A stretch of DNA of 64,000 nucleotides from Dehalococcoidia bacterium (lineage in GTDB: Bacteria > Chloroflexota > Dehalococcoidia > GIF9 > UBA5629): the NCBI GenBank assembly GCA_034436215.1, contig DAOTVU010000029.1, forward strand, positions 25,007-89,006. Reading direction: 5' to 3'. Position numbers and translations under genes: made by a program. How positions within the stretch are numbered: position 1 is the stretch's first letter; each line of letters starts with the position of its first letter. Of this stretch, positions 1 to 64,000 are shown one piece after another. The notes beneath the pieces are model-generated. The model was not told the origin of the DNA. It saw only the letters and a list, made by a program, of their open reading frames with translations, and made no database searches.

Positions 1-950
1 GTGCTGCAACGCTGTTGATACAGAACGGCGCCGTGGCGGGATTGCGTTTTTCAAAAGCTGTGAGCTACGGTAACGCGTTGGATGTAAATGAATGCGAATT
101 ATTACATTATTTTGCGTATGATGATAATACCTCTATCGTTGCTGCGTATTTTGAAGGAACTAAAAACGGGAAAAGCTTCTTCGATGCGTTAAAGACAGTG
201 GCTGATCGTAAACCCGTCATTGTGATAAAAGGCGGCAAGGGAAATGCTGGTTCAAGGGCGGCATCATCGCATACTGCTGCTATTGCAGGAGAACAAGATA
301 TATGGAAAATAGCTTTTAAACAATCAGGGGCAATTGAGGTTGATGACATAGATGAAATGCTGAACCTGCTGATGCTTTTTTATGAACTACCTCCTGTTTA
401 TTGTAATAGGGCCGCTATAATGGGTGGTGGAGGTGGTAAGGCGGTTATTGCTGCTGATCTAGCTGAAGCCGCGGGAATTATTTTACCTCCATTACCGTTT
501 GATATTAAGAATAAATTAAAAGCTATCGTACCAGGATTATGGGACTGGCTCAGCAATCCACTTGATACATCAATTTGGGGGGATGAAGGAATCAAACTTG
601 CTGAAGTACCACGGTTGTTTCTGGAAAGCCCCGATTATGATTTTTTAATAATTCAATCGTCTGAAGATAATCCGATGGCTGATGACATATGGGCATATAT
701 AATGAAAATGAATACAACCATGATATTGAACAATTTTGATAGAAGGGGAAAGCCAATAATTGCTATTATGCCAAGAGTAAAATCTTATGAAAATCCGATG
801 GATAAATTCCGATGGAAGATTATTGAGGAAGAAAAAGCGAAATTGATCAATGCAGGTGTCCCTGTATTCGATTCTATATCAGAGGCTGTTAAAGCACTCA
901 GCAGATATATCAATTACTGGAGAAGACATCAGACAAACATCCATGCATAA
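1..950 (+). CDS. ADP-forming acyl-CoA synthetase alpha-type / CoA-binding protein, C-terminal ~315 aa (5' end lies off the window)
   Basis: The frame is open from base 3 to TAA at 948-950. It carries the phosphohistidine-loop-like GSRAASSHTAAIAG and the glycine loop IMGGGGGKAV. It is collinear with the full-length paralogs at 41792-43237 and 50366-51820. Confidence 0.8.
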   Translation, partial: AATLLIQNGAVAGLRFSKAVSYGNALDVNECELLHYFAYDDNTSIVAAYFEGTKNGKSFFDALKTVADRKPVIVIKGGKGNAGSRAASSHTAAIAGEQDIWKIAFKQSGAIEVDDIDEMLNLLMLFYELPPVYCNRAAIMGGGGGKAVIAADLAEAAGIILPPLPFDIKNKLKAIVPGLWDWLSNPLDTSIWGDEGIKLAEVPRLFLESPDYDFLIIQSSEDNPMADDIWAYIMKMNTTMILNNFDRRGKPIIAIMPRVKSYENPMDKFRWKIIEEEKAKLINAGVPVFDSISEAVKALSRYINYWRRHQTNIHA

Positions 951-2133
951 CGCTAATTATCAAGTATATTTTACCTGTGCACATACAAATGCGCGGTTGG
1001 GTGAGTTAAGGCTTAAACACGGTAATGTTAGCACGCCTGTATTTCTTCCGGTTGGATCGCAGGGAAGTATTCGCAGTTTGACTTCCGACGATCTGGAAAA
1101 AATTGATGTAGAAATGATTTTATGTAATTCATATCATTTATTTTTAAGACCAGGCGTAGCTATTATAGAGAGAGCAGGCGGTTTACATAACTTTATACGA
1201 TGGAATCGACCCATTTTAACCGATAGTGGAGGATATCAGATATTTAGCTTGTCTTCTTTTAATAAAATTAAAGATGATGGTATATATTTCAGGTCACACA
1301 TCGATGGTAGTGAACATTTTATTACTCCCGAGTTATCAATAGATATACAGGAAAAATTTGGAGCTGATATAATAATGGCTCTTGATATATGCCCTCAAAA
1401 TCCCATTAACAGGCGTAATGTTGAATATGCTGTAGAGATTACGTCGCAGTGGGCACAAAGATGTGTGGTTGCAAAACACAATAACGAACAGCTGTTATTT
1501 GGCATTATTCAAGGAGGAATTTATAACGATCTTAGAACAAAATCTGTAGAACAGATAACCTGTTTTGATTTTCCTGGATATGCTATAGGTGGGTTGAGCC
1601 TGGGTGAACCCAAAGCTGACATGTGGTCAGTTGTTGCTCATACTGTTTCTTTAATACCTGTTGATAAGCCGAGATATTTAATGGGTGTTGGATCGCCAGA
1701 GGATATTATAAATGGGGTCAGCATGGGAATCGATATTTTTGATAGCGCATTGCCAACACGTGTTGCCAGAAATGGTGCACTTTTTACAAGAAACGGCAGG
1801 ATAAATATTAAGCGCTCACAATATAGAGATATATTTGACCCGATAGATAAAGATTGCAAATGCTACACCTGCAGAAATTATACGGCAGCGTATTTACACC
1901 ATCTGTTCAAATGCGAGGAATTACTGGCCTATAGATTGGCTACTATTCACAATTTATTTTTTTTAAAAATGTTAATCAATGGGATACGCGATTCAATAAA
2001 AAACGGCAATTTCCCTGAATTCAAGGATAATTTTACCAATAACTATCGTACCACTGATGAAGAATGCAGGATAAATCAGAAGTTACGCGGATTGGAGACA
2101 AAACGGAATCGTATTATCAAGTATTTTCAATAA
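943..2133 (+). CDS. tgt: queuine tRNA-ribosyltransferase
   Basis: 396 aa from ATG 943, which overlaps the upstream stop in ATGCATAA. Motifs seen: TPVFLPVGSQG, TDSGGYQ, GGLSLGE and the zinc site CKCYTC...H. The ORF-track start at 850 is an in-frame extension overlapping the upstream gene. Confidence 0.93.
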   Translation: MHNANYQVYFTCAHTNARLGELRLKHGNVSTPVFLPVGSQGSIRSLTSDDLEKIDVEMILCNSYHLFLRPGVAIIERAGGLHNFIRWNRPILTDSGGYQIFSLSSFNKIKDDGIYFRSHIDGSEHFITPELSIDIQEKFGADIIMALDICPQNPINRRNVEYAVEITSQWAQRCVVAKHNNEQLLFGIIQGGIYNDLRTKSVEQITCFDFPGYAIGGLSLGEPKADMWSVVAHTVSLIPVDKPRYLMGVGSPEDIINGVSMGIDIFDSALPTRVARNGALFTRNGRINIKRSQYRDIFDPIDKDCKCYTCRNYTAAYLHHLFKCEELLAYRLATIHNLFFLKMLINGIRDSIKNGNFPEFKDNFTNNYRTTDEECRINQKLRGLETKRNRIIKYFQ

Positions 2134-2172
2134 TTGACTGTGAATGATAACATAGTATTCCTATTTTACGTG

Positions 2173-2994
2173 ATGGAAGCAATGGATAATAACGAGACAA
2201 TTCTGGATATAAGGGATTTATCTCTCTCCTTCGGCGGTGTAAAAGCGCTGGTCGATGTAGATGTTACTGTCAGAAAAAATGAAATACTTGCTATAATCGG
2301 CCCAAATGGTGCCGGTAAAACCTGTCTCCTCAATTGCATAAATGGATTTTATAAACCGCAAAAAGGCAGTATAAATTTTAAAGGAAAAGAGATATGCGGA
2401 TTACGCTCTGACATTATTGCCAGATTGGGCATTGCTCGCACTTTTCAAAACATAGAATTGTATTCCGGATTAAGCGCGTTGGACAATATTATGGCAGCCA
2501 GGCATGTATTGATGAAGCAAAATATTGTTAGCACCTTTTTATATTTTGGCCCGGCTCATAAAGAAGAAATGGAGCATCGTAAAACGGTTGAAGATATCAT
2601 AGACTTTCTGGAAATAGAGCACATAAGGAAAAGTATTGTAGGCTCTCTACCTTACGGTTTAAGAAAGCGCGTCGAGTTAGGACGTGCGTTAGCACTTGAA
2701 CCGGAATTGTTGCTGCTCGACGAACCGATGGCGGGAATGAATCTCGAAGAAAAAGAGGACATTGCGCGCTTTATTTACGATATATTTGAGGGACAGGGCG
2801 AATCTTACCCACATACTCCTATATTAAAAAATGGCGTGGGTTCGATAGTGCTGATAGAGCATGATATGGGAGTTGTAATGGATCTTGCGGATAGAATTGT
2901 CGTACTGGACTTTGGCAGAAAGATTGCCGAAGGTACTCCAGAAGAGATTGCCACCAACAGACAGGTTATCGCCGCATATCTTGGACAACAATAA
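2173..2994 (+). CDS. branched-chain-amino-acid-type ABC transporter ATP-binding protein (LivG-like)
   Basis: Walker A GPNGAGKT, Walker [13 protein letters not shown] and H-loop LIEHDM. The start is uncertain: ATG 2173, ATG 2182, or TTG 2134 directly after the tgt stop. Confidence 0.85.
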
Positions 2995-3025
2995 TGTTTA
3001 TCCTCACAATTGTCAGCAGTTTTGA

Positions 3026-3817
3026 TTATAGCCAGCGTTTCCGGCGCTTATAATGTTTAATGTCCTTGTAGCTCTTTTTAGCCCCGGTTGCAGATATACC
3101 CATATAGAACTCTTTAACGTCTTCACGCCCTTTTAAATAATCTGCTGACCCATCAAGTACAATCCGTCCGTTTTCCATAACATAGCCGTAATGGGCTGTA
3201 TTTAATGCAACTCTTACATTTTGCTCTACCAGTAAAATCGACGTCTTTCGGTCTTCGTTGAACTTTTTAATTATATCGTAGATCTGTTCAACAACAAGCG
3301 GAGCCAGTCCAAGCGAAGGTTCATCTAACAGCATCAGTAAGGGCGCAGACATCATGGCTCGCCCAATTACTAGCATTTGCTGTTCACCACCCGATAAATA
3401 TCCTGCGATGCTATGTTTCAAGTTTTCAAGTCGGGGAAAGTATTCATAAACCATTTTAATATCTTTTTTTACATCTTTGGATCCAGTACGGCTGAATGCA
3501 CCAACCATTAAATTTTCTTCTACATTCAAATGGCCGAAAACCCTCCTGCCTTCGAGCGCCTGCACGATACCAAGCTTACCGATTTCTACTGAAGACTTTT
3601 TATCGATTCTAATATCATTCCACTCAATACTACCCTCAGTAATTTCTCCTTCTTCAATCCGTAATAAGCCGGAGATTGCTTTTAAAGTCGTAGTCTTGCC
3701 GGCACCATTGGCACCAAGCAAGGCTACGACTTTTCCATCGTCCACAGAAATCGAAATTCCGTGAAGTACTTTTACAACATTGAGATAAATTACCTCAATG
3801 TTATTAAGTTTTAACAT
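3026..3817 (-). CDS. branched-chain-amino-acid-type ABC transporter ATP-binding protein (LivF-like)
   Basis: Walker [10 protein letters not shown], signature LSGGEQQML and Walker [15 protein letters not shown]. It has a basic C-terminal tail, [10 protein letters not shown]. Confidence 0.85.
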
Positions 3818-3836
3818 TTTACTGAGCTATTCGAAA

Positions 3837-5105
3837 TTATTTTCCGAACCAATCGAATTTATCATATGGGATAAGGGGTGCATCAACCCAGCCGGTTAGA
3901 GATCGCATCTCTCCATTTTTAATCTGGAAAATCTTTACAGATTTAGAACCGCGTTTATCGACTGGGTTGGAAAAGTCAACTGGGCCGTGTAAACCTTCAA
4001 CACTATACCCTTTTACATTAAGAAAACCTTTGGTTTCAACCGCTTGCCATGAACTTGCGTCACCTTTAATCAACGATTCTAGGCCAGCATTTTTAATAGC
4101 CTGTTTGGTAATTTCAGCGGCAATTAAGCTGGAAGCCCAGCCGATAAGATAGTCATTATTACCGGAATACTCGGGATGTCTTGCTTTGCAATATTCCATC
4201 ATTTTAGGCATGCCCGGCACGCTATCTCCCCAGTTAACCGTCGGGTAAACTCCATAAACGTTTTCGCAAACCTCTTTGCCGGCAAGGTCAATGAGTGCTT
4301 TGGTAAAGCTTGCATGAGCACATGCTACCAGAGTATCCGGAATTATCTTTAATTCGGCCGCATTTCTTAATATAATTGCCGTCGGTGCAGGAGTGCTTGA
4401 AATAAAAAGCGCATCCGGGTTTTTTGACTTAATCCTCGTCAATGCATCGATTTCTGAAATTGTAGTCGCTGCATGTTCTTCAGCTGCTATTATTTCAATG
4501 CCCAATTCGTTAGCGATTGCTCTGGCAGCATCCCTGACACCATATCCGGTTGAATTATTAAGTAGCTCAAGAGCCATTTTAGGTTTCCCCGAGCCTTTCC
4601 AGATATTCTGCATATAGTACCGGGCAAAGGCTGCCCAATCATCGCCATAATCGGGTAATTGGGCGTAGATATGTTTGGGTGGATTTGTTAACGATGGTGA
4701 ACTGAAGCAGACCATACCCGGGAATCCGGATGTATTAGCTATATCTTTGGATGCGTTCATGTCCTTTGAAGAGACAACAATAAAGAAAGCACAACCGCCA
4801 TCCCTCAACCTCTTGGCTATGGTAGTGGCTTTAGCTGGATCATATCCAGTATCATACCAGATTGCTTCGAGTTTGATTCCATCCACTCCTCCCAATTCAT
4901 CATTTATATATTTTATAGCATCGAGCTGACCTTGGCCGATTGGGGCGCCCTTTTCTGCAGCTGCCCCTGTAAAAGGAATACTAAAACCGATCTTTAAAGA
5001 CTTGGTTGCAACCGGTGCCTGGGTACTGCATCCGCTAAAGATAGTAAATATGAAGGCGGTTAACACCATAGTTATAATTGTTGACATTACACTTCGCCTT
5101 GTCAT
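3837..5105 (-). CDS. ABC transporter substrate-binding lipoprotein (type I periplasmic-binding fold, LivK family)
   Basis: Signal peptide with lipobox FSGC. LivK-like N-terminal pattern LKIGFSIPFTGAAAEKG...INDELGGVDG. It sits inside the liv permease/ATPase operon. Confidence 0.85.
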   Translation of the reverse strand: MTRRSVMSTIITMVLTAFIFTIFSGCSTQAPVATKSLKIGFSIPFTGAAAEKGAPIGQGQLDAIKYINDELGGVDGIKLEAIWYDTGYDPAKATTIAKRLRDGGCAFFIVVSSKDMNASKDIANTSGFPGMVCFSSPSLTNPPKHIYAQLPDYGDDWAAFARYYMQNIWKGSGKPKMALELLNNSTGYGVRDAARAIANELGIEIIAAEEHAATTISEIDALTRIKSKNPDALFISSTPAPTAIILRNAAELKIIPDTLVACAHASFTKALIDLAGKEVCENVYGVYPTVNWGDSVPGMPKMMEYCKARHPEYSGNNDYLIGWASSLIAAEITKQAIKNAGLESLIKGDASSWQAVETKGFLNVKGYSVEGLHGPVDFSNPVDKRGSKSVKIFQIKNGEMRSLTGWVDAPLIPYDKFDWFGK

Positions 5106-5178
5106 TTACTCCCCCTTTATTTTTTATTTAAAGTGTAAATGGATAGCATTATAACAAATTATGTAGCCATATTTAATT

Positions 5179-6231
5179 CTAATAGGAAAACGGCCATAAG
5201 CGATAGGATGCTTTAAATAGGTTCCATCTGTGAGCTAAACCACGCGGCTCGAAAACCAGAAATATGATCATCATCAACCCGAAAATCATAGAACTCAAAC
5301 CTGTGGCAAAGCCTGTGGGCAGACTGGACAAAGTACCTTCAACCGTTGGAGCAAGCAGTATAACAAACTGCTCCAGCAATCTGATGAATAAAGAGCCAAA
5401 TATAGGCCCTATGGATGTACCCAAACCACCGATTATCAGTATACCGATATATAAAATCGATTGTCCGAAAGTGAAATCCTCAGGCGTGATGCTCCCCCTC
5501 CACTGGGCGAACAGCGAACCAGAGATGCCTGCAAAAAAACATCCTAAAAAGAATGCCAGAAGCTTGTAGGAAAATACATTGATACCCATTACCTCTGCCG
5601 CAAGGTCGTTATCTCGTACAGCAATAAACGCTCTCCCGATCTTGCTTCGAGCCAGGTTTGTGGAGAAAAAAACAGTAAGTGCAGTAATAGATGTAACAAG
5701 ATAGTATTGCATTGTTGAACTGTTAAATACTGTATTGCCAAATGAGGCAGGAGCAACAGCAAGCCCCATAGACCCGTGTGTAACATCGGTCCAGTGATTG
5801 AGGATCCAGATTATTATGAATTGTGCTGCTATAGTTGTTATAGCTAGGTAAAACCCTTTGACACGCAGTGATGGCATTCCAAATAGCAATCCGATTATTC
5901 CAGCAGCGATCCCGGATGCAACCAGCGCTATAAAAAAATTGATCTGAAAATTATTTGTTAATATAGCAGTTGTATAAGAGCCAACCGCTATAAATCCCGC
6001 ATGACCGATAGATAGTTGTCCGCAATATCCTACCATTATATTTAAACCTATTATTGCTATTATTGTTATGCCAATTAATACAATGATATCAACCATAAAT
6101 CCGGACAGGAAAAATGGAATAGATATTAGTACGCATAGGAAAAGGATAAAAATGCACCATTGAGTCCTGGTTCGGATGATGGCTGTGTCGGTATCATAAG
6201 AAAAATTTCGTATCCCGCAGGGTAGATTCAT
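5179..6231 (-). CDS. ABC transporter permease (LivM-like)
   Basis: Polytopic hydrophobic protein with the LivM-type motif GQLSIGHAGF. It is adjacent to a LivH-like gene. Confidence 0.85.
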   Translation of the reverse strand: MNLPCGIRNFSYDTDTAIIRTRTQWCIFILFLCVLISIPFFLSGFMVDIIVLIGITIIAIIGLNIMVGYCGQLSIGHAGFIAVGSYTTAILTNNFQINFFIALVASGIAAGIIGLLFGMPSLRVKGFYLAITTIAAQFIIIWILNHWTDVTHGSMGLAVAPASFGNTVFNSSTMQYYLVTSITALTVFFSTNLARSKIGRAFIAVRDNDLAAEVMGINVFSYKLLAFFLGCFFAGISGSLFAQWRGSITPEDFTFGQSILYIGILIIGGLGTSIGPIFGSLFIRLLEQFVILLAPTVEGTLSSLPTGFATGLSSMIFGLMMIIFLVFEPRGLAHRWNLFKASYRLWPFSY

Positions 6232-6236
6232 CCTTA

Positions 6237-7121
6237 TTAAATCCTCTCTATCCTTTCTTCTCCAAATAAACCATACGGCTTAAATAGTATTACCAGGATA
6301 ATGATGATAAAGGGTATCAGATCTTTTATACCGGGCCCGATAACTTGTGTTAAATATCCAGCACCGATGTTTTCACATAGGCCGATTATAGGGCCAGCAA
6401 TAACACACCCAATAAAAGAATCCATTCCGCCCAATATCACGACAGAAAATGATTTAAATCCTGTTTCAATCAGTGCATTGGTTATTCCTCCGATGCATGA
6501 TATTAATATCCCGCTAATAGCAGCTACAATACAGGCGAAAATCCAAGACATGGAAAAAATCCGATTAATAGGTACCGCACATGCCTGAACCGCTAGTTGA
6601 TCATCCGCTGTTGCTCTCATTGCAATGCCCATTTTGTGAAATTTGAAGAACACTGATAACAATAAAAATAGAAGAAGTGAAATGGCTGTCGCCCATAAAT
6701 ATTCCTGTGAAACAACAGCTGATCCGATATTGACTGAACCTTGGGGGAAAATGGGCGGAAGTTTAGCTACGCTTACAGGCCATATTACAGTCACAAGCCC
6801 TTCTAAGAAATACGCCAGCCCTAATGTCACTGCAATAAGTGAGAGTATAGGTTGACCTATCATGGGTCTTAATATGAGCCTTTCGATCATCCAGCCGAGA
6901 AATATGGCAAATAATATGGTGCATATCAAACCCAGCCAGACAGGGAGCTTAGCCTGAACAAGCATCCCATAGGTAAACCATGAGGATATTAAAACGAGTT
7001 GACCTAGTGCAAGGTTAGCAACCCTTGTTGATTTCCAGATTAGAGCAAAACCGAGAGCAATCAGAGCATAAATCATCCCAACTGCCAGCCCGGTGATTGT
7101 ATATTGGATTAACTGCAGCAT
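6237..7121 (-). CDS. ABC transporter permease (LivH-like)
   Basis: Polytopic hydrophobic 294-aa protein of LivH length with a LivH-like N-terminus (ANLALGQL). It lies 1 nt downstream of the ligase gene. Confidence 0.85.
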   Translation of the reverse strand: MLQLIQYTITGLAVGMIYALIALGFALIWKSTRVANLALGQLVLISSWFTYGMLVQAKLPVWLGLICTILFAIFLGWMIERLILRPMIGQPILSLIAVTLGLAYFLEGLVTVIWPVSVAKLPPIFPQGSVNIGSAVVSQEYLWATAISLLLFLLLSVFFKFHKMGIAMRATADDQLAVQACAVPINRIFSMSWIFACIVAAISGILISCIGGITNALIETGFKSFSVVILGGMDSFIGCVIAGPIIGLCENIGAGYLTQVIGPGIKDLIPFIIIILVILFKPYGLFGEERIERI

Positions 7122-7122
7122 T

Positions 7123-9015
7123 TCAAATATCCCATATTTTTATTTGTGTAGAAACTACACTCTTCCTCCCATCTCTATATGTTATAGATACATCGGCATC
7201 AAGAGAATTTTTATCAGTGTAGATGGCATCGATAACCGACTTGTATCTTAATTCCATAAACTCACGGCGTAGTTTCCTGGTACGTGTGAGTTCGGCTTCA
7301 TCAGGATCGAATTCTTTATGTAACAGTACATATCTTTTTACGCGAGATGCCTCAGGTAAATAATTATTAACCCTCATGATATCTTCTTTAATCAGGTCGG
7401 CAACCTCTTTTTTCTGCGACAGGTCAACAAAAGTAGTATAAGCCAATGATTTTCTTTCAGCCCATTTGCCCACCATAGCAAAATCGATATTGATTATAGC
7501 AGCAACAAATGATTTGTCCTTGCCTCCAATAACCATTGCATCTTTTATGTACGGGCTGAACCTCAATCTGCCTTCTATATATTGTGGTGCATATTTTGTT
7601 CCTGTAATTAAGATCCCCATATGTTCCAGTCTATCAAGAAAAATCAAATGCCCATTTTCGTTAATATTTACGGCATCGCCAGTATAACACCAATTTGACC
7701 TTTTAACCTTTGCAGTCTTTTCGGGCTCATTTAGATACTCTTTGAATAGACAATCACTTCGGACGATTAGCTCGCCCTCATCGGTTAGGCGGACTTCAAC
7801 GCCAACTGCCGGACGACCAACACTCTGGAAGTCAATTTCACCTTTATTATGAGACGAGATGAATCCTGCTTCTGTGCTTGCATATGTCTGACGAAGTTCT
7901 ATACCAATTGCATGTATGAGCCTGAATGTATCCAAACTTAATACGGAACTCCCTGTTACTGCAAATCTAACTTTAGACAGACCAAGCCTGTCTTTTAATG
8001 GTTTAAACAGCAATAAATTTGCTATGTCGTAAAGGATACCCCAGAAAATTCCCGGCCGCATATTCTGAAATTTTAGATCGGCATACTTATAACCTACTGG
8101 CATAAAGAGGTTATAAATAAATCTTTTCAGCGGGTGTGCATCGCTTATTTTAACCTGAATATCACTTACCAGGCCTTCCCATTGTCTGGGCCCGTATATA
8201 ACGAAATTGGGGCCTACTTCGCGCGTATCTTCAGCTATGGTTTCTGGTTCTTCGGCAAAATTCAACCTCGCTCCCGTCAAAATATGCGGAATTGTAGCAA
8301 AATAACTATCACCCACCCATGCTGCAGGGAAATTGGATATCAAATCATCAGTATTTGTTAATGGATAGATACGAATAAAGCTATTTGCTGTAGTTATCAG
8401 GGCACGATGTGTTAGTACGGCTCCTTTTGGTAGACCTGTAGTGCCGGATGTGTAATAAATAAATGCTGGATCATCTGGTTTAATTAGACTGATATTTGTT
8501 TCAAAAAGTCCTGGATTCTCTTTTTCATAGTTTACGCCCATATCGACTACTTTATCGAAATGTGCCAGCAACGGATTGTGATAATTTTGTAAACCTTTGG
8601 GATCCCAGTAGATAATCTTCTTTAAAGTCGGTAGTTCAGAACTGACTTCTAGAAATTTATCTACCTGCTCTTGATCGTTGGCAAAAGCAAAAGTGGCACT
8701 TGAATGATTATAAATATACTTCAACTCTGAAGGAATTGAATCGACGAAAGCACCAGTAGGAATAGCACCGGCCGCTTGAATTGCAAATTCTGCCCAGAAC
8801 CACTCCGGCTCATTATCGCCGATAATGCATACAACATCACCTTTATTCAGTCCTAAATTAATTAATCCCAGAGAAAGATACTTTATCTTATTAAAGTAGT
8901 CTTTCCATGTATATTTATACCATATACCGCGTCTCTTGATGCACATCGCAGTTAAATTACCCCATTTAAGGTAATTTTCTAGAATTAATTGTGGAATCGT
9001 ATATATGTTCGTCAT
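7123..9015 (-). CDS. AMP-forming acyl-CoA synthetase (long-chain-fatty-acid--CoA ligase-like, 630 aa)
   Basis: AMP-binding signature YYTSGTTGLPKGAVLTH and downstream YTGD motif. ATG start at 9013-9015. Confidence 0.85.
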   Translation of the reverse strand: MTNIYTIPQLILENYLKWGNLTAMCIKRRGIWYKYTWKDYFNKIKYLSLGLINLGLNKGDVVCIIGDNEPEWFWAEFAIQAAGAIPTGAFVDSIPSELKYIYNHSSATFAFANDQEQVDKFLEVSSELPTLKKIIYWDPKGLQNYHNPLLAHFDKVVDMGVNYEKENPGLFETNISLIKPDDPAFIYYTSGTTGLPKGAVLTHRALITTANSFIRIYPLTNTDDLISNFPAAWVGDSYFATIPHILTGARLNFAEEPETIAEDTREVGPNFVIYGPRQWEGLVSDIQVKISDAHPLKRFIYNLFMPVGYKYADLKFQNMRPGIFWGILYDIANLLLFKPLKDRLGLSKVRFAVTGSSVLSLDTFRLIHAIGIELRQTYASTEAGFISSHNKGEIDFQSVGRPAVGVEVRLTDEGELIVRSDCLFKEYLNEPEKTAKVKRSNWCYTGDAVNINENGHLIFLDRLEHMGILITGTKYAPQYIEGRLRFSPYIKDAMVIGGKDKSFVAAIINIDFAMVGKWAERKSLAYTTFVDLSQKKEVADLIKEDIMRVNNYLPEASRVKRYVLLHKEFDPDEAELTRTRKLRREFMELRYKSVIDAIYTDKNSLDADVSITYRDGRKSVVSTQIKIWDI

Positions 9016-9060
9016 GTGTTTTTACATGAGATGGTCGATCTGAGAGTTTAAACCGCCCAT

Positions 9061-10275
9061 TTAAGACAGTTTAAACTGCTCAGCAATCTTTCTAAAGCCG
9101 AAGATAGAACGTTCTATGGTACTGCGGTCAACACAATATGATATTCGGAAATATCCTGGAGTGCCGAATCCTCTGCCGGGTACCGTCAGCACATTATGCT
9201 TCTGTAGAGCATGAACAAACTCTACATCATTCTCGATAGGCGTCTTCGGAAACATATAGAATGCACCCTGCGGTTTTACGATCTGATATCCCATTTTAGT
9301 TAAGCTATTATACAAAAAATCTCTCTTTTCTTGATACTCCGGGATGGATACGGTTATATGCTGAAGATGACGAACGATATGTTGCATCAGTGCGGGTGCA
9401 TTTACAAAACCGAGAATCCGATTGCAGAAAATCAGACCGCTAACAAGCTCATTTTTATTTTCAATTTCTGGGTGGACTGCGATATAGCCAATGCGTTCTC
9501 CTGGTAATGCCAGATCCTTAGAATGCGAAGTAGCTATAATAGCTCTGGGGTATAACTTTAGGATTGGTACGTATTCTAAATTATCATATATTAGGCTACT
9601 ATACGCCTCATCACTTATTAAATAAATGTCTGAATTATATTTCTCCTCTTTTTTTATTAGTAATTCACTGATTTCTTCCAATAATTGTTTTGAATAAACT
9701 ACTCCAGTCGGGTTATTAGGGGAATTAATTATCACCGCTTTTGTATGTTTATTAATAAATGAATCCAATTGATTGAGATCCGGTAAAAAATTTTCATCGC
9801 ATCTTACAATAGATGGCCTGCCGCCATGGTTATCAATATAGTTGTCATATTCCATAAAATAGGGTGCAAAAAGTATAACTTCATCGCCAGGATTCAAAAT
9901 AGTCTTCAATATAACATTAATAGCTCCAGCAGCACCGACCGTCATTATGATATCATCAGCCCTGCAGTGTATACCATTTTCCAGTGATACCTGCTTGGCC
10001 ACCGCAGACCGCGTCTCTTCATATCCGGCATTTTCCATATAGCGATGCATACCAGGTAGAGGATTTGCTGCCAGCTCTCTTAAAATCTGCTTGAATTCTT
10101 CAGGTGGTTCGGTAATCGGATTTCCCAATGAGAGGTCGAAGATATTGTCTGGTCCGAATTTTTTCTTAAGCATATTAGCTTCTTCGAACATTCGGCGTGT
10201 CCACGATCCCTCGGCCATCCTTCTCTTAACATTTTCAGATATAGACACTGCTACCAACCTCTCTTCCTCTTTCAA
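9061..10275 (-). CDS. class I/II PLP-dependent aminotransferase (aspartate/aromatic type)
   Basis: Motifs LSLGNP, NSPNNPTG and the PLP-lysine motif SHSKDLALPGERIGY. The start is uncertain: TTG 10275, GTG 10248 preceded by GAGGAAGAGAGG, or ATG 10218. The first two overlap the end of iorB. Confidence 0.85.
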   Translation of the reverse strand: MKEEERLVAVSISENVKRRMAEGSWTRRMFEEANMLKKKFGPDNIFDLSLGNPITEPPEEFKQILRELAANPLPGMHRYMENAGYEETRSAVAKQVSLENGIHCRADDIIMTVGAAGAINVILKTILNPGDEVILFAPYFMEYDNYIDNHGGRPSIVRCDENFLPDLNQLDSFINKHTKAVIINSPNNPTGVVYSKQLLEEISELLIKKEEKYNSDIYLISDEAYSSLIYDNLEYVPILKLYPRAIIATSHSKDLALPGERIGYIAVHPEIENKNELVSGLIFCNRILGFVNAPALMQHIVRHLQHITVSIPEYQEKRDFLYNSLTKMGYQIVKPQGAFYMFPKTPIENDVEFVHALQKHNVLTVPGRGFGTPGYFRISYCVDRSTIERSIFGFRKIAEQFKLS

Positions 10276-10855
10276 ATGCGCGGATGTTTATATCTATTAC
10301 TTTAGGTGGCACATGGCTAGAGATACAATTTTTCCATAGTTTCTCATCGTATTTATACGGCAAAACGATTGACAGAATTCCCAGCATAAATACATTTAAA
10401 ATACGCACATCCCCCAATTTTACAGCTTCTTGTATGCCATCTACCATAAATACCTTTCTGGTCAATCGAAAATAAGAATCCAGAATTGATTGGTCATCCG
10501 GATATTTTGCCATGCCAAGAGAGATCGAAAGGGGAGGCAAAGCATAATTATTTATAATTACAGTACCATTCGGACTGAGATAATTTACCCATCTGGCAGC
10601 TTCTAATTTTTCAAAGGCCATGATGATATCGGCTTCATGTTTACTAACTAATGGTGCATAGACGATGGGGCCAATACGCACGTGGCTTGTAACACTACCT
10701 CCTCTTTGTGCCATCCCCAGCGTATCTGACTTTTTAATATCGTATCCCAGCGCAAGTGCAACCTCGCTAACAATATCGCTGGCTAGAATAGTACCCTGCC
10801 CACCCACGCCTACAAACAAGATATCCTGTTTCCTGTTGATATTAACCTTATTCAT
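10235..10855 (-). CDS. iorB: indolepyruvate:ferredoxin oxidoreductase beta subunit
   Basis: N-terminal ILFVGVGGQGTILAS motif of the 2-oxoacid:Fd oxidoreductase gamma-type domain, at IorB length. Its start overlaps the iorA stop by 4 nt. Confidence 0.85.
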   Translation of the reverse strand: MNKVNINRKQDILFVGVGGQGTILASDIVSEVALALGYDIKKSDTLGMAQRGGSVTSHVRIGPIVYAPLVSKHEADIIMAFEKLEAARWVNYLSPNGTVIINNYALPPLSISLGMAKYPDDQSILDSYFRLTRKVFMVDGIQEAVKLGDVRILNVFMLGILSIVLPYKYDEKLWKNCISSHVPPKVIDINIRAFERGREVGSSVYI

Positions 10856-12678
10856 CTGTCTGTGACTCCTGTCAATGGAGCAATCGCTCGTCTGGGACAG
10901 ACCTGCTCACACACCGCGCATGCATCTCCCATGCAGGACAATTGATCGATAATAATCTCATCATCTTTTTTTTGAATAGCCGGGCATCCGATCATAAGAC
11001 AAACACCACATTTATTACATCTGGCGGTATCCACATACCTTTTATTTTTGCGTTCTTTATTGATAACAGCGCACTTACCTTTTATAACAATCACGGACAA
11101 TTCGTTATTATCTAGAGAAGATTTTACAGCAGATCTTATAGATTTAATATCAAATGCATTTACAACCTTAATATCATCAACTCCTATTCCCTTTACGAGA
11201 TTTTCTATACGTACTGCTTTAGTTGGCTTTCCCTGTGCTGTAACTCCAGAGCCCGGGTGATCCTGATGTCCTGTCATAGCAGTTGTACCGTTATCCAGTA
11301 TGATGACTGTGATCTTTGAGTCGTTATAAACAGCATCAACTATACCTGTTATACCTGAATGCAGGAAAGTAGAATCGCCAATGACAGCGACTATTTTGCT
11401 TGTAGTACCGGCCTTCTCCAATCCTATAGCCTGTCCGATACTTGCACCCATACAGGCAGTTGTATCCATTGCTCTAAGCGGTGGATAAGCAGCCAGAGTA
11501 TAACAGCCGATATCTCCCGTAATTATGAGCTTGGATTCAACTTTTGATCTACCGTTCGAGTCTAATATTTTAGCTCTTTGGCCTAATGTACTCAGTACAA
11601 AAAATACACCTGCATGAGGACATCCCGGGCATAGCAAAGGAGGCCTGCCCGGAAGATCCTTAATAATCTGAACATCATCGATTTTACTAATTTCTGTTTC
11701 AATGCCAGCCTTAAACGCTGCAACATTGAGGATACTTTTATTGAGTTCGCCGGTTCGTGGGAGGTACTGTTTACCTTCCACCTTTAATCCCAGTATTTTT
11801 ACGTTTTCTTCAAGAAATGGATCCAGTTCTTCAACTACAAATAATCTCTCGACCCTGCTGGCAAATTCAGTTAATAATTTGGGAGGCAAAGGGAATACCA
11901 TGCCCAATTTTAAAAATGAAGCATTTTTAAATGTTTCTCTGGCATACTGATAACTTACGCCGCTGGTAATAATTCCAAGCCTTTTATCTCTATATATCAC
12001 CTGGTTTGCCGGCGTTGTCTCTGCCAGTTTTGATAAATCAGTAATACGATTATGCATATGAGGTACCCTGATACGTGCATTACTGGGTAACATTACATAC
12101 TTACCTATATCATGGAAAAACCTTTTTTTATTTATGTATCTGGCAGGATCAACGTCCATTTCAACAACCGATTTTGAATGGGCTATTCGTGTGGTTATTC
12201 TGAAAAGAACTGGTGTATCATATTTTTCACTGATTTCGAATGCAATAAAGATAAAGTTGTAAGCGTCCTGGCTGTCAGAGGGCTCCAGCATAGGTACTCT
12301 TGCAAGTCTGGCAAAGTGTCGGTTGTCTTGTTCACCCTGTGAGCTGTGTATACCCGGATCATCAGCTGATATAACCACGAGTCCGCCATTAATGCCGGTT
12401 GTCGCTGCAGCTAAAAACGCGTCTGCTGCCACATTAAGTCCAACATGCTTCATTGATACAATAGATCTAACACCAGCATAGGAAGCACCCAGACCGACTT
12501 CCATGGCAACTTTTTCATTGGTGGACCATTCAGCATATATATCTTTGAAAGTAGCCAGCGTCTCTAATATTTCTGTGCTGGGTGTACCGGGATAGGCGCT
12601 GGCAACGCCGACACCCGCATGGTAGGCAGCAATCGCTATAGATTCGTTGCCCGAGAGTAACCTTCGGATCTTTTCCAT
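10852..12678 (-). CDS. iorA: indolepyruvate:ferredoxin oxidoreductase alpha subunit
   Basis: N-terminus MEKIRRLLSGNESIAIAAYHAGV is typical for IorA. It has a TPP-binding region (GDSTFLHSG) and two ferredoxin-type cluster motifs, CNKCGVCLMIGCP and C...CAVCEQVCP. The ORF-track TTG start at 12753 adds 25 atypical residues, so I use ATG 12678. Confidence 0.88.
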   Translation of the reverse strand: MEKIRRLLSGNESIAIAAYHAGVGVASAYPGTPSTEILETLATFKDIYAEWSTNEKVAMEVGLGASYAGVRSIVSMKHVGLNVAADAFLAAATTGINGGLVVISADDPGIHSSQGEQDNRHFARLARVPMLEPSDSQDAYNFIFIAFEISEKYDTPVLFRITTRIAHSKSVVEMDVDPARYINKKRFFHDIGKYVMLPSNARIRVPHMHNRITDLSKLAETTPANQVIYRDKRLGIITSGVSYQYARETFKNASFLKLGMVFPLPPKLLTEFASRVERLFVVEELDPFLEENVKILGLKVEGKQYLPRTGELNKSILNVAAFKAGIETEISKIDDVQIIKDLPGRPPLLCPGCPHAGVFFVLSTLGQRAKILDSNGRSKVESKLIITGDIGCYTLAAYPPLRAMDTTACMGASIGQAIGLEKAGTTSKIVAVIGDSTFLHSGITGIVDAVYNDSKITVIILDNGTTAMTGHQDHPGSGVTAQGKPTKAVRIENLVKGIGVDDIKVVNAFDIKSIRSAVKSSLDNNELSVIVIKGKCAVINKERKNKRYVDTARCNKCGVCLMIGCPAIQKKDDEIIIDQLSCMGDACAVCEQVCPRRAIAPLTGVTDR

Positions 12679-12754
12679 TATTTTTTGCTGTCTATTTTGA
12701 TATGAAAATTGAATAGGGTTTCTATTATAATTGTCGGTCAGTAATAAATTCAAA

Positions 12755-13054
12755 TTAAAAAGGCGAAGGTTTCTTTCGCAGTTGATCTATTAAACTATCC
12801 AGTGCAATTGCGGGCAAAGTTAGGCTCTGCAGTCCGCCAGTAGATAGGTGAATTGCAAGCTCTGCAGCTTTTTCATTGCTCGGTGCATCAACAATATGCA
12901 CAAAATCGTACGGCCCCAGTAAGGCATACTGCGCCAAAATTTTGACGCCCATATATTCAACTTCTTTATTTAGTTCTTTGAGCCTTTCGGGATATTCTTC
13001 TATTGCCCTTCTGCCGTCACCAGTCAATGTTGAAAGCATAAGATAAATAGCCAT
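12755..13054 (-). CDS. GYD domain-containing protein
   Basis: 99 aa from ATG 13054, preceded by GGAGGGG. It has the LGPYDFV (GxYD) motif and the size typical of the GYD family. It is the first gene of the ior operon. Confidence 0.7.
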   Translation of the reverse strand: MAIYLMLSTLTGDGRRAIEEYPERLKELNKEVEYMGVKILAQYALLGPYDFVHIVDAPSNEKAAELAIHLSTGGLQSLTLPAIALDSLIDQLRKKPSPF

Positions 13055-13249
13055 AATCCCCTCCACAAAATATTCGATTTTGGATGACGATATTTTACCA
13101 TCAAAACTCGGGTGATGTAACTTATTGTATACGGCTACTTGACATTATTATATAAAAGTAATGTATTATATTATACTGATAAAAGTATTTATATAAATAT
13201 CATTATTTAACCTTTTTAAAATGCACGCAAACAAGTATATCTACCGAAA

Positions 13250-13296
13250 GTGACTCCGGATGAGCTGCTGTATCCCCACAGTAGCGCTGGAGTCAC
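13250..13296 (+). promoter_or_regulatory. two-helix stem-loop in the 5' leader of the substrate-binding-protein gene
   Basis: Outer helix gtgactcc (13250-57) pairs with ggagtcac (13289-96). Inner helix gctgctgt (13264-71) pairs with acagtagc (13278-85), including one G-U pair. The element ends 68 nt upstream of ATG 13364. Confidence 0.4.
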
Positions 13297-13363
13297 GTAC
13301 CTGCTGAATAAATTAATACCTTTTACGTATTTATCAATTAATAATATTTGTGGAGGTTTATCT

Positions 13364-14614
13364 ATGAAAAGAGCGGTTTTATTATCTACTATGGCAATAA
13401 TACTTATCGTATTGCCTATTATAGCCAGCTGTGCTCCCGCCGGAAAGCCTGCTGCGCCTATGAGTAAAGAAGCCAAAGTAATTAAGGTCGGATGCACGCT
13501 CCCATTTGATAACAGCTTAGGGATAGATACTAAAAAAGCACTGGAAATGATTGTACCGGCTTTCAATAATGCAGGTGGACTTAATGTTGAGGGTCAAAAA
13601 TACTCTATAGAAATGATTATTTATGATGATAAATATACTGCTGACGGTGGAAGAGCTGCTGTTGAGAGACTTGTTAATGAAGATAAGGTTAAATACATAG
13701 TCTGTCAGGTAGGTTCAGCCCCCATATTGGCTGGACTGGTTATTACCGAACCGGCAAAGGTTTTGGTTATGTGTGGCGGGGCGGCAGCTCAGATTATCGA
13801 TCCGAAGCTTAAATATGTTTATGGAACTGCAACCTGGAGAACGAATTTAGCACCACTGTTCCCTTTACTTAAAAAAGCTTTTCCCGAAGCCAAAACAATG
13901 GTAAATTTATCACCGGATGATGATACTGGTAGAAATCTTGCCAGGGATCACACCAGAATTGCTGAGGCCCTTGGAATTAAAGTTCTTGATTCGATTTACT
14001 ATCCGCGCAGTACACAGGATTTCGCTCCATTTGCCACTAAGATAATGTCTCTCAAACCAGATATTATGGATTATCCTGGGGCACTGGCGGGTACGCAATT
14101 TGGCTTGCAGTTCAAGGCGCTTTATGAGGCCGGTTTCCGAGGAGCACATATCAGCCCTATGCCTCCCAATCTTGTAGAAGTGCTTGCAGTTACGCCCAAG
14201 GAATCACTCGAGGGCTTAATTTCGGTTTTGCCGTCAACTGAAATCCCAAATCCCACTGCAATGGCTCGTGAGTATAAAGAAGCCTGGATTGCAAAGTATG
14301 GTCAGTGGTCTGTAGCAAGTTTGACGTGGATACCTGCATTCTATTGCTTCGTAGAAGCTGTTAAGAAAGCTAATAGTCTTGATACGGATATAATAACCAA
14401 TTATCTTTCGACCAACGGCCTGGAGTGGGAGAGCCCAAATGGAAAGGCTATGCTGGTTAAACGTCCTGATTATAAAAACAACAGATTCTGTGATACATGT
14501 GCATCCCTTGATTTTGGTATATTCAAAAACGGGAAATACGAATATCTGGGAACTGTCTCCGCTTCTGAGGCTCTCAAGGCCAATCAGGATGCATTTGGTG
14601 GACAGTGGAAATAG
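13364..14614 (+). CDS. ABC transporter substrate-binding lipoprotein (LivK family)
   Basis: ATG 13364 is preceded by GGAGG. Signal peptide with lipobox IASC. Type I binding-protein pattern IKVGCTLPFDNSLG. The ORF-track start at 13250 is an extension into the leader. Confidence 0.85.
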   Translation: MKRAVLLSTMAIILIVLPIIASCAPAGKPAAPMSKEAKVIKVGCTLPFDNSLGIDTKKALEMIVPAFNNAGGLNVEGQKYSIEMIIYDDKYTADGGRAAVERLVNEDKVKYIVCQVGSAPILAGLVITEPAKVLVMCGGAAAQIIDPKLKYVYGTATWRTNLAPLFPLLKKAFPEAKTMVNLSPDDDTGRNLARDHTRIAEALGIKVLDSIYYPRSTQDFAPFATKIMSLKPDIMDYPGALAGTQFGLQFKALYEAGFRGAHISPMPPNLVEVLAVTPKESLEGLISVLPSTEIPNPTAMAREYKEAWIAKYGQWSVASLTWIPAFYCFVEAVKKANSLDTDIITNYLSTNGLEWESPNGKAMLVKRPDYKNNRFCDTCASLDFGIFKNGKYEYLGTVSASEALKANQDAFGGQWK

Positions 14615-14672
14615 GTAAATTTTCAATATTTAGCGTGTAAAATAACTGTTAAAAATTATGCAGTGTTTAGTT

Positions 14673-14703
14673 GTGTGGCTCCGATCATCATGGGGGGCCA
14701 CAC
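14673..14703 (+). promoter_or_regulatory. intercistronic hairpin between the binding-protein and permease genes
   Basis: gtgtggctcc (14673-82) pairs with ggggccacac (14694-703). That is 10 bp including one G-U, with an 11-nt loop and no clear U-tract. Confidence 0.4.
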
Positions 14704-14743
14704 TTAACTTCTCAGTTGGTAAATCGATCTGCTGAGGAAGCAA

Positions 14744-15637
14744 ATGACCGTAGGCTTATTTATTCAGTTATTAATAAATGGGCTTTCCATAGGGTCTATT
14801 TATATTCTGATGGTTCTGGGTCTAGATATAATCCTAAGGGGTACCAAGATACTGAATTTCGCTCATGGACAGCTGTATATGCTGGGAGCTTATGCGCTAT
14901 TTTTCCTCTTCCAACAGTTGCATATTGATTACGTACTCTCTCTGGTTTTAGCCGGATTGATTATATCGCTTATCGGGGCTGTAAGTTATCTGGGCGTTTT
15001 TCATGTTATCAGATCAAGATTTACCGTGAGTACAACATTTTCTTACAGGTTGCTACTCAGCGCTATGGCTTCGGTCGGTTTAATGATGATATTACAGCAG
15101 GGGACATTGCTCGGCTTTGGAACATTAGAGCGCGGTGTACAATCTCCATTCCCCCAGATTATAGCAATTTACGACATTAGATTTTCACTTCAAAGAGTAA
15201 TAGTGATTGCTTTAAGTGTAATCATATGCGTTGGACTATTTTTGTTAATGTACAAAACTCGATTGGGGAAGATATTAAGGGCGGTAAGTTATGATCCTGA
15301 AGCGGTCACATTGCAGGGGATAAATACATTTTGGATTTTCGTAATATGTTTTGCATTGGGGAGTGGCATGGCCGGTCTCGCAGGTGCGATTATTGCACCT
15401 TTATTTTCGGTCACTCCTACAATGGGACAGAATGTTATATTTTTATCTCTCTTGGTACTTCTTGTCGGCGGAATCGGTAGTTACAAGGGCACAATACTCG
15501 GTGGTTTGGTAATCGGACTCTTATTAAGCTTTGGCTTCCAATTTTTAGGCGGTGCCGCGGAGTTATTTGTATTTTTGATTGTTATAGCTATTCTAAGTAT
15601 AAGACCTGGAGGCATACTTGGCGAAGCTTCAGAATAG
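14744..15637 (+). CDS. ABC transporter permease (LivH-like)
   Basis: ATG 14744 is preceded by GAGGAAG. Motif LNFAHGQLYMLGAY. Polytopic membrane protein. Confidence 0.87.
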   Translation: MTVGLFIQLLINGLSIGSIYILMVLGLDIILRGTKILNFAHGQLYMLGAYALFFLFQQLHIDYVLSLVLAGLIISLIGAVSYLGVFHVIRSRFTVSTTFSYRLLLSAMASVGLMMILQQGTLLGFGTLERGVQSPFPQIIAIYDIRFSLQRVIVIALSVIICVGLFLLMYKTRLGKILRAVSYDPEAVTLQGINTFWIFVICFALGSGMAGLAGAIIAPLFSVTPTMGQNVIFLSLLVLLVGGIGSYKGTILGGLVIGLLLSFGFQFLGGAAELFVFLIVIAILSIRPGGILGEASE

Positions 15638-16643
15638 CCCGAAATCTGATCGAAACAGGATAATTGCAATTGCTGTTTTACTGATTGTGTTGGTAATACT
15701 GCCAATTCTAATAGAAAATGACTATGTAAAACATCTATTAATTATGGCCTGTATTAGCACTGTCCTTGGCATGACCTTCAGTCTTCTGTTTAGTACGGGT
15801 TTAATCACACTTGGTGCCGGCGCATTTTATGCTATCGGTGCATATGTATCTGCAATTCTGGCCATAAACTACGGGCTGTCTTTCTGGATTGCATTGCCTC
15901 TAACAATTATCGTTTCTTCCATCATAGCATTGATTCTGGGTGCTATTTTTGTTAAAAATGGTGGAATCGCCTTTGTGATAATTTCGTTATTATTTGCCAA
16001 TGTTGTTGTTATTGCAACCGGGCAGAGTGAATTCTTAGGGGGTTGGGGGGGGATAATTGGAATACCCAAACCCTCAGCCATAGGTCCGATAGAGTTTACA
16101 ACTAAAACGGCATTCTATTATCTTGCACTCACGTTGCTATCTATTATCATAATTATATACCTTGCGTTGTATACATCTCGTATCGGTAGGGCATGGCGGG
16201 CTATAAAGCTCAGTCCTAATTTGGCTGGCACCCTGGGGATTAATCTTTATAGATATCGTTTACTTGCATTTACTATTAGTTCTGCAACTGCAGCAACTAT
16301 GGGATCTTTTTATGCACATTATTTTCAGACCATTACCCCAAATGCTTTTAGTGGATGGCTATCTATATATATACAATTATATTCCGTATTAGGGGGCCTC
16401 GAGTATTATATAATGGGTCCAGCCATTGGAGCATTAATCATGACATTTATTCCCGAGTATTTACGTGTTATAAAGGAAATTGAGCCAATTGTTACCGGTG
16501 TGCTGTTACTTGTAATAATATTGTTTTTCCCGGGCGGCATTCTCGGTTCATTTAGGAATAGGGCTAAAAATGGAGACAGCTTTATCGGCAAGATTGGCAA
16601 AAGACTGAGTGTTTATAAAAGTTGGGTCTTTAAATCAAAATAG
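15618..16643 (+). CDS. ABC transporter permease (LivM-like)
   Basis: Polytopic protein with LivM-like ITLGAGAFYAIGAY. The only in-frame start is TTG 15618, which overlaps the end of livH by 20 nt. Confidence 0.82.
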   Translation: MAKLQNSPKSDRNRIIAIAVLLIVLVILPILIENDYVKHLLIMACISTVLGMTFSLLFSTGLITLGAGAFYAIGAYVSAILAINYGLSFWIALPLTIIVSSIIALILGAIFVKNGGIAFVIISLLFANVVVIATGQSEFLGGWGGIIGIPKPSAIGPIEFTTKTAFYYLALTLLSIIIIIYLALYTSRIGRAWRAIKLSPNLAGTLGINLYRYRLLAFTISSATAATMGSFYAHYFQTITPNAFSGWLSIYIQLYSVLGGLEYYIMGPAIGALIMTFIPEYLRVIKEIEPIVTGVLLLVIILFFPGGILGSFRNRAKNGDSFIGKIGKRLSVYKSWVFKSK

Positions 16644-16663
16644 TAATTCTGTTGGATGATTAA

Positions 16664-17428
16664 ATGGCACTACTGGAAGTTAAAAATATAACTCGTTCTT
16701 TTGGTGGACTGATAGCGCTTCGCAATCTCAGTTTTGATGTATACAATCTGGAGATAGTGGGTCTAATCGGTCCTAACGGTGCTGGAAAAAGTACTTTATT
16801 TAATATTATCAGCGGATTCTATCGGCCTGATCGAGGCAAAGTCATATTTAAAGGGGAACAGATAACCGGTTTGAGTGTAGATGAGGTCGCGCGGAAAGGT
16901 ATTGGCAGGATATTTCAGGAACCGACACTTTTCATGCAGGAAACAGTGTTTGAAAATGTTTTTACGGGATTTCACCGACATTTCGAACAATCTTACTTGA
17001 AAGCTTTTTTGCATACTAATTCTGCCAATCGTGAGGAAAAAGAAAAGAAAATAAAAGTTTTAGAAATTTTAGATTTTATGGGTCTATTAAACCTAAAAGA
17101 CGAGATTGCTGGCAATTTGCCTCATGGACACCAAAGAGCACTGGCTATTGCCATAGCTTTAGCTACGGGGCCGGAATTGCTACTTCTAGATGAACCGGTG
17201 ACAGGCATGAACCCGAGTGAAACAATGCAAATGGTGGATAAAATTAAACAGATACGTGATAGCGGCATTACAGTATTAATTGTCGAACATGATATGAAAG
17301 CGGTAATGAGTCTATGTGACAGGATTATCGTACTGAGCTTGGGCGTAAAAATATCTGAAGGCGTCCCCGATCAAATTAGACAAGATACTTTAGTTATCGA
17401 AGCATATCTCGGCAAGAGGATAGCATAA
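16664..17428 (+). CDS. ABC transporter ATP-binding protein (LivG-like)
   Basis: Walker A GPNGAGKST, Walker B LLLLDEPVTGMN and H-loop IVEHDM. Confidence 0.87.
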   Translation: MALLEVKNITRSFGGLIALRNLSFDVYNLEIVGLIGPNGAGKSTLFNIISGFYRPDRGKVIFKGEQITGLSVDEVARKGIGRIFQEPTLFMQETVFENVFTGFHRHFEQSYLKAFLHTNSANREEKEKKIKVLEILDFMGLLNLKDEIAGNLPHGHQRALAIAIALATGPELLLLDEPVTGMNPSETMQMVDKIKQIRDSGITVLIVEHDMKAVMSLCDRIIVLSLGVKISEGVPDQIRQDTLVIEAYLGKRIA

Positions 17429-17429
17429 A

Positions 17430-18137
17430 ATGCTTTTGCAGGTAGATAATATAACCGTTTACTATGGAAAGGCTGAAGTAATAAAAGAATTAAGCATTCA
17501 TGTCGATGATAAAGAGATAATTACTATTATTGGTGCTAATGGCGCCGGTAAAACAACAACTTTGAGGGCCATCTCAGGATTAAAAAATATAGATAGTGGT
17601 GCAATATGGTTTAATGGTATTAAAATTAACGGATTGCCTGCCTATCAAATTGTTAGAATGGGTATATCCCATGTTCCTGAAGGAAGAAAAATACTTGCTC
17701 CGCTAACCGTGATTGAAAATCTGGAGATAGGTGCTTATCTCTGGAAAAATAAAAGGGATCTTGCACGGGGTTATGAAGAAATTTTTCAAAGATTTCCTGT
17801 TTTGAAAGAAAGAAGAAATCAAATTGCCGGCAGTCTCAGTGGGGGAGAACAACAGATGCTAGCTATTGCCCGTGCGCTTCTAAATCAACCCCGATTGATA
17901 ATGATGGATGAACCAAGCATGGGTCTCTCGCCTATCATGGTCAATGAGGTTGTAAATATCATCAGAGATATTAATAAAAAGGGGTTAAGCGTAATTCTTG
18001 TAGAACAAAATGCTAGAATGGCACTCGCATTAGCCCATAGAGCCTATGTTCTGGAGACCGGCCGCTGCGTACTAGAAGGTAAAGCGAATTTGCTCGATAA
18101 TGATGAACGGATAAAAACAGCTTATTTAGGTGGCTAA
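17430..18137 (+). CDS. ABC transporter ATP-binding protein (LivF-like)
   Basis: Walker [11 protein letters not shown], signature LSGGEQQML and Walker B LIMMDEPSMGLSP. It starts 1 nt after the livG stop. Confidence 0.87.
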   Translation: MLLQVDNITVYYGKAEVIKELSIHVDDKEIITIIGANGAGKTTTLRAISGLKNIDSGAIWFNGIKINGLPAYQIVRMGISHVPEGRKILAPLTVIENLEIGAYLWKNKRDLARGYEEIFQRFPVLKERRNQIAGSLSGGEQQMLAIARALLNQPRLIMMDEPSMGLSPIMVNEVVNIIRDINKKGLSVILVEQNARMALALAHRAYVLETGRCVLEGKANLLDNDERIKTAYLGG

Positions 18138-18210
18138 ATAATTATTTGTATTTCATAATTCAACCAAGCCCTGGCTGTCGAAAAACAATTTAGATTATGG
18201 GGGATATCAG

Positions 18211-19761
18211 ATGATAACAATTCCAGAGATGCTCGCACGAAATGCCAGAATGTATCCCGAAGATTGTGCTCTAATTGAGCTAAAACCTTCAGTTAATTAT
18301 AGAAGAGAAATTTGTTGGAAAGATTTTGATAGCGAATCTAACCGTATAGCAAACGCTCTTATTAATGCCGGTATAGGAAAAGGTGATAAAGTAATCCACT
18401 GGATGATGAATTCCATAAATTGGCTGATAGTTTATTTTGGGATATTGAGAACTGGCGCATGGGTGGTTCCTTTAAACTTCCGATTTAATAGCCAGGATTT
18501 AATTTATTGTGCAGATATCAGTGAAGCCAAATTGATGATAATAGGGAAGGAATTTATAGACCGGGTAGATTCAGCAAAATCTCAACTGAAAAGTATCGAG
18601 AAAATAATTGCGTTTTCTGATGATTTGCCATCATACATGTTGAGTTATAGAAGCTTTACGGATGGATCTGAATGTACGGCACCTTTAACACAATTAAACG
18701 AGGATGATTGCTGCAGTCTTTACTTTACTTCTGGCACTACAGGTATTCCCAAGCCGATACTGTTAACTCACGGCAATCTTAAATGTGCGGCTATCACGGA
18801 ATATGCGCATCATCATCAAACAAAACAGGATAATTTCATTCTTATTCCGCCGCTTTACCATACAGGATCGAAGATGCATTGGTTTGGTAGTTTAATCGTT
18901 GGCGGTAAAGCAACTTTGCTAAGCGAATTCAGCCCAAAAAACGTGCTAGAAGCTGTTCACAACGAACGCGGAACCATTGTTTGGTTATTAGTTCCCTGGG
19001 CACACGATATACTGGTATCGCTTGAAAGAGGAGACCTTAAGATAAAAAATTATGATTTAAGTAACTGGAGGCTTATGCATATCGGTGCTCAGCCTGTGCC
19101 ACCAGCACTGATTAAAGAATGGAAAAAAGTGTTTCCCAATATGGCATATGATACTAACTACGGCCTTAGTGAATCCACCGGACCGGGGTGTGTGCATCTT
19201 GGAATGGAGAATGAACATAAAGTGGGAGCAATTGGAAGACCCGGGTTTAATTGGGAAGCCCGAATTGTAGATGAGAAGGGAAATGATGCGGGCAGGGGAA
19301 AGATTGGTGAGTTGATTGTGAAGGGCGATGGCGTCATGAAGGAATATTATAAAAATCCTCAAAAAACAGCCGAATGCCTAAAGAACGGTTGGTTATATAC
19401 CGGTGATATGGCAATTATGGATGATGACGGTTTCATCTATCTTGTGGATAGAAAGAAAGATGTTATTATAACAGGTGGTGAAAATATTTATCCGGTAGAA
19501 GTTGAGGATGTTTTACATAATTATGCTAAAATTTATGATGCTGCTGTTATAGGTGTACCAGATCAAAGACTCGGTGAGATTGCTATAGCGATTGTAGATC
19601 CCAAGCCGGATGTCCAGATTACGGAAGATGAAATTTTAGAGTATTGTAAAAATTCCCTGGCTAGATATAAAGTCCCTCGACGGGTTATTTTCGATAAAAT
19701 ACCCCGTAATCCTACAGGAAAAATAGAGAAAAACAAATTAAGAGATAAATATGCAAAATAG
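18211..19761 (+). CDS. AMP-forming acyl-CoA synthetase (medium/long-chain or aromatic acid--CoA ligase-like, 516 aa)
   Basis: AMP-binding signature YFTSGTTGIPKPILLTH, plus YTGD and the C-terminal PRNPTGKI motif. RBS GGGGGA lies before ATG 18211. Confidence 0.85.
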   Translation: MITIPEMLARNARMYPEDCALIELKPSVNYRREICWKDFDSESNRIANALINAGIGKGDKVIHWMMNSINWLIVYFGILRTGAWVVPLNFRFNSQDLIYCADISEAKLMIIGKEFIDRVDSAKSQLKSIEKIIAFSDDLPSYMLSYRSFTDGSECTAPLTQLNEDDCCSLYFTSGTTGIPKPILLTHGNLKCAAITEYAHHHQTKQDNFILIPPLYHTGSKMHWFGSLIVGGKATLLSEFSPKNVLEAVHNERGTIVWLLVPWAHDILVSLERGDLKIKNYDLSNWRLMHIGAQPVPPALIKEWKKVFPNMAYDTNYGLSESTGPGCVHLGMENEHKVGAIGRPGFNWEARIVDEKGNDAGRGKIGELIVKGDGVMKEYYKNPQKTAECLKNGWLYTGDMAIMDDDGFIYLVDRKKDVIITGGENIYPVEVEDVLHNYAKIYDAAVIGVPDQRLGEIAIAIVDPKPDVQITEDEILEYCKNSLARYKVPRRVIFDKIPRNPTGKIEKNKLRDKYAK

Positions 19762-19841
19762 TCCGTCAAACAGTAAATATTTGTGAATAGTTATAATTAA
19801 AAATATTATTTTTAGAATTAAATTATTAGATAATATGTTAA

Positions 19842-21653
19842 TTGGAGAAGCTCTTGTTAAAAACTCATAGTTGTGGAGAACTCACTATAAAAAATACCGG
19901 CCAGGTTGTTACTCTCGCAGGCTGGGTGCACCGGAGGCGTGATCATGGTGGGCTTATATTTATTGATCTTCGCGATAGGGAAGGGATCGTCCAAGTTGTT
20001 TTTAATCCTGAAATTTCGCCTGATGCCCATAATAAAGCTACGATTTTGAGAAATGAGTATGTTATACAGGTTAAAGGGCGGGTGGACAGGCGGCCTTCCG
20101 GAACTGAAAATAAAAAACTACCTACCGGTGATATCGAGGTAATTGCCGCCAGTATAAATATTTTAAACAGCTCCAGAACGCCGCCTTTTTATATCAATGA
20201 GGAAATAGACGTCGATGAATCTCTGCTACTCAAATACAGATATTTGCACTTAAGACGATCGCGAATGCGCGACAACCTTATTCTAAGACATCGGGTAATT
20301 AAATTCATGCGTGATTTCCTTGATTCGCGAGGCTTTATCGAAATAGAAACGCCTATTTTAATTAAAAGCACACCTGAAGGCGCCCGCGATTATGTTGTGC
20401 CCAGTAGAATTCATCCTGGTAAATTCTATGCATTACCGCAATCTCCCCAGCAACTCAAGCAATTGCTAATGGTCGCTGGAATCGAGAAGTACTACCAGGT
20501 CGCCAGATGCTTCAGAGACGAAGATTTAAGAGCAGACCGTCAGCCAGAATTTACACAGCTTGATATTGAAATGAGTTTTATTGAAGAAAATGATATTTTA
20601 AACTTGATTGAAGATCTATTTACATCACTTATTGAGCAGCTTACACCTAATTTACGAATTATTAAACCCTTCCCAAGATTCAGCTATCACGATGTGTTAG
20701 AGAGATTTGGCACAGATAAACCTGACATAAGATATGGTCTGGAATTAAAAATGATAAACGATGTGGTATCCGATAGCGAATTTATGGTATTCAAATCTGC
20801 CTTACTTAATAAGGGTGTTGTCAAAGGTATATGTATCCCCGGTTGCGCATCGTATACACATAAACAGCTTGAAGAGTTGACGGAAATTGCCAAATCACTT
20901 GGAGCTAAAGGATTGATATCACTTGCGTGGCAGAAAATCGATATAGATGAAACTATAGAAAATTTTAATATATCATCGATTAAATCGGTAGCTACAAAGT
21001 ATCTGTCTATTTTTCAGATAAGGGAAATTTTAACCCGTTTTAATGCTAAACCAGGTGATCTAATCATTATTGCAGCTGGAAGTGTCGAATTGACCAATAA
21101 AGTACTGGATGAAATCAGAAGGGAAATGGCTGTTAGATTGAACTTGATCGACCAGAGCATGATGGCTTTTTGTTTTATACTTGATTTCCCACTTTTCGAA
21201 TGGAATGAAGAAAATAATCGCTGGGAGTCAATGCATCATCCTTTTACCGCACCGATTGATGCAGACATACCGTTACTCGATGTTGAACCCGGCAAAGTTC
21301 GCGCAAGACATTATGATATAGTATGTAATGGCTATGAGCTATCGAGTGGAAGCATTAGAATCCATACGCGTGAATTACAGCAAAAGATATTTAACGTTCT
21401 TGGCTATTCAGATGAGGAAATTGAAAACAAGTTTGGCAATTTCCTTGAAGCTTTTGAGTATGGTGCACCACCTCATGGTGGAGTTGCTCCTGGTATTGAT
21501 CGTTTAATTATGCTTCTCACCAATAGTAAAACAATTCGTGATGTTATAGCCTTTCCTAAAAATCAGGCAGCAATTGATTTGATGACGGATGCACCATCAA
21601 ATATATCCGAACAGCAATTAAAGGAGCTACATTTAAATATCACGGATATTTAG
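19842..21653 (+). CDS. aspS: aspartate--tRNA ligase (bacterial type)
   Basis: THSCGEL N-terminus and class IIb motifs [20 protein letters not shown] and [10 protein letters not shown]. The start is TTG 19842 or TTG 19854; the latter lies 6 nt after a GGAG. Confidence 0.92.
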
Positions 21654-21678
21654 ATAGCATTCTCGCAAAGGCTATTTT

Positions 21679-21706
21679 TTGAACTGCATCGTGCCAATGT
21701 TATAAT
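21679..21706 (+). promoter_or_regulatory. sigma70-type promoter candidate for tig-clpP
   Basis: TTGAAC (21679-84), a 16-nt spacer, then TGtTATAAT (extended -10, TATAAT at 21701-06). It lies 23 nt upstream of the tig ATG, with GAAGGAAG as RBS. Confidence 0.5.
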
Positions 21707-21728
21707 TTATTCAAAGTGAAGGAAGTAT

Positions 21729-23012
21729 ATGAAAACTGCATCTGAAAAGCTGGAAAACTGCCAGGTTGAATTAAATGTAGAATTAGAGCAGCCGGAGTTT
21801 GAAAGACACATGTCCATGGCTCTGGATAGAATTGCAAAGAATATATCTTTACCCGGATTCAGGAAAGGCAAAGCACCGCTCGAACTGGTTGAGCAGCAGG
21901 TTGGGCGGGAGGCGATTTTAAAAGAGGCTCTGGAATATATGATCCCAGAGGCATATCAGGAAGCTTTGAAGAGTGAATCTATCAATGCTATAGGAGCGCC
22001 TGATATTGAACTACTTCAAATTGATCCAATAAAGTTTAAGGCAATAGTTCCTGTTGTTCCCAACGTTATTCCAGGTGATTACAGATCTATAAGACTAAAG
22101 CTTGAAAAAAAGGAGATCGGCGAAGACGATATCGAACAGGTTATCAGTCAATTAAGACTTCAGTTGGGCACTTTAATACCGGTTGACAAAGCTATTGAAT
22201 ATGGAGATACTGCGGTCATTGATGTAAGGGGAGAAAGCGATCGCCAAATGGTTATAAACAGAGAGGATGCAGTTTATGAAGTCAAGCAGGATTCAAAGTA
22301 CCCTGTTCCTGGATTTTCGGAGCAGTTATTAGGATTGACAGGAGGACAGGAAAAAAGTTTCACAATCGATTTTTCAGGTGATTGTGAAATAAAGGAATTG
22401 GCGGGTAAAAAATTTGATTTTTACGTAAAAATCAGAGAAGTTAGGAAAATGAATCTTCCGGAAATTAATGATGAATTTGCCAAAATGGCTGGTTCAGAAA
22501 GCCTTAATGAACTCCGCTCTAAAATAAGGGAAGAATTACAAACGAAATTGAATGATGGGCTTAAAAGGGACTTTGAAAATAAATTGATCAATTCCATTAT
22601 AGATATTAGCACCGTAGAGTTTCCTCCGATTCTTGTTGAGGAGGAAATAGATCAAATCATAAATGACGAAGCTCGCAATTTCAAAGACGGTGTTAAGGGA
22701 CTGGAAAACTATCTTGCTGTTGCCAAGAAGACAATTGAGCAGCATAGAGAAGAATTACGTCCCATAGCTACATCTCGAGTTAAGGCTTATCTGGTTACAA
22801 GTAAAATCGGTGAGTTGGAAAATATTTCTGCCAGTGATGACGAAGTGAACCAGCAGATAGAGAAAATGGCTAAAGGTTATGACGGTAGAGAGGAACAAAT
22901 CAGGGATTTGTTCAATATGTCAAAGCCACGGGAATCGCTTAAAGCTATGATTATCATAAATAAAACTATGGATTTATTATTTAAAATAGCTACCGGTGAG
23001 GAAGCAAAATAA
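21729..23012 (+). CDS. tig: trigger factor
   Basis: Ribosome-binding signature PGFRKGKAP in the N-terminal domain. Length of 427 aa and an acidic C-terminal domain. It sits directly upstream of clpP. Confidence 0.92.
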
Positions 23013-23035
23013 TTTTTATTGGAGGAGAAATTATT

Positions 23036-23650
23036 ATGGATAGATCACCTTTTAACATAATTCCTACTGTAATTGAAAGCAGTGCAAGAGGGGAGAGGTA
23101 CATGGATATATACTCCCTGCTCTTGAAAGAACGTATCATATTTTTAGGTACGCAGATTGATGACCAGATTGCAAACCTGGTAGTCGCTCAGTTGCTTTAT
23201 CTTGCCCGAGAAGATCCGGAAAAAGATATCAGCATCTATATACATTCTCCCGGTGGAGTGGTAACTGCTGGTCTGGCTATTTACGATACAATGCAGTTGA
23301 TCCAACCCGATGTATCTACTATTTGTGTCGGTTCGGCTTATAGTATGGGGACGGTGCTCCTATGCGCTGGGACGAAAGGCAAAAGATTTGCTCTACCGAA
23401 CGCAACTATTCATATGCATCAAGGTAGGGCAGGAACGCAGGGTCAGATAACGGATATCAAAATAGCCGCTAAAGAGTTCGAAAGGCTGGATAATCTGGTT
23501 GCTGAGATACTGGCAAAACATACGGGTCAACCTCTGGAAAAAATCCGGCAGGATACCGATCGGGATATTTATCTGGATGCAAAACAGGCTGTTGAATACG
23601 GTATTATCGATGACATATTAACACCATCTGCAAAATCTTCGAAAAAATAG
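23036..23650 (+). CDS. clpP: ATP-dependent Clp protease proteolytic subunit
   Basis: Motifs [21 protein letters not shown], catalytic Ser context GSAYSMG and His context IHMHQ. Confidence 0.93.
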
Positions 23651-23673
23651 AAAAGCGTTTTCCCATACAGTTG

Positions 23674-23703
23674 GAACAGGGCAATTTGCCCTGTTCTTTT
23701 TTT
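23674..23703. terminator. rho-independent terminator between convergent clpP and the efp operon
   Basis: gaacagggca (23674-83) pairs perfectly with tgccctgttc (23687-96) around a 3-nt loop. A run of seven T (23697-703) follows. On the opposite strand the flank is only partly A/T-rich. Confidence 0.8.
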
Positions 23704-24532
23704 ATTCTATGTATTTACATTTACTAATCAGTTTGTCGATTCTGTCAGTTACATCGAAGCCTTTTATCTGCTTCCCGGTTCTATCGAAGATAGATTTATT
23801 GGATATTTTAATATCTCCATAACTCAAAGCTTTCAAAGTCTCAATGATCAATGGTGTCTCTCTGATAAATCCTTCCCGGCGTATCCTCTTGAATAGTTCG
23901 TTATTTTCTCCCTGCTCTATCTTGATTTTTTCCAATTCATAACCTTTTATCTCATCCCAGAGTTTGTTGAAAGCATTACCCGTAATAGGATATCTGCAGA
24001 ATGTTACAACAGGACCTCTATCAAGTTGAGGTGTTACCAGATGTATCATGACGCCGGATTCGGTTGCATAATTTGATATAAGCTGCCAGATAACTTCCTG
24101 CCATGTACCTTTCGGTCCATTCGGTAATGCCGGGTGCAGGTTGATCATATCATATTTTTCACACATTTCCTGTCCCACTATAAGCATATAGCCTGCCAGC
24201 AAGCATATATCAACCCTGAATGGTTCGAGCAGTTTCATGACCTGCCTATCATATTCAAGACGCCATGGCGGAAGTATCTCATCTGAAGCCGCTATTTTTT
24301 CATGAAACATTTCTGCATACTTTCTTACTGACAAACATAACAGGGGAATCTGATAAGATTTTACCTGTTCAATAAATAAATCAGTTTTTGGTGACTCACC
24401 TCGTTCGCGACTGCAAAAAACATATTCTATAGATGCATCGAGATCCTTATTTTGTATAGATGTAAAGACGCTGTTTAGCAAATTCCTTGAACTATCACCC
24501 CGCGCGGTAGAAAACCAGCCAACTCTCAACAT
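23702..24532 (-). CDS. formyltransferase-fold protein (PurN-like core with extra ~90-aa C-terminal region)
   Basis: PurN-type catalytic motifs INLHPALP (Asn/His) and QLDRGPVV (Asp). The N-terminal loop differs from PurN, and the C-terminal ~90 aa is one I cannot assign. Confidence 0.6.
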   Translation of the reverse strand: MLRVGWFSTARGDSSRNLLNSVFTSIQNKDLDASIEYVFCSRERGESPKTDLFIEQVKSYQIPLLCLSVRKYAEMFHEKIAASDEILPPWRLEYDRQVMKLLEPFRVDICLLAGYMLIVGQEMCEKYDMINLHPALPNGPKGTWQEVIWQLISNYATESGVMIHLVTPQLDRGPVVTFCRYPITGNAFNKLWDEIKGYELEKIKIEQGENNELFKRIRREGFIRETPLIIETLKALSYGDIKISNKSIFDRTGKQIKGFDVTDRIDKLISKCKYIE

Positions 24533-24537
24533 ACTGC

Positions 24538-25188
24538 TTACAGCCTTTTTTTTCTTAGTCTTGCTGTGGTACTGAAAAGATGGATCAAAGGGCTTGATTT
24601 AGATGCCCTTATCCTGCCCCGAGCCAGTGAATTTAAAAATTCCTGAGGGCTATTAAACTCTTGCATCTCTATGTTTACATAGCCAATTTCAAGGTAGCAG
24701 TGGGCATCGCTGCCAGCACTCATGACTTTGTGGAAACGTTTTGCAAGTTCCATTGCTTTCTTTTCAATGCCGGGATACATACTCCTTGCGTTAAATATTT
24801 CGACGATATCTACATAATCCATTATTTTTTCCAGCATCCTCAAATTACGAAACGCTGAGGGCCTAATTCTATCAAATGGATGTGGAATACAAACAAGACC
24901 ATTCTGTTCCTTGATATGTTTTATCGTTTCTTCGACAGACAATTTATTAGGTATGTCTTCCTGTAAAAACATGCCCATAATTTCACCGTATGGAGTTAAT
25001 ATCTCTTCTGAGATAATCACCTTAAAGGGGGCTATCTTGCTAAATTCCTTTGCCCCTCTTGTTGTACCATGATCGGCAATAGCAATACAATTAATTTCTT
25101 TCTTCTGACATGCGGAAATCAAGTCTTCATACGACATGTTTGAATCAATCGAATGTTTTGTATGAACATGCAGATCTGCTTTTAGCAA
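24538..25188 (-). CDS. PHP-domain metal-dependent phosphoesterase
   Basis: N-terminal DLHVHTKHS motif, later IADHGT and SDAH motifs typical of the PHP fold. It starts 3 nt after the efp stop. Confidence 0.75.
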   Translation of the reverse strand: MLKADLHVHTKHSIDSNMSYEDLISACQKKEINCIAIADHGTTRGAKEFSKIAPFKVIISEEILTPYGEIMGMFLQEDIPNKLSVEETIKHIKEQNGLVCIPHPFDRIRPSAFRNLRMLEKIMDYVDIVEIFNARSMYPGIEKKAMELAKRFHKVMSAGSDAHCYLEIGYVNIEMQEFNSPQEFLNSLARGRIRASKSSPLIHLFSTTARLRKKRL

Positions 25189-25191
25189 ATT

Positions 25192-25752
25192 TCAGTTAAC
25201 CCTTTCTAAATACTCGCCTGTTCGTGTATCCACTTTGATAATATCACCCGTATTAATGAAGAAAGGAACCTGAATGGTAATTCCTGTCTCCAATTTAGCA
25301 GGCTTACTACCCGCACTGGCTGTATTCCCTTTAAATCCTGGTCCGGTTTCTGTAACTTTAAGTTCAACAGATACAGGCAACTCTACGCCAATTGCTACAC
25401 CCTTATGCATTACCAGCTCTAAGTTCATATTTTCCTTCAGATAATTTAAAGCATCGCCTATAAGGGTTTTCTCTACGGCAAATTGTTCATAAGTTTCAGA
25501 ATCCATAAAATGATACAGGTCGCCTTCGTTATAAAGAAATTGAACCGGCCTCCTTTCCACAAAAACTTTAGCGAATTTTTCGCTTGCTTGGAAAGACCTT
25601 TCAATAGTATGTCCGGCTTTTAAGTCTCTTAATTTTATCCTTATCTGAGCTGATCCCCTTCCCATTTTAATGTGGCTGTAGTCCAGTACCTGATATAATT
25701 GACCATCTATCATAATAGTTATGCCTTTCTTTAATTCTCCAGCATCTATCAT
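25192..25752 (-). CDS. efp: elongation factor P (Arg at the loop tip)
   Basis: 186 aa. The N-terminal KOW-like domain has the loop HIKMGRGSAQIRIKLRDL, with Arg32 where E. coli has Lys34. The domain II/III pattern is typical. Confidence 0.92.
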   Translation of the reverse strand: MIDAGELKKGITIMIDGQLYQVLDYSHIKMGRGSAQIRIKLRDLKAGHTIERSFQASEKFAKVFVERRPVQFLYNEGDLYHFMDSETYEQFAVEKTLIGDALNYLKENMNLELVMHKGVAIGVELPVSVELKVTETGPGFKGNTASAGSKPAKLETGITIQVPFFINTGDIIKVDTRTGEYLERVN

Positions 25753-25757
25753 GTTAT

Positions 25758-26843
25758 TTACCCTCCGTTTAAAAGTGCATTCTTATTTGCCTTTGTCATA
25801 CAAACAACCTGTCCATTAACAACTGTAACAGTATCTTCAATTCTCACTCCACCCCATCCTGGCATATATATACCCGGCTCGATGGTAAAAACCATGCCAG
25901 CTTTAATTTCGTCATCGCTCACCATACTGATACGAGGTAATTCATGTGTCTCTAAACCTATACCATGACCCAATCCATGGCCGAAATATTCGCCGTAGCC
26001 AGCGTTGCTTATCATCGATCGGACAATATCGTCAGCATTTGTGGCTTTCATATTTTCTTTAATTAAAGATATACCACTTAGCTGAGCGCTCAAAACTATA
26101 TTATAGATTTTATTGAAATTGCTGTCTTCTTCACCGATTATAAATGTTCTGGTGATATCGCTGCAGTATCCTCTATAGCGTGCACCCATGTCTATTATAA
26201 TTGGTTCACCTGTTCCTATTATTTTGTCAGTTGGTTTGGCATGTGGCAATGCAGCATTAGATCCAGATGCTACTATAATATCAAATGGCAAACTTTCACT
26301 GCCTTTGCTGCGAATAAAACATTCCAGTTCCCAGGCGAATTGTTTTTCTGTTTTACCGGCTTTTAACTGGCACTTTATGAATTCAACGGCATCATCAACA
26401 ATTTCACAAGCCTTTTCTATTTTTCCTAATTCTTCTCTATCTTTTAATATACGCAGGGACTCAACCGCATTTTGTACAGGGATTAGCTGCAATTTACTGT
26501 TTTTCTTCTTAATGACCTGATGGAGCTTTTGATATTGGGAGAAAGACAAATAATCGGACTCGATGGCCAGTTTTTTAATTCCAAGTTCGCTGTAAACGTC
26601 GATCAACCATTCGGATATATCCTTTTTTAAATGTATAATATCCATATCTGCAGTTTCTATTTTTGCCTGTTCTACATATCTGAAATCTACACCTAACAAA
26701 GAATTTTTTTGAGATATAATGAGCCAGCCAGCAGAACCCGTAAATCCGGTTAAATAACGTATATTGGGGAGTGAACCGATTAATATGCCGTCAGCAGAAA
26801 AGCTATCGAGTTTTTGTTTTAAAAGGCTTATTCTTTTTTTCAT
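25758..26843 (-). CDS. pepP: Xaa-Pro aminopeptidase (M24B family)
   Basis: M24 metal-ligand motifs DMGARYRGYCSDITRT, HGLGHGIGLETHE and RIEDTV. It is adjacent to efp. Confidence 0.85.
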   Translation of the reverse strand: MKKRISLLKQKLDSFSADGILIGSLPNIRYLTGFTGSAGWLIISQKNSLLGVDFRYVEQAKIETADMDIIHLKKDISEWLIDVYSELGIKKLAIESDYLSFSQYQKLHQVIKKKNSKLQLIPVQNAVESLRILKDREELGKIEKACEIVDDAVEFIKCQLKAGKTEKQFAWELECFIRSKGSESLPFDIIVASGSNAALPHAKPTDKIIGTGEPIIIDMGARYRGYCSDITRTFIIGEEDSNFNKIYNIVLSAQLSGISLIKENMKATNADDIVRSMISNAGYGEYFGHGLGHGIGLETHELPRISMVSDDEIKAGMVFTIEPGIYMPGWGGVRIEDTVTVVNGQVVCMTKANKNALLNGG

Positions 26844-26885
26844 AATATCGTAACCGATATAGTTTAGTTTATATTGTTCAAATAC

Positions 26886-29150
26886 TTAACCCTTTTTACC
26901 TTTTATCTTTCTTCTATACTTAGTTATTTTTTTAGTATATCTGCATTGAGGAAATCGACTGCAGGCCAGAAATTTGCCGAATCGACCATTTTTAATAACC
27001 ATGGGACTGCCGCATTCAGCGCAGATTTCTTTAGTGTATGTTTGTTCGGATAACTCGTTGAGAGCGCTATTTGGTGACAATCTTATTTTTCCGTTAATGC
27101 TGGCCGTTCCATCGCAGGCAGGAAAGTCGGAGCAGGCATAAAATCTACCGTAGCGCCCTTTTTTAATTATCATCGGTTTACCGCATTTGGGGCAGGGCTT
27201 ATCTATACTTGTAGTTGTATCAGTATTTGATTTATCTTCATTAACATCTTTATCAGATTTGCCGGGTACATCGTTAATGGCCTTTTTGCCTTTGCATTCA
27301 GGATAATTACTGCATGCAAGAAATTTGCCAAATCGACTTGATTTGATGACCATTTCACGACCACACAGGGGGCACTTTTCCTCCGATTTGATAACAACCT
27401 TATCCAGATTTTCCTGTGCACGAGACAAATCTTTCTCAAAAGGCTGGTAGAATGATTTAATAACCGATAGCCAATTGATTTTTCCTTTGGCAATATCATC
27501 CAGTTCATTTTCCATTTTTGCTGTAAAACTATAATCTACTATATTGGGAAAATTGGAGACCAGCAGGTCATTTACTATCATACCTATACGATCCGGCCAC
27601 AACTTCCCCGAATCTTTATATACATAACCTCTTTCTTGAATTGTGGATATAATGGGGGCGTATGTGCTTGGTCGACCTATTCCCTTCTGCTCAAGTGCCT
27701 TAATCAAACTTGCTTCGGTATACCTGGCAGGCGGTTGCGTAAAAAACTGCTGGGGATGCAAATCAATCAGTTTTAAAGACTCATTAACTGAAAGTTGTGG
27801 GATGGGGTTGCTATCAATATCGTATTCATCACTATCCTCATCCCTGCCTTCGGTATATAAAATCATGAATCCCGGAAAATTAATGGATGAAGACTTTGTC
27901 TGCAGAAGATAGGATTTTTTATTATCGTTCAAATTCTCCGCCTTAACATCTACCGTGATGGTATCATATATTGCAGCAGACATCTGGCTGGCTATGGTTC
28001 TCTTCCAGATTAATTCATATAAAGCAAATTGATCTTTATTAAGATATTTTTTTATTTCCGATGGAATTCTGGAAGCCCTGGTCGGTCTTATGGCTTCATG
28101 TGCCTCCTGTGCTAATTTAACCCTTTTGGTAAATTTCCTCGGCACATCGGGAAGATATTGTTCCGAAAAGTTACCTTTTATATAGTTTCTTATCTCTTCA
28201 ATTGCGGATAAGGCAATATTGGTAGAATCTGTTCGCATATAGGTAATTAAACCCGTTTCACCTTCTTCTCCTATATTTAATCCCTCATATAGCTGCTGAG
28301 CAATCAGCATGGTTTTTTTTGCAGTGAAATGTAATTTACGCCATGCTTCCTGCTGCAAAGTGCTTGTAATAAAGGGAGCAGCCGGTTGCCGTGCAATTGC
28401 CTTTTTCCTGATATCATCGACTTGATAGCGTGCAGTTTTAAGATCGTTCAATATTTCTTCGCAATGCGGTTTATCAGGTATATTGATTTTATGATCGATA
28501 TCATGTCCAATTAGTATCGCTCTAAAGCTTCCGGTTTCTTTGTTGCGCTGAATTAACTCAGCCTCAATTGACCAGTATTCAATTGGCTTAAAATTTTGGA
28601 TTTCGCGCTCCCTGTCGACTATTAAACGTACGGCTGCAGATTGGACTCTGCCAGCAGAAAGGCCTTTTAACACCTTTTTCCATAACAACGGACTTAATTT
28701 GTACCCCACTAACCTGTCCAAAATTCGTCTTGCCTGTTGGGCATCTACCAATTTCATATCAATAGATCTTGGGCTCCTGAAAGAATGTTCCACCGCCTCT
28801 CTGGTTATCTCGTGAAAAGCGACTCTTTTTAAAGCTATTTTCAATTTTTCCAGTTTTGCAGCCTGCACAAGATGCCATGAAATTGCTTCACCCTCGCGAT
28901 CAGGATCGGTCGCTAAAAATATTGCTGAAGCTGATTTTGCCAGGTCGCTTACTTCATTTATTATATTTTTTCGTTGTGGAATTATGCGGTATAAAGGTTT
29001 AAACCCATCGTTTATATCGATTCCAAGGCTGTTTTCAGGAAGATCCCGAACATGACCCATTGATGCCTTTATGATATAACCCTTACCCAGTATTCTACCC
29101 AGTGTTTTTGCTTTCGCAGGCGATTCAACAATAACAAGCTTATACTTCAT
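26886..29150 (-). CDS. topA: DNA topoisomerase I
   Basis: TOPRIM N-terminus LVIVESPAKAKT and active-site Tyr region ITYMRTDS. There are three C-terminal C4 zinc ribbons (CPLCG...CSNYPEC, CPKCG...CSDFPAC, CAECG...CSRFPQC) and a basic tail. Confidence 0.93.
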   Translation of the reverse strand: MKYKLVIVESPAKAKTLGRILGKGYIIKASMGHVRDLPENSLGIDINDGFKPLYRIIPQRKNIINEVSDLAKSASAIFLATDPDREGEAISWHLVQAAKLEKLKIALKRVAFHEITREAVEHSFRSPRSIDMKLVDAQQARRILDRLVGYKLSPLLWKKVLKGLSAGRVQSAAVRLIVDREREIQNFKPIEYWSIEAELIQRNKETGSFRAILIGHDIDHKINIPDKPHCEEILNDLKTARYQVDDIRKKAIARQPAAPFITSTLQQEAWRKLHFTAKKTMLIAQQLYEGLNIGEEGETGLITYMRTDSTNIALSAIEEIRNYIKGNFSEQYLPDVPRKFTKRVKLAQEAHEAIRPTRASRIPSEIKKYLNKDQFALYELIWKRTIASQMSAAIYDTITVDVKAENLNDNKKSYLLQTKSSSINFPGFMILYTEGRDEDSDEYDIDSNPIPQLSVNESLKLIDLHPQQFFTQPPARYTEASLIKALEQKGIGRPSTYAPIISTIQERGYVYKDSGKLWPDRIGMIVNDLLVSNFPNIVDYSFTAKMENELDDIAKGKINWLSVIKSFYQPFEKDLSRAQENLDKVVIKSEEKCPLCGREMVIKSSRFGKFLACSNYPECKGKKAINDVPGKSDKDVNEDKSNTDTTTSIDKPCPKCGKPMIIKKGRYGRFYACSDFPACDGTASINGKIRLSPNSALNELSEQTYTKEICAECGSPMVIKNGRFGKFLACSRFPQCRYTKKITKYRRKIKGKKG

Positions 29151-29167
29151 AATAATCCCGTTTTATT

Positions 29168-30268
29168 TTATTTCATACTCGTACAACGCATGTAATTAAG
29201 ATTTCCAATATGTTTGACCAGACCTTTGAGTTCCAAAACTGTTAAATGGCTTTGAACGACTGCGATATTTAATTCTGTATTTCGGCAAATCTGGTCGATA
29301 TGTAGGGGTTCATAGTAAATACTCTTTATTATAATAGATTCAATCTCATCCTGATTATTTAAAGTTATCATCTCACATTGATGATTGTTCACCGGTAAGT
29401 TAAGTTCTTCAAGGATATCCATATAGTCACTGACCAATTTTGCACCCTGCTGAATCAATTTATTGGTCCCCTTGCTCAAAGGAGAATACACACTGCCAGG
29501 AACTGCAAAAACCTCTCTATCCTGCTCTAGGGCAAAGTTTGCAGTTATGAGTGCACCACCGGTTTCGCCGGATTCAACTATCAGTACGCCTCTGCTCATG
29601 CCACTTAATATACGGTTTCTCTGCGGAAAATATTCTGCTTTTGGCTTCACTCCGAGAGGATGTTCACTAATTAATGCACCCTTCTCCATTATTTCTCGTG
29701 CCAGTTTGGCGTTTTCATAAGGATAAACAATATCGAGTCCACTGGCAAAAATAGCCAGTGTCCTACCGTTTGCCTCGAGAGCAGTTTTATGGGCAGTTGT
29801 ATCTATACCCTTTGCCAAACCACTTATTATCGTGATCTTATTCAATGCCAGATTTCTAACGAGTTCTTCGGTTACCTGTCTGCCATAAGTTGTGGCTCTT
29901 CTTGTTCCTACGACTGCGATGCTGAGTTCGTCACATGGCATAAGCTTTCCTCGTACAAATAATACAGCAGGGCAATCAGCAATCTCTTTGAGCATACAAG
30001 GATATTGAGGCGATTCAATAGTGATGGCTTCGATATTATATTTTTCAAGCTGTTCCAATTCCTTATCAGGAAGGATTTTATCTCTGAGCGATAGGAAGTT
30101 TGATATTATTTTTTTATCCAGACCGGTTTGTAATAGATCATTTTTTGATGCAGTCCATGCATGTTCCAGCGATCCAAACTTATTTTTAAGTAAACCCAGC
30201 CTTACTTTGCCGAACCCGGGGATTCGGGTAAAGCTAATCCAATACTTCAGGTCATCAGTAATTAACAT
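29168..30268 (-). CDS. dprA: DNA-processing protein A
   Basis: DprA/Smf Rossmann motifs ISGLAKGIDTTAH and FPQRNRILSG, with a C-terminal winged-helix-like region. The dprA-topA pairing is a widespread arrangement. Confidence 0.9.
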   Translation of the reverse strand: MLITDDLKYWISFTRIPGFGKVRLGLLKNKFGSLEHAWTASKNDLLQTGLDKKIISNFLSLRDKILPDKELEQLEKYNIEAITIESPQYPCMLKEIADCPAVLFVRGKLMPCDELSIAVVGTRRATTYGRQVTEELVRNLALNKITIISGLAKGIDTTAHKTALEANGRTLAIFASGLDIVYPYENAKLAREIMEKGALISEHPLGVKPKAEYFPQRNRILSGMSRGVLIVESGETGGALITANFALEQDREVFAVPGSVYSPLSKGTNKLIQQGAKLVSDYMDILEELNLPVNNHQCEMITLNNQDEIESIIIKSIYYEPLHIDQICRNTELNIAVVQSHLTVLELKGLVKHIGNLNYMRCTSMK

Positions 30269-30351
30269 ATGGTTTGAGTAATTTTAGCACAGCATGAGCG
30301 ATTAATGATGTGAACGGACATTTTATCGAAGACAATTGGTGTTTATTATAT

Positions 30352-31191
30352 CTAAACCGGCTGGAAATTATCGAGAAGTTTGAAGATCTCAGGTATGACA
30401 AGTTTTGCCGCTTTATAGCCAGCTTCTAAAGCCTCGGCACCACGGTAGAACTCGTATGGCTGAATTGCACTTACATCAGGTTCAATCAATATGTCGGCCT
30501 TCAACAAATTGGCCCGTACTATGTTATATTCCATAATGTATATAGACTGTATTAGGGTATTAAACATACTCGGCAATTTATCGGATTTCTTATCGCCGGT
30601 TAGACCGAGTCGCGGTCTTTTTCGTGGATCATTAAGGACGTTAACCGCGATAATAAAATTGGCGCCCATGGATCTTACCACATCAGCAGGGACCGGATTA
30701 ACAGTACCACCGTCAACCAGATATAAACCGTTGAAATAAACGGGAATAAAAATAGCCGGTATAGATATACTGGCACGAACGGCTTTGATTAAAGGTCCGC
30801 TATCAATTATTACTTCATTGCCGGTCTTCAAATCGGTGGCCACAGCAGCATAGGGAATTAGGCAATCTTCAATATTCTTTTCACCGATAATAGTCTTTAA
30901 AAAATTTTCAACTCTTGTGCCGTGTAACAGACCGGTACGAATAAAGCTGAACTTCGGATCGAGTAGCCCGGTTAATTTTTTTAAATTGGAAGTTAATGCA
31001 ACTTCTTCCAGAAAATCGATATCGGCATTTGCCGCGTAGCAGGCGCCTACCAGAGCGCCCATACTTGTCCCCGCTATACATTCTATAGGGATATTGGCTT
31101 CACGCAGTGATTTTATTACTCCTATATGGGCTATGCCACGTGCTGCACCGCTTCCAAGGGCCAGTCCAATCTTAATTTTTAAATCATCCAT
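30352..31191 (-). CDS. patatin-like phospholipase
   Basis: Oxyanion loop GSGAARG, nucleophile elbow GTSMG and catalytic Asp context VDGG. Confidence 0.85.
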   Translation of the reverse strand: MDDLKIKIGLALGSGAARGIAHIGVIKSLREANIPIECIAGTSMGALVGACYAANADIDFLEEVALTSNLKKLTGLLDPKFSFIRTGLLHGTRVENFLKTIIGEKNIEDCLIPYAAVATDLKTGNEVIIDSGPLIKAVRASISIPAIFIPVYFNGLYLVDGGTVNPVPADVVRSMGANFIIAVNVLNDPRKRPRLGLTGDKKSDKLPSMFNTLIQSIYIMEYNIVRANLLKADILIEPDVSAIQPYEFYRGAEALEAGYKAAKLVIPEIFKLLDNFQPV

Positions 31192-31210
31192 GTTTAATTC
31201 ATAAATTTAA

Positions 31211-31299
<89 letters not shown>

Positions 31300-31313
31300 A
31301 GAAAATTGTTAAA

Positions 31314-31399
31314 TGGCGGAGAGGGTGGGATTCGAACCCACGAGGCTCTCGCCCACCGCTTTTCGAGAGCGGCGCCATAAACCACTCGGCCACCTCTCC
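31314..31399 (-). tRNA. tRNA-Ser (anticodon CGA)
   Basis: Hand-folded cloverleaf. Acceptor GGAGAGG, anticodon stem CCGCT/AGCGG and loop CTCGAAA. Long variable arm and encoded CCA. Its 3' 29 nt are identical to those of the neighbouring tRNA-Ser. Confidence 0.88.
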
Positions 31400-31571
31400 G
31401 GCCGTCAGTTCAATAATGATAAATTATATCATTCTAAATCCATCTCACAAATATAGCTAGCTAATAACAGATATGGAATGCAATCGGTTTTTCATTTACC
31501 GGTTACAACAATGATATAATTCTACTCTAATCTTGAAACGGGTAATCACGCATTAAGCAAGAAAATCAGCC

Positions 31572-34280
31572 ATGGATAATAATAAAAACAACTGGCATAG
31601 TTTAACAGCTAATGAAGTTATCAGCAAACTCGGTTCTCGTGAAACAGGATTAACTTCACAGGAAGCGAGATCGCGCCTCTCTCAATATGGCTACAACGAG
31701 ATTAAAGATGAATCAAAAAAGTCACCTTGGGTTCTACTAATTGAGCAATTTAAAAATCTTCTCATCATAATACTACTTATAGCTGTGGGGATTTCAGCCC
31801 TTTTAGGCGAAGTGACGGATGCCATTGTCATTTTTATCATCATTATTTTTGCTGCCGGGTTGGGGTTTATACAGGAATATCGAGCTGAAAAAGCTATACA
31901 GGCTTTAAAATTAATGGCCGCACCCAAAGCGTCCGTTTTACGGGATGGAGTTGAGGAAGAAATATCTGCCAGTGAATTGGTACCCGGGGACATTATCATC
32001 ATCCGTACAGGAGATAAAATACCTGCCGACGCACGTATTATTAATTCGATTAATTTGAAAACGGAGGAATCAGCTTTAACAGGGGAATCTGTGCCTGTTG
32101 ATAAAACAAGCGAGCCTGTCAATACTGAAGCATTGCTGGGGGAGCGCATCAATATGTTATTTATGGGCACGGTGGCGACTTACGGACACGGCTCTGCTAT
32201 TGTTGTCAGAACTGGTAGCAGTACCGAATTTGGTAAAATTGCCGATCTTTTAAAGGATGTTAAAGAGGAGAAAACTCCACTTCAGGTAAATCTGGACAAG
32301 ATGGGTAGGTGGATTGCCATAGCGGCTTTATGCCTTTGCTTTATCTTGGCAGCTTTAGGCATAGTCAGGGGGCATCCGCCACTAGAGATGCTTATATGGG
32401 GTGTCAGCCTAGCAGTAGCCGCTGTGCCGGAAGCTTTACCTGCCGTAGTTACCATCACACTTGCAATAGGTGTGAGCAGAATGGTCAGAAGACATGCACT
32501 TGTACGGAAGTTGCCTGCTGTAGAAACCCTTGGTTGTACAACTATAATCTGCTCGGACAAAACGGGAACTATGACTCAGGATCAAATGACACTGCGCAAA
32601 ATATGGGTAAATAACAAGGTTATCGATGTTACTGGAGCCGGATATGAACCTGTAGGTGAGTTTTATGTCGATAGCAATCGTATAGACCCTGCGGAAAACA
32701 GCTATCTTTTACTCTATCTTAGATCCGCTGTTTTATGTTCAGACACCAGGTTATTCAAAGATAATAATCAATGGAAGATAAAGGGTGATCCAACAGAAGG
32801 GGCCTTCATTGTAGCTGCTGCTAAAGCTGGCCTTGTGTACGATGAAATTCATTGCGGTTATACAAAAGTTGGTGAGATTCCATTTACATCGGAATCAAAA
32901 AGGATGACATTTATTTATGACGAGCAGGGAACTAAAGTTGCATACTCAAATGGTGCAGCTGAAGTTGTATTGGATTCCTGCGATTATATATATATGGACG
33001 GGAAAGAAATTCCATTGAATAGTGGGTACAGGGAAAATATTAAACAAATAATCCAACAATTTGCATCAAATGCTTTGCGGGTTCTGGGGACAGCCTATAA
33101 AAAAATATATCCAGAAGATAATATAAACGATTCACTGGATAAAGGAATGGTTTTGATAGGATTCGGTGGAATGATTGATCCACCTCGTCCCGAAGTGAAG
33201 GATTCAATTGAAACCTGCAAAAAAGCTGGAATAAAAACTGTTATGATAACCGGCGATCATAAACTTACAGCTATTGCAATCGCCAGAGAACTTGGAATAT
33301 TCACTGAAGGCATGGCACTTGCGGGTGCCGAAATGAATTCTATGAGCCAAGCTGATGTTGAAGCAAACATCGAAAAAATTGATGTGTATGCAAGAGTCTC
33401 ACCCGAACATAAATTAAGAATCGTTGAGGCCCTTGCTAAAAAGGGGCATGTTGTAGCCATGACTGGTGATGGTATTAATGATGCCCCTGCTTTAAAAAAA
33501 GCTGATATCGGTATAGCCATGGGTATTAAAGGGACGGATGTAACCAAAGAAGCGGCTGATATGATATTAACTGATGATAACTTTGCATCTATAGTGGCAG
33601 CCGTAGAAGAAGGACGAAATATTTTTGAAAATATTAAAAAATTTTTAATGTACTTAATTTCATCAAACATCGGTGAAATATTATTAATGGCTGTGGCTGT
33701 CTTATTTGGACCATTGATTGGGCTACCTGCTGGAGCTTTACCTCTAATTGCTATTCAGATACTGTATGTAAATCTGGCAACAGATGGATTACCGGCCATT
33801 GCCCTTTGTGTAGATCCTCCTGATCCTGATATCATGAAACGGAAGCCACGTCCACGTAATCAAAACATTTTTACACGTCCCGTAGTGCTATTGATGGCCA
33901 TCGGCGGTATATGGTCCTGCTTAATAAACATTGCGATTTTCAAGGGTGCACTCGATGCGGGGAAAAGTCTAATAGAAGCACAGGCTTATTGTTTTGCCAC
34001 TTTGATAATAATACAATTTTTTAAAGCGTATAATTACCGATCCGATATCAAATCGATATTCACCATAGGGATCTTTAAAAATAAATGGTTAAACCTTGCG
34101 GTTTTGTGGGAATTTACGCTGCTTGTATTGCTTTTTTATATTCCTCTATTGCAGCAGGTATTCAGGACATTTGCATTTAACCTCATAGATTGGACTATCG
34201 TATTGCTTTTATCTGTGTCTGTTTGTCCGATACTGGAATTAACGAAGGCTATTTTAAGGAAGTCCGGTAACAATCATTAG
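31572..34280 (+). CDS. cation-transporting P-type ATPase (P2-type, Ca2+/Mg2+-like)
   Basis: TGES actuator motif (LTGESVPV), phosphorylation site CSDKTGTMT, hinge TGDGINDAP and PEALP in TM4. It has the cation-ATPase N-terminal domain. Confidence 0.9.
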   Translation: MDNNKNNWHSLTANEVISKLGSRETGLTSQEARSRLSQYGYNEIKDESKKSPWVLLIEQFKNLLIIILLIAVGISALLGEVTDAIVIFIIIIFAAGLGFIQEYRAEKAIQALKLMAAPKASVLRDGVEEEISASELVPGDIIIIRTGDKIPADARIINSINLKTEESALTGESVPVDKTSEPVNTEALLGERINMLFMGTVATYGHGSAIVVRTGSSTEFGKIADLLKDVKEEKTPLQVNLDKMGRWIAIAALCLCFILAALGIVRGHPPLEMLIWGVSLAVAAVPEALPAVVTITLAIGVSRMVRRHALVRKLPAVETLGCTTIICSDKTGTMTQDQMTLRKIWVNNKVIDVTGAGYEPVGEFYVDSNRIDPAENSYLLLYLRSAVLCSDTRLFKDNNQWKIKGDPTEGAFIVAAAKAGLVYDEIHCGYTKVGEIPFTSESKRMTFIYDEQGTKVAYSNGAAEVVLDSCDYIYMDGKEIPLNSGYRENIKQIIQQFASNALRVLGTAYKKIYPEDNINDSLDKGMVLIGFGGMIDPPRPEVKDSIETCKKAGIKTVMITGDHKLTAIAIARELGIFTEGMALAGAEMNSMSQADVEANIEKIDVYARVSPEHKLRIVEALAKKGHVVAMTGDGINDAPALKKADIGIAMGIKGTDVTKEAADMILTDDNFASIVAAVEEGRNIFENIKKFLMYLISSNIGEILLMAVAVLFGPLIGLPAGALPLIAIQILYVNLATDGLPAIALCVDPPDPDIMKRKPRPRNQNIFTRPVVLLMAIGGIWSCLINIAIFKGALDAGKSLIEAQAYCFATLIIIQFFKAYNYRSDIKSIFTIGIFKNKWLNLAVLWEFTLLVLLFYIPLLQQVFRTFAFNLIDWTIVLLLSVSVCPILELTKAILRKSGNNH

Positions 34281-34311
34281 AACTGTCAATCATGTTTCAG
34301 GAGGATGGAAA

Positions 34312-34779
34312 ATGTATAAGAAAATACTTGTACCGCTGGATGGGTCTGCACTGGCTGAATGTGTTATTCCACATATTGAGTCAATTGCCAAACCATGGAA
34401 ATCTGATGTTGAACTGATAAGTGTGGTTGAACCAATAGAGATACCCACACGGGGGAAAATAGCCTTGGATGATGAAGATTTAAAACAGATTAATAACGAA
34501 TTGAAACAGGAAACGCACAAGTATCTTTTAAACGTAGCCAGAAGATTAGAAAACGCTGGTATTTCGGCGGAGTCAATTATAATCGTAGGCAAAACAGCTG
34601 AAAGTCTTATAGAATATGCTAACGATAACGATGTGGATTTAATCATTATGGCTACTCACGGTCGTTCGGGCATATCCAAATGGTTCTGGGGTAGTATAAC
34701 TGAAAAAGTGCTAAGAGCTGTTAATATACCGGTGCTTTTAATAAAAGCCACCGAGAGCTGTAAAGACAATAAAGAATGA
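34312..34779 (+). CDS. universal stress protein (UspA family)
   Basis: ILVPLDGS N-terminus and ATP-binding-type motif MATHGRSGISKWFWGSITEKV. RBS CAGGAGGA lies before ATG 34312. Confidence 0.88.
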   Translation: MYKKILVPLDGSALAECVIPHIESIAKPWKSDVELISVVEPIEIPTRGKIALDDEDLKQINNELKQETHKYLLNVARRLENAGISAESIIIVGKTAESLIEYANDNDVDLIIMATHGRSGISKWFWGSITEKVLRAVNIPVLLIKATESCKDNKE

Positions 34780-34780
34780 T

Positions 34781-34810
34781 TTGCATTATTTTTTTTAAAA
34801 TTGTTATACT
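34781..34810 (+). promoter_or_regulatory. sigma70-type promoter candidate upstream of tRNA-Arg (and possibly the por operon)
   Basis: TTGCAT (34781-86), an 18-nt spacer, then TGtTATACT (extended -10, TATACT at 34805-10). It lies about 50 nt upstream of the tRNA 5' end. Confidence 0.45.
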
Positions 34811-34863
34811 AAGCAATCTGTTGTATTTCCGGAGAGCCAGTTAAATTTATCGAAAGCGATTTT

Positions 34864-34935
<72 letters not shown>

Positions 34936-34980
34936 TATCCTATTTTTAAATATTAGTTGCTGTTCATAGTCTATTATAAT

Positions 34981-35865
34981 ATGAATGAAATTAATACAAT
35001 TGAAATCAGGTGGCATGGCAGAGGAGGTCAGGGTGCAGTTACCTCTGCCGAGCTAACGGCTCTTGCCGCTATCCATGAGAATAAATATGCTCAAGCTTTC
35101 CCCAGTTTTGGTCCCGAAAGACGTGGAGCACCGGTTTTGGCATTTAACAGAATATCCACTGACAGGCCAATACGTATAAGATCCAGTGTCTTACAACCTG
35201 ATATTGTAGTTGTACTTGATCCTGGTCTGGTGACTTTAATAAATGTTGTTGACGGACTAAAACCCGGCGGTGTACTGATAGTGAACAGTAACAAGAGTGT
35301 CGAAGAACTTAAAACCGAGTTCACTGGCAATTGGAAGCTGGCTGTTGTAGATGCTAGCTCAATAGCACGTAAATTACTCGGGGTAAATATAGTTAACACG
35401 ACTATGCTGGGGGCACTTGTCAGAGCTACAGATGTGGTAAATCTGGAGTCGCTTAAAGTGCCGATTGAAGAACGATTTGGAGCGCGTGGTGGAGCTAATT
35501 ATAACGCGTGTAAAATAGCCTATGATAATACTGTTATTGATAAAATCACGCCGCAGGGTACCAAAAAAAATAAAGTATTCCCGGTGGAAAAGTTGGCTAA
35601 ATGGAATGAGTTGCCTGTTGGATGCGTAGTTACCGATGTCGGTAATACCAAGCAATTCAGTACCGGGGACTGGAAATCACAGCATCCCGAATGGGATGAC
35701 AGAAAATGCATTAAATGCGGTATCTGTTATATCTTCTGCCCTGAAGGCTGCATAAAACAGCAGGATAATGGATATTTCAGGGCCAATATGTTTTACTGTA
35801 AAGGTTGTGGCATATGTGCCCATGAATGCTGGACCCGGGCCATTACAATGGTCGAGGAAGCTTAG
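34981..35865 (+). CDS. pyruvate:ferredoxin oxidoreductase gamma-delta fusion subunit
   Basis: Gamma-type N-terminus IRWHGRGGQGAVTSAE. The C-terminal delta-type domain has two ferredoxin-type cluster motifs, CIKCGICYIFCP and CKGCGICAHEC. I use ATG 34981 rather than the track start at 34957. Confidence 0.88.
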   Translation: MNEINTIEIRWHGRGGQGAVTSAELTALAAIHENKYAQAFPSFGPERRGAPVLAFNRISTDRPIRIRSSVLQPDIVVVLDPGLVTLINVVDGLKPGGVLIVNSNKSVEELKTEFTGNWKLAVVDASSIARKLLGVNIVNTTMLGALVRATDVVNLESLKVPIEERFGARGGANYNACKIAYDNTVIDKITPQGTKKNKVFPVEKLAKWNELPVGCVVTDVGNTKQFSTGDWKSQHPEWDDRKCIKCGICYIFCPEGCIKQQDNGYFRANMFYCKGCGICAHECWTRAITMVEEA

Positions 35866-35867
35866 AA

Positions 35868-37043
35868 ATGACTGAGAAGCGTATAGGTATTGAATCTTCA
35901 CTGGCTGTTGCTGAAGCTGTTAAGCTGGCGAACGTTGATGTTATTGCTGCATATCCTATTACCCCGCAAACGCATATAGTAGAGGGTTTAGCAGAGATGG
36001 TAGCTAATGGCCATCTGGATGCCGAATATATACCGGTTGAGTCTGAACATTCCGCTATGTCTGCCTGTCTGGGCGCTTCGGCCGTGGGTGCCAGAACCTT
36101 CACTGCGACCGCAAGCCAGGGATTAATTCTCATGCATGAGGTATTGATGGTAGCAGCATCACTTAGATTGCCTGTCGTCATGGCAGTTGCTAATCGGGCT
36201 TTATCAGGGCCATTGAATATCTGGGGAGACCATTCAGATGCTATGATTACTCGAGACGCTGGCTGGATTCAGATCTTCGTTGAAAATGGTCAGCAGGCTT
36301 TCGATATGATTCTCTGTGCCTATCGTATCGCCGAGCATAAGGACGTTTTATTGCCCGCTCTCATTAATATAGATGGATTTCATGTAACTCACGTGATAGA
36401 ACCCGTACATATTCTTGATCAAAAGACTGTTGATGAATTTATACCGCCTTATGTATACCCCAATCCGTTAGATCCGGATAAACCTGTAACTATGGGTTGC
36501 TTTGCAATGCCAAATCTGTACATGGAAACGAGAAAATCGCTGGACAATGCACTAAGACAATCCAAAAAAATAATTATTGAGACATGGAATAAATTTTCTG
36601 AAATTACCGGACGACACTATTATCCGGTGGAAAAATATAAGTCTGAAAATACAGATACAATATTGATCACAATGGGAAGTTACAGCGAAAATGCGATGCT
36701 TGCTATCGATGAGCTGCAGGATGAGGGTAAAAGTGTGGGATTAGTTCGATTGCGATTATGGCGCCCGTTTCCATCAGAAGAATTGTTTGAAGCTGTGAAA
36801 TCGGCTGAAAACATTATAGTTTTGGATAGAGCTATTTCCCTGGGTGGACCGGGGCCAGTATGTTCTGAGATTAAATCTGCTATGTATACACGGAATAAAA
36901 AGCCGAATATTATCAGTGTTATTGGTGGCCTCGGAGGAAGGGATATTTCACCGGAAGATTTTAAATCAATTATTGATATCGGACTGGAAAAGATTAAGGT
37001 AGGTAAAACTGAGCAAATGATCATGTTTGGAGTGCGGGAATAG
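35868..37043 (+). CDS. porA: pyruvate:ferredoxin oxidoreductase alpha subunit
   Basis: ATG 35868 lies 2 nt after the upstream TAG. N-terminus GIESSLAVAEAVKLANVDVIAAYPITPQT is typical of POR/VOR alpha subunits. Confidence 0.88.
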   Translation: MTEKRIGIESSLAVAEAVKLANVDVIAAYPITPQTHIVEGLAEMVANGHLDAEYIPVESEHSAMSACLGASAVGARTFTATASQGLILMHEVLMVAASLRLPVVMAVANRALSGPLNIWGDHSDAMITRDAGWIQIFVENGQQAFDMILCAYRIAEHKDVLLPALINIDGFHVTHVIEPVHILDQKTVDEFIPPYVYPNPLDPDKPVTMGCFAMPNLYMETRKSLDNALRQSKKIIIETWNKFSEITGRHYYPVEKYKSENTDTILITMGSYSENAMLAIDELQDEGKSVGLVRLRLWRPFPSEELFEAVKSAENIIVLDRAISLGGPGPVCSEIKSAMYTRNKKPNIISVIGGLGGRDISPEDFKSIIDIGLEKIKVGKTEQMIMFGVRE

Positions 37044-37975
37044 TGGAAACGCTGAGCATTTATGTACCCAGATTAGTAACCGGCAGCGAATATATCGCTT
37101 CCGGCCACCGTGCTTGTTCAGGCTGTGGGGAAGTACTGGCAGTGCGCTATGTATGTAAAGCTCTGGGAAGAAATACAATTATATCCAATGCTACTGGTTG
37201 TATGGAAATAATATCTTCGCCGCTGCCGCAATCTGCCTGGGAAGTTCCCTGGATACACACGCTTTTTGAAAATGCAGCGGCTGTAGCATCTGGTATTGAG
37301 TCTGGAATTAAAGCCTTAAAGCGCAAGCACGGCTATCAGAAAGAGGTAAAAGTGGTAGCAATGGGTGGTGATGGGGGTACAGCTGATATTGGTTTGCAGG
37401 CCTTATCAGGTGCGCTTGAAAGATGGCATGATTTTATTTATGTATGTTTTGATAACGAGGCATACATGAACACGGGTATCCAGCGTTCAAGCGAGACTCC
37501 TTTTGGAGCATCAACAACAACGGCACCTTCCGGTAAGTTAAGTATAGGTCAGCATACATGGAAGAAGAATATGGCTGCTATAGCTGCGGCCCATAATATA
37601 CCCTATGTAGCGACTTCTTGCTCGAGTTATCCTTTTGATATTATGCAGAAAATCGAAAAGGCAAAGAGAGTTAAGGGTCCTTCATATATACACATTCTAT
37701 CTGTATGCCCGACTGGCTGGCGATGCCCTTCAAATTTGAGTGTTAAAGTTGGCAGGTTAGCTGTAGAAACAGGCTTTTTCCCTTTGTATGAAATAGAAAA
37801 CGGGCAATATAAGCTGAGTATTGAATATCCAAAATTGAGGCCTGTTGAAGATTACTTAATGGCACAGGGAAGATTTCGCCATCTAACTAAGGAAAATATC
37901 GCCGATATTCAGGATAGAGTTAATCAAGAATATGCAAAACTAAAAAAGCTTTCATCCGGTTCGACAAAAAAATGA
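37043..37975 (+). CDS. porB: pyruvate:ferredoxin oxidoreductase beta subunit (TPP-binding)
   Basis: GTG 37043 overlaps the porA TAG. Motifs GHRACSGCGE (cluster-binding) and GGDGGTADIG...NEAYMNTG (TPP motif). Confidence 0.88.
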   Translation: METLSIYVPRLVTGSEYIASGHRACSGCGEVLAVRYVCKALGRNTIISNATGCMEIISSPLPQSAWEVPWIHTLFENAAAVASGIESGIKALKRKHGYQKEVKVVAMGGDGGTADIGLQALSGALERWHDFIYVCFDNEAYMNTGIQRSSETPFGASTTTAPSGKLSIGQHTWKKNMAAIAAAHNIPYVATSCSSYPFDIMQKIEKAKRVKGPSYIHILSVCPTGWRCPSNLSVKVGRLAVETGFFPLYEIENGQYKLSIEYPKLRPVEDYLMAQGRFRHLTKENIADIQDRVNQEYAKLKKLSSGSTKK

Positions 37976-38421
37976 ATGATAAAATTTCACAGATAATTAA
38001 AAAATACAATAAAGATAAAAGCCAGCTTGTATCAATTCTGCAGGATCTACAGGCGGAGTACAATTATTTACCCCGTAAAGAACTTGAGAAATTAAGCAAA
38101 AAACTCGACATTCCGCTCAGCCAAATATATAGTATGGCAACGTTCTTTAAAGCATTCAGCCTTAAAGAACGCGGCAAACATATTATTAATGTATGTTTGG
38201 GAACTGCCTGTCATGTTAGGGGCGCGGATTTAATACTAGAATCGTTAGAAAGACAGTTGCAGATTAAACGGGGTGAAACCACGGCAGACCGGAAGTTCAC
38301 ACTCGAATCGGTTAATTGTATGGGATGCTGTGCTACAGGTCCGGTTGTAAAAATAGATGATGAATACTTCGGACATATGACAAATGATAAAGTAGAGCCA
38401 ATGCTTAAAAATATTCAATGA
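37972..38421 (+). CDS. NuoE/HydC-like thioredoxin-fold [2Fe-2S] subunit
   Basis: Cluster ligand motifs CLGTACHVRG and CMGCCATGP. Its ATG overlaps the porB stop (ATGA). Confidence 0.85.
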   Translation: MNDKISQIIKKYNKDKSQLVSILQDLQAEYNYLPRKELEKLSKKLDIPLSQIYSMATFFKAFSLKERGKHIINVCLGTACHVRGADLILESLERQLQIKRGETTADRKFTLESVNCMGCCATGPVVKIDDEYFGHMTNDKVEPMLKNIQ

Positions 38422-38436
38422 TGTTGAATTTGTAAA

Positions 38437-40296
38437 ATGCCGAGAAAAATTAGATCACCCGAAGAATTAAAAAAGCTACAAATTGAGCTTGGTAGAAAAG
38501 CAAATAATGGCAAGGTGAAAATCTCTGTTTGTAATGGTACCGCCTGCCGTCCTTATGGGAGCAACCCCGTTGTGCAGGCATTTAAATCGGAAATAGAAAA
38601 AAGAGGGATATTTGATAAGGTTGATTTTAGAATTACCGGCTGCCATGGCTTTTGCGAGAGGGGCCCGGTAGCGGTTATTGAACCGGGTAATATTTTTTAC
38701 CAGAAGATTCGAACGGAAGATGTACCGGAGATAATAGATAAAACTGTGCTGAACAATCAGGTTCTGGACAGGTTACTGTTTAAGGATCCTGAATATAAAG
38801 GAGCTATTGAAAAATTATCCGAGGTTGGTTTTTACAAACATCAGAATCGTATACTTCTAGGTAACAATATCAAAATCGATCCGACTAATATAGAAGATTA
38901 TATAGCTATTGGTGGATATTCTGCCTTGGCTAAGGCTTTATTTGACCTGAGCCCCGAGCAAATTATCGATATGGTAAAACAATCGGGCCTTAGAGGAAGA
39001 GGGGGTGCCGGTTTTCCCACCGGCGCGAAATGGGAATCCTGCAAAAAAGCGCCTGGCGATATTAAATATGTTATAGTCAATGCGGATGAAGGTGATCCAG
39101 GAGCATATGCCAATGAAGGTTTATTGACCGGGAATCCGCACTGTGTACTTGAAGGGTTGATTATCGGAGCCTATGCAATAGGTTCACATCAAGGATATAT
39201 TTATGTCCGCAATGAATATCCGCTAGCTTTGAAACATATTACGGTAGCCATAGATGAAGCCAGGAAAATCGGTCTTTTAGGTGATAATATACTCGGTTCC
39301 GGATTTAATTTTAATGTTCGAATTAACCGCGGTGGTGGGGCATTTGTCTGTGGAGAATCGACAGCTTTAATGGCTTCGCTTGAGGGTAAACCCGGTGAAC
39401 CACGGGCTAAATATATACACACCGTTGAACGTGGATTATGGGATAGGCCCAGTGATTTGAACAACGTAGAAACATGGGCAAATATTCCCCTCATTATTAA
39501 TAATGGACCTGAATGGTTTGCCTCCATAGGTACAAAAGGCAATACGGGGACAAAGATATTCTCTCTGACAGGAAAGGTAAATAATACAGGATTGGTTGAA
39601 GTTCCACTCGGGATGAAGTTACGTGACATAATATTTAATATCGGCGGCGGCATAAGAAATAACAAAAAATTTAAAGCTGTTCAGACCGGTGGTCCCTCAG
39701 GCGGTTGCATACCTGAAAGACTTTTGGACTTACCGGTTAATTTTGATGAATTAACGAAAGCCGGTTCTATGATGGGATCGGGTGGTATGATTGTAATGGA
39801 TGAGGACAACTGCATGGTTGATGTTGCCCGTTACTTTTTGACCTTTCTGGAAGAAGAATCATGTGGTAAATGCGTTCCCTGTCGCGAGGGGATCAGAAGA
39901 ATGCGGCAGATTTTAAATGATATTTGTGAGGGCAATGGCCAGGAAAGTGATATAGATTTGCTTAAAGAACTGTCAAATCATCTAAAGGACAGCTCTTTAT
40001 GCGCCCTGGGCAGTTCTGCTCCTAACCCTGTTTTGACAACTATCGAGTATTTCCTCGATGAATATAAAGCGCATATTATAGATAAGAAATGTCCGGCAGG
40101 AGTATGTAAACAGTTAATTCGCTTTTTTATAATCGATGAAAAATGCCCCGGGTGCGGCTTATGTGTTAAAACCTGTCCAACGGGTGCCATCAAGTTTATG
40201 GGGAAAAAGAAACCTGTTGTTCTTGACCAGTCTAAATGCATTAAATGCAGAACTTGTTACGATATCTGTAAAATGGGAGCTGTAGGCATTGAGTGA
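38437..40296 (+). CDS. NuoF/HydB-like NAD(H)- and FMN-binding subunit with extra Fe-S domains
   Basis: GRGGAGFPTGAKW and ADEGDPGAY (FMN/NADH motifs), and ESCGKCVPCREG (N3-type cluster). It has an N-terminal thioredoxin-like 2Fe-2S domain (CNGTAC...CHGFCERGP). It also has C-terminal CPGCGLCVKTCP and CIKCRTCYDICK. Confidence 0.87.
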   Translation: MPRKIRSPEELKKLQIELGRKANNGKVKISVCNGTACRPYGSNPVVQAFKSEIEKRGIFDKVDFRITGCHGFCERGPVAVIEPGNIFYQKIRTEDVPEIIDKTVLNNQVLDRLLFKDPEYKGAIEKLSEVGFYKHQNRILLGNNIKIDPTNIEDYIAIGGYSALAKALFDLSPEQIIDMVKQSGLRGRGGAGFPTGAKWESCKKAPGDIKYVIVNADEGDPGAYANEGLLTGNPHCVLEGLIIGAYAIGSHQGYIYVRNEYPLALKHITVAIDEARKIGLLGDNILGSGFNFNVRINRGGGAFVCGESTALMASLEGKPGEPRAKYIHTVERGLWDRPSDLNNVETWANIPLIINNGPEWFASIGTKGNTGTKIFSLTGKVNNTGLVEVPLGMKLRDIIFNIGGGIRNNKKFKAVQTGGPSGGCIPERLLDLPVNFDELTKAGSMMGSGGMIVMDEDNCMVDVARYFLTFLEEESCGKCVPCREGIRRMRQILNDICEGNGQESDIDLLKELSNHLKDSSLCALGSSAPNPVLTTIEYFLDEYKAHIIDKKCPAGVCKQLIRFFIIDEKCPGCGLCVKTCPTGAIKFMGKKKPVVLDQSKCIKCRTCYDICKMGAVGIE

Positions 40297-41017
40297 AATC
40301 GTCAACATAATCATAAATAATGTTAGCTTTCAGGTTGAGAAGGGTATAACAATACTTCAGGCAGCACGAAAATTGGGAATTAAGATACCCACTCTTTGTG
40401 ACAATGAAGCGATTGAACCATATGGAGCCTGCCGATTATGCATTGTGGAATTAGAAAAAGGATCGCGAAATAGGATAGTGACTTCCTGTTTATATCCGGT
40501 TGAAGAAGGTTTAATAATCAAAACCGATACTGAGCGTGTTATACGAAACCGTAAAATGCTTCTGAGCTTATTATTGACACGTTGTTCAGAAAACAGGGTA
40601 ATAAAAGATCTGGCGGCCGAATACAGCATTGAAAGGCCACCTTTTAGAGAAAAATACTGGGAGAAAAATGACTGTATTGTTTGTGGTTTGTGTGTGCGTG
40701 CATGCGAGCAGATAGTCGGAGTAAGCGCTATAAGTCTGGTTAATCGTGGAATATCCAAGGAACCGGCTCCTCCCTTTCTCGAAAAAGCGAAGGCCTGCAT
40801 AGGTTGCGGTTCATGTTATTATGTCTGTCCTACCAACGCCATAAAAATGGAAGATAGAAACGGTATACGTCGTATATATAACTGGAAAGTAGAGTTTAAA
40901 CTTAAGAGATGTTCCAAGTGCGGCATCCCCTGGGCTCCCGAGGCTCAGCTTAATTACATAATTAAAAAATGGGATTTGCCGGATAACATTTTTGATCTGT
41001 GTCCCAACTGCAGATAA
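40289..41017 (+). CDS. Fe-S protein resembling only the N-terminal part of NuoG/HydA (2Fe-2S plus two ferredoxin-type clusters), no catalytic domain
   Basis: 2Fe-2S ferredoxin motif C-x10-C-x2-C (CDNEAIEPYGACRLC) plus a later Cys. Ferredoxin-type motifs CIVCGLCVRAC and CIGCGSCYYVCP. C-terminal CSKC...CPNC pair. TTG start lies 9 nt after GGGAG and overlaps the upstream stop by 8 nt. Confidence 0.75.
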   Translation: MSEIVNIIINNVSFQVEKGITILQAARKLGIKIPTLCDNEAIEPYGACRLCIVELEKGSRNRIVTSCLYPVEEGLIIKTDTERVIRNRKMLLSLLLTRCSENRVIKDLAAEYSIERPPFREKYWEKNDCIVCGLCVRACEQIVGVSAISLVNRGISKEPAPPFLEKAKACIGCGSCYYVCPTNAIKMEDRNGIRRIYNWKVEFKLKRCSKCGIPWAPEAQLNYIIKKWDLPDNIFDLCPNCR

Positions 41018-41104
41018 AATCGCTAATAAGCGCTCTTTCATTATTAACACCTGTTGTTATTTTTAATTTTTACTATACTGCTTGACAATTTATAATTAAA
41101 TGTT

Positions 41105-41116
41105 GTACACTTGTTC
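41105..41116 (+). promoter_or_regulatory. candidate LexA operator (Cheo-box-like)
   Basis: GTACacttGTTC matches GAAC-N4-GTTC with one mismatch. It lies 33 bp upstream of the lexA ATG. Confidence 0.4.
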
Positions 41117-41148
41117 TTAATACAAATGTGCAACGTTACGGATGTTAT

Positions 41149-41775
41149 ATGAGAAAACCTGGTGTAAATCAAACACGACAGCGTATTATAGAATATATAA
41201 GAGATTTTTATGATGAACGGGGTTATGCGCCCACAGTTCGAGATATTATGAGGGGCTGCGATTTGAGTTCTACTGCTGTTGTGCAGCATCATTTGAAAGT
41301 TCTGGAAAACGAGCATCAGATAGAACGTGATTCGAAAGTATTTAGAAGCATCCAACTACCCGATAGAAAAAATACAATACGTGTACCTATCCTGGGTAAA
41401 ATTGCTGCCGGTTTGCCGATACCGGTTCTATCATCTGAATCTTGGCGCAATGACGCGACAGATACTCTCGAATTGTCCTCTGAAATTACGAAGGGGAAAG
41501 AGGTATTTGCTCTGAAAGTGAGTGGCCAGTCGATGATTGATGCTCTTATTGATGATGGTGATATAGTATTAATGGAGCAGGTTAAGGATGTAAATAATGG
41601 CGATATGGTTGCGGCGTGGTTGAAACGCGAAGAAGAAGTGACGCTAAAAAGATTTTATTATGAGGGTAGTCGCATACGTCTTCAACCTGCTAACAGCCAG
41701 ATGAAACCTATATTTACAACTTCAGACAATATAGAAATTCAGGGCAGGGTTGTTGCGGTAATAAGAACTCTATGA
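41149..41775 (+). CDS. lexA: LexA repressor
   Basis: N-terminal winged-HTH (YAPTVRDIM), Ala-Gly cleavage site (KIAAGLP), and S24 peptidase Ser (GQSM) and Lys (TLKRF). I use ATG 41149. Confidence 0.9.
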   Translation: MRKPGVNQTRQRIIEYIRDFYDERGYAPTVRDIMRGCDLSSTAVVQHHLKVLENEHQIERDSKVFRSIQLPDRKNTIRVPILGKIAAGLPIPVLSSESWRNDATDTLELSSEITKGKEVFALKVSGQSMIDALIDDGDIVLMEQVKDVNNGDMVAAWLKREEEVTLKRFYYEGSRIRLQPANSQMKPIFTTSDNIEIQGRVVAVIRTL

Positions 41776-41791
41776 GTATTTGAAAGAGTTC

Positions 41792-43237
41792 CTAAACTTT
41801 TTCCCAGTATGAGCTCAAATTTGATAGGGCTCTTATCGCCCTTAACATTGAAGGTACCACATATATTCCTGCATGCAATAATTTATCTCTGACCTGTCTT
41901 CTTGATATTTCTATCCCAATGCGATTCTGTCCGTATGCCAAATCCTCAAGTACAACGATTACCGGTTTGGTATTAGATCTTTGTTTGAATTCTATTATTG
42001 TATCCACTCTCTTATTCTGTTCGGGCACATCTTCATTCATTAATTCTTTCATCCCGTAAAAGAACATGCGGTTTACGATAATGGCATCTATGTTATCCCA
42101 TTTACAGGCGATTTCGAGCACGTTTCTTAATATGCTTGAAGGAGCGGAGGGTGCGCCTATATCAAAAGGATTCTTATTACTTGTGCCCTGCTGTGGCAAG
42201 AACTCTGAAATTTCTTTTTGAATGGAATCGGTAGCATGAGGGATCTTCATGCCGTATTTTTCACAAATGTCGCTGGCGGATACTCCTACACCACCACCAC
42301 CACCAATTATCGCCAGCTTCCTGTAATTTGCCGGCGGAATGTATTTAAAAATAGCGATAGTATCAAGCAGCTCTTCAAAATCGTGTACTTTTACGGCACC
42401 TGATTGTTTGAAAAAAGCTTCCCACACTTCTTTGTTACCTGCTATTGAACCTGTATGGCTGCTAACCGCACGTTTTCCTGTCTCTGAAAGGCCTCCTTTC
42501 CAGATTATAACCGGTTTTTTACCCAACAGGCTTCTCACAATTTTTATAAAAAGTCTTCCGTCTTTTACACCTTCCAGATACGCTCCAATAATATCGGTTT
42601 CAGAATCATATTTGAAGTACTCCATTAATGAAATCTCATCTACGTCAATTCCGTTCCCATAACTGACCACTTTACTGAAAAAGATGTTGAAAGCGTCAGA
42701 GCTCCAGATAAGATCGGTTACCCAGCCGCCACTTTGAGATATGATTCCTATATTTCCACTTTTTTTAGGGTACGTTGCTCCGGGTAACAGTGTAAGACCC
42801 CCTTTAGGTGAGTACACGCCAAAGCAATTAGGTCCTACGATTCGGATTTTTCCTTTTGCAATTTTAATTATAGCTTCCTCCAATTTACGACCAGCATCGC
42901 CTACCTCGCGGAAACCCGCTGAAAATATCTCCGCAGCAGGAATACCTTTTTCGACGCAATCAGAGATGATCTGGGGAACCGTATGAGCAGGAGCAGAGAT
43001 GATTGCCATGTCAACGGTATCAGGTATGGCCTTAACGTTGGGAAATGCTTTTAAACCGCATATTTCATTAGCAGTTGGATGCACAGGATAAATTTTTCCA
43101 TCATACCCAAATATTTGAAATACGCGTAAGAACTGGTTTCCAGCGCTGTTACTTCTTTGTGAAACACCGAAAAAAGCAATTGATCTGGGATAGAATAGCG
43201 GTTTGAATTCCTCAAGAAGATTATTTGACATTACCAT
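41792..43237 (-). CDS. ADP-forming acyl-CoA synthetase alpha-type / CoA-binding protein (stand-alone, ~480 aa)
   Basis: Motifs SIAFFGVS, IVGPNCFG, ISQSGG, His loop AVSSHTGSIAG and IIGGGGGVG. A GGAG abuts ATG 43237, so the ATG at 43231 may be the real start. Confidence 0.82.
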   Translation of the reverse strand: MVMSNNLLEEFKPLFYPRSIAFFGVSQRSNSAGNQFLRVFQIFGYDGKIYPVHPTANEICGLKAFPNVKAIPDTVDMAIISAPAHTVPQIISDCVEKGIPAAEIFSAGFREVGDAGRKLEEAIIKIAKGKIRIVGPNCFGVYSPKGGLTLLPGATYPKKSGNIGIISQSGGWVTDLIWSSDAFNIFFSKVVSYGNGIDVDEISLMEYFKYDSETDIIGAYLEGVKDGRLFIKIVRSLLGKKPVIIWKGGLSETGKRAVSSHTGSIAGNKEVWEAFFKQSGAVKVHDFEELLDTIAIFKYIPPANYRKLAIIGGGGGVGVSASDICEKYGMKIPHATDSIQKEISEFLPQQGTSNKNPFDIGAPSAPSSILRNVLEIACKWDNIDAIIVNRMFFYGMKELMNEDVPEQNKRVDTIIEFKQRSNTKPVIVVLEDLAYGQNRIGIEISRRQVRDKLLHAGIYVVPSMLRAIRALSNLSSYWEKV

Positions 43238-43378
43238 CTCCTAGATGTGCGTATAAATTGACTAAATATTATAAGATAAAGCTTGTCAAATAGATAATAA
43301 ATTGCATGATTATTGGCTTTTTCATTCTTATTTTAAATATCCGCACCAACAAACAAGAGCTGTATAGATCAAAATTGT

Positions 43379-43419
43379 GAGCCTGTTGGCTTGACAATTT
43401 GAGCCAATAGGCTCATACT
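43379..43419 (+). promoter_or_regulatory. inverted repeat overlapping a candidate promoter in the divergent intergenic region
   Basis: gagcctgttggc (43379-90) and gccaataggctc (43403-14) are 12-bp inverted arms with one mismatch. They flank TTGACA (43391-96). CATACT follows at 43414-19, after a 17-nt spacer. Confidence 0.4.
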
Positions 43420-43481
43420 TAAAATAATAGTACTAAAGTACTGGTACTTATTTGCTATTGCATATGAATGGTTCATATATA

Positions 43482-43901
43482 ATGAAACGTTTGTTGGTAT
43501 GGCTGGGGTTTATGGCATTATCCGCCATTATTTTGGTGGGAATGTCGATGGCAATACCTTCAATAATTAATGCGGACAGCTCACAATCAATTACTGCACC
43601 CTCTGACTTTATTAAATCGTATTATCAGGCCTTAACAAATCCACTAAATAAAGCCGCTTCCGAAGTTAAAGATCCTGAAATCGGGCAATTTTCCAGGAAA
43701 CTGATTAATTCATATAACCTCGAAAGTATAAGCACGACTGATCCAGATAAAGCCGAACTTTATAATCTGGTGCCCGATATTGCGGCAATACAGAAGAATG
43801 CTTTACGAACAACACTCACAGAAGCCGGGAAAACCTTAAAAGATAAAGATCTGTCCGAATTTTACCAGCGTTTTCTATCCAATAGCGGTTTAGATAAATA
43901 A
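43482..43901 (+). CDS. hypothetical small secreted protein (139 aa)
   Basis: ATG 43482. N-terminal signal peptide MKRLLVWLGFMALSAIILVGMSMA with an AxA-like cleavage context (INA-DS). I recognise no family motif. Confidence 0.6.
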   Translation: MKRLLVWLGFMALSAIILVGMSMAIPSIINADSSQSITAPSDFIKSYYQALTNPLNKAASEVKDPEIGQFSRKLINSYNLESISTTDPDKAELYNLVPDIAAIQKNALRTTLTEAGKTLKDKDLSEFYQRFLSNSGLDK

Positions 43902-44014
43902 TAATTATTATTATATCTTCTGAACTTATTATTGACATCCACTAGCCCGGCGGTTCTAATATAACTCTGTTGACCTTAATAATATCTTAGATTTATTATT
44001 TGTTTATTCTGAAA

Positions 44015-45811
44015 ATGGCCTGTCGATATTTTATTTTATCTATTATTATAATCCTGCCATTAATGATTGCGGGTTGTAATTGCAATTCAACAATCCATCA
44101 GAAACAATCAGGTATACAGTACGATTTACAGAAACACACAAGACCTATCAATACTGTTACTTACAGCGGTAACCGGCCTGCTGTCATTTACGTAATAAAT
44201 GAAATACAGGAAAATAAATTTAAGGATATTATCGATAGAATAATAAGAGTTTTTGCTGAGAGTGGTGTACCTGTAGATGTCGCTCTTCATCCATATTATA
44301 TCCTTAAAAATGAATCAGGTTACAATTTTCTTATTCCATATTCTGATTCGGGGCTCATCGATATAAGTCTGGACGGCAATGATATCAACTGGCTGGATAT
44401 TGATGCACCAAATGAAAGTGCTGCTTATAATACATTGAAAGAATTTATTGAAAATTATTCTAATTTTATCAATCAATACTTTGGCTATCGCCCAGTTTCA
44501 TGTATTTTTCCGTACGAATTATTTAATGAATATAACTATAAATTATTGCAGGAGACCGGTTTTAAAATTATCTCCTGCAAACAATCTGCTGTTTTTGTAC
44601 CATCGAGAAAGCCGTTAAATTGGGCTGGCAAAGTGGATCAAGAGGGTTTATACAGGCTCCCTATAATCAGTGCAGCAAACTATCCAGCAACTAACCCTCT
44701 TGAAATTTCAGCGACAACGACCAATAGAGATGTTAATGAAAATATTTTGAATGATATAAATATTGGTTTAAACATCATTGGCGTTGCGGTTATATCTATC
44801 GAACCGGACGATTTTGTTGACAGCGAAGGCAAAATTAATATCATAAAGATTCAACAACTTGCAGATCTTGTCAATAGAAGTAAAAATTACGGTGAAATCG
44901 TAACATTCAGCGGCTGGAGCCGTTATTCATCAAAATATATTGGTATAACTCAAAATAAATCGAGGGTACTGCCTGCATATAACGGCGGCCCTGCTGTTAT
45001 TTTCAGACTTGATGATGTGTGTAAAAACTGGTATGAGGACATCGACAAAGCTCTGATCGAAATGTTTAAAGAAAACGGAGTACCTGTGGATTGTGGAGTT
45101 ATATCAAATGCAAATGGAATCGATTCCTACGAATTACCCTGGCTGAAAAAGTATTTTGAAGAAGGAGCAGTTGGCATTAGCCTTCATGGTTTCGATTGGA
45201 CTTACTATCAATTGGATACTACAAAATCAAATCTTACTTTTGAGGAAATCAAATCTAAATTACTAAGATCTCGTGACAGTTTTCTTGCATACTATGGTGT
45301 AGAGCCAGTTGCCATTACTGTTCCAACGGATTTTTATGATAAGTCTGGGTATCAGGCAGTAGTGGAAACTGGATTTAAGATATTTTCAACGCAGGTTGCA
45401 ATCGAACCTCACCCGTCAAACGTGATGGTTGACTATGAAGGTAAAAAAACGCCTTTCGGTTTGTACAGGCTCCCAACTGCCTCTGATGTTTGTGCCTGGG
45501 ACAATATCACTCAAAGATTTACAGAACCTTTTGATATAAGCAAATTAACCAAGGTCAATAATTATTGCAATTATTACAATGCTCTTTCTACCACAATAAC
45601 CGATGACACATTTGGTTATATGCTGTGCAGCGAACTTTCTTCACTTGGTGTAGCCGTGGTGAGTCTGCATCCCACAGCTTTCGTAGATACGAGTGGTAAT
45701 CCCGATTATGCCAAATTACAAAAAATTGATGCCATTATCAAGTGGGTTAAATCATTTGCCTCAATAACAACATTCGAGCAATGGCATAATTTTTATGCAT
45801 TGACCAAGTAG
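44015..45811 (+). CDS. lipoprotein with two tandem polysaccharide-deacetylase/DUF2334-like repeats (second intact, first degenerate)
   Basis: Lipobox MIAGC. Internal duplication at about 44171-44930 and 44984-45800 with shared blocks PAVI, GVPVD, ISL-G-D, ETGFKI and LYRLP. Only repeat 2 keeps RLDDV and SLHGFDW. The family call rests on short motifs. Confidence 0.6.
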   Translation: MACRYFILSIIIILPLMIAGCNCNSTIHQKQSGIQYDLQKHTRPINTVTYSGNRPAVIYVINEIQENKFKDIIDRIIRVFAESGVPVDVALHPYYILKNESGYNFLIPYSDSGLIDISLDGNDINWLDIDAPNESAAYNTLKEFIENYSNFINQYFGYRPVSCIFPYELFNEYNYKLLQETGFKIISCKQSAVFVPSRKPLNWAGKVDQEGLYRLPIISAANYPATNPLEISATTTNRDVNENILNDINIGLNIIGVAVISIEPDDFVDSEGKINIIKIQQLADLVNRSKNYGEIVTFSGWSRYSSKYIGITQNKSRVLPAYNGGPAVIFRLDDVCKNWYEDIDKALIEMFKENGVPVDCGVISNANGIDSYELPWLKKYFEEGAVGISLHGFDWTYYQLDTTKSNLTFEEIKSKLLRSRDSFLAYYGVEPVAITVPTDFYDKSGYQAVVETGFKIFSTQVAIEPHPSNVMVDYEGKKTPFGLYRLPTASDVCAWDNITQRFTEPFDISKLTKVNNYCNYYNALSTTITDDTFGYMLCSELSSLGVAVVSLHPTAFVDTSGNPDYAKLQKIDAIIKWVKSFASITTFEQWHNFYALTK

Positions 45812-45840
45812 TATATTTCTGGACCTGAACTATACACAAG

Positions 45841-45913
45841 TCGGGGTGAGTGGATTTGAACCACCGACCTCATGGTCCCAAACCATGCGCGCTAACCGCT
45901 GCGCTACACCCCG
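45841..45913 (-). tRNA. tRNA-Pro (anticodon TGG)
   Basis: Hand-folded. Acceptor CGGGGTG/CACCCCG, anticodon stem CATGG/CCATG, loop TTTGGGA and T-loop TTCAAAT. CCA is not encoded. Confidence 0.88.
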
Positions 45914-46190
45914 GTGATCAAAAGTATAGAATTCTACAGGATATAACGTCAAGAATATTTAAATGCCTTTATTGTTAACATCTATATACGAATTTGCAAT
46001 TGATACCCCGATATATCGTTGGAAGTTTTTCACTATAAAACACTATAAAAATGAGGGCTGACTAAAAATATTGGGCAGCATATTAATATCAGATATTGAC
46101 AGCTTTGCTATAATTCAACTTGTATGAATTTTTGTTTTCTATTTATATGTCCGAAGATTTACCGGTAAAATCAGATAATTAATTTTAATT

Positions 46191-47411
46191 GTGAGGGGTA
46201 AGTTGCAGGAATATCGGATATACAGGTACAGGTGGGTGGTTCTTGTTATTTATATGTCTTTAGCCGCTCTAACACAGCTTTACTGGCTCAATTTCGCTGC
46301 TATTGAAACTTATATGGAGAAACGCCTTCAGATAACCGCCGGTGATGTAATGTGGTTTACATTGATATTTCCTGTTATTCAAGTATTGCTAACAATACCT
46401 GCAGGGATGCTTATAGATAAGAAGGGGTTTAAATATGGAATAGGTATAGGTGCAATATTCACCGGGTTTTTCGCCCTTATAAGATTGATTAATCCCGTGT
46501 CCTACTGGGTTTTGCTACTTTCGCAGATAGGAATTTCGATAGGTCAGCCATTTGTTTTAAATGGCGTGACAAAATTAGCGATAACTTGGTTTTCACCGAA
46601 AGAAGAAGCTACAGCAGTGGGTCTTGGTTCACTTGCCCTATTTATAGGAATGATGATTGCATTAGGATTAACACCGTTTCTGGTACAAAGTATTGGATAT
46701 GAGCTTATGCTGCTTATTTATGGGCTCTTAGGAGCGTCCATTGCACTGGCATTTATTATGTTTGTAAAGCCCTATCCTCCCACGCCAACCAGGAAATACG
46801 ATGAGGCCGCCACAATTTCAAGCTGGGGATGCCTCAAACATATATTAAAAATCAGGGATTTTGTAATCCTTGGTTTTATAGCAATGGCTGGAATAGGGGT
46901 CTTTAATGGTCTTGCTACGTGGCTTGAGAAGATCCTTTATGAACTACATAAAATATCCATGACTGACGCAGGTACCATATCAGGTTTATTGATATTAAGT
47001 GGCATGGCAGGTTGTATTGCCATACCGGTTATTTCAGATAGGATAAAAAGAAGAAAGCCATTTATTATAACAGCATCCTTTGTAGGCGCAATATGTATAC
47101 TATTGCTAATATTCGCTCAAAGCTATTATGCCAACCTCGTAAACGGTTTATTCCTCGGTTTCTTTCTCATTGCAGCTCTTCCGATAATGCTAACCATGTC
47201 GGCTGAAATAACGGGTCCGGAATATGCGGGCATATCAGTTGGATATCTCCAATTATTGGGAAACGTAGCCGCTGTTCTTCTGGTTGTGGGTATGGAAGAA
47301 TTGAGGGCTGTCACAGGTCAATTTACAGCATCCTTATTATTACTGGTCTGTCTGCTTTCGCTTTCACTAATACTTTCGATCGTAATTAAAGATACGAGAC
47401 CTCAAAGCTAA
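46191..47411 (+). CDS. MFS transporter
   Basis: About 12 hydrophobic segments in a 6+6 arrangement with a central basic loop. The start is GTG 46191 or TTG 46203 after GAGGGG. Confidence 0.75.
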   Translation: MRGKLQEYRIYRYRWVVLVIYMSLAALTQLYWLNFAAIETYMEKRLQITAGDVMWFTLIFPVIQVLLTIPAGMLIDKKGFKYGIGIGAIFTGFFALIRLINPVSYWVLLLSQIGISIGQPFVLNGVTKLAITWFSPKEEATAVGLGSLALFIGMMIALGLTPFLVQSIGYELMLLIYGLLGASIALAFIMFVKPYPPTPTRKYDEAATISSWGCLKHILKIRDFVILGFIAMAGIGVFNGLATWLEKILYELHKISMTDAGTISGLLILSGMAGCIAIPVISDRIKRRKPFIITASFVGAICILLLIFAQSYYANLVNGLFLGFFLIAALPIMLTMSAEITGPEYAGISVGYLQLLGNVAAVLLVVGMEELRAVTGQFTASLLLLVCLLSLSLILSIVIKDTRPQS

Positions 47412-47471
47412 AGAGACATTGTCCTGCATATTTAATTTTATAGCCTGTTTGTCCAATACAGCTTTAAGAAA

Positions 47472-48752
47472 TTAATTATCGATTTCTATGGCAGTTCCTT
47501 TTAACGCCCATGGAGTTGCGGACTCAACCCGTACAGTAACCAGTTTACCCGTGATATCTCCATCAAATGGAAAGAATACGATTTTATCGTTATACGTTCT
47601 GCCGAACCAGTTGTGATCCTTTTTACCTTCTACAAGCACTTCAAGATCCTTACCAATCAGATTTGTGTTAATTTCAAGGAGAATTTCATATTGAAGTGCT
47701 TCTATTGCATGAAGCCTTTGTCTTTTAACACTTTCATCGATATCATCGGTAAACTCAATGCTGGCTCGGGTACCTGGACGTGTTGAATAACTTGCAACAT
47801 GCACAGCATCGAATCTAAGTTCCTTCAGAGCATGATAGGTGTTAAAAAACTCGCCATCTGTTTCACCCGGAAAACCCACAATAACATCTGTGCTGATTGC
47901 AATATCCGGAACAACAGTTCTAATATCATAGATAAGTGATTTATATTCTGAATATGAATATGACCTGTTCATCAAATACAAAATATGATCATCTCCTGAT
48001 TGGAGTGGCAAACATAAATGATGGCATACCTTGTTCAGGGAAGCAATTGCCTCAATCAGGTCAGATTTCATGTCCTTTGGGTGATTAGTTAGAAATCTTA
48101 TACGTTTCAAGCCATCAATTCCATTTAATTGAGTAAGTAATTTACTTAGATCCGGTTTTTCTTCTATATCTTTTCCATAGGCATTAACATTCTGACCAAC
48201 GAGCACTATTTCCCGCGCCCCGGCTCCGACTAACCTTTCCGCCTGTTCCAGTATTTCCGATAATTTCCTGCTTCTCTCTCGTCCTCTTCTGTAAGGAACT
48301 ATACAATAAGAGCAAAAATTATTGCACCCCTGAATAATCGGCAAATAAACGCTAACAGGAACATTTTTCGGTTGAATATCGTTGATTTCCCCAGGGTGTG
48401 CAACGTATTCACTGAACAACCATTCCTTTAATTTATCGATTTCCCCCGGTTTGAAAAATAGATCGATATGAGGAAACAATTTTTTTAATAGTGCCATTTC
48501 GTCATGTACAAAACAGCCGGTTACGATGATCCGCATAACCGGATTATCTTTCTTTACACCCTTAAGGTAGCCGAGCATTCCCAGAACTTTATTTTCTGCA
48601 TGTTGGCGCACAACACAGGTATTTAAAACAACAACATCAGCCATATTTATTCTATTAATACGGCTCATTTTCAAAGTCTTAAAGCAATTTTCAATGTCAG
48701 ATGATTCTGCTTTATTCATCTGGCATCCCATCGTCCAGATGTAATAATTCAT
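47472..48752 (-). CDS. miaB: tRNA-2-methylthio-N6-dimethylallyladenosine synthase (methylthiotransferase)
   Basis: N-terminal MTTase Cys triad (MGCQMN, NTCVVR, TGCF), radical-SAM CNNFCSYC and a C-terminal TRAM-like domain. Confidence 0.88.
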   Translation of the reverse strand: MNYYIWTMGCQMNKAESSDIENCFKTLKMSRINRINMADVVVLNTCVVRQHAENKVLGMLGYLKGVKKDNPVMRIIVTGCFVHDEMALLKKLFPHIDLFFKPGEIDKLKEWLFSEYVAHPGEINDIQPKNVPVSVYLPIIQGCNNFCSYCIVPYRRGRERSRKLSEILEQAERLVGAGAREIVLVGQNVNAYGKDIEEKPDLSKLLTQLNGIDGLKRIRFLTNHPKDMKSDLIEAIASLNKVCHHLCLPLQSGDDHILYLMNRSYSYSEYKSLIYDIRTVVPDIAISTDVIVGFPGETDGEFFNTYHALKELRFDAVHVASYSTRPGTRASIEFTDDIDESVKRQRLHAIEALQYEILLEINTNLIGKDLEVLVEGKKDHNWFGRTYNDKIVFFPFDGDITGKLVTVRVESATPWALKGTAIEIDN

Positions 48753-48857
48753 AATAGTACCTGGTTTATTTTCATTTTTTGTGACCGTCGATGAACAAAT
48801 GTAATATGTGAAAAGGTATGGTAAAAAGCAAATATTCAGTGTAAATGAATTTATTCA

Positions 48858-48949
48858 TGGCGGAGGGAAAGGGATTCGAACCCTTGACCCCAGTTTCCCG
48901 GGGCAACCGCTTAGCAGGCGGCCGCACTAGACCACTATGCGATCCCTCC
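48858..48949 (-). tRNA. tRNA-Ser (anticodon GCT)
   Basis: Hand-folded. Acceptor GGAGGGA/TCCCTCC, anticodon stem GCCGC/GCGGT and loop CTGCTAA. Long variable arm and encoded CCA. Confidence 0.87.
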
Positions 48950-49167
48950 ACAAAATATCGAAATAACCAAACTTTCCCCGCATGAAATATAGCATAGTAT
49001 TTACGCTTCTTTCAAGCAAATTGCTGCCGTTACGGGCAATAAACCGTAGCTACAAAGTACCAGCAGGAAAAGTACCAAAGGGTGATATTAAGTTGTGTGT
49101 ATCTATATTATTATCGGGGTGTAGGAGTATGAAGGCTAATTGACGGTTTTTGTTGGAGGAGAAAACA

Positions 49168-49641
49168 ATGATAGATTTAACTAAACAAATCAACAGAGAC
49201 ATAGGAGAAATAATAAAAATACGTGAGCATATACTGCGGCTTGAGGGAACTGAACAAATTGAAAATATAGCTAAATCTAATTTTGATAATAACTATCAAA
49301 AGAAATTATCCTGCAAACACATAAATGAGCATATATTTTTATGTACATGTCAGGGCAGTCTCATTGATGGTAATCAAACACTACTCGATATACTGGGATA
49401 TACTATTGAAGAATTTTTCGGCATGAATATCACAGATTTATGTGTAAATCCTCTGGATGGAATCCAATTTCTTGACGCAATAGGTAAAAAAGGTTATATC
49501 ATAGCCTATAGAATTAAATTTAAGAGACACTCAGGCAAAGAGATTGATTTTATGCTTACCGGCACTATCCGCTGGTATAATGAGGATAATTTCCCGGATA
49601 ATAGACCTCTATTTAAAGTATGGGCCAGGACAATTAAGTAA
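49168..49641 (+). CDS. stand-alone PAS-domain protein
   Basis: ATG 49168 is preceded by GGAGGA. PAS-like core GSLIDGNQTLLDILGYTIEEFFGMNITDL...YRIKFKRHSGKEIDFMLTG. There is no output domain. Confidence 0.65.
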   Translation: MIDLTKQINRDIGEIIKIREHILRLEGTEQIENIAKSNFDNNYQKKLSCKHINEHIFLCTCQGSLIDGNQTLLDILGYTIEEFFGMNITDLCVNPLDGIQFLDAIGKKGYIIAYRIKFKRHSGKEIDFMLTGTIRWYNEDNFPDNRPLFKVWARTIK

Positions 49642-49667
49642 TCTGGAAGCACCGCAATTTACAAAGT

Positions 49668-49742
49668 TGGAGCGGGTGAAGGGATTCGAACCCTCGACGT
49701 TTTGCTTGGGAAGCAAACACTCTGCCGCTGAGTTACACCCGC
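49668..49742 (-). tRNA. tRNA-Gly (anticodon CCC)
   Basis: Hand-folded. Acceptor GCGGGTG/CACCCGC, anticodon stem TTTGC/GCAAA, loop TTCCCAA, T-loop TTCGAAT and encoded CCA. Confidence 0.88.
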
Positions 49743-49800
49743 AGTAAAATTATATTAATTATTATGATGGATTAATGTCAAGCTGTTGTAGGTAAATAAT

Positions 49801-50247
49801 CTACCTTGTACACACCCAATCTGGCACTTTAGCTCTGCGGTCAATATCCTTAATAGGAATATAACATTTAATATCCAAGATAGGTGTACCATTTATAGCA
49901 TCAAGACCTTTTACCGTAATTATATTCTTATCCCGCTTTAAAAGTTGTACCACGGTAACCCCAACAGGATTTGGACGTAATGGGCTATGCGTAGCAAAAA
50001 CGCCTGTAAGGGGATTAGAAGGGTTACCTTTTGGATGAACTTTAAGCACTCTTCGATCCTCATCTTTTACACGGTCAAGCCAGAAAATTATCATTAGATG
50101 AGAAAATTCCTCGATGCCATCGAGAGCCTCATTATATTTATTATCAATAATAATACGAGAAACGACATTTTCCGCTTGAAATTTATCAGAGATATTTATC
50201 TTATTTTCAACCCGACCGATAATATTTATTTTTAATTTTAAAACCAT
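49801..50247 (-). CDS. trmO: TsaA/YaeB-family tRNA methyltransferase (TrmO-like)
   Basis: Core motif GVFATHSPLRPNPVGVTVV and LDGTPILDIK-type C-terminus (INGTPILDIKCYIP). Confidence 0.78.
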   Translation of the reverse strand: MVLKLKINIIGRVENKINISDKFQAENVVSRIIIDNKYNEALDGIEEFSHLMIIFWLDRVKDEDRRVLKVHPKGNPSNPLTGVFATHSPLRPNPVGVTVVQLLKRDKNIITVKGLDAINGTPILDIKCYIPIKDIDRRAKVPDWVCTR

Positions 50248-50300
50248 ATGAATTAGTATAAATGATTACATTATAAAGTATCAATAGAATAGCTATAAGC

Positions 50301-50329
50301 TTGATTTGTATTGGGCGGCATTATAAAAT
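50301..50329 (+). promoter_or_regulatory. sigma70-type promoter candidate
   Basis: TTGATT (50301-06), a 17-nt spacer, then TAAAAT (50324-29). It lies upstream of RBS AAGGAGG and ATG 50366. Confidence 0.35.
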
Positions 50330-50365
50330 CAACAAATTTACAGCCTGAATAACAAGGAGGCATTT

Positions 50366-51820
50366 ATGACTGCATCGGTACTTGACTATATATTTAATCC
50401 GAGATCGATAGCCATAGCCGGCGTATCTCCTGATTTAGCAAGGCCTAACATTGCACAGGCTTTTGTTAACAGTCTCAAGGACTTCGGTTATAAAGGCGAC
50501 ATTTACCCGCTGCATCCTGCTGGAGGCGAGATTTTCGGCTTAAAAGTTTATAAAAATATAAAAGATATTCCGAATAATGTGGATTATGTTGTATCGGCTA
50601 TCCCCGCCAGATATACCCCCCAGTTGATAACAGACTGTGTGGTTAAAAAAGTAAAAATTGTCCATCTATTTACCTCTGGTTATAGTGAGATAGAGGATCA
50701 TATAGGGCTTGAGCTGGAAAATGAAATTGTAAAGATTGCTCGCAGTGGTGGTGTGCGTTTAATTGGACCAAATTGCATGGGAACATATTGTCCGGCTACA
50801 GGAATGACATTTGCCGCAGAATATCCTGATCAGAAGGGATTCCCGAAGACATCCGGACAACTGGGGCTTGTTTCACAAAGCGGTGGAAACACGATATATG
50901 CAATCCGGCAATGTGCAGAAAGGGGTGTATATTTCAGTAAGGCTATAAGCTACGGAAATGCAACTGATCTAAATGAGAGCGACTATCTTGAGTATTTTGC
51001 AGATGATGATGAAACCAGATTGGTGGCAATGTACATCGAAGGGCTTAAGGAGGGACAGCGCTTCAAATATGCTGTTAAGAAAGCACTCAAGACTAAACCA
51101 GTCATAATCAACAAAGGAGGCAATACGGAAACTGGGGCTAGGACATGTACTTCACATACAAGTGCTATGGCGGGATCAGCAAAAATCTGGCGAAGTTTTA
51201 TTAAACAAACGGGTGCCATTCTTGTTGAAGGTATGGACGAGCTGGTTGATGTAATTGTTGCCTTTACAAAAATGCCGGTCCCCCATGGAAGAAATGCAGT
51301 AGTTATTGGCACCGGCGGCGGAGTAGGCGTGCAGGCAGCCGATGATATTACAAATGCCGGCCTGTTTTTGCCAATGTTAAATCCGGAAGTTCGAAAACAG
51401 CTTAATTCCATATATGGGACTGAAGCTGGCAGTATGTTTAGAAATCCCGTAGACTCGCCACCATTCGGGGGAGTAAAAAATCATATTCGTGCTATTAAAG
51501 CAATCGCGGACTCGAATGATATCGATATAATCATTCTGCATTTTGGATTCGATATATGGGCCATGGTTAGCAGAACTATTCCATTACAGCCTTTTGTTGA
51601 AACAGTATCGGAATTAGTAGATATAATTAAAAAGCCATTGGCTATTGTATTACACTATTGTACTGATCCAAAATCACGAGTCCTGGAAGATGAGGTGGCA
51701 CATAAATTTGTTAATATGGGGCTTCCTGTTTATCCGTCTATTTCACGTGCAGCAAATGCTATATCCAAATATATAACCTATCATGAATATCGTCTTAAAA
51801 ACTTGAAAGATCGAGATTAG
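50366..51820 (+). CDS. ADP-forming acyl-CoA synthetase alpha-type / CoA-binding protein (stand-alone, 484 aa)
   Basis: Motifs SIAIAGVS, LIGPNCMG, VSQSGG, His loop TCTSHTSAMAG and VIGTGGGVG. Its stop codon directly abuts the sucD stop codon on the other strand. Confidence 0.83.
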   Translation: MTASVLDYIFNPRSIAIAGVSPDLARPNIAQAFVNSLKDFGYKGDIYPLHPAGGEIFGLKVYKNIKDIPNNVDYVVSAIPARYTPQLITDCVVKKVKIVHLFTSGYSEIEDHIGLELENEIVKIARSGGVRLIGPNCMGTYCPATGMTFAAEYPDQKGFPKTSGQLGLVSQSGGNTIYAIRQCAERGVYFSKAISYGNATDLNESDYLEYFADDDETRLVAMYIEGLKEGQRFKYAVKKALKTKPVIINKGGNTETGARTCTSHTSAMAGSAKIWRSFIKQTGAILVEGMDELVDVIVAFTKMPVPHGRNAVVIGTGGGVGVQAADDITNAGLFLPMLNPEVRKQLNSIYGTEAGSMFRNPVDSPPFGGVKNHIRAIKAIADSNDIDIIILHFGFDIWAMVSRTIPLQPFVETVSELVDIIKKPLAIVLHYCTDPKSRVLEDEVAHKFVNMGLPVYPSISRAANAISKYITYHEYRLKNLKDRD

Positions 51821-52705
51821 TCATGCTTTAATATATCGTTCAATTATCCTCTTCACTGTTAAACCTATTTCTGAAGGGTTTTTAACGATAAAAGCGCCGC
51901 TTTGGGATAAAGCTGAAACTTTATTCTCAGCTGTCCCCGAACTACCGCTAATAATTGCCCCCGCATGACCCATGCGTTTTCCAGGTGGAGCTTCTCTACC
52001 CGCAATAAAAGCAATTATGGGTTTATTAACGTTGGTTTTAATAAAAGCAGCAGCCTCCTGCTCTATTGTTCCACCTATCTCTCCTATTAGCACAATAGCA
52101 GCGGTTTCTTCATCCTGCTGAAATAATTTCAATATATCTGCAAAAGTTGTGCCTGGCAACGGATCACCGCCTATACCAACGCATGTAGATTGACCGATGC
52201 CCAGGGCTGTAAGCTGTGATACAGCCTCATAGGTAAGTGTACCACTTCGAGAAACAACTCCTATAGAGCCCGGTATGTGGATTTCACCTGCCATAATACC
52301 AGCCTTACATTTTCCCGGAGATATCACACCGGGGCAGTTTGGTCCTATAAGACGTGTTGATTTCTCCCTCAAGTAGCGATGCACCAGAATCATGTCTTTT
52401 ACAGGGATTCCTTCGGTAATACATATTATCAGTGGAATATTGGTTTCAGCCGCCTCCAGTATAGAATCGGCTGCTGCAGCAGGTGGAACAAAGATAATGC
52501 TTGTATTGGCGCCTGTTTCAGAAACGGCAGTGTCCATAGTATTAAATACAGGTATTCCATCAACTTTCATCCCGCCTTTTCCTGGAGTTACGCCTGCAAC
52601 AACATTTGTTCCATACTCAATACAGCGTCTAGTATGAAAACTTCCTTCAGCACCGGTAATTCCCTGAACTATTAATCTGGTATTCTCATCAATTAAAATG
52701 CTCAA
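51821..52705 (-). CDS. sucD: succinate--CoA ligase alpha subunit
   Basis: Motifs [25 protein letters not shown] and the catalytic His loop [10 protein letters not shown]. Confidence 0.93.
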
Positions 52706-52739
52706 GTTGATCTCCCCAGCGTCATTATCTTATCTTTCC

Positions 52740-53903
52740 TCAGTTATTTGCAGCAGATACAGCTTTAATCGCAGCATCGTAAAAATCCGTAGCATCGATA
52801 TAATTTATACCCGCTTGCATGAGCATTTGTTTACCTTCCAAAGCATTTGTACCCGCCAGCCTAATAACTACCGGAACTTTTATATCAATCTGCTTGTAGG
52901 CATCGATGATGCCACGAGCGATGATGTCTGCGCGAGCCATGCCACCAAAAATATTTATCAGAATAGACTTTACATTTGGGTCTGACATAAAGATTTTAAA
53001 TGCGTTTATCAGTATCTGTGGATTATTTACAGTTCCGATATCGAGAAAGTTAGCGGCTCTGCCTCCTGCATATTTGATCATATCAAGGGCAGCCATAGCC
53101 AGGCCAGCACCATTAACAGCGCAGCCGATATTCCCATCTAATTTGACATAATTTTTAATTCCAAGTTCTGAGGCAATTTTTTCGAACTGGTCATCTTGTT
53201 CGGGATCGTGCAAATTACGGATGCTATCGTGTCTAAATAGGGCATTGTCGTCAAAATTTAGCTTGGCATCAAGTGCGATTAGTCTCCCATCTTTTGTAAC
53301 AGCCAAGGGGTTAATCTCAGCCAGCGAGCAGTCGTTTTCCATGAATAATTTGAATAAAGCCGCAATGATAGCACCAAACTCTTTTATCAGATCTCCACTT
53401 AAACCTATCCCATAAGCCAATTTACGACCGATATACGGCTGAAAACCAACTGCAGGATCTACATATGCCATGATTATCTTTTCGGGTGAATTTTCGGCTA
53501 TATCTTCAATATCCATTCCGCCTGCTGAGCTTGTCATTATTACCGGCAAACGCTTGCTTGTATCAATGACAATACTTATATAAATTTCACCTACTATCGG
53601 TACAGCTTCTTCTATCAATACTTTTCTAACAATTGTGCCCGCAGAAGATGTCTGGTGCGTAATAAGCGTTCTATCAAGCATAGAAGTTGCGATTTTTACA
53701 GCATCGACTGGGCTGCTGGCAAATTTAATGCCTCCCGCTTTACCTCTTCCTCCAGCATAAACTTGCGCTTTAATCACAACCGGCTTGCCAATCTCTTCGG
53801 CAATTCGTCGTACGTCGTCAATTGTTTGAGCCAATCTGCCAGTAGGCGTCGGGATATTATACGAAGCCAGAATAGACTTGGCCTGATATTCGTGAATTTT
53901 CAT
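52740..53903 (-). CDS. sucC: succinate--CoA ligase beta subunit
   Basis: MKIHEYQAK N-terminus, ATP-grasp GGRGKAGGI and C-terminal NIFGGMARAD (ligase-CoA motif). Confidence 0.93.
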   Translation of the reverse strand: MKIHEYQAKSILASYNIPTPTGRLAQTIDDVRRIAEEIGKPVVIKAQVYAGGRGKAGGIKFASSPVDAVKIATSMLDRTLITHQTSSAGTIVRKVLIEEAVPIVGEIYISIVIDTSKRLPVIMTSSAGGMDIEDIAENSPEKIIMAYVDPAVGFQPYIGRKLAYGIGLSGDLIKEFGAIIAALFKLFMENDCSLAEINPLAVTKDGRLIALDAKLNFDDNALFRHDSIRNLHDPEQDDQFEKIASELGIKNYVKLDGNIGCAVNGAGLAMAALDMIKYAGGRAANFLDIGTVNNPQILINAFKIFMSDPNVKSILINIFGGMARADIIARGIIDAYKQIDIKVPVVIRLAGTNALEGKQMLMQAGINYIDATDFYDAAIKAVSAANN

Positions 53904-54463
53904 GTAATTCTCCGGTACATTGCCTTGCCTTCTTGATAAAGATCTCCACCGTAAATATCATTTATTACAGTAACGGGGAAATCTGCCACTTCCAGACGAC
54001 GAATAGCCTCAGCTCCCAAATCGTCGTAAGCAATTACCTCGGCTTTTTTAATGCATTTAGAAATAAGTGCACCTGCACCACCTATAGCAGCAAAATAAAC
54101 AGTCTTATATTTTTTAATGGCATCCTTGACTATTTCACTGCGATCACCTTTCCCAATCATTCCCTTCATCCCTTCTGCCATTAACCGAGGTGAATATACA
54201 TCCATCCTCCCACTGGTGGTTGGGCCTGCGGCTCCTATTACATAGCCCGGTTTGGCCGGTGATGGCCCCATGTAATAAATTATCTGGTTTCTTATATCAA
54301 AAGGCAGTTTTTCTCCTTTATCCAGAGCCTCTACCATCCTTTTATGCGCGGCATCCCTGGCTGTGTATATAACGCCGGTAATATACACCTGGTCTCCAGC
54401 TTTTAATTTTTCAACAACCTCATCTGATAGTGGAGTATTAATTTTTATAATTTCCATAGTCAA
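53900..54463 (-). CDS. class I (Fe-S) fumarate hydratase / tartrate dehydratase-type beta subunit
   Basis: 187 aa. Beta-type swivel-domain pattern KAGDQVYITGVIYTARDAAHKRM and GPTTSGRMD. Its stop overlaps the sucC start (ATGA). Confidence 0.82.
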   Translation of the reverse strand: MTMEIIKINTPLSDEVVEKLKAGDQVYITGVIYTARDAAHKRMVEALDKGEKLPFDIRNQIIYYMGPSPAKPGYVIGAAGPTTSGRMDVYSPRLMAEGMKGMIGKGDRSEIVKDAIKKYKTVYFAAIGGAGALISKCIKKAEVIAYDDLGAEAIRRLEVADFPVTVINDIYGGDLYQEGKAMYRRIT

Positions 54464-54481
54464 CTACACCTTTATAATGTT

Positions 54482-55303
54482 TTATTTAGCAGTATACTGA
54501 GGAACTTCTATTTTCCCCTTTACAGTATCGGGTTTATCCGCAAATTTGGTTCTCTGGGTTTGTATTCCAAGATGCATACTGTACATTAGCAACCTGCGTC
54601 TGAGTAACTGTATAGCAAATGCGGGATCTACTCCTTTAGGACAGGCCTCTGAACACGCAGACGCAAAGTGACAATTCCATATGCCGTGATCTTTTTCGAC
54701 TATGCTGAGCCGTTCCTCCAGACCTTCGTCTCTATTATCAGCACAATATCGATAAACCTGGCTGAGTGCCTGAGGCCCCAAAAATTTAATATCGCTAGCT
54801 GCTGTAGGGCAGGCAGCAACACAAATACCGCATTTTATGCAATAAGAAAATTGAAGAAACGCAGATAGTTCTTCGGGCTTTTGTAGAAACTCTCCTTGTC
54901 GTTCTTCAATCTCTACGGAATCATGTCTGATAATATAGGGATGAACTTCTTTATGCTTTTCAAAAAATTCACTCAACGACGGTACAAGATCTTTTATGAT
55001 TTTGTGATTCGGTAGGGGTTTAATTACTAATTTTCCTGAATGGAATTCTTCAACCTGTGTATGGCATGCAAGATGTGGATAACCATTGATATACATTGCA
55101 CATGAACCGCAAATACCCATCCGGCACGAAGTACGAAAAGCCAGGCTACTGTCAATATTTTCCCTGATATAGAGTAGGCCTTCCAGCACAGTAGTCCCTC
55201 TTTTGACAGGGACTTGGAATGATTGGAAATAGGAATTCTTATCTTTCTCAGGATTAAATCTCTGGACAGTAAATATTACAGTCTTAATATCATTATCACC
55301 CAT
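54482..55303 (-). CDS. sdhB: succinate dehydrogenase / fumarate reductase iron-sulfur subunit
   Basis: 2Fe-2S CRMGICGSCAM, 4Fe-4S CIKCGICVAACP and 3Fe-4S-type CHFASACSEACP. Confidence 0.9.
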   Translation of the reverse strand: MGDNDIKTVIFTVQRFNPEKDKNSYFQSFQVPVKRGTTVLEGLLYIRENIDSSLAFRTSCRMGICGSCAMYINGYPHLACHTQVEEFHSGKLVIKPLPNHKIIKDLVPSLSEFFEKHKEVHPYIIRHDSVEIEERQGEFLQKPEELSAFLQFSYCIKCGICVAACPTAASDIKFLGPQALSQVYRYCADNRDEGLEERLSIVEKDHGIWNCHFASACSEACPKGVDPAFAIQLLRRRLLMYSMHLGIQTQRTKFADKPDTVKGKIEVPQYTAK

Positions 55304-55316
55304 ATGGAATCTCTCC

Positions 55317-55679
55317 TTACTTCATAAACAAAGTTATTGGAGTATAAGCACCTAGAATAAAAAATATCAATCCAACTAATATAATAAAAATGATTGATAA
55401 ACGAAGAGATGTCCGGCTTAAATTCATCTCGACTAATATTTTATAAAGGCCATTGGAAGCATGTAACATGGCAAAAAACAACAGCATGATATACAATGTA
55501 ACCCAGCTAATTTGTTTCGCTCTTTCGATCATTGAATTGAACGATAGAGTATTACTTACAGATATTCCAAGAAATCCCAGTATAACATCCAGTCTTTGGA
55601 CACCTATGTGAACCGCTAATAATAAGCCGGCAAGTATTCCACTTATCATTTGAACAAGCTGTAAATATGTGTTTTTCAT
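55317..55679 (-). CDS. sdhD: succinate dehydrogenase / fumarate reductase membrane anchor subunit (SdhD-like)
   Basis: 120-aa protein with three hydrophobic helices between sdhC and sdhB. Its start overlaps the sdhC stop (ATGA). Confidence 0.65.
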   Translation of the reverse strand: MKNTYLQLVQMISGILAGLLLAVHIGVQRLDVILGFLGISVSNTLSFNSMIERAKQISWVTLYIMLLFFAMLHASNGLYKILVEMNLSRTSLRLSIIFIILVGLIFFILGAYTPITLFMK

Positions 55680-56122
55680 TTCCAGCCTCCCAATACAGAG
55701 TTTGTGATGAAGGCTACTATCATCAACATTGCAATTACCATCAATATTAAAGTAAGAGCCCGGTTCCTGCGTATTGCATCAGTATATGGGTAAATGGGAG
55801 GTACCGGTTTTCCTAAGGCAAAACCTATCTCATGTATAATAAGCCGCAATCCATTTAATGCATGAAATGAAAATGCTATTAGAACAAGGAATTCGCCGAT
55901 TTTAAATATGGGGTTATCAAGAAAGCTCATAGCAGAGTCCCATACGTTTTTACCCTGGATTCTAAAAACAGTAGTTACGGTTAAATGAAATATACCGAAA
56001 AGAATCAGACCGAGACCGGTAATTCGATGTAAAGTATAAAGATATCTTTCCAGCCTATAGTTCCCAGCCCAGAGCCAGCCGAATATGCCCAGATTATTCT
56101 CACGGAATCTTTTCATCTGCAT
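55676..56122 (-). CDS. sdhC: succinate dehydrogenase / fumarate reductase cytochrome b subunit (SdhC-like)
   Basis: 148 aa with three helices. SdhC-like LHRITG motif, and His residues in helices that could ligate heme. Confidence 0.68.
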   Translation of the reverse strand: MQMKRFRENNLGIFGWLWAGNYRLERYLYTLHRITGLGLILFGIFHLTVTTVFRIQGKNVWDSAMSFLDNPIFKIGEFLVLIAFSFHALNGLRLIIHEIGFALGKPVPPIYPYTDAIRRNRALTLILMVIAMLMIVAFITNSVLGGWK

Positions 56123-56131
56123 TGAGCTCTC

Positions 56132-57841
56132 CTAATATTTCCTCTCTACTGGTTTCCAGAAATTGATTGCAACGGGTAAATATTCAAATTTGGGCCCAGC
56201 ATCCGAATAAAAGGCCAGTGTATGTTTTAACCAGTGAGCATCGTCACGTTCTTTGTAATCCCGCCTTGCATGAGCGCCCCTTGACTCTTTTCGTCTGAGA
56301 GCCCCTCCAACAACTATCTCCGATAAATCAAGCAGGTTCTGTATCTCGAACACATTTAATAATTCTGTATTATATATCCGACTATGATCGTTTATCTTTA
56401 CATGCAGCAGCTTTTCTTTTAACTCGTGTATTTTATCCAGCGCATCTTTAAGCCCCTGTTCATCACGAAATACACCGACTTTTTTATCCATAGTTTGGTT
56501 GAGTTCAATACGAATTACATATGCATTTTCATTCCCTTTGTTATCAATTCTTCCTTGCACTTCTGACTCAACCTCTTTAATGCTGCCAGGATCGACTTCA
56601 ATAAATGATCTGCGTTTTAAAACGTAAGTAGCAGCCTGCTGACCAGTTATTTTACCCCACACCAGACATTCGGCAGTTGAGTTTGAACCCAGTCTGTTTG
56701 CGCCATGAAGTGATACGCAGGCCGCTTCCCCGGCCGCCCAAATATTTTCCACGGGAGTTTTTCCATCGATGTCCGTGTGAATTCCACCCATTGTATAGTG
56801 AGCGGCGGGACGTACCGGTATGGGAGCGATAATAGGATCTATAAAATCAAACCGCATAGCCACTTCTCTAATTAGGGGCAGTCGCTCATTGATCTTATCA
56901 GCACCCAGGTGCCGTAAATCGAGATGGACGAAATCAAGGCCCGCTGGTTCACTAAAACCACGGCCATTCTCAATCTCGGTCATTTCGGCACGGGAAATTA
57001 TATCCCGGGGAGCAAGCTCCATTTTAGAGGCAGCGTATTTTCCCATAAACCGTTCGCCGAGATTATTATAAAGATAACCGCCTTCTCCCCTTGCCGCTTC
57101 AGTTATCAGAATGCCCGAAGGCACCAAACCCGTAGGATGGAACTGGATAAATTCAAGATCCTTAATCGGTATTCCCGCTCGATAGGCCATGGCCATTCCG
57201 TCACCGGTTGCCGTTAAAGAATAGGTGGTAAATCCGTACATCCGGCAGGCACCACCGGTAGCAATTATCAATGCCTTGCCCTGTATTACAAGAAGCTCAC
57301 CAGTCGTAAGGTCCCATCCAATAACACCACAGAAAATATCGTCTTTAATAATAATGGAGTGTATGAAGCACTCATCATAACGGGATATGCTAGTGAATTT
57401 CTGCAAAGTATCATAGAGCGTGTGCATTTCGAAAAATCCTGTTTTATCAGACGCAAAAGTCGCACGATCAAAAGAATGCCCTCCAAACGGCCGTTGATTT
57501 ATACGCCCGTCGTCTTTACGTGACCAAGGAATGCCCCAGTAGTCAAGAAGCCTGATCTCTCCGGGTATTTCGCTTACAAAACGCATGACTACGTCTTGAT
57601 CACTCAGAAAATCCGAACCACGCACCGTATCCCATGCATGGAGTTCGATACTATCACCGTTTTCCGGCTGCATTACAGCTGCCGTTCCCCCCTCAGCACA
57701 CACAGAGTGTGCTCTCATCAACTGAACTTTAGATATTATCGCAACATCAGCATCAGGGTTTTTGCGCGCAATCTCCACCGCAGCACGCAGACCTGCCAGA
57801 CCTGCACCCATAATAATGACATCGTGCTTTGTGTTTATCAT
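56132..57841 (-). CDS. sdhA: succinate dehydrogenase / fumarate reductase flavoprotein subunit
   Basis: FAD fold VIIMGAGLAGLRAA, covalent-FAD His context RAHSVCAEGG, plus HPTG and ESRGAHAR motifs. Confidence 0.93.
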   Translation of the reverse strand: MINTKHDVIIMGAGLAGLRAAVEIARKNPDADVAIISKVQLMRAHSVCAEGGTAAVMQPENGDSIELHAWDTVRGSDFLSDQDVVMRFVSEIPGEIRLLDYWGIPWSRKDDGRINQRPFGGHSFDRATFASDKTGFFEMHTLYDTLQKFTSISRYDECFIHSIIIKDDIFCGVIGWDLTTGELLVIQGKALIIATGGACRMYGFTTYSLTATGDGMAMAYRAGIPIKDLEFIQFHPTGLVPSGILITEAARGEGGYLYNNLGERFMGKYAASKMELAPRDIISRAEMTEIENGRGFSEPAGLDFVHLDLRHLGADKINERLPLIREVAMRFDFIDPIIAPIPVRPAAHYTMGGIHTDIDGKTPVENIWAAGEAACVSLHGANRLGSNSTAECLVWGKITGQQAATYVLKRRSFIEVDPGSIKEVESEVQGRIDNKGNENAYVIRIELNQTMDKKVGVFRDEQGLKDALDKIHELKEKLLHVKINDHSRIYNTELLNVFEIQNLLDLSEIVVGGALRRKESRGAHARRDYKERDDAHWLKHTLAFYSDAGPKFEYLPVAINFWKPVERKY

Positions 57842-57919
57842 TTAACTTATCCCGATTTTTTATTGATACAATGTTTTGAAGGGAAATAGAAGAAATCCAT
57901 TACAATCCGTTCTAAATAA

Positions 57920-58786
57920 TCAGATAACGGCCTCCTTATGGCGAGCAGCATGGCACTGGATATTAATAGCTACAGGCATGCTGGCTATATGTGCTGGAAA
58001 AACTTCGATATTAACCGACAGAGCTGTTACAGTCCCTCCATATCCCTGAGGCCCGATACCAAGATTATTAATACGTTTCAATAATTCTCTTTCAAGTTCG
58101 GCTACCTCAGTATCACTGTTATATTCACCGACTTTACGTAAAATAGATTTTTTAGCCAGCTCCATTGCCTTTTCTGCCGTACCTCCGATACCTACACCCA
58201 CGATAATAGGCGGACAAGGATTACTTCCTGCATCGTCAACCGCCTGGGTTACGGCATCGATGATACCATTTCTTCCGGCCGATGGAGTTAACATGAAAAG
58301 GCGGCTCATATTCTCACTACCACCACCTTTCGGAACTACTGTGATTTTAATATTATTGCCCGGCACAATGTCAGTATGGATTATCGCGGGCGTATTGTCT
58401 TTTGTATTCTGCCGTGCAGAAAAGGGCCTGCTTACCATTGACTTGCGTAGAAACCCTTTTTCATACCCTTGTCTGACGCCCTCATTTACTGCGTCATACA
58501 GATAACCACCAGTTATATGAACATCCTGACCCACTTCAAGATAAACTACTGTAGCACCGCAATCCTGACAGATCGCTATCTGTTCTTTTGCAGCCATTTC
58601 GGCATTTTCGATTATCTGTTGTAAAGTTTCCCGTCCTATCGGAGATTTCTCAGCTTGGCTGGCCATTCTAAGAGCATTGAGAACATCATCTGGTAAAAAA
58701 TAATTCGCTTCATAACATAAACGCGCAATGACGTCTGTTATATCCTTTGTGTTTATCTCTCTCATTTTTATTTCTTCATACCTCAA
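57920..58786 (-). CDS. class I (Fe-S) fumarate hydratase / tartrate dehydratase-type alpha subunit
   Basis: Alpha-type pattern with the cluster-ligand context CQDCG and the GGGSENMS motif. The start is TTG 58786 or, more likely, ATG 58765. Confidence 0.82.
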   Translation of the reverse strand: MRYEEIKMREINTKDITDVIARLCYEANYFLPDDVLNALRMASQAEKSPIGRETLQQIIENAEMAAKEQIAICQDCGATVVYLEVGQDVHITGGYLYDAVNEGVRQGYEKGFLRKSMVSRPFSARQNTKDNTPAIIHTDIVPGNNIKITVVPKGGGSENMSRLFMLTPSAGRNGIIDAVTQAVDDAGSNPCPPIIVGVGIGGTAEKAMELAKKSILRKVGEYNSDTEVAELERELLKRINNLGIGPQGYGGTVTALSVNIEVFPAHIASMPVAINIQCHAARHKEAVI

Positions 58787-58792
58787 CTGGCT

Positions 58793-60142
58793 TTATGGTA
58801 ATTTTTTAATAAATCCTTTTTTCATCATAAGTTGGACAGATTCCCTGGCATTTTTTATCATTGTTGTTGCCTGCTGGGTAAGCGCTTCTTTAGAAATTTT
58901 GATACGTGCTATACCCTGTTCCTGAGCTTTCATTCCAACAGCAACAGCTTCCCGTATAAAAACTTCCCATTCTCCCATGGTAGGAGCTATATTTTCCTCG
59001 TTTATGCCCCTATCTTCAGCACATTGAGCAAGTTCATGCGCCGCTGCCAGACACATTTCATCGGTAATCGTTCTGGCTTTTACATCGAGTGTGCCCCGAA
59101 AGATAGCAGGGAAACCGATTGAGTTATTTACCTGGTTTGGAAAATCGGATCTGCCAGTAGCAACAATTCGGGCACCGGCTTCTTTAGCATCCCACGGCCA
59201 TATTTCTGGAACAGGATTGGCACAGGCAAAAACAATAGCATCTTTGGCCATGTTTCTGATCCATTCGGGCTTTATGACATCCGGTCCGGATTTTGATAAT
59301 GATATGCAAACGTCAACACCTTTAAGTGCTTCAGCAATACCACCGGTACGTTTTTCAGGATTGGTAGTCAAACAGAGATCCCATTTATAGGGGTTTTCCT
59401 TCTGCTTTTCTTCAAGGTCTTTACGTCCGGGATGAAGTATAGACTTGCTGTCAACAACAATTGTGTTTGATTTTTTGAATCCGTCAGCAAATAAAAGTCT
59501 TAGAATAGCTATATTGGCAGCACCACTTCCGATAACAGCCATGGTAACATTTTCTTTGCTTTTACCGACGATCTTAAGCGCATTAATAAGGCCTGCTAAT
59601 GTCACCGCGGCCGTACCCTGCTGATCATCATGCCATACCGGTATATTGGCTTCTGCCCGTAATCGATCGAGTATATAGAAGCATTTTGGATTAGCAATAT
59701 CTTCTAAATTGATTCCGCCGAATGAAGGTTGTAGCCATTTAACTGCTTGGATAATCTGATCTGGGTCTTTAGTATCCAGACAAATAGGAACAGCATCAAC
59801 ACCACCGAGGTATTTAAACAATAATGCTTTTCCTTCCATTACCGGCATTCCAGCCTCCGGTCCGATATCACCCAGCCCCAGTACCCTGGTACCGTCACTT
59901 ATTACAGCTATGGTGTTCCACTTGTTTGTAAGCTCATACACCAGATCTTTGTCTGCCTGTATAGCCCTACATGGCTCAGCTACGCCGGGTGTATACCAGA
60001 TAGCGAAATCATTAAAATCCCGTATAATACATCTAGGTATAGTCTGCATTTTCCCTTTATAATATTTATGATATTCGATAGCAACTTCACCCGGTTTACG
60101 CGCTTTTGCAAGAAGTTCATCAATGTTTGGTTTTTTGGACAT
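58793..60142 (-). CDS. NAD(P)-dependent malic enzyme (short form)
   Basis: YTPGVAEPC, the divalent-metal/substrate region NLEDI, and NAD(P) fold [10 protein letters not shown]. Confidence 0.87.
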
Positions 60143-60176
60143 AATACTTACCTCTTTATAATCATCATAATAATAT

Positions 60177-61718
60177 CTAAGTTTTATATTTAAAAACAGT
60201 ATGTCTCTGCCATTCTGGGAGAGTATATGGAAAATCTACTCGATAGTGGGCTCCTCGACTTTCTTCTCTAATCAAAGCTGCCTCGGTTACGAGGCGTGCA
60301 TTGGTAACCATAGCGTTCAATTCGTAAGACGGGCGGTCAACAGGCTGAGGAAGATGTTTATACCAGTATGATAATATACCTGCCGCATGTTTTAGACTTT
60401 CTCCGCTTCTAATAATGCCAACATCATCCCATAGTAAGGACTGCAGGTTCTGTAAATTTAACGGAGGGACTTCATCTTCAGCCGGCGCATAACTCAAACT
60501 ATAATAATTAACTGCACAACTTTTTGGCATACTTCCTGTATCCCCAATAATACTTTTTTCAATTATCCGCTTGCTGAATACAACCACTTCAAGTAAGGAG
60601 TTAGAAGCTAACCTGTTTGCGCCGTGTACGCCGGTACAGGCTGTTTCACCTGCAGCAAATAATCCCTTTATATTTGTCTCACCCCACGTATTAACCTTGA
60701 CTCCTCCCATAAGATAATGGGCAGCGGGAGCCACTGGAATTAAACCTTTAGTAATATCCAGCCCATGATCGAGACAAAAGCGATATATATGCGGAAATCT
60801 GGTAGTTATTTGTACTGGTGGCAAATGTGTAACATCCAAAAACACCCTGTCGCTACCAGTTTTCCTCATCTCAGCAATGATGCTACGGGCCACCACATCT
60901 CTCGGTGCCAGTTCTGCCTGGGGTGAGTAGTCAGGCATAAAGCGATACCCTTCAACATTACGGAGTATGCCTCCTTCACCCCTCACCGCTTCAGTAATTA
61001 AAAAAGGCCATACGCCTGGCAGCCTTAAGGCAGTTGGATGAAACTGGATAAATTCCATATCAGTAATTTCTGCACCAGCACGAAAGGCAAGTGCAATGCC
61101 ATCACCAGTAGCTGTATCAGAATTGGTCGTATATTTATATAAACGGCCGGCGCCACCGGTAGCAAGTATCACAAATTTACATCCGTATGTTTCACTAAGT
61201 CCGCTGCGAAAGTCAGTTGCTCTTAACGATTTCACCTCGCCATTTTCTGTTATGATATCGGTTACCAAACAGTATTCAAGAACGTCAATAGGAGACATTA
61301 AGACCTGTTCGCTGAGTGTCGATTCAATATATTCCCCTGTGGCATCACCACCTGCATGTAATATTCGTGGAACGGAATGTGCTGCCTCTTTGGTTAATGC
61401 GATTTCGCCTTCCAAGGTATCAAAGGGAACACCATACCTGATAAGATCTGAAATTCTATCCGGTGCTTCGGTTACTAGGATTCGAACAGCTTCGGGGTCA
61501 CAGAGGCCGGCACCAGCATTTATGGTATCGCTATAATGCAAATCTGCCGAGTCGTTTTTACCAATGGCAGCTGCGATACCACCCTGGGCATAACGGGTAT
61601 TGCATTCTTCGATATGTCCCTTGGTGATAATAAGTACCGAACCATGTTCTTTAGCAAGCAAAGCACTATACAGGCCTGCAATTCCACTACCTACTATTAC
61701 GTAATCGTAATATTTCAT
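60177..61718 (-). CDS. nadB: L-aspartate oxidase
   Basis: FAD fold [10 protein letters not shown], with [15 protein letters not shown] and ESRGAHYR. Length of 513 aa with no covalent-FAD His context. It lacks the SdhA-type C-terminus. Confidence 0.85.
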
Positions 61719-61753
61719 ATGAATTATATTTTCAATTTTATTTAATTTCTATA

Positions 61754-62995
61754 TCAATATTTCTCGAATATTGCACATACACCCATTCCACCACCTCCAC
61801 ATATTGCAATGAGGCCGGTTTTGGAATCGCGTCTTTTCATTTCATGAATAAGTGTTGTAAGAATTCGAGTACCGGTAGCACCCAGTGGATGCCCTAAAGC
61901 TATACACGAACCATTAACATTGATCCTTTCCCTATCTTTTTCCGTAATGCCAAGTTCCTTAAAATTTGCCAGAACCTGGGCACTGAATGCTTCATGAATT
62001 TCAATCAAGTCGATCTGGGACAGGCGTAATCCCGATTTGCTGAGAGCTTTATTAACTGCTTCAGTAACAGATTTCCAGGCCATACGGGGATCGGCTCCGC
62101 TGAATGCAAAGCCTTTCACAGAGGCTAATGGCTTAAGGCCCAGGCTTTTAGCCCTGTCCTCGCTCATTAAGACACAGGCAGATGCACCGTCATTCTCACC
62201 CGATGAATTGCCGGCTGTACAAACACCGCCCTGCACAGGTCTGAGTCTAGCCAGCGCTTCAAGTGTCGTATCGCGTCGTGGTCTCTCATCAATTTCAAAC
62301 ATGATCGACTCACCCTTGCTCTGCTGAACAGGAATGGGAACTATCTCCTCTTTGAATTTACCTGACTCTATGGCATTGCAGGCACGTTGATTGCTTATAA
62401 CTGCCCATTCGTCCACTTCCTTTCTGGTAAGGCCATGCTCTTTGGCAGCCGTTTCAGCCCAGGTCATCATCGACGGAAGAATACCAAACCTCTCCTCAGG
62501 CTGGGACATTACTCTTCCCCGCATGATTCTGTCGTAAAGCGGAATTGACCAGGTAGAAAGGCTGGCATGGCCTCTGGGCATATCGCCGGTGCCACCCAAC
62601 TGCCATCTTATTTCACCTTTTAAATAAAACTCAGCGGTACTCATGCTCTCAACGCCACCAGCAACAACTATTTCGGTATTCCCTGTTAAAATCATCATCG
62701 TTGCAAAAGTAACCGCATCAAGTCCACCAGGGCAACGTCTGTCTATCGTAAATCCAGCTACTTCTACAGGCCAGCCGGCTTTTAATAATGACATACGGGC
62801 AATATTTACATATTCGCCGCTCTGGTAATTTTGTGCCATAATCACCGCATTTACATCTTCGGGTTTAATATTAGAGCGTTTTATAACTTCGTTGAGAACC
62901 GGAACGGCTAAATCATAGGCCGGTACATTTCTCAGAGCACCACCAAAATTCCCTATTGCTGATCTTACCGCACTTGTGATAACGACTTTGTTCAC
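61754..62995 (-). CDS. thiolase (acetyl-CoA C-acyltransferase family)
   Basis: Nucleophile Cys context DRRCPGGLDAV and C-terminal motifs NGSCIALGHPLGATG and CGGGGMG. GTG start. Confidence 0.85.
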   Translation of the reverse strand: MNKVVITSAVRSAIGNFGGALRNVPAYDLAVPVLNEVIKRSNIKPEDVNAVIMAQNYQSGEYVNIARMSLLKAGWPVEVAGFTIDRRCPGGLDAVTFATMMILTGNTEIVVAGGVESMSTAEFYLKGEIRWQLGGTGDMPRGHASLSTWSIPLYDRIMRGRVMSQPEERFGILPSMMTWAETAAKEHGLTRKEVDEWAVISNQRACNAIESGKFKEEIVPIPVQQSKGESIMFEIDERPRRDTTLEALARLRPVQGGVCTAGNSSGENDGASACVLMSEDRAKSLGLKPLASVKGFAFSGADPRMAWKSVTEAVNKALSKSGLRLSQIDLIEIHEAFSAQVLANFKELGITEKDRERINVNGSCIALGHPLGATGTRILTTLIHEMKRRDSKTGLIAICGGGGMGVCAIFEKY

Positions 62996-63209
62996 AATTT
63001 ACCCCCTTAAAGAAGACTGAAATTGTTCAATAATCCGATTATAGCACTTGCATCAATATGCCCTCTCACTCCTATAAAATAGTTAATATTCTGCATTTTA
63101 AGGTGATTTAATTTATAGATAATCGGATTAATTAATCGGGCCAATATTTCACTGGAAGATATTATAGTAAAAATTTATTGATGAATTTTAAATAATCATA
63201 TCTGGTATA

Positions 63210-63222
63210 TCGAAATTTTCGA
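63210..63222. promoter_or_regulatory. perfect palindrome in the thiolase / 3-hydroxyacyl-CoA dehydrogenase divergent region
   Basis: TCGAAA-t-TTTCGA at 63210-63222. A further TCGAAAT half-site lies at 63242-48. Confidence 0.3.
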
Positions 63223-63337
63223 ACAATGCCAAGCAAAAAACTCGAAATTAATAGGCTAAAACCGGATTATATAAATAAAATACTTGTTTGTTTTTGATCA
63301 GGTGATATAATCCCTTAATAATATCGTGGAGGTTAAA

Positions 63338-64000
63338 ATGAATAGCGCCGATTATTTAAATAACATTAAAGTAGTGGCAGTTATAGGGTCCGGTTCTATG
63401 GGAAATCAGATAGCAGAGATTTTAGCCCGCATAGGCGGTTATAAAGTTAACATAACGGACATAAGTTTGGAAATTATAAATAAGGGAATAGCATCTATTG
63501 AATCAAGATTAGACAAATTTTTTGTTTCTAAGGGCAAGATGAGTCCTGATGATAAACAGAAGATATTAAGTTCTATAAATGGAGTGGTAGAAATTGACAA
63601 GGCTGTGAAAGATGCTGATTTTGTAATAGAAGCGGTAATTGAGAATCTTGGTTTGAAAAAAGATATATTTAAAAAATTGAATTCGTTTGCCAAACCAGGT
63701 GTTATCCTTACTTCAAATACATCCTATCTCAATATAACTGAGATGGCAATGGTAACTGAGCGGCCCGAACTTGTGGCTGGAATGCATTTTTTTAATCCTG
63801 TTGCCATGATGAAGCTGGTGGAAGTTGTAAGAGGCACAAAGACGTCCGATATGACCGTTGAAGTGGTGAAAAGCCTGTCCATAAAACTTGGTAAAGAGCC
63901 GGTTATTTGCAGGGATACGAGCTATGGTTTCTTGGCTAATCGGGCCTATCGCGGATTATCGAATGAATGTGTTCAAATGGTATGGGAACGGGTAGCATCA
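63338..64000 (+). CDS. 3-hydroxyacyl-CoA dehydrogenase (N-terminal 221 aa; 3' end off the window)
   Basis: ATG 63338 follows GGAGG. NAD fold VAVIGSGSMGNQIA, with SNTSYL and HFFNPV motifs. The frame is open to the window end. It is absent from the ORF track because there is no stop codon. Confidence 0.88.
   Translation, partial: MNSADYLNNIKVVAVIGSGSMGNQIAEILARIGGYKVNITDISLEIINKGIASIESRLDKFFVSKGKMSPDDKQKILSSINGVVEIDKAVKDADFVIEAVIENLGLKKDIFKKLNSFAKPGVILTSNTSYLNITEMAMVTERPELVAGMHFFNPVAMMKLVEVVRGTKTSDMTVEVVKSLSIKLGKEPVICRDTSYGFLANRAYRGLSNECVQMVWERVAS

Follow-up and report, generated by a model that had tools for sequence, protein, structure and literature searches.

Described systems with related gene content

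In rumen anaerobes, phenylacetate and indoleacetate are reductively carboxylated. Methanococcus maripaludis also forms aromatic amino acids from aryl acids through indolepyruvate:ferredoxin oxidoreductase (IOR) (Porat et al. 2004, cited in PMC4162585). The chemistry is that proposed for the locus described here, from a 64,000 nt stretch of the genome of an uncultured Dehalococcoidia bacterium (the window): an AMP-forming ligase converts an arylacetate to its CoA ester, IOR forms the arylpyruvate with reduced ferredoxin and CO2, and transamination yields the amino acid. The locus differs in being bacterial and in combining a dedicated ABC importer of Liv type with an ACSL-type ligase, IOR and a transaminase; its relatives place the uptake and activation half under a Phe leader attenuator.

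In peptide fermentation, the order aminotransferase, IOR, ADP-forming synthetase (ACD) is an established route (PMC5817080). Peptide and aromatic amino-acid fermentation in Pyrococcus and Thermococcus uses the same IOR and aminotransferase families, and the window also has ACD-alpha-like genes. However, that pathway runs in the opposite direction and needs no AMP-forming ligase and no acid importer, and amino-acid starvation does not control its genes. In Desulfococcus multivorans, phenylacetate and phenylpyruvate induce IorAB together with a CoA ligase and an uptake system, and in the anaerobic phenylalanine/phenylacetate catabolic clusters of this species and Desulfobacula toluolica such components are likewise co-localized or co-induced around phenylacetyl-CoA (PMC5109826). 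These clusters have a TRAP transporter where the window has an ABC importer, include downstream degradation genes and lack both an operon transaminase and a Phe attenuator (PMC5109826).

The CouP/RPA0668-type importers of Rhodopseudomonas palustris (PDB 4f8j, 4evq and 4dqd) share the binding-protein fold and transporter family of the locus, and they carry an aromatic carboxylate for subsequent CoA activation. Binding-protein identity is just 17–20 %, however, and the window's ligase gene is of ACSL type and sits inside the transporter operon. Modules with the same six components (LivG-ACSL-LivH-LivM-SBP-LivF), again with the ligase beside the permeases, occur in Desulfobacterota, other Chloroflexota and Caldarchaeia (PMC12979851). 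Their ligase shares only ~45 % identity, the six genes are all on the same strand, and IOR, aminotransferase, PaaK and Phe leader are absent; their cargo is probably a different acid. Archaeal acsL genes adjoining Liv transporters have been reported without explanation (PMC12979851). A literature search of incomplete coverage found no earlier description of an importer-ligase-IOR-transaminase operon.

Gene content of the locus

The original prediction placed nine genes on the minus strand in the order GYD, IorA, IorB, aminotransferase, AMP ligase, LivH, LivM, binding protein and LivF, and this order was confirmed using ORFs, Pfam and NCBIfam. Re-measured intergenic gaps from GYD to LivF were 76, −4, −14 (or −41), 45, 1, 5, 73 and 19 nt, in agreement with the predicted range of −41 to 76 nt. 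The first gene encodes a GYD-domain protein of 99 aa (12755..13054; PF08734, E=1.6e-21), with an ATG at 13054 and the ribosome-binding site GGAGGGG ahead of it. Its homologues in relatives are also 99 aa, and PDB sequence comparison returned no relative. A candidate sigma-70-like promoter for the operon (13170..13197, minus strand; TTTATA-16-TATAAT) matches 10 of 12 positions by consensus only, and is weak evidence because the scan as a whole was not enriched relative to shuffled sequence.

The IOR alpha subunit IorA (10852..12678; TIGR03336, 707.3 bits, cut-off 650.9) has an alternative TTG start at 12753, POR_N and TPP_enzyme_C domains in Pfam and, read from the translation, two CxxCxxCxxxCP motifs at the C-terminus. 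Its gene overlaps by 4 nt that of the beta subunit IorB (10235..10855; PF01558, E=7e-34), which scored 228.5 bits against NF005322, slightly below the cut-off of 237. The class I/II PLP aminotransferase (9061..10248, 395 aa; NF005305, 555.8 bits, cut-off 376; PF00155) starts at GTG 10248, the alternative TTG at 10275 corresponding to the originally predicted −41 overlap; homologues were also called at 395 aa. Its top PDB match was 3ele, with Asp and aromatic aminotransferases next. The AMP-forming acyl-CoA ligase (7123..9015, 630 aa; PF00501 and PF23562), here Lig630, contains a YTSGTTGLPKG motif and scored below all NCBIfam equivalog cut-offs. It is of the long-chain ACSL/FadD11-like type and not among known arylacetate ligases.

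The importer genes encode a LivH-like permease (6237..7121; PF02653, LivH and UrtB profiles), a LivM-like permease (5179..6231; PF02653, LivM profile), a binding lipoprotein of the Peripla_BP_6/LIVBP fold (3837..5105; PF13458) and a LivF-like ABC ATPase (3026..3817; PF00005; NF008626 LivF profile, 213 bits, below cut-off). The binding protein has the lipobox FSGC in its translation and an AlphaFold model with a pLDDT of 91. In Foldseek, valine, aromatic-acid and fatty-acid binders matched it equally well at 17–20 % identity, with valine-bound 3lkb as the top structural match; the best sequence match in the PDB was 4n03, a fatty-acid binding protein.

The nine-gene picture was thus correct in its genes but incomplete, with livG encoded on the opposite strand. 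The LivG-like ABC ATPase (~2182..2994, plus strand; PF00005 and PF12399 BCA_ABC_TP_C; LivG profile, 236 bits) is the second ATPase of the minus-strand cluster's transporter. Its ORF opens at TTG 2134, directly downstream of tgt, and is convergent with livF. Among related loci with enough downstream sequence, livG adjoins the module in 38 of 43 (35 convergent, 3 on the same strand). More distant modules begin with livG, encoded on the strand of their other genes.

A divergent importer-plus-ligase unit on the plus strand (13364–19761) was absent from the original description. It consists of a second Liv-type importer (SBP2, LivH2, LivM2, LivG2 and LivF2 by Pfam; 13364..18137), whose SBP2 ORF runs from 13250, and ends with Lig516, a FadD-type AMP-forming ligase of 516 aa (18211..19761; PF00501 and PF13193; NF004837, 431 bits, below the cut-off of 476). 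The second importer is kept in the closest relatives (L001–L005, L013 and L016). Elsewhere in the window, the predicted ADP-forming-type paralogs at 15–950, 41792–43237 and 50366–51820 were found to contain Succ_CoA_lig and CoA_binding domains; no ATP-grasp domain was present in these three ORFs.

Conservation among relatives

Synteny was surveyed in 80 species-representative Dehalococcoidia loci. The same order recurred in every related locus examined, so these genes are not neighbours by accident. The ligase lay directly upstream of livH, and the order ligase-LivH-LivM-SBP-LivF was invariant, in 80/80 loci. Of the 54 assessable loci, 30 had IorAB immediately upstream of this ligase-importer unit (27 together with the aminotransferase) and the other 24 had no IOR adjacent to it. 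A PaaI-like thioesterase was present in 37 of 54 loci and a PaaK-family ligase followed livF in 26 of 43. By profile match (TIGR02286 PaaI, 100 bits; PaaK profiles, E=1e-66), these accessory genes are identified as aromatic-acid enzymes.

Packaging into a single operon, as originally predicted, applies to the window's clade only. Most relatives have two transcription units ~300 nt apart, which in most Dehalococcoidales are IorA-IorB-aminotransferase-PaaI-like thioesterase and ligase-LivHM-SBP-LivF-PaaK-like ligase, the latter with its own promoter and a ribosome-mediated attenuator. The window's clade has lost the thioesterase, promoter-leader and PaaK, and this loss fused both units into one GYD-led operon. 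Members of this clade have a FadD-type ligase nearby, and in some a second Liv importer is adjacent. Lig516 lies beside the GYD-IOR unit almost exclusively in this clade, the one without PaaK; one other copy of its family was found downstream in L052. In one relative with the full cluster, shikimate-pathway genes lie ~3 kb away, so that auxotrophy does not force salvage there.

A Phe-codon leader upstream of the ligase in relatives

A Phe-codon leader-peptide attenuator was found upstream of the ligase in 60 of the 80 loci. It comprises a promoter (TTGACA/TATGGTAA) and an ORF of 25–45 codons with an invariant TTC-NNN-TTT (F-x-F) or, alternatively, with 6–8 Phe in ~10 residues (e.g. NRFFFFFFFEFT). 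Type-1 leaders mostly have just two Phe codons. The Phe codons are placed immediately 5′ of the first hairpin arm, which predicts expression of the importer and ligases under a shortage of charged tRNA-Phe; the leader would thus sense Phe.

Pairing of hairpin 1 and the terminator reached 94 %, compared with 32–53 % in slid controls, and eight pairs in these helices showed compensatory changes; 0/500 shuffles reached the observed covariation score. Antiterminator pairing averaged −17.6 kcal/mol, against about −10 to −11 for shuffled partners, and the leader's own antiterminator partner beat all foreign ones in 5 of 31 leaders (L051, L061, L064, L090 and L091). Covariance model R1 found the leader in 57 loci, in each just upstream of the ligase.

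As in the enterobacterial pheA and pheST attenuators (RF01859), a short ORF carries Phe codons just before region 1, and there are alternative antiterminator and terminator helices and a U-run. The Dehalococcoidia leader differs in preceding an importer-ligase operon and in that most copies have only two Phe codons; a partial Rfam Phe_leader match in L011 was below the gathering score (37.7 bits, E=5.6e-5). The leader was looked for in the window itself and is absent. With PaaK and the thioesterase also missing there, the regulatory argument is carried over from orthologues.

Metabolic interpretation

On balance, the locus is best read as an aryl-acid salvage system, most likely from phenylacetate to phenylalanine, a reading we hold with moderate confidence. 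The binding lipoprotein would capture an extracellular aromatic carboxylate for import by LivH and LivM, with LivF and the opposite-strand LivG supplying the power. The ACSL-type ligase would then trap the acid as its CoA thioester, converting ATP to AMP and PPi, IorAB would carboxylate the arylacetyl-CoA to arylpyruvate with reduced ferredoxin and CO2, and the aminotransferase would turn this into the amino acid. This series of steps, already put forward in the original prediction, gains support from the PaaK- and PaaI-like genes and the Phe leader of relatives; the identity of the substrate and the direction of IOR are those we infer from sequence comparison.

The opposite flux would correspond to fermentation, with aromatic or branched-chain amino acids entering through the Liv system and being oxidized to acyl-CoA by the aminotransferase and IOR, ADP-forming synthetases encoded elsewhere in the window making ATP and the AMP ligase being an unrelated passenger, for example for fatty-acid scavenging. 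This is the established peptide-fermentation route (PMC5817080), and it agrees with the window's three ACD-alpha-like genes, with the amino-acid binders among Liv-type proteins, including top match 3lkb, and with the thioesterase that follows the aminotransferase in relatives. It is nevertheless unlikely, as none of the 80 loci has the ligase apart from the permease genes, the importer-ligase unit of relatives includes a further CoA ligase, the predicted induction by Phe starvation is the opposite of a catabolic Phe operon's need, and an AMP-forming ligase alongside ACD would create a futile cycle. A pair of PaaK and PaaI is typical of phenylacetate catabolons, and favours a scheme in which the aminotransferase and IOR lead from Phe, and the ligase from imported phenylacetate, to phenylacetyl-CoA; genes outside the locus would then serve to degrade it anaerobically, as happens in Desulfococcus and Desulfobacula. 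The co-induction seen in D. multivorans points the same way (PMC5109826). However, alpha-oxidation, phenylglyoxylate and benzoyl-CoA genes were not seen in any 20-kb neighbourhood, and what a Phe-codon attenuator reports is the supply of an amino acid rather than carbon catabolism. The longest contigs seen, at only ~1.3–2.5 Mb, also suggest small genomes that would hardly accommodate complete ring degradation, leaving this catabolic role quite unlikely.

Least probable, though not by much, is that a general module for uptake and activation of carboxylic or fatty acids and an IOR/aminotransferase pair are unrelated neighbours fused in one clade by genome compaction. Modules without IOR in other lineages (one beside beta-oxidation-type genes), the Dehalococcoidia loci lacking adjacent IOR, the match to fatty-acid binder 4n03 and the unexplained archaeal acsL-Liv neighbours (PMC12979851) would fit such a history. 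Set against them are the 30 of 54 species-level loci in which IOR immediately precedes the unit, the aromatic-acid-specific accessory genes and the Phe leader, which links the importer-ligase unit to phenylalanine.

Some observations run counter to salvage: the weak similarity of the binding protein to a mixture of amino-acid, aromatic-acid and fatty-acid binders, the long-chain type of Lig630, the 24 loci without neighbouring IOR, and a regulatory argument drawn from orthologues whose type-1 leaders mostly have two Phe codons. Reverse flux, at least sometimes, would fit the thioesterase in the relatives' IOR unit and the window's three ACD-alpha-like genes.

The leader of relatives favours an anabolic role, since it would subject the importer-ligase unit to control by Phe starvation. 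AMP-forming ligases, by the established chemistry of ANL enzymes, drive acids to their CoA esters, and only an acid-precursor cargo would therefore explain co-induction of two ligases and an importer under Phe limitation; the aryl-acid route of M. maripaludis (cited in PMC4162585) is a further basis for this argument. Control of the importer-ligase genes by a putative Phe-sensing leader in relatives suggests that the cluster probably makes phenylalanine from scavenged aryl acids.

Gene organization of the importer–IOR cluster

Annotation of the ORFs with Pfam and NCBIfam recovered nine co-directional minus-strand genes at 3026–13054, exactly as listed in the original prediction: a GYD protein, the two subunits of indolepyruvate:ferredoxin oxidoreductase (IOR; IorA and IorB), an aminotransferase, a 630-aa AMP-forming ligase (Lig630), the permeases LivH and LivM, a binding lipoprotein and the ATPase LivF. 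With start codons picked from homologue lengths and local sequence, the gaps between successive genes were 76, −4, −14, 45, 1, 5, 73 and 19 nt, in keeping with the range of −41 to 76 nt originally given. Promoter and terminator counts across the window were no higher than in shuffled sequence and so could not be used to define transcription units.

IorA scored 707.3 bits against the equivalog model TIGR03336 (cut-off 650.9), identifying it as the IOR alpha subunit. IorB lies directly downstream with a 4-nt overlap and carries a POR gamma-type domain (PF01558, E=7e-34), scoring slightly under the cut-off of the NCBIfam equivalogs (228.5 vs 237 bits). The aminotransferase was matched by NF005305 at 556 bits (cut-off 376), and the GYD protein was firmly assigned to PF08734. 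Sequence searches of the PDB returned no informative relative for the GYD protein or IorA, and no solved IOR structure was found. The AMP-forming ligase, IOR and aminotransferase, which together would make up an aryl-acid route, are encoded next to each other on one strand. The operon also holds two permeases with a BPD_transp_2 domain and a LivF-type ATPase. The C-terminus of the latter (3026–3100, −) is a basic tail reaching past the Escherichia coli LivF profile; all of its homologues are 263 aa long, so the tail is probably conserved among them.

Liv-type importers require two ATPases. The originally listed permeases, binding protein and LivF were all recovered, but the nine genes do not form a complete set, as the second ATPase is encoded on the plus strand and had been overlooked. 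This LivG-type protein (approximately 2182–2994, within the ORF 2134–2994) contains ABC_tran and BCA_ABC_TP_C domains and scored 236 bits against the LivG profile. Its gene directly follows tgt (850–2133), with which it is apparently co-transcribed, and converges on livF, the stop codons being 31 nt apart. Only when livG is included does the locus hold the components of a HAAT/Liv-type importer (TC 3.A.1.4), namely two BPD_transp_2 permeases, one Peripla_BP_6 binding protein and both LivG- and LivF-type ATPases.

A further unit absent from the original prediction (13364–19761, +) diverges from the GYD gene. Its first part is a second Liv-type importer (SBP2, LivH2, LivM2, LivG2 and LivF2; 13364–18137), and a 516-aa FadD-type ligase, Lig516 (18211–19761), closes it. 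The window locus is thus composed of two importer-plus-ligase units on either side of the GYD, IorAB and aminotransferase genes.

Ligase and binding protein

Lig630 (7123–9015, −) contains an AMP-binding domain (PF00501, 183 bits) and an AMP-binding_C_3 domain (PF23562, 43 bits) forming an ACSL-type C-terminus, and its translation includes the P-loop motif YTSGTTGLPKG, which places it among the ACSL/FadD11-like members of the ANL superfamily. Orthology to a named and characterised enzyme (FadD11 or FadD, for example) was not indicated: the best NCBIfam match, NF038343, gave 235 bits where the cut-off is 950. Hundreds of homologues were found at 71–80 % identity, and those that are named come from Dehalococcoidia or Chloroflexota metagenome-assembled genomes.

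The binding protein is a Peripla_BP_6 protein with a lipoprotein signal. Its best PDB match by sequence was a fatty-acid binder (E=3e-8), and a Foldseek search with the AlphaFold model (pLDDT 91) matched valine, p-coumarate, phenylpyruvate and fatty-acid binders alike at 17–20 % identity. Sequence and fold together were equally weakly similar to valine, leucine, aromatic-acid and fatty-acid binders, a pattern in which the amino-acid and acid classes are inseparable.

Conservation across Dehalococcoidia

To survey the synteny, related loci were collected from a 12-sequence ligase alignment, with one genome kept per GTDB species, giving 80 loci. These were annotated by tblastn with the window proteins and with two accessory proteins of the relatives, a PaaK-like ligase and a 4HBT thioesterase; 54 loci had enough upstream sequence and 43 enough downstream sequence for assessment. 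All loci with a lineage in the title belonged to Dehalococcoidia or the phylum Chloroflexota, five being titled only 'uncultured Chloroflexia bacterium'.

The order ligase-LivH-LivM-binding protein-LivF was invariant in all 80 species-level loci. The flanking genes were more variable. IorAB was immediately upstream of this module in 30/54 loci and missing from that position in 24; the aminotransferase was also present in 27 of the 30, so that half of the assessable loci keep the arrangement of ligase, IOR and aminotransferase. A PaaI-like hotdog thioesterase lay between aminotransferase and ligase in 37/54, a PaaK-family ligase followed livF in 26/43, and livG adjoined the module in 38/43, mostly convergent and on the same strand in three. 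The opposite-strand placement of livG was kept in most Dehalococcoidales. GYD accompanied the cluster in 35/54 loci in varying orientation, being divergent in most clades. The fullest form can be written as (GYD) IorA IorB aminotransferase PaaI / ligase LivH LivM binding protein LivF PaaK / (LivG, convergent).

The clade of the window comprises ten species representatives (L012–L021) and the metagenome contigs L001–L006. Here the co-directional GYD gene comes first, there is neither a thioesterase nor PaaK, and aminotransferase and ligase are approximately 45–51 nt apart. A FadD-type ligase of the Lig516 type is adjacent, accompanied in some members by the second importer. With the exception of one locus (L052), this ligase adjoins the module solely in this clade, where PaaK has been lost, and may be a functional substitute for it. 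Genes for aroK/aroB, aroC and aroE were observed between UbiA and RuvX, approximately 3 kb from the full cluster, in one relative (L011:15180–18901). The closest relatives of the window (L001:18081–20524 and L004:19435–21824) had no aro genes at that position and carried an NfeD/S49 peptidase gene there instead.

More distant ligases, only about 45 % identical to that of the window, were found in Desulfobacterota and other Chloroflexota. Their modules are entirely on one strand in the order LivG-ligase-LivH-LivM-binding protein-LivF, livG being the first gene; in one case, genes for MaoC, enoyl-CoA hydratase and SDR proteins lie on the flanks. IOR was missing from all of the distant modules examined. 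The combination of an ABC importer with an ACSL-type ligase inside its operon thus represents a general means of taking up and activating acids. Placement of acsL genes beside Liv transporters has also been recorded, without explanation, in Caldarchaeia (PMC12979851, a 2026 paper).

A phenylalanine-codon leader upstream of the ligase in related loci

In loci with the thioesterase, the ligase is preceded by a conserved spacer of approximately 300 nt, compared with 45 nt in the window. This spacer contains a sigma-70-like promoter (TTGACAg-17-TATGGTAAgCT) and a short ORF, typically of 25–45 codons, ending in K-F-(V/I/T)-F-T, whose TTC and TTT codons did not vary among 31 distinct sequences. A 10-bp hairpin begins one codon (ACC, with a single unpaired base) past the second phenylalanine codon and is followed by GGGAGG and then by a terminator hairpin, TTACCTCCC...GGGAGGTAA, with a T-run just before the ligase. 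A sister group has leader ORFs with 6–8 phenylalanines in about ten residues, such as NRFFFFFFFEFT or AFFFFGFFFS; twelve such leaders were found. Examples of the promoter and attenuator in relatives are at L007:5740–5930, L011:5850–6000 and L042:9845–9934, and a cultured Dehalogenimonas (L088) is among the carriers of both module and leader.

The RNA structure was supported by covariation, duplex energies and overall geometry. Both helices were 94 % paired, compared with 32–53 % for slid partners; compensatory changes affected eight pairs, and the observed covariation score was not reached in any of 500 shuffles. The 3' arm of the first hairpin, together with GGGAGG, can pair with the terminator's 5' arm and loop, and this candidate antiterminator had a mean duplex energy of −17.6 kcal/mol, against roughly −10 to −11 with shuffled partners. 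In 5/31 leaders (L051, L061, L064, L090 and L091) the leader's own partner beat every foreign partner. The relatives' leaders thus have regulatory phenylalanine codons immediately 5' of the first hairpin arm, a U-run terminator and a mutually exclusive antiterminator helix, an arrangement that, as predicted from sequence, corresponds to classical three-helix attenuation. Ribosome stalling at the phenylalanine codons would mask region 1, leaving region 2 free to form the antiterminator.

A covariance model located the element in 57 loci, in every case a short distance 5' of the ligase and on its coding strand; when both leader types were counted, it was present in 60/80 species representatives. 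The Rfam Phe_leader model (RF01859) gave 37.7 bits (E=5.6e-5) for the poly-phenylalanine leader of L011, below the gathering score of 55, and had no match in L007. The covariance model found no leader in the window, the rest of its clade or the distant modules. For the window, the best covariance score was 10.4 bits (E=1.4) and a motif search gave one chance-level match inside a gene, from which we conclude that the leader is absent. A riboswitch or T-box was likewise discounted for the window, as the Rfam scan at gathering thresholds returned only six tRNA genes (31214–31399, 34864–34935, 45841–45913, 48861–48949 and 49671–49742) and a permissive scan of 12600–13500 gave only noise.

Proposed function and direction of the pathway

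From the attenuator, expression of the ligase, importer and PaaK is expected when charged tRNA-Phe is scarce, which points to the importer-ligase unit as a phenylalanine supply system. Two AMP-forming CoA ligases would be among the induced genes, and the genes most often found next to the unit encode IOR, an aminotransferase and a PaaI-like thioesterase; on this basis phenylacetate, perhaps with other arylacetates, would be the simplest cargo. Phenylacetate would be trapped as its CoA ester, carboxylated by IOR and then transaminated. In the relatives, the putatively reversible IOR and aminotransferase form a separate unit with the thioesterase; the starvation-controlled ligases would then set the direction of flux. 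In the window's clade the thioesterase, leader and PaaK have been removed and the two units fused.

The route from acid through CoA ester and 2-oxoacid to amino acid was part of the original prediction. The adjacency of its enzymes and the leader of the relatives speak for it, but that leader is not a feature of the window itself. On balance we somewhat favour this reading as a whole, that is, aryl-acid import, activation, carboxylation by IOR and transamination, with a fused form in the window's clade. The more specific proposal, that Dehalococcoidia have a dedicated phenylacetate salvage system induced by phenylalanine starvation, in which an importer with an embedded ACSL-type ligase feeds IOR acting as a phenylpyruvate synthase, is put forward more tentatively, at a little under even odds.

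Three other explanations were considered. IOR genes in metagenomes are routinely taken as evidence of amino-acid fermentation, and the enzymes here could run in that direction; we consider this unlikely. Catabolic channelling into phenylacetyl-CoA, of the kind seen in Desulfococcus (PMC5109826), is judged more doubtful again, and chance adjacency of two separate modules is the most improbable of the three. The invariant link of ligase to permeases and the predicted phenylalanine leader of the relatives count against all three. Reversal of an AMP-forming ligase for ATP synthesis has reportedly been proposed in Syntrophus; nothing in the present data supports such a use here, and the predicted control by phenylalanine starvation argues against it.

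Other metabolic genes in the window

The remainder of the window includes a bacterial set of genes (trigger factor, ClpP, LexA and AspRS with a GAD domain) and anaerobe-type redox enzymes. At 34957–41017 (+), a four-domain 2-oxoacid:ferredoxin oxidoreductase (gamma-delta, alpha, beta) is followed by NuoE-like, NuoF-like and 2Fe-2S/4Fe-4S proteins; these could form a ferredoxin-NAD(H) link bearing on the supply of reduced ferredoxin. The three ADP-forming acyl-CoA synthetase paralogs reported originally (15–950, +; 41792–43237, −; 50366–51820, +) were confirmed as alpha-type genes, each with CoA_binding_2 and Succ_CoA_lig domains. None of the three contains an ATP-grasp domain, and no beta partner was identified among the ORFs scanned. 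A dicarboxylate-branch TCA cluster at 51821–61718 (−) encodes succinyl-CoA synthetase alpha and beta, a two-part class I fumarase, malic enzyme, a four-subunit succinate dehydrogenase/fumarate reductase and a second flavoprotein resembling L-aspartate oxidase or FrdA.

Comparison with known systems and implications

For rumen anaerobes, physiological work decades ago established that aryl acids are converted to aromatic amino acids by reductive carboxylation; genetic evidence comes from one methanogen. The chemistry proposed here is the same as in those rumen anaerobes and in the aryl-acid pathway of Methanococcus maripaludis, as that pathway is cited in PMC4162585. Archaeal peptide fermentation uses the same enzymes (PMC5817080), which would here run in reverse; the transporter family, by Foldseek, is that of aromatic-acid uptake in R. 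palustris; and the regulatory element of the relatives would work like the pheA and pheST leaders. Three features appear to be new: an importer, its embedded ligase, IOR and a transaminase are encoded together in a conserved arrangement in a major, uncultured class of bacteria; a phenylalanine leader is predicted to control the uptake half; and in the window the genes are fused into a single operon. None of these three features was described in the literature searched, the coverage of which was incomplete, and the same search returned no bacterial locus joining uptake, activation, IOR, transamination and regulation. It also returned no leader-peptide attenuator reported in this phylum; to our knowledge, only T-boxes have so far been discussed in the Dehalococcoidia lineage.

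If the salvage reading is correct, the cluster would be the first complete bacterial gene set for reductive carboxylation of aryl acids, covering uptake, activation, carboxylation, amination and regulation, with a leader-peptide attenuator as its control element. The predicted leader extends this form of attenuation to the Dehalococcoidia lineage and provides a directly testable regulatory handle. The cluster is also a warning that IOR genes can point in the direction opposite to fermentation. Sediments, aquifers and digesters, in which phenylacetate commonly arises by fermentation, harbour abundant Dehalococcoidia, most of them uncultured. Salvage of this kind would explain cross-feeding dependencies in these organisms and would aid the design of culture media.

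Follow-up and report, generated by a model that had tools for sequence, protein, structure and literature searches.

The window, i.e. the whole stretch of 64,000 nucleotides analysed, contains six tightly packed plus-strand genes which form a real operon, encoding a heteromeric pyruvate:ferredoxin oxidoreductase (POR) together with a flavin module of HydBC type for NAD(H)/ferredoxin, without hydrogenase. These genes and the tRNA gene on their upstream flank are as follows:

34863..34936, plus strand: tRNA-Arg(CCG), detected by ARAGORN and Rfam
34981-35865, plus strand: porGD, first gene of the cluster
35868-37043, plus strand: porA, gap to porGD +2 nt
37043-37975, plus strand: porB, GTG start overlapping the porA stop, junction -1 nt
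37972-38421, plus strand: bfuC (NuoE/HydC-like), ATGA overlap with the porB stop, -4 nt
38437-40296, plus strand: bfuB (HydB-type NuoF), gap to bfuC +15 nt
40289-41017, plus strand: bfuA stub (NuoG/HydA N-terminal type, 242 aa), TTG start, junction -8 nt

A previous, sequence-only reading had described six plus-strand ORFs with exactly these junctions, and re-derivation of the coordinates gave identical values. Inside the cluster, neither promoter-like matches (24 versus 22.1 +/- 4.7 in shuffled sequence) nor terminator-like matches (4 versus 6.2) were in excess, and no match of either kind fell at the 4-nt porB/bfuC overlap. The 3' end of the tRNA-Arg(CCG) gene lies 44 nt from the porGD start. 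All 18/18 related loci have this tRNA gene on the porGD strand and upstream of porGD, directly adjacent in 17 and at a distance of ~1.8 kb in the remaining one (L037); it is possibly co-transcribed with the operon.

The POR part is made up of three genes. porGD is a fusion of POR gamma (domain III, residues ~7-184) with delta (2x[4Fe-4S] ferredoxin domain, residues ~212-293); PorGD is likely the electron exit of POR. The protein contains Pfam domains POR and Fer4, scores 206.7 bits against TIGR02175 (cutoff 81.1) and 86.2 bits against TIGR02179 (cutoff 60.05), and all eight cluster cysteines (243, 246, 249, 253, 273, 276, 279 and 283) are kept in 32/32 sequences. Here one ORF encodes the whole fusion, and in every close relative it was matched as one HSP. 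Among PDB entries, PorGD matches gamma and delta of 9bt4 and the delta fusion of oxalate oxidoreductase (5c4i_B); the latter is a structural precedent for the gamma-delta fusion, and NF045790 is matched here too. Both the Moorella thermoacetica oxalate oxidoreductase (PDB 5C4I) and the heteromeric POR with separate gamma and delta chains (PDB 9BT4) share the OFOR architecture, but their electron acceptor is free ferredoxin, and no NAD(H) module is attached to them. porA encodes the alpha subunit (Pfam POR_N and PFOR_II). As its score against PorA_Arch (509 bits) is slightly below the equivalog cutoff of 550, specificity of this POR for pyruvate is likely rather than proven. The beta subunit encoded by porB (TPP, proximal [4Fe-4S] cluster; Pfam TPP_enzyme_C) exceeds the cutoff of NF008819 'pyruvate synthase subunit PorB' (425.8 bits versus 405), and its C25, C28, C53 and C222 are kept in 35/35 sequences.

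Of the flavin module, bfuC carries the [2Fe-2S] cluster C1 (Pfam 2Fe-2S_thioredx, E 2e-50; C75, C80, C116 and C120 kept in 52/52), and its best PDB matches are all C subunits of the bifurcating family (8a6t_C, 7t2r_C, 9n5u_C, 9mqx_C). In BfuB, a 2Fe-2S thioredoxin-like domain (residues 23-102), Complex1_51K, SLBB, NADH_4Fe-4S and two C-terminal Fer4 motifs (565-616) were found by Pfam. The extra N-terminal thioredoxin-like 2Fe-2S domain and paired C-terminal clusters noticed earlier in this NuoF-like protein were thus upheld by Pfam/NCBIfam. Their assignment as HydB-type features missing from complex I NuoF agrees with the PDB alignment spans: complex I NuoF chains match only residues ~149-547, whereas those of bifurcating HydB, WorB and NfnB cover nearly the whole length (near-full-length matches 9mqx_B, 7t2r_B, 8a6t_B and 7q4v_B, E ~1e-218 to 1e-229). 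BfuB contains the FMN/NAD(H) site with cluster B1 (ligands C476/479/482/522), the N-terminal [2Fe-2S] cluster B5 (C32/37/69/73), the C-terminal 2x[4Fe-4S] clusters B3 and B4 (C570-C611), and the B2 site (C459, C497, H546, C552 and C557), mapped through 7t2r_B from the residues that PMC9304861 gives. All ligands of the six BfuBC clusters and the B2 His/Cys site are therefore present. Their conservation in relatives is 51-53/53 for BfuB, with the exception of position 497, which is Cys in 5/53 and Thr or Ser in most. These features of bifurcating BfuBC are absent from non-bifurcating homologues (PMC9304861). The cofactor-binding motifs of BfuBC, including the B2 site, are identical in the electron-bifurcating HydABC [FeFe] and HydABCSL [NiFe] hydrogenases (PDB 7P5H, 7Q4V, 8A6T, 7T2R); what the locus does not share with these enzymes are the H-cluster domain, the A3 and A5 clusters and the NiFe subunits.

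A 242-aa Fe-S stub had been proposed to fill the slot of the catalytic subunit, and this was borne out by its Pfam/NCBIfam domains (Fer2_4 plus two 4Fe-4S motifs) and by PDB 9mqx_A, which spans its full length (E 1e-47) and at the same time ranks first among fold matches. In NCBIfam it best matches the N-terminal parts of FeFe hydrogenase A6, HoxU and NuoG. The stub contains A1 [2Fe-2S] (C37/48/51/67), A2 and A4 [4Fe-4S] (C129/132/135/139 and C170/173/176/180) and a C-terminal CxxC...CPxC zinc-finger motif (C208/211/238/241), with cysteines conserved in 48-52/52 sequences. The His-ligated A3 cluster is missing from it (the alignment shows a gap where the HxxxCxxCxxxxxC motif would be), as are an A5 or H-cluster domain, a C-terminal helix and the NuoG C-terminal domain. 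From this composition we class the stub as WorA-type, Type 2 BfuA, and BfuCBA, as judged from sequence, as the electron-bifurcating core common to HydABC hydrogenases, NfnABC and WorABCSL.

Among solved structures, the electron-bifurcating tungsten aldehyde oxidoreductase WorABCSL of Acetomicrobium mobile (PDB 9MQX; PMC12318220) comes closest both to BfuB (E 2e-229) and to the stub. It likewise combines a short BfuA (A1/A2/A4 and four zinc-finger Cys) with a catalytic module on separate subunits and a donor of very low potential. There, however, the tungstopterin WorSL module is recruited by the C-terminal helix of WorA, whereas in the Por-type stub the last zinc-finger Cys-x-x-Cys-Arg forms the C-terminus, and no homologue of the polyferredoxin WorS is found here. 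Since the stub lacks the partner-recruiting helix, its docking mode is not given by WorABCSL. The Por-Bfu stub was described in the same 2025 structure paper (PMC12318220) as having the zinc-finger motif without C-terminal helix, and the stub analysed here agrees with this description. The ending of Por-type BfuA is invariant (CxxC...WAPExQLxYIxxKW...CPxC), while in Vor-type BfuA the zinc-finger Cys are mostly missing and an extension has been gained; one locus has BfuA with an HdrA fusion, and in true HydA relatives the H-cluster domain is present (motifs in L078-L080). Such variation of the C-terminal part with partner type would be expected if this end is a docking adaptor, as was shown structurally for WorA (PMC12318220).

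As for other catalytic partners, the 20 largest other ORFs of the window contained no hydrogenase or FDH domain, and a six-frame scan for signature motifs of the FeFe H-cluster or of NiFe enzymes was negative, in line with the earlier claim that such domains are missing from the 64 kb. The accompanying claim that POR is the only catalytic partner in cis stands for the operon only. In the window there is a second 2-oxoacid oxidoreductase, IOR-like (10852-12753, minus strand), about 22 kb from the operon.

The order porGD-porA-porB-bfuC-bfuB-bfuA was colinear in 31/31 close Dehalococcoidia species genomes, counted among related genomes with enough upstream or flanking DNA, and in 18/18 partial loci the genes present were the expected tail end of the same order. 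Synteny unique to one genome, named beforehand as refuting, was thus not observed. The porB/bfuC junction is -4 nt in 20 loci and <=3 nt in 32/35. In Zixibacteria and Ignavibacteria, a gene for a VorB-subfamily 2-oxoacid oxidoreductase (525 bits) directly precedes bfuCBA, so that a second OFOR lineage is linked to Bfu as well.

This arrangement was described and named "Por-Bfu" by Schut et al. 2022 (PMC9304861), who reported it from Dehalococcoides as well as further Chloroflexi, and the locus is therefore a further member and not a discovery. We assign it to the Por-Bfu type with a probability of about 0.93; for each of BfuB, BfuC and BfuA, the best matches among solved structures are bifurcating enzymes. 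The idea that POR is wired to a HydBC-like module, with the stub replacing HydA/FdhA and either a pyruvate:NAD+ or a bifurcating/confurcating ferredoxin/NAD enzyme as the outcome, is likewise not new: it is the hypothesis of Schut et al. 2022, who proposed pyruvate-linked NAD/ferredoxin bifurcation or confurcation. It gains support here from the cluster ligands, the WorA-type stub, the 31/31 synteny and the coupling-type junctions. For no organism did the literature searched provide biochemical or structural evidence of POR and BfuABC forming a complex.

We consider it somewhat better than an even chance that POR and BfuABC make up one coupled complex with the full bifurcating mechanism. According to this model, pyruvate and CoA would be oxidised at the TPP site, and electrons would pass from the PorB [4Fe-4S] cluster through the two PorD-domain clusters to A4 of the stub, from where A2 and A1 would lead them to the BfuBC site made up of FMN/B1/B5/C1. 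Per two pyruvate, one NAD+ would be reduced by hydride transfer and two ferredoxins via B2/B3/B4. The reaction would be reversible, with NADH and reduced ferredoxin driving pyruvate synthesis from acetyl-CoA and CO2; in this direction, mixing NADH with ferredoxin makes the synthesis harder than ferredoxin alone, unless pyruvate is very low. The six proteins presumably form one complex in which PorD may dock on BfuA near A4, and we can only infer that the reaction is obligately coupled (bifurcating) and which direction dominates in vivo.

Alternatively, a ferredoxin-dependent POR and a free-standing BfuABC might be co-transcribed as separate enzymes, soluble ferredoxin carrying the pyruvate:NAD+ flux without any physical wire. 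The shared operon alone proves co-regulation only; POR has its full normal cofactor set with a delta-type ferredoxin domain of the kind used for free ferredoxin, BfuB retains its C-terminal ferredoxin-interacting clusters, and the stub is devoid of the recruiting helix. We nevertheless regard this as unlikely: BfuA is the entry of the third substrate in all characterised Bfu enzymes (PMC9304861), so that a complete A1-A2-A4 wire leading nowhere would be odd. Moreover, the overlapping porB/bfuC junction has been maintained across ~35 species, the BfuA C-terminus co-varies with the adjoining catalytic module, and a second OFOR type shows the same bfuCBA linkage. POR-BfuABC could also be a single complex acting as a simple NAD+-linked pyruvate oxidoreductase with ferredoxin not obligatory. 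With E0' of about -500 mV, the pyruvate couple is low enough to reduce NAD+ and ferredoxin uncoupled, so bifurcation is not thermodynamically required and direct NAD+ reduction is feasible (PMC9304861, Table 1). The outcome would resemble NADH-dependent phenylglyoxylate dehydrogenase, whose models the POR subunits match, more weakly and below cutoff, indicating that 2-oxoacid oxidoreductases with NAD-linked output exist. This is quite improbable, however, given that B2-B5 and C1 are retained (51-53/53 relatives) although lost in non-bifurcating homologues, and that Wor-Bfu, the closest solved relative and also supplied by a very low-potential donor, reduced neither acceptor without the other (PMC9304861).

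Finally, the NuoEFG-like genes might serve another enzyme, either supplying the NADH input that an 11-subunit complex I is missing or acting as diaphorase for a hydrogenase/FDH encoded elsewhere, por being a mere neighbour. Dehalococcoidia-type genomes often possess an 11-subunit Nuo without nuoEFG (PMC5736913), the stub is publicly annotated as 'NuoG' or 'bidirectional hydrogenase diaphorase', and the partner search covered the 64-kb window, beyond which a partner could be encoded. The module does share with the complex I N-module (NuoEFG) the FMN/NADH site, the N3-type cluster, the NuoE [2Fe-2S] and the N-terminal NuoG clusters. In complex I, the connection toward NuoI is made by N5, the His-ligated NuoG cluster. 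NuoG has ~600-900 aa including this cluster, whereas the stub lacks both the His-ligated cluster (N5 of NuoG; A3) and the whole NuoG C-terminal domain; BfuB has the HydB-type [2Fe-2S] and 2x[4Fe-4S] extras which NuoF does not. Furthermore, the genes lie in a por operon and not a nuo operon, this linkage, to por and not to nuo or hyd genes, holds without exception in 31/31 genomes, and relatives serving a hydrogenase have a full HydA with H-cluster motifs. Such a role is thus very unlikely.

Among known Por-Bfu clusters (a predicted class; PMC9304861; BfuB clade 45), that of Dehalococcoides mccartyi 195, whose genes are co-expressed (PMC9304861), belongs to the same phylum. There too, tRNA genes flank a single cluster of POR genes and bfuCBA, BfuA is of Type 2, with no clusters other than A1/A2/A4 and with the zinc-finger motif but no C-terminal helix (PMC12318220), and the proposed reaction is a pyruvate-NAD-ferredoxin coupling, predicted in both. 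What the present locus adds are local variations: i) the gamma-delta fusion, giving six genes instead of the seven (A-G, four POR subunits) of PMC9304861; ii) a 4.9-kb local inversion which displaced the usual downstream tRNA-Pro; and iii) Cys, as in the NiFe HydABCSL, at the fifth B2 position, where D. mccartyi BfuB has Thr.

Six co-oriented ORFs were called on the plus strand across 34981-41017, the genes of a pyruvate:ferredoxin oxidoreductase (POR) preceding bfuCBA, a module named after the electron-bifurcating Bfu family (HydABC, NfnABC, WorABCSL):

34981-35865 (+), porGD, POR gamma and delta
35868-37043 (+), porA, POR alpha
37043-37975 (+), porB, POR beta
37972-38421 (+), bfuC, NuoE/HydC-like
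38437-40296 (+), bfuB, HydB-type NuoF-like
40289-41017 (+), bfuA, the "stub", similar to the N-terminus of NuoG/HydA

Read base by base, the successive junctions are +2, -1, -4, +15 and -8 nt, the porB/bfuC junction being a 4-nt ATGA overlap. ORF calling, Pfam, NCBIfam and base-level checks thus bore out the six ORFs, domains and junction lengths described in the sequence-only reading. In sequence scans, promoter-like and terminator-like matches inside the cluster did not exceed shuffled expectation, and there was no such match at the porB/bfuC junction. An Rfam scan of the window returned tRNAs alone; at the operon it found neither a riboswitch nor a leader. The 3' end of a tRNA-Arg(CCG) gene (34863-34936, +) lies 44 nt before porGD, a gap which offers scant space for a promoter of the operon's own.

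The POR has its alpha and gamma subunits, a beta subunit that binds TPP and a [4Fe-4S] cluster, and the delta 2x[4Fe-4S] domain, and the Cys ligands are conserved. PorGD is a gamma-delta fusion of 294 aa encoded in one ORF (Pfam, NCBIfam); its gamma part scored 206.7 bits with TIGR02175 (cutoff 81.1) and its delta part 86.2 bits with TIGR02179 (cutoff 60.05). PorA contains POR_N and PFOR_II domains (Pfam) and reached 509 bits with the NCBIfam model PorA_Arch, slightly under its cutoff of 550, VOR models scoring next. PorB passed NF008819, 'pyruvate synthase subunit PorB', with 425.8 bits (cutoff 405). On these scores, a preference for pyruvate over other 2-oxoacids is likely. One further Cys of PorGD, C257, which lies in the PorD domain off the canonical cluster motifs, is conserved in 32/32 sequences.

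BfuB (619 aa) is NuoF-like. Its core of Complex1_51K, SLBB and NADH_4Fe-4S domains (Pfam) is of the FMN/NAD(H) type, and it carries an additional N-terminal thioredoxin-like [2Fe-2S] domain and two additional C-terminal 4Fe-4S motifs. Near-full-length PDB matches were WorB (9mqx_B, E 2e-229), NiFe-HydB (7t2r_B, E 4e-229), HydB (8a6t_B, 7q4v_B) and NfnB (9bov_B, 9n5u_B), whereas complex I NuoF chains aligned to BfuB residues about 149-547 only. The earlier claim that these extra regions are typical of HydB and missing from complex I NuoF agrees with these PDB comparisons. The ligands of cluster B1 (C476/479/482/522), of B5 (C32/37/69/73) and of B3 and B4 (C570/573/576/580/601/604/607/611) are present and conserved in 51-53 of the 53 homologues from related loci. 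The partner BfuC, a NuoE/HydC-like [2Fe-2S] protein of 149 aa (2Fe-2S_thioredx, E 2e-50, Pfam), has HydC, NiFe-HydC, NfnC and WorC as its top PDB matches, and its C1 ligands C75/80/116/120 are conserved in 52/52 homologues. Clusters B2-B5 are the features by which enzymes that truly bifurcate differ from NuoF homologues that do not (PMC9304861).

The B2 ligands were mapped from the NiFe-BfuB numbering of PMC9304861 via the printed alignment to 7t2r_B, by which H525, C438, C531, C536 and C476/Thr of NiFe-BfuB correspond to H546, C459, C552, C557 and C497 of the window's BfuB. All 53 homologues keep the first four, and position 497 is Cys in 5/53; the other relatives have Ser, Thr or Val, the Por-BfuB of Dehalococcoides mccartyi having Thr. 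The B2 [2Fe-2S] cluster of NiFe-BfuB is pentacoordinate, with C476 as its fifth ligand, a Cys that the window's protein shares. Since structures with Thr at the equivalent position contain zinc in place of the cluster, BfuB of the window might, by analogy, bind a genuine B2 cluster.

BfuA, the 242-aa stub, consists of a Fer2_4 domain and two 4Fe-4S motifs, and Fe-S motifs are all that Pfam recognised in it. In NCBIfam it best matches the N-terminal parts of group A6 FeFe hydrogenase, HoxU and NuoG. Against the PDB, its first match, at full length and E 1e-47, was WorA (9mqx_A, 247 aa), which is the BfuA of WorABCSL, a tungsten aldehyde oxidoreductase. An AlphaFold2 model built from a 12-sequence alignment had a mean pLDDT of 66, with the cluster region below 50; a fold search with this low-confidence model again placed 9mqx_A first, at a TM of only ~0.5, which is weak support beside the much stronger sequence match. 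The A1 [2Fe-2S] Cys are 37/48/51/67, A2 and A4 are represented by two CxxCxxCxxxC motifs, and a CxxC...CPxC Cys quartet forms a zinc-finger motif at the C-terminus. The deletion falls precisely at the His-ligated cluster motif (HxxxCxxCxxxxxC) of HydA/NuoG, and neither A3 nor A5 is present. The stub stops right after its final Cys-x-x-Cys-Arg (CPNCR) and lacks a C-terminal helix, whereas WorA runs 13 residues beyond this end. At the site of the deleted His-ligated A3 motif lies C99, off the canonical motifs and conserved in 48/52 homologues.

This set of features matches a published class. In Schut et al. 2022, Por-Bfu is one of the members of the HydABC-derived Bfu family that are not hydrogenases; it is placed in BfuB clade 45 and found chiefly in organohalide-respiring Chloroflexi (PMC9304861). 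It is a Type 2 enzyme there, its BfuA having A1, A2 and A4 only, and its genes in D. mccartyi 195 are flanked by two tRNA genes and co-expressed (PMC9304861). With pyruvate/acetyl-CoA+CO2 (-500 mV) as the third couple, the enzyme was proposed either to make pyruvate at the expense of NADH plus ferredoxin or to carry out a coupled oxidation like that of Wor-Bfu (PMC9304861). According to a 2025 paper on the WorABCSL structure, Por-Bfu has a WorA homologue that retains the zinc-finger motif and lacks the C-terminal recruiting helix (PMC12318220), a description that the stub, with A1/A2/A4 only, the zinc-finger motif and no helix, matches. The hypothesis made from the sequence alone, that POR is wired to a HydBC-like module, is supported and had independently arrived at the published proposal; because Por-Bfu is described by Schut et al. 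2022, it is a rediscovery. As judged from sequence, the locus is a further case of the predicted Por-Bfu class and no new concept. BfuB may belong to the Por sub-clade of clade 45, with indirect support: its best solved relative is WorB, a clade-45 enzyme, and the related loci are from Chloroflexi/Dehalococcoidia. In the literature searched we found no experimental characterisation of Por-Bfu, coupled NAD+/ferredoxin reduction included, and nothing past PMC9304861 and PMC12318220 on D. mccartyi locus tags or Por-Bfu biochemistry. While Por-Bfu of Schut et al. 2022 has four separate POR subunits in a seven-gene cluster (A-G), the window has six genes with gamma and delta fused; the gene architecture differs, and the cofactor content does not. 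The fusion is common to all 31 close relatives with full-length coverage. Like the Cys at the B2 position and a 4.9-kb inversion behind the cluster, it is a minor local feature.

For the synteny survey, an alignment of stub homologues was used to search one genome per species in GTDB, which yielded 80 loci, mostly from uncultured Dehalococcoidia. The six window proteins served as tblastn queries; loci whose BfuA was at least 57% identical were taken as close, and at least 5.35 kb of upstream sequence was required for the test of full order. All six genes occurred in identical order in 31/31 close loci with that much upstream sequence, and in 18/18 truncated loci the genes found were the predicted tail end of the six-gene order. 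The nearest relative, Dehalococcoidia bacterium UBA6808, is 75-87% identical over the six proteins (amino acids) and shares the flanking genes. The junctions are also kept: porGD>porA is +2 in 22/30 loci, porA>porB is -1 in 29/31, porB>bfuC is -4 in 20 loci and at most 3 nt in 32/35, and bfuB>bfuA is -8 in 25/45 and +1 in 11/45, the rare outliers looking like frameshifted assemblies. Synteny with por is hence not unique to the window genome, a case which the sequence-only reading had raised against itself. Since both order and junctions are conserved in relatives, the linkage is no accident of this genome, and chance adjacency of por and bfu is ruled out by the 31/31 synteny. The six-gene, gamma-delta-fused form is standard across dozens of uncultured Dehalococcoidia species.

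Elsewhere in the window, the following metabolic genes were noted:

10235-12753 (-), IOR-like 2-oxoacid oxidoreductase (OFOR), alpha plus beta
41792-43237 (-), ACD-like gene
50366-51820 (+), metabolic neighbour
52740-53903 (-), metabolic neighbour
56132-57841 (-), metabolic neighbour
58793-60142 (-), metabolic neighbour
60177-61718 (-), metabolic neighbour
61754-62995 (-), metabolic neighbour

None of the 20 largest other ORFs of the window contained a hydrogenase or molybdopterin domain, and a six-frame scan of the window for three H-cluster motifs and two NiFe large-subunit motifs found none, in agreement with the earlier statement that the 64 kb hold no hydrogenase or FDH catalytic domain. 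The companion statement, that POR is the sole catalytic partner, stands within the operon and fails for the window as a whole, where the IOR-like protein at 10852-12753 (-) is another OFOR. A diaphorase of a hydrogenase or FDH was rejected as the identity of the module, since neither the stub nor the window ORFs searched hold a catalytic H-cluster or Mo/W-bisPGD domain and the por linkage is invariant. Three true HydA relatives in the survey (L078-L080) do bear H-cluster motifs, whereas the stub has none. The metabolic gene set comprises two ADP-forming acyl-CoA synthetase alpha-like genes, one succinyl-CoA synthetase beta-like gene, malic enzyme, thiolase, two fumarate reductase/succinate dehydrogenase-type flavoproteins and the IOR-like OFOR; an aminotransferase is also among the neighbours, and AMP-dependent ligases and branched-chain amino-acid-type binding proteins are found farther upstream. 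This neighbourhood suggests a fermenter of organic and amino acids.

In more distant stub loci, the bfuC-bfuB-bfuA module adjoins other catalytic partners. In MAGs of Zixibacteria and Ignavibacteria (L052-L071), a different OFOR stands directly before it. The alpha subunit of this OFOR passes NCBIfam's VorB subfamily model with 525 bits, and its genes run alpha-beta-gamma, no delta subunit being recognised. The junction between this Vor-type OFOR and bfuC is likewise a 4-nt overlap in one such locus (L059, 5098-10777). In a deltaproteobacterial MAG (L072, 7576-14259), bfuA is followed by genes for an 807-aa MvhD/FlpD-containing (HdrA/MvhD-like) protein and an FrhB-like protein, another locus (L060, 10001-13250) encodes a fusion of BfuA with an HdrA-like flavoprotein, ~1083 aa in total, and L078-L080 have a 572-aa HydA which also retains the His-ligated cluster. 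The C-terminal end of BfuA varies along with the partner. It is invariant in the Por type (CxxC...WAPExQLxYIxxKW...CPxC[RK]), while in the Vor type the zinc-finger Cys are mostly missing and an extension of ~15-20 aa is present; in the Wor type, a C-terminal helix recruits WorS, as shown structurally (PMC12318220). This co-variation, and the fact that OFOR-Bfu linkage is met again in a second OFOR lineage, are the best evidence here that BfuA may dock its neighbour physically, beyond co-regulation, and the WAPExQLxYIxxKW region is a candidate docking motif. Coupling of an OFOR to BfuBC might even have evolved more than once, as a solution of general use (Por in Dehalococcoidia, Vor in Zixibacteria and Ignavibacteria), which we regard as possible but doubtful. 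Were both OFOR types to form complexes with obligate coupling, the NADH/ferredoxin balance would bear directly on how these widespread, uncultured anaerobes oxidise or make 2-oxoacids, and the BfuA C-terminus would be a partner-specific docking code. The Por-Bfu passages of PMC9304861 and PMC12318220 make no mention of the Vor-type linkage, and part of the value of the present locus is as a pointer to it.

In a Por-Bfu complex, pyruvate and CoA would be oxidised at TPP, and electrons would leave via the PorB cluster, cross both PorD-domain clusters into A4 of BfuA and reach the FMN/B1/B5/C1 site by way of A2 and A1. From there, hydride would pass to NAD+, and ferredoxin would be reduced via B2/B3/B4. 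The overall reaction, which should be reversible, would be 2 pyruvate + 2 CoA + NAD+ + 2 Fd(ox) = 2 acetyl-CoA + 2 CO2 + NADH + 2 Fd(red). Because -500 mV suffices to reduce either acceptor alone, the coupling is not thermodynamically forced; by analogy with Wor-Bfu, it has been argued to be important where concentrations of substrates and products raise the effective potential of the third couple (PMC9304861).

Three other arrangements were weighed against such a complex. POR and BfuABC could be separate enzymes linked through free ferredoxin; the evidence for docking by BfuA speaks for contact between them, and we consider separate enzymes unlikely, if the least unlikely of the three. Somewhat less probable is a single complex that works as an NAD-linked POR without bifurcation; all bifurcation-specific clusters are retained, which speaks against it. 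Finally, BfuABC could serve an 11-subunit Nuo or a distant hydrogenase, but the stub has no N5-type cluster or NuoG C-terminal domain and the por linkage is invariant, so this is very improbable. Identity with the complex I N-module itself was rejected: the stub has neither the His-ligated N5 motif nor the NuoG C-terminal domain, BfuB bears its additional N- and C-terminal domains, and the neighbours are por, not nuo.

Dehalococcoidia are abundant, mostly uncultured anaerobes of the subsurface and of sediments, and include organohalide respirers used in bioremediation. In these bacteria, Por-Bfu would tie the pyruvate/acetyl-CoA node directly to the NADH and ferredoxin pools. In organohalide respirers that assimilate acetate, pyruvate synthesis is the attractive direction, and for the window host, if it is as fermenter-like as its gene neighbourhood, the oxidative direction is equally plausible. 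Whether the enzyme is a pyruvate synthase drawing on NADH plus ferredoxin or a bifurcating pyruvate oxidase would alter models of carbon and redox metabolism in Dehalococcoidia, and a tested Por-Bfu would give the Bfu family another low-potential third substrate. The locus provides sequences, conserved residues and the candidate docking motif for expression of the complex.

Downstream of the cluster, a tRNA-Pro(TGG) gene follows within about 60-80 nt on the same strand in 18/18 related loci. In the window it is displaced from bfuA, at 45840-45913 (-), and the ACD-like gene and the following genes lie between the two:

41128-41775, LexA-like
43452-43901, orf
44000-45811, deacetylase-like

Compared with 10893-17135 of a related locus (L003), the LexA-like gene, the ACD-like gene, the orf and the deacetylase-like gene in 41018-45913 are reversed in both order and orientation, which amounts to a local inversion of ~4.9 kb beginning directly after bfuA. 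On the upstream side, a tRNA-Ser(GGA)/tRNA-Ser(CGA) pair (31211-31399, -) also precedes the cluster in 8/18 relatives checked, and in the window and some relatives, genes for a P-type ATPase and a universal stress protein sit between this pair and tRNA-Arg(CCG).
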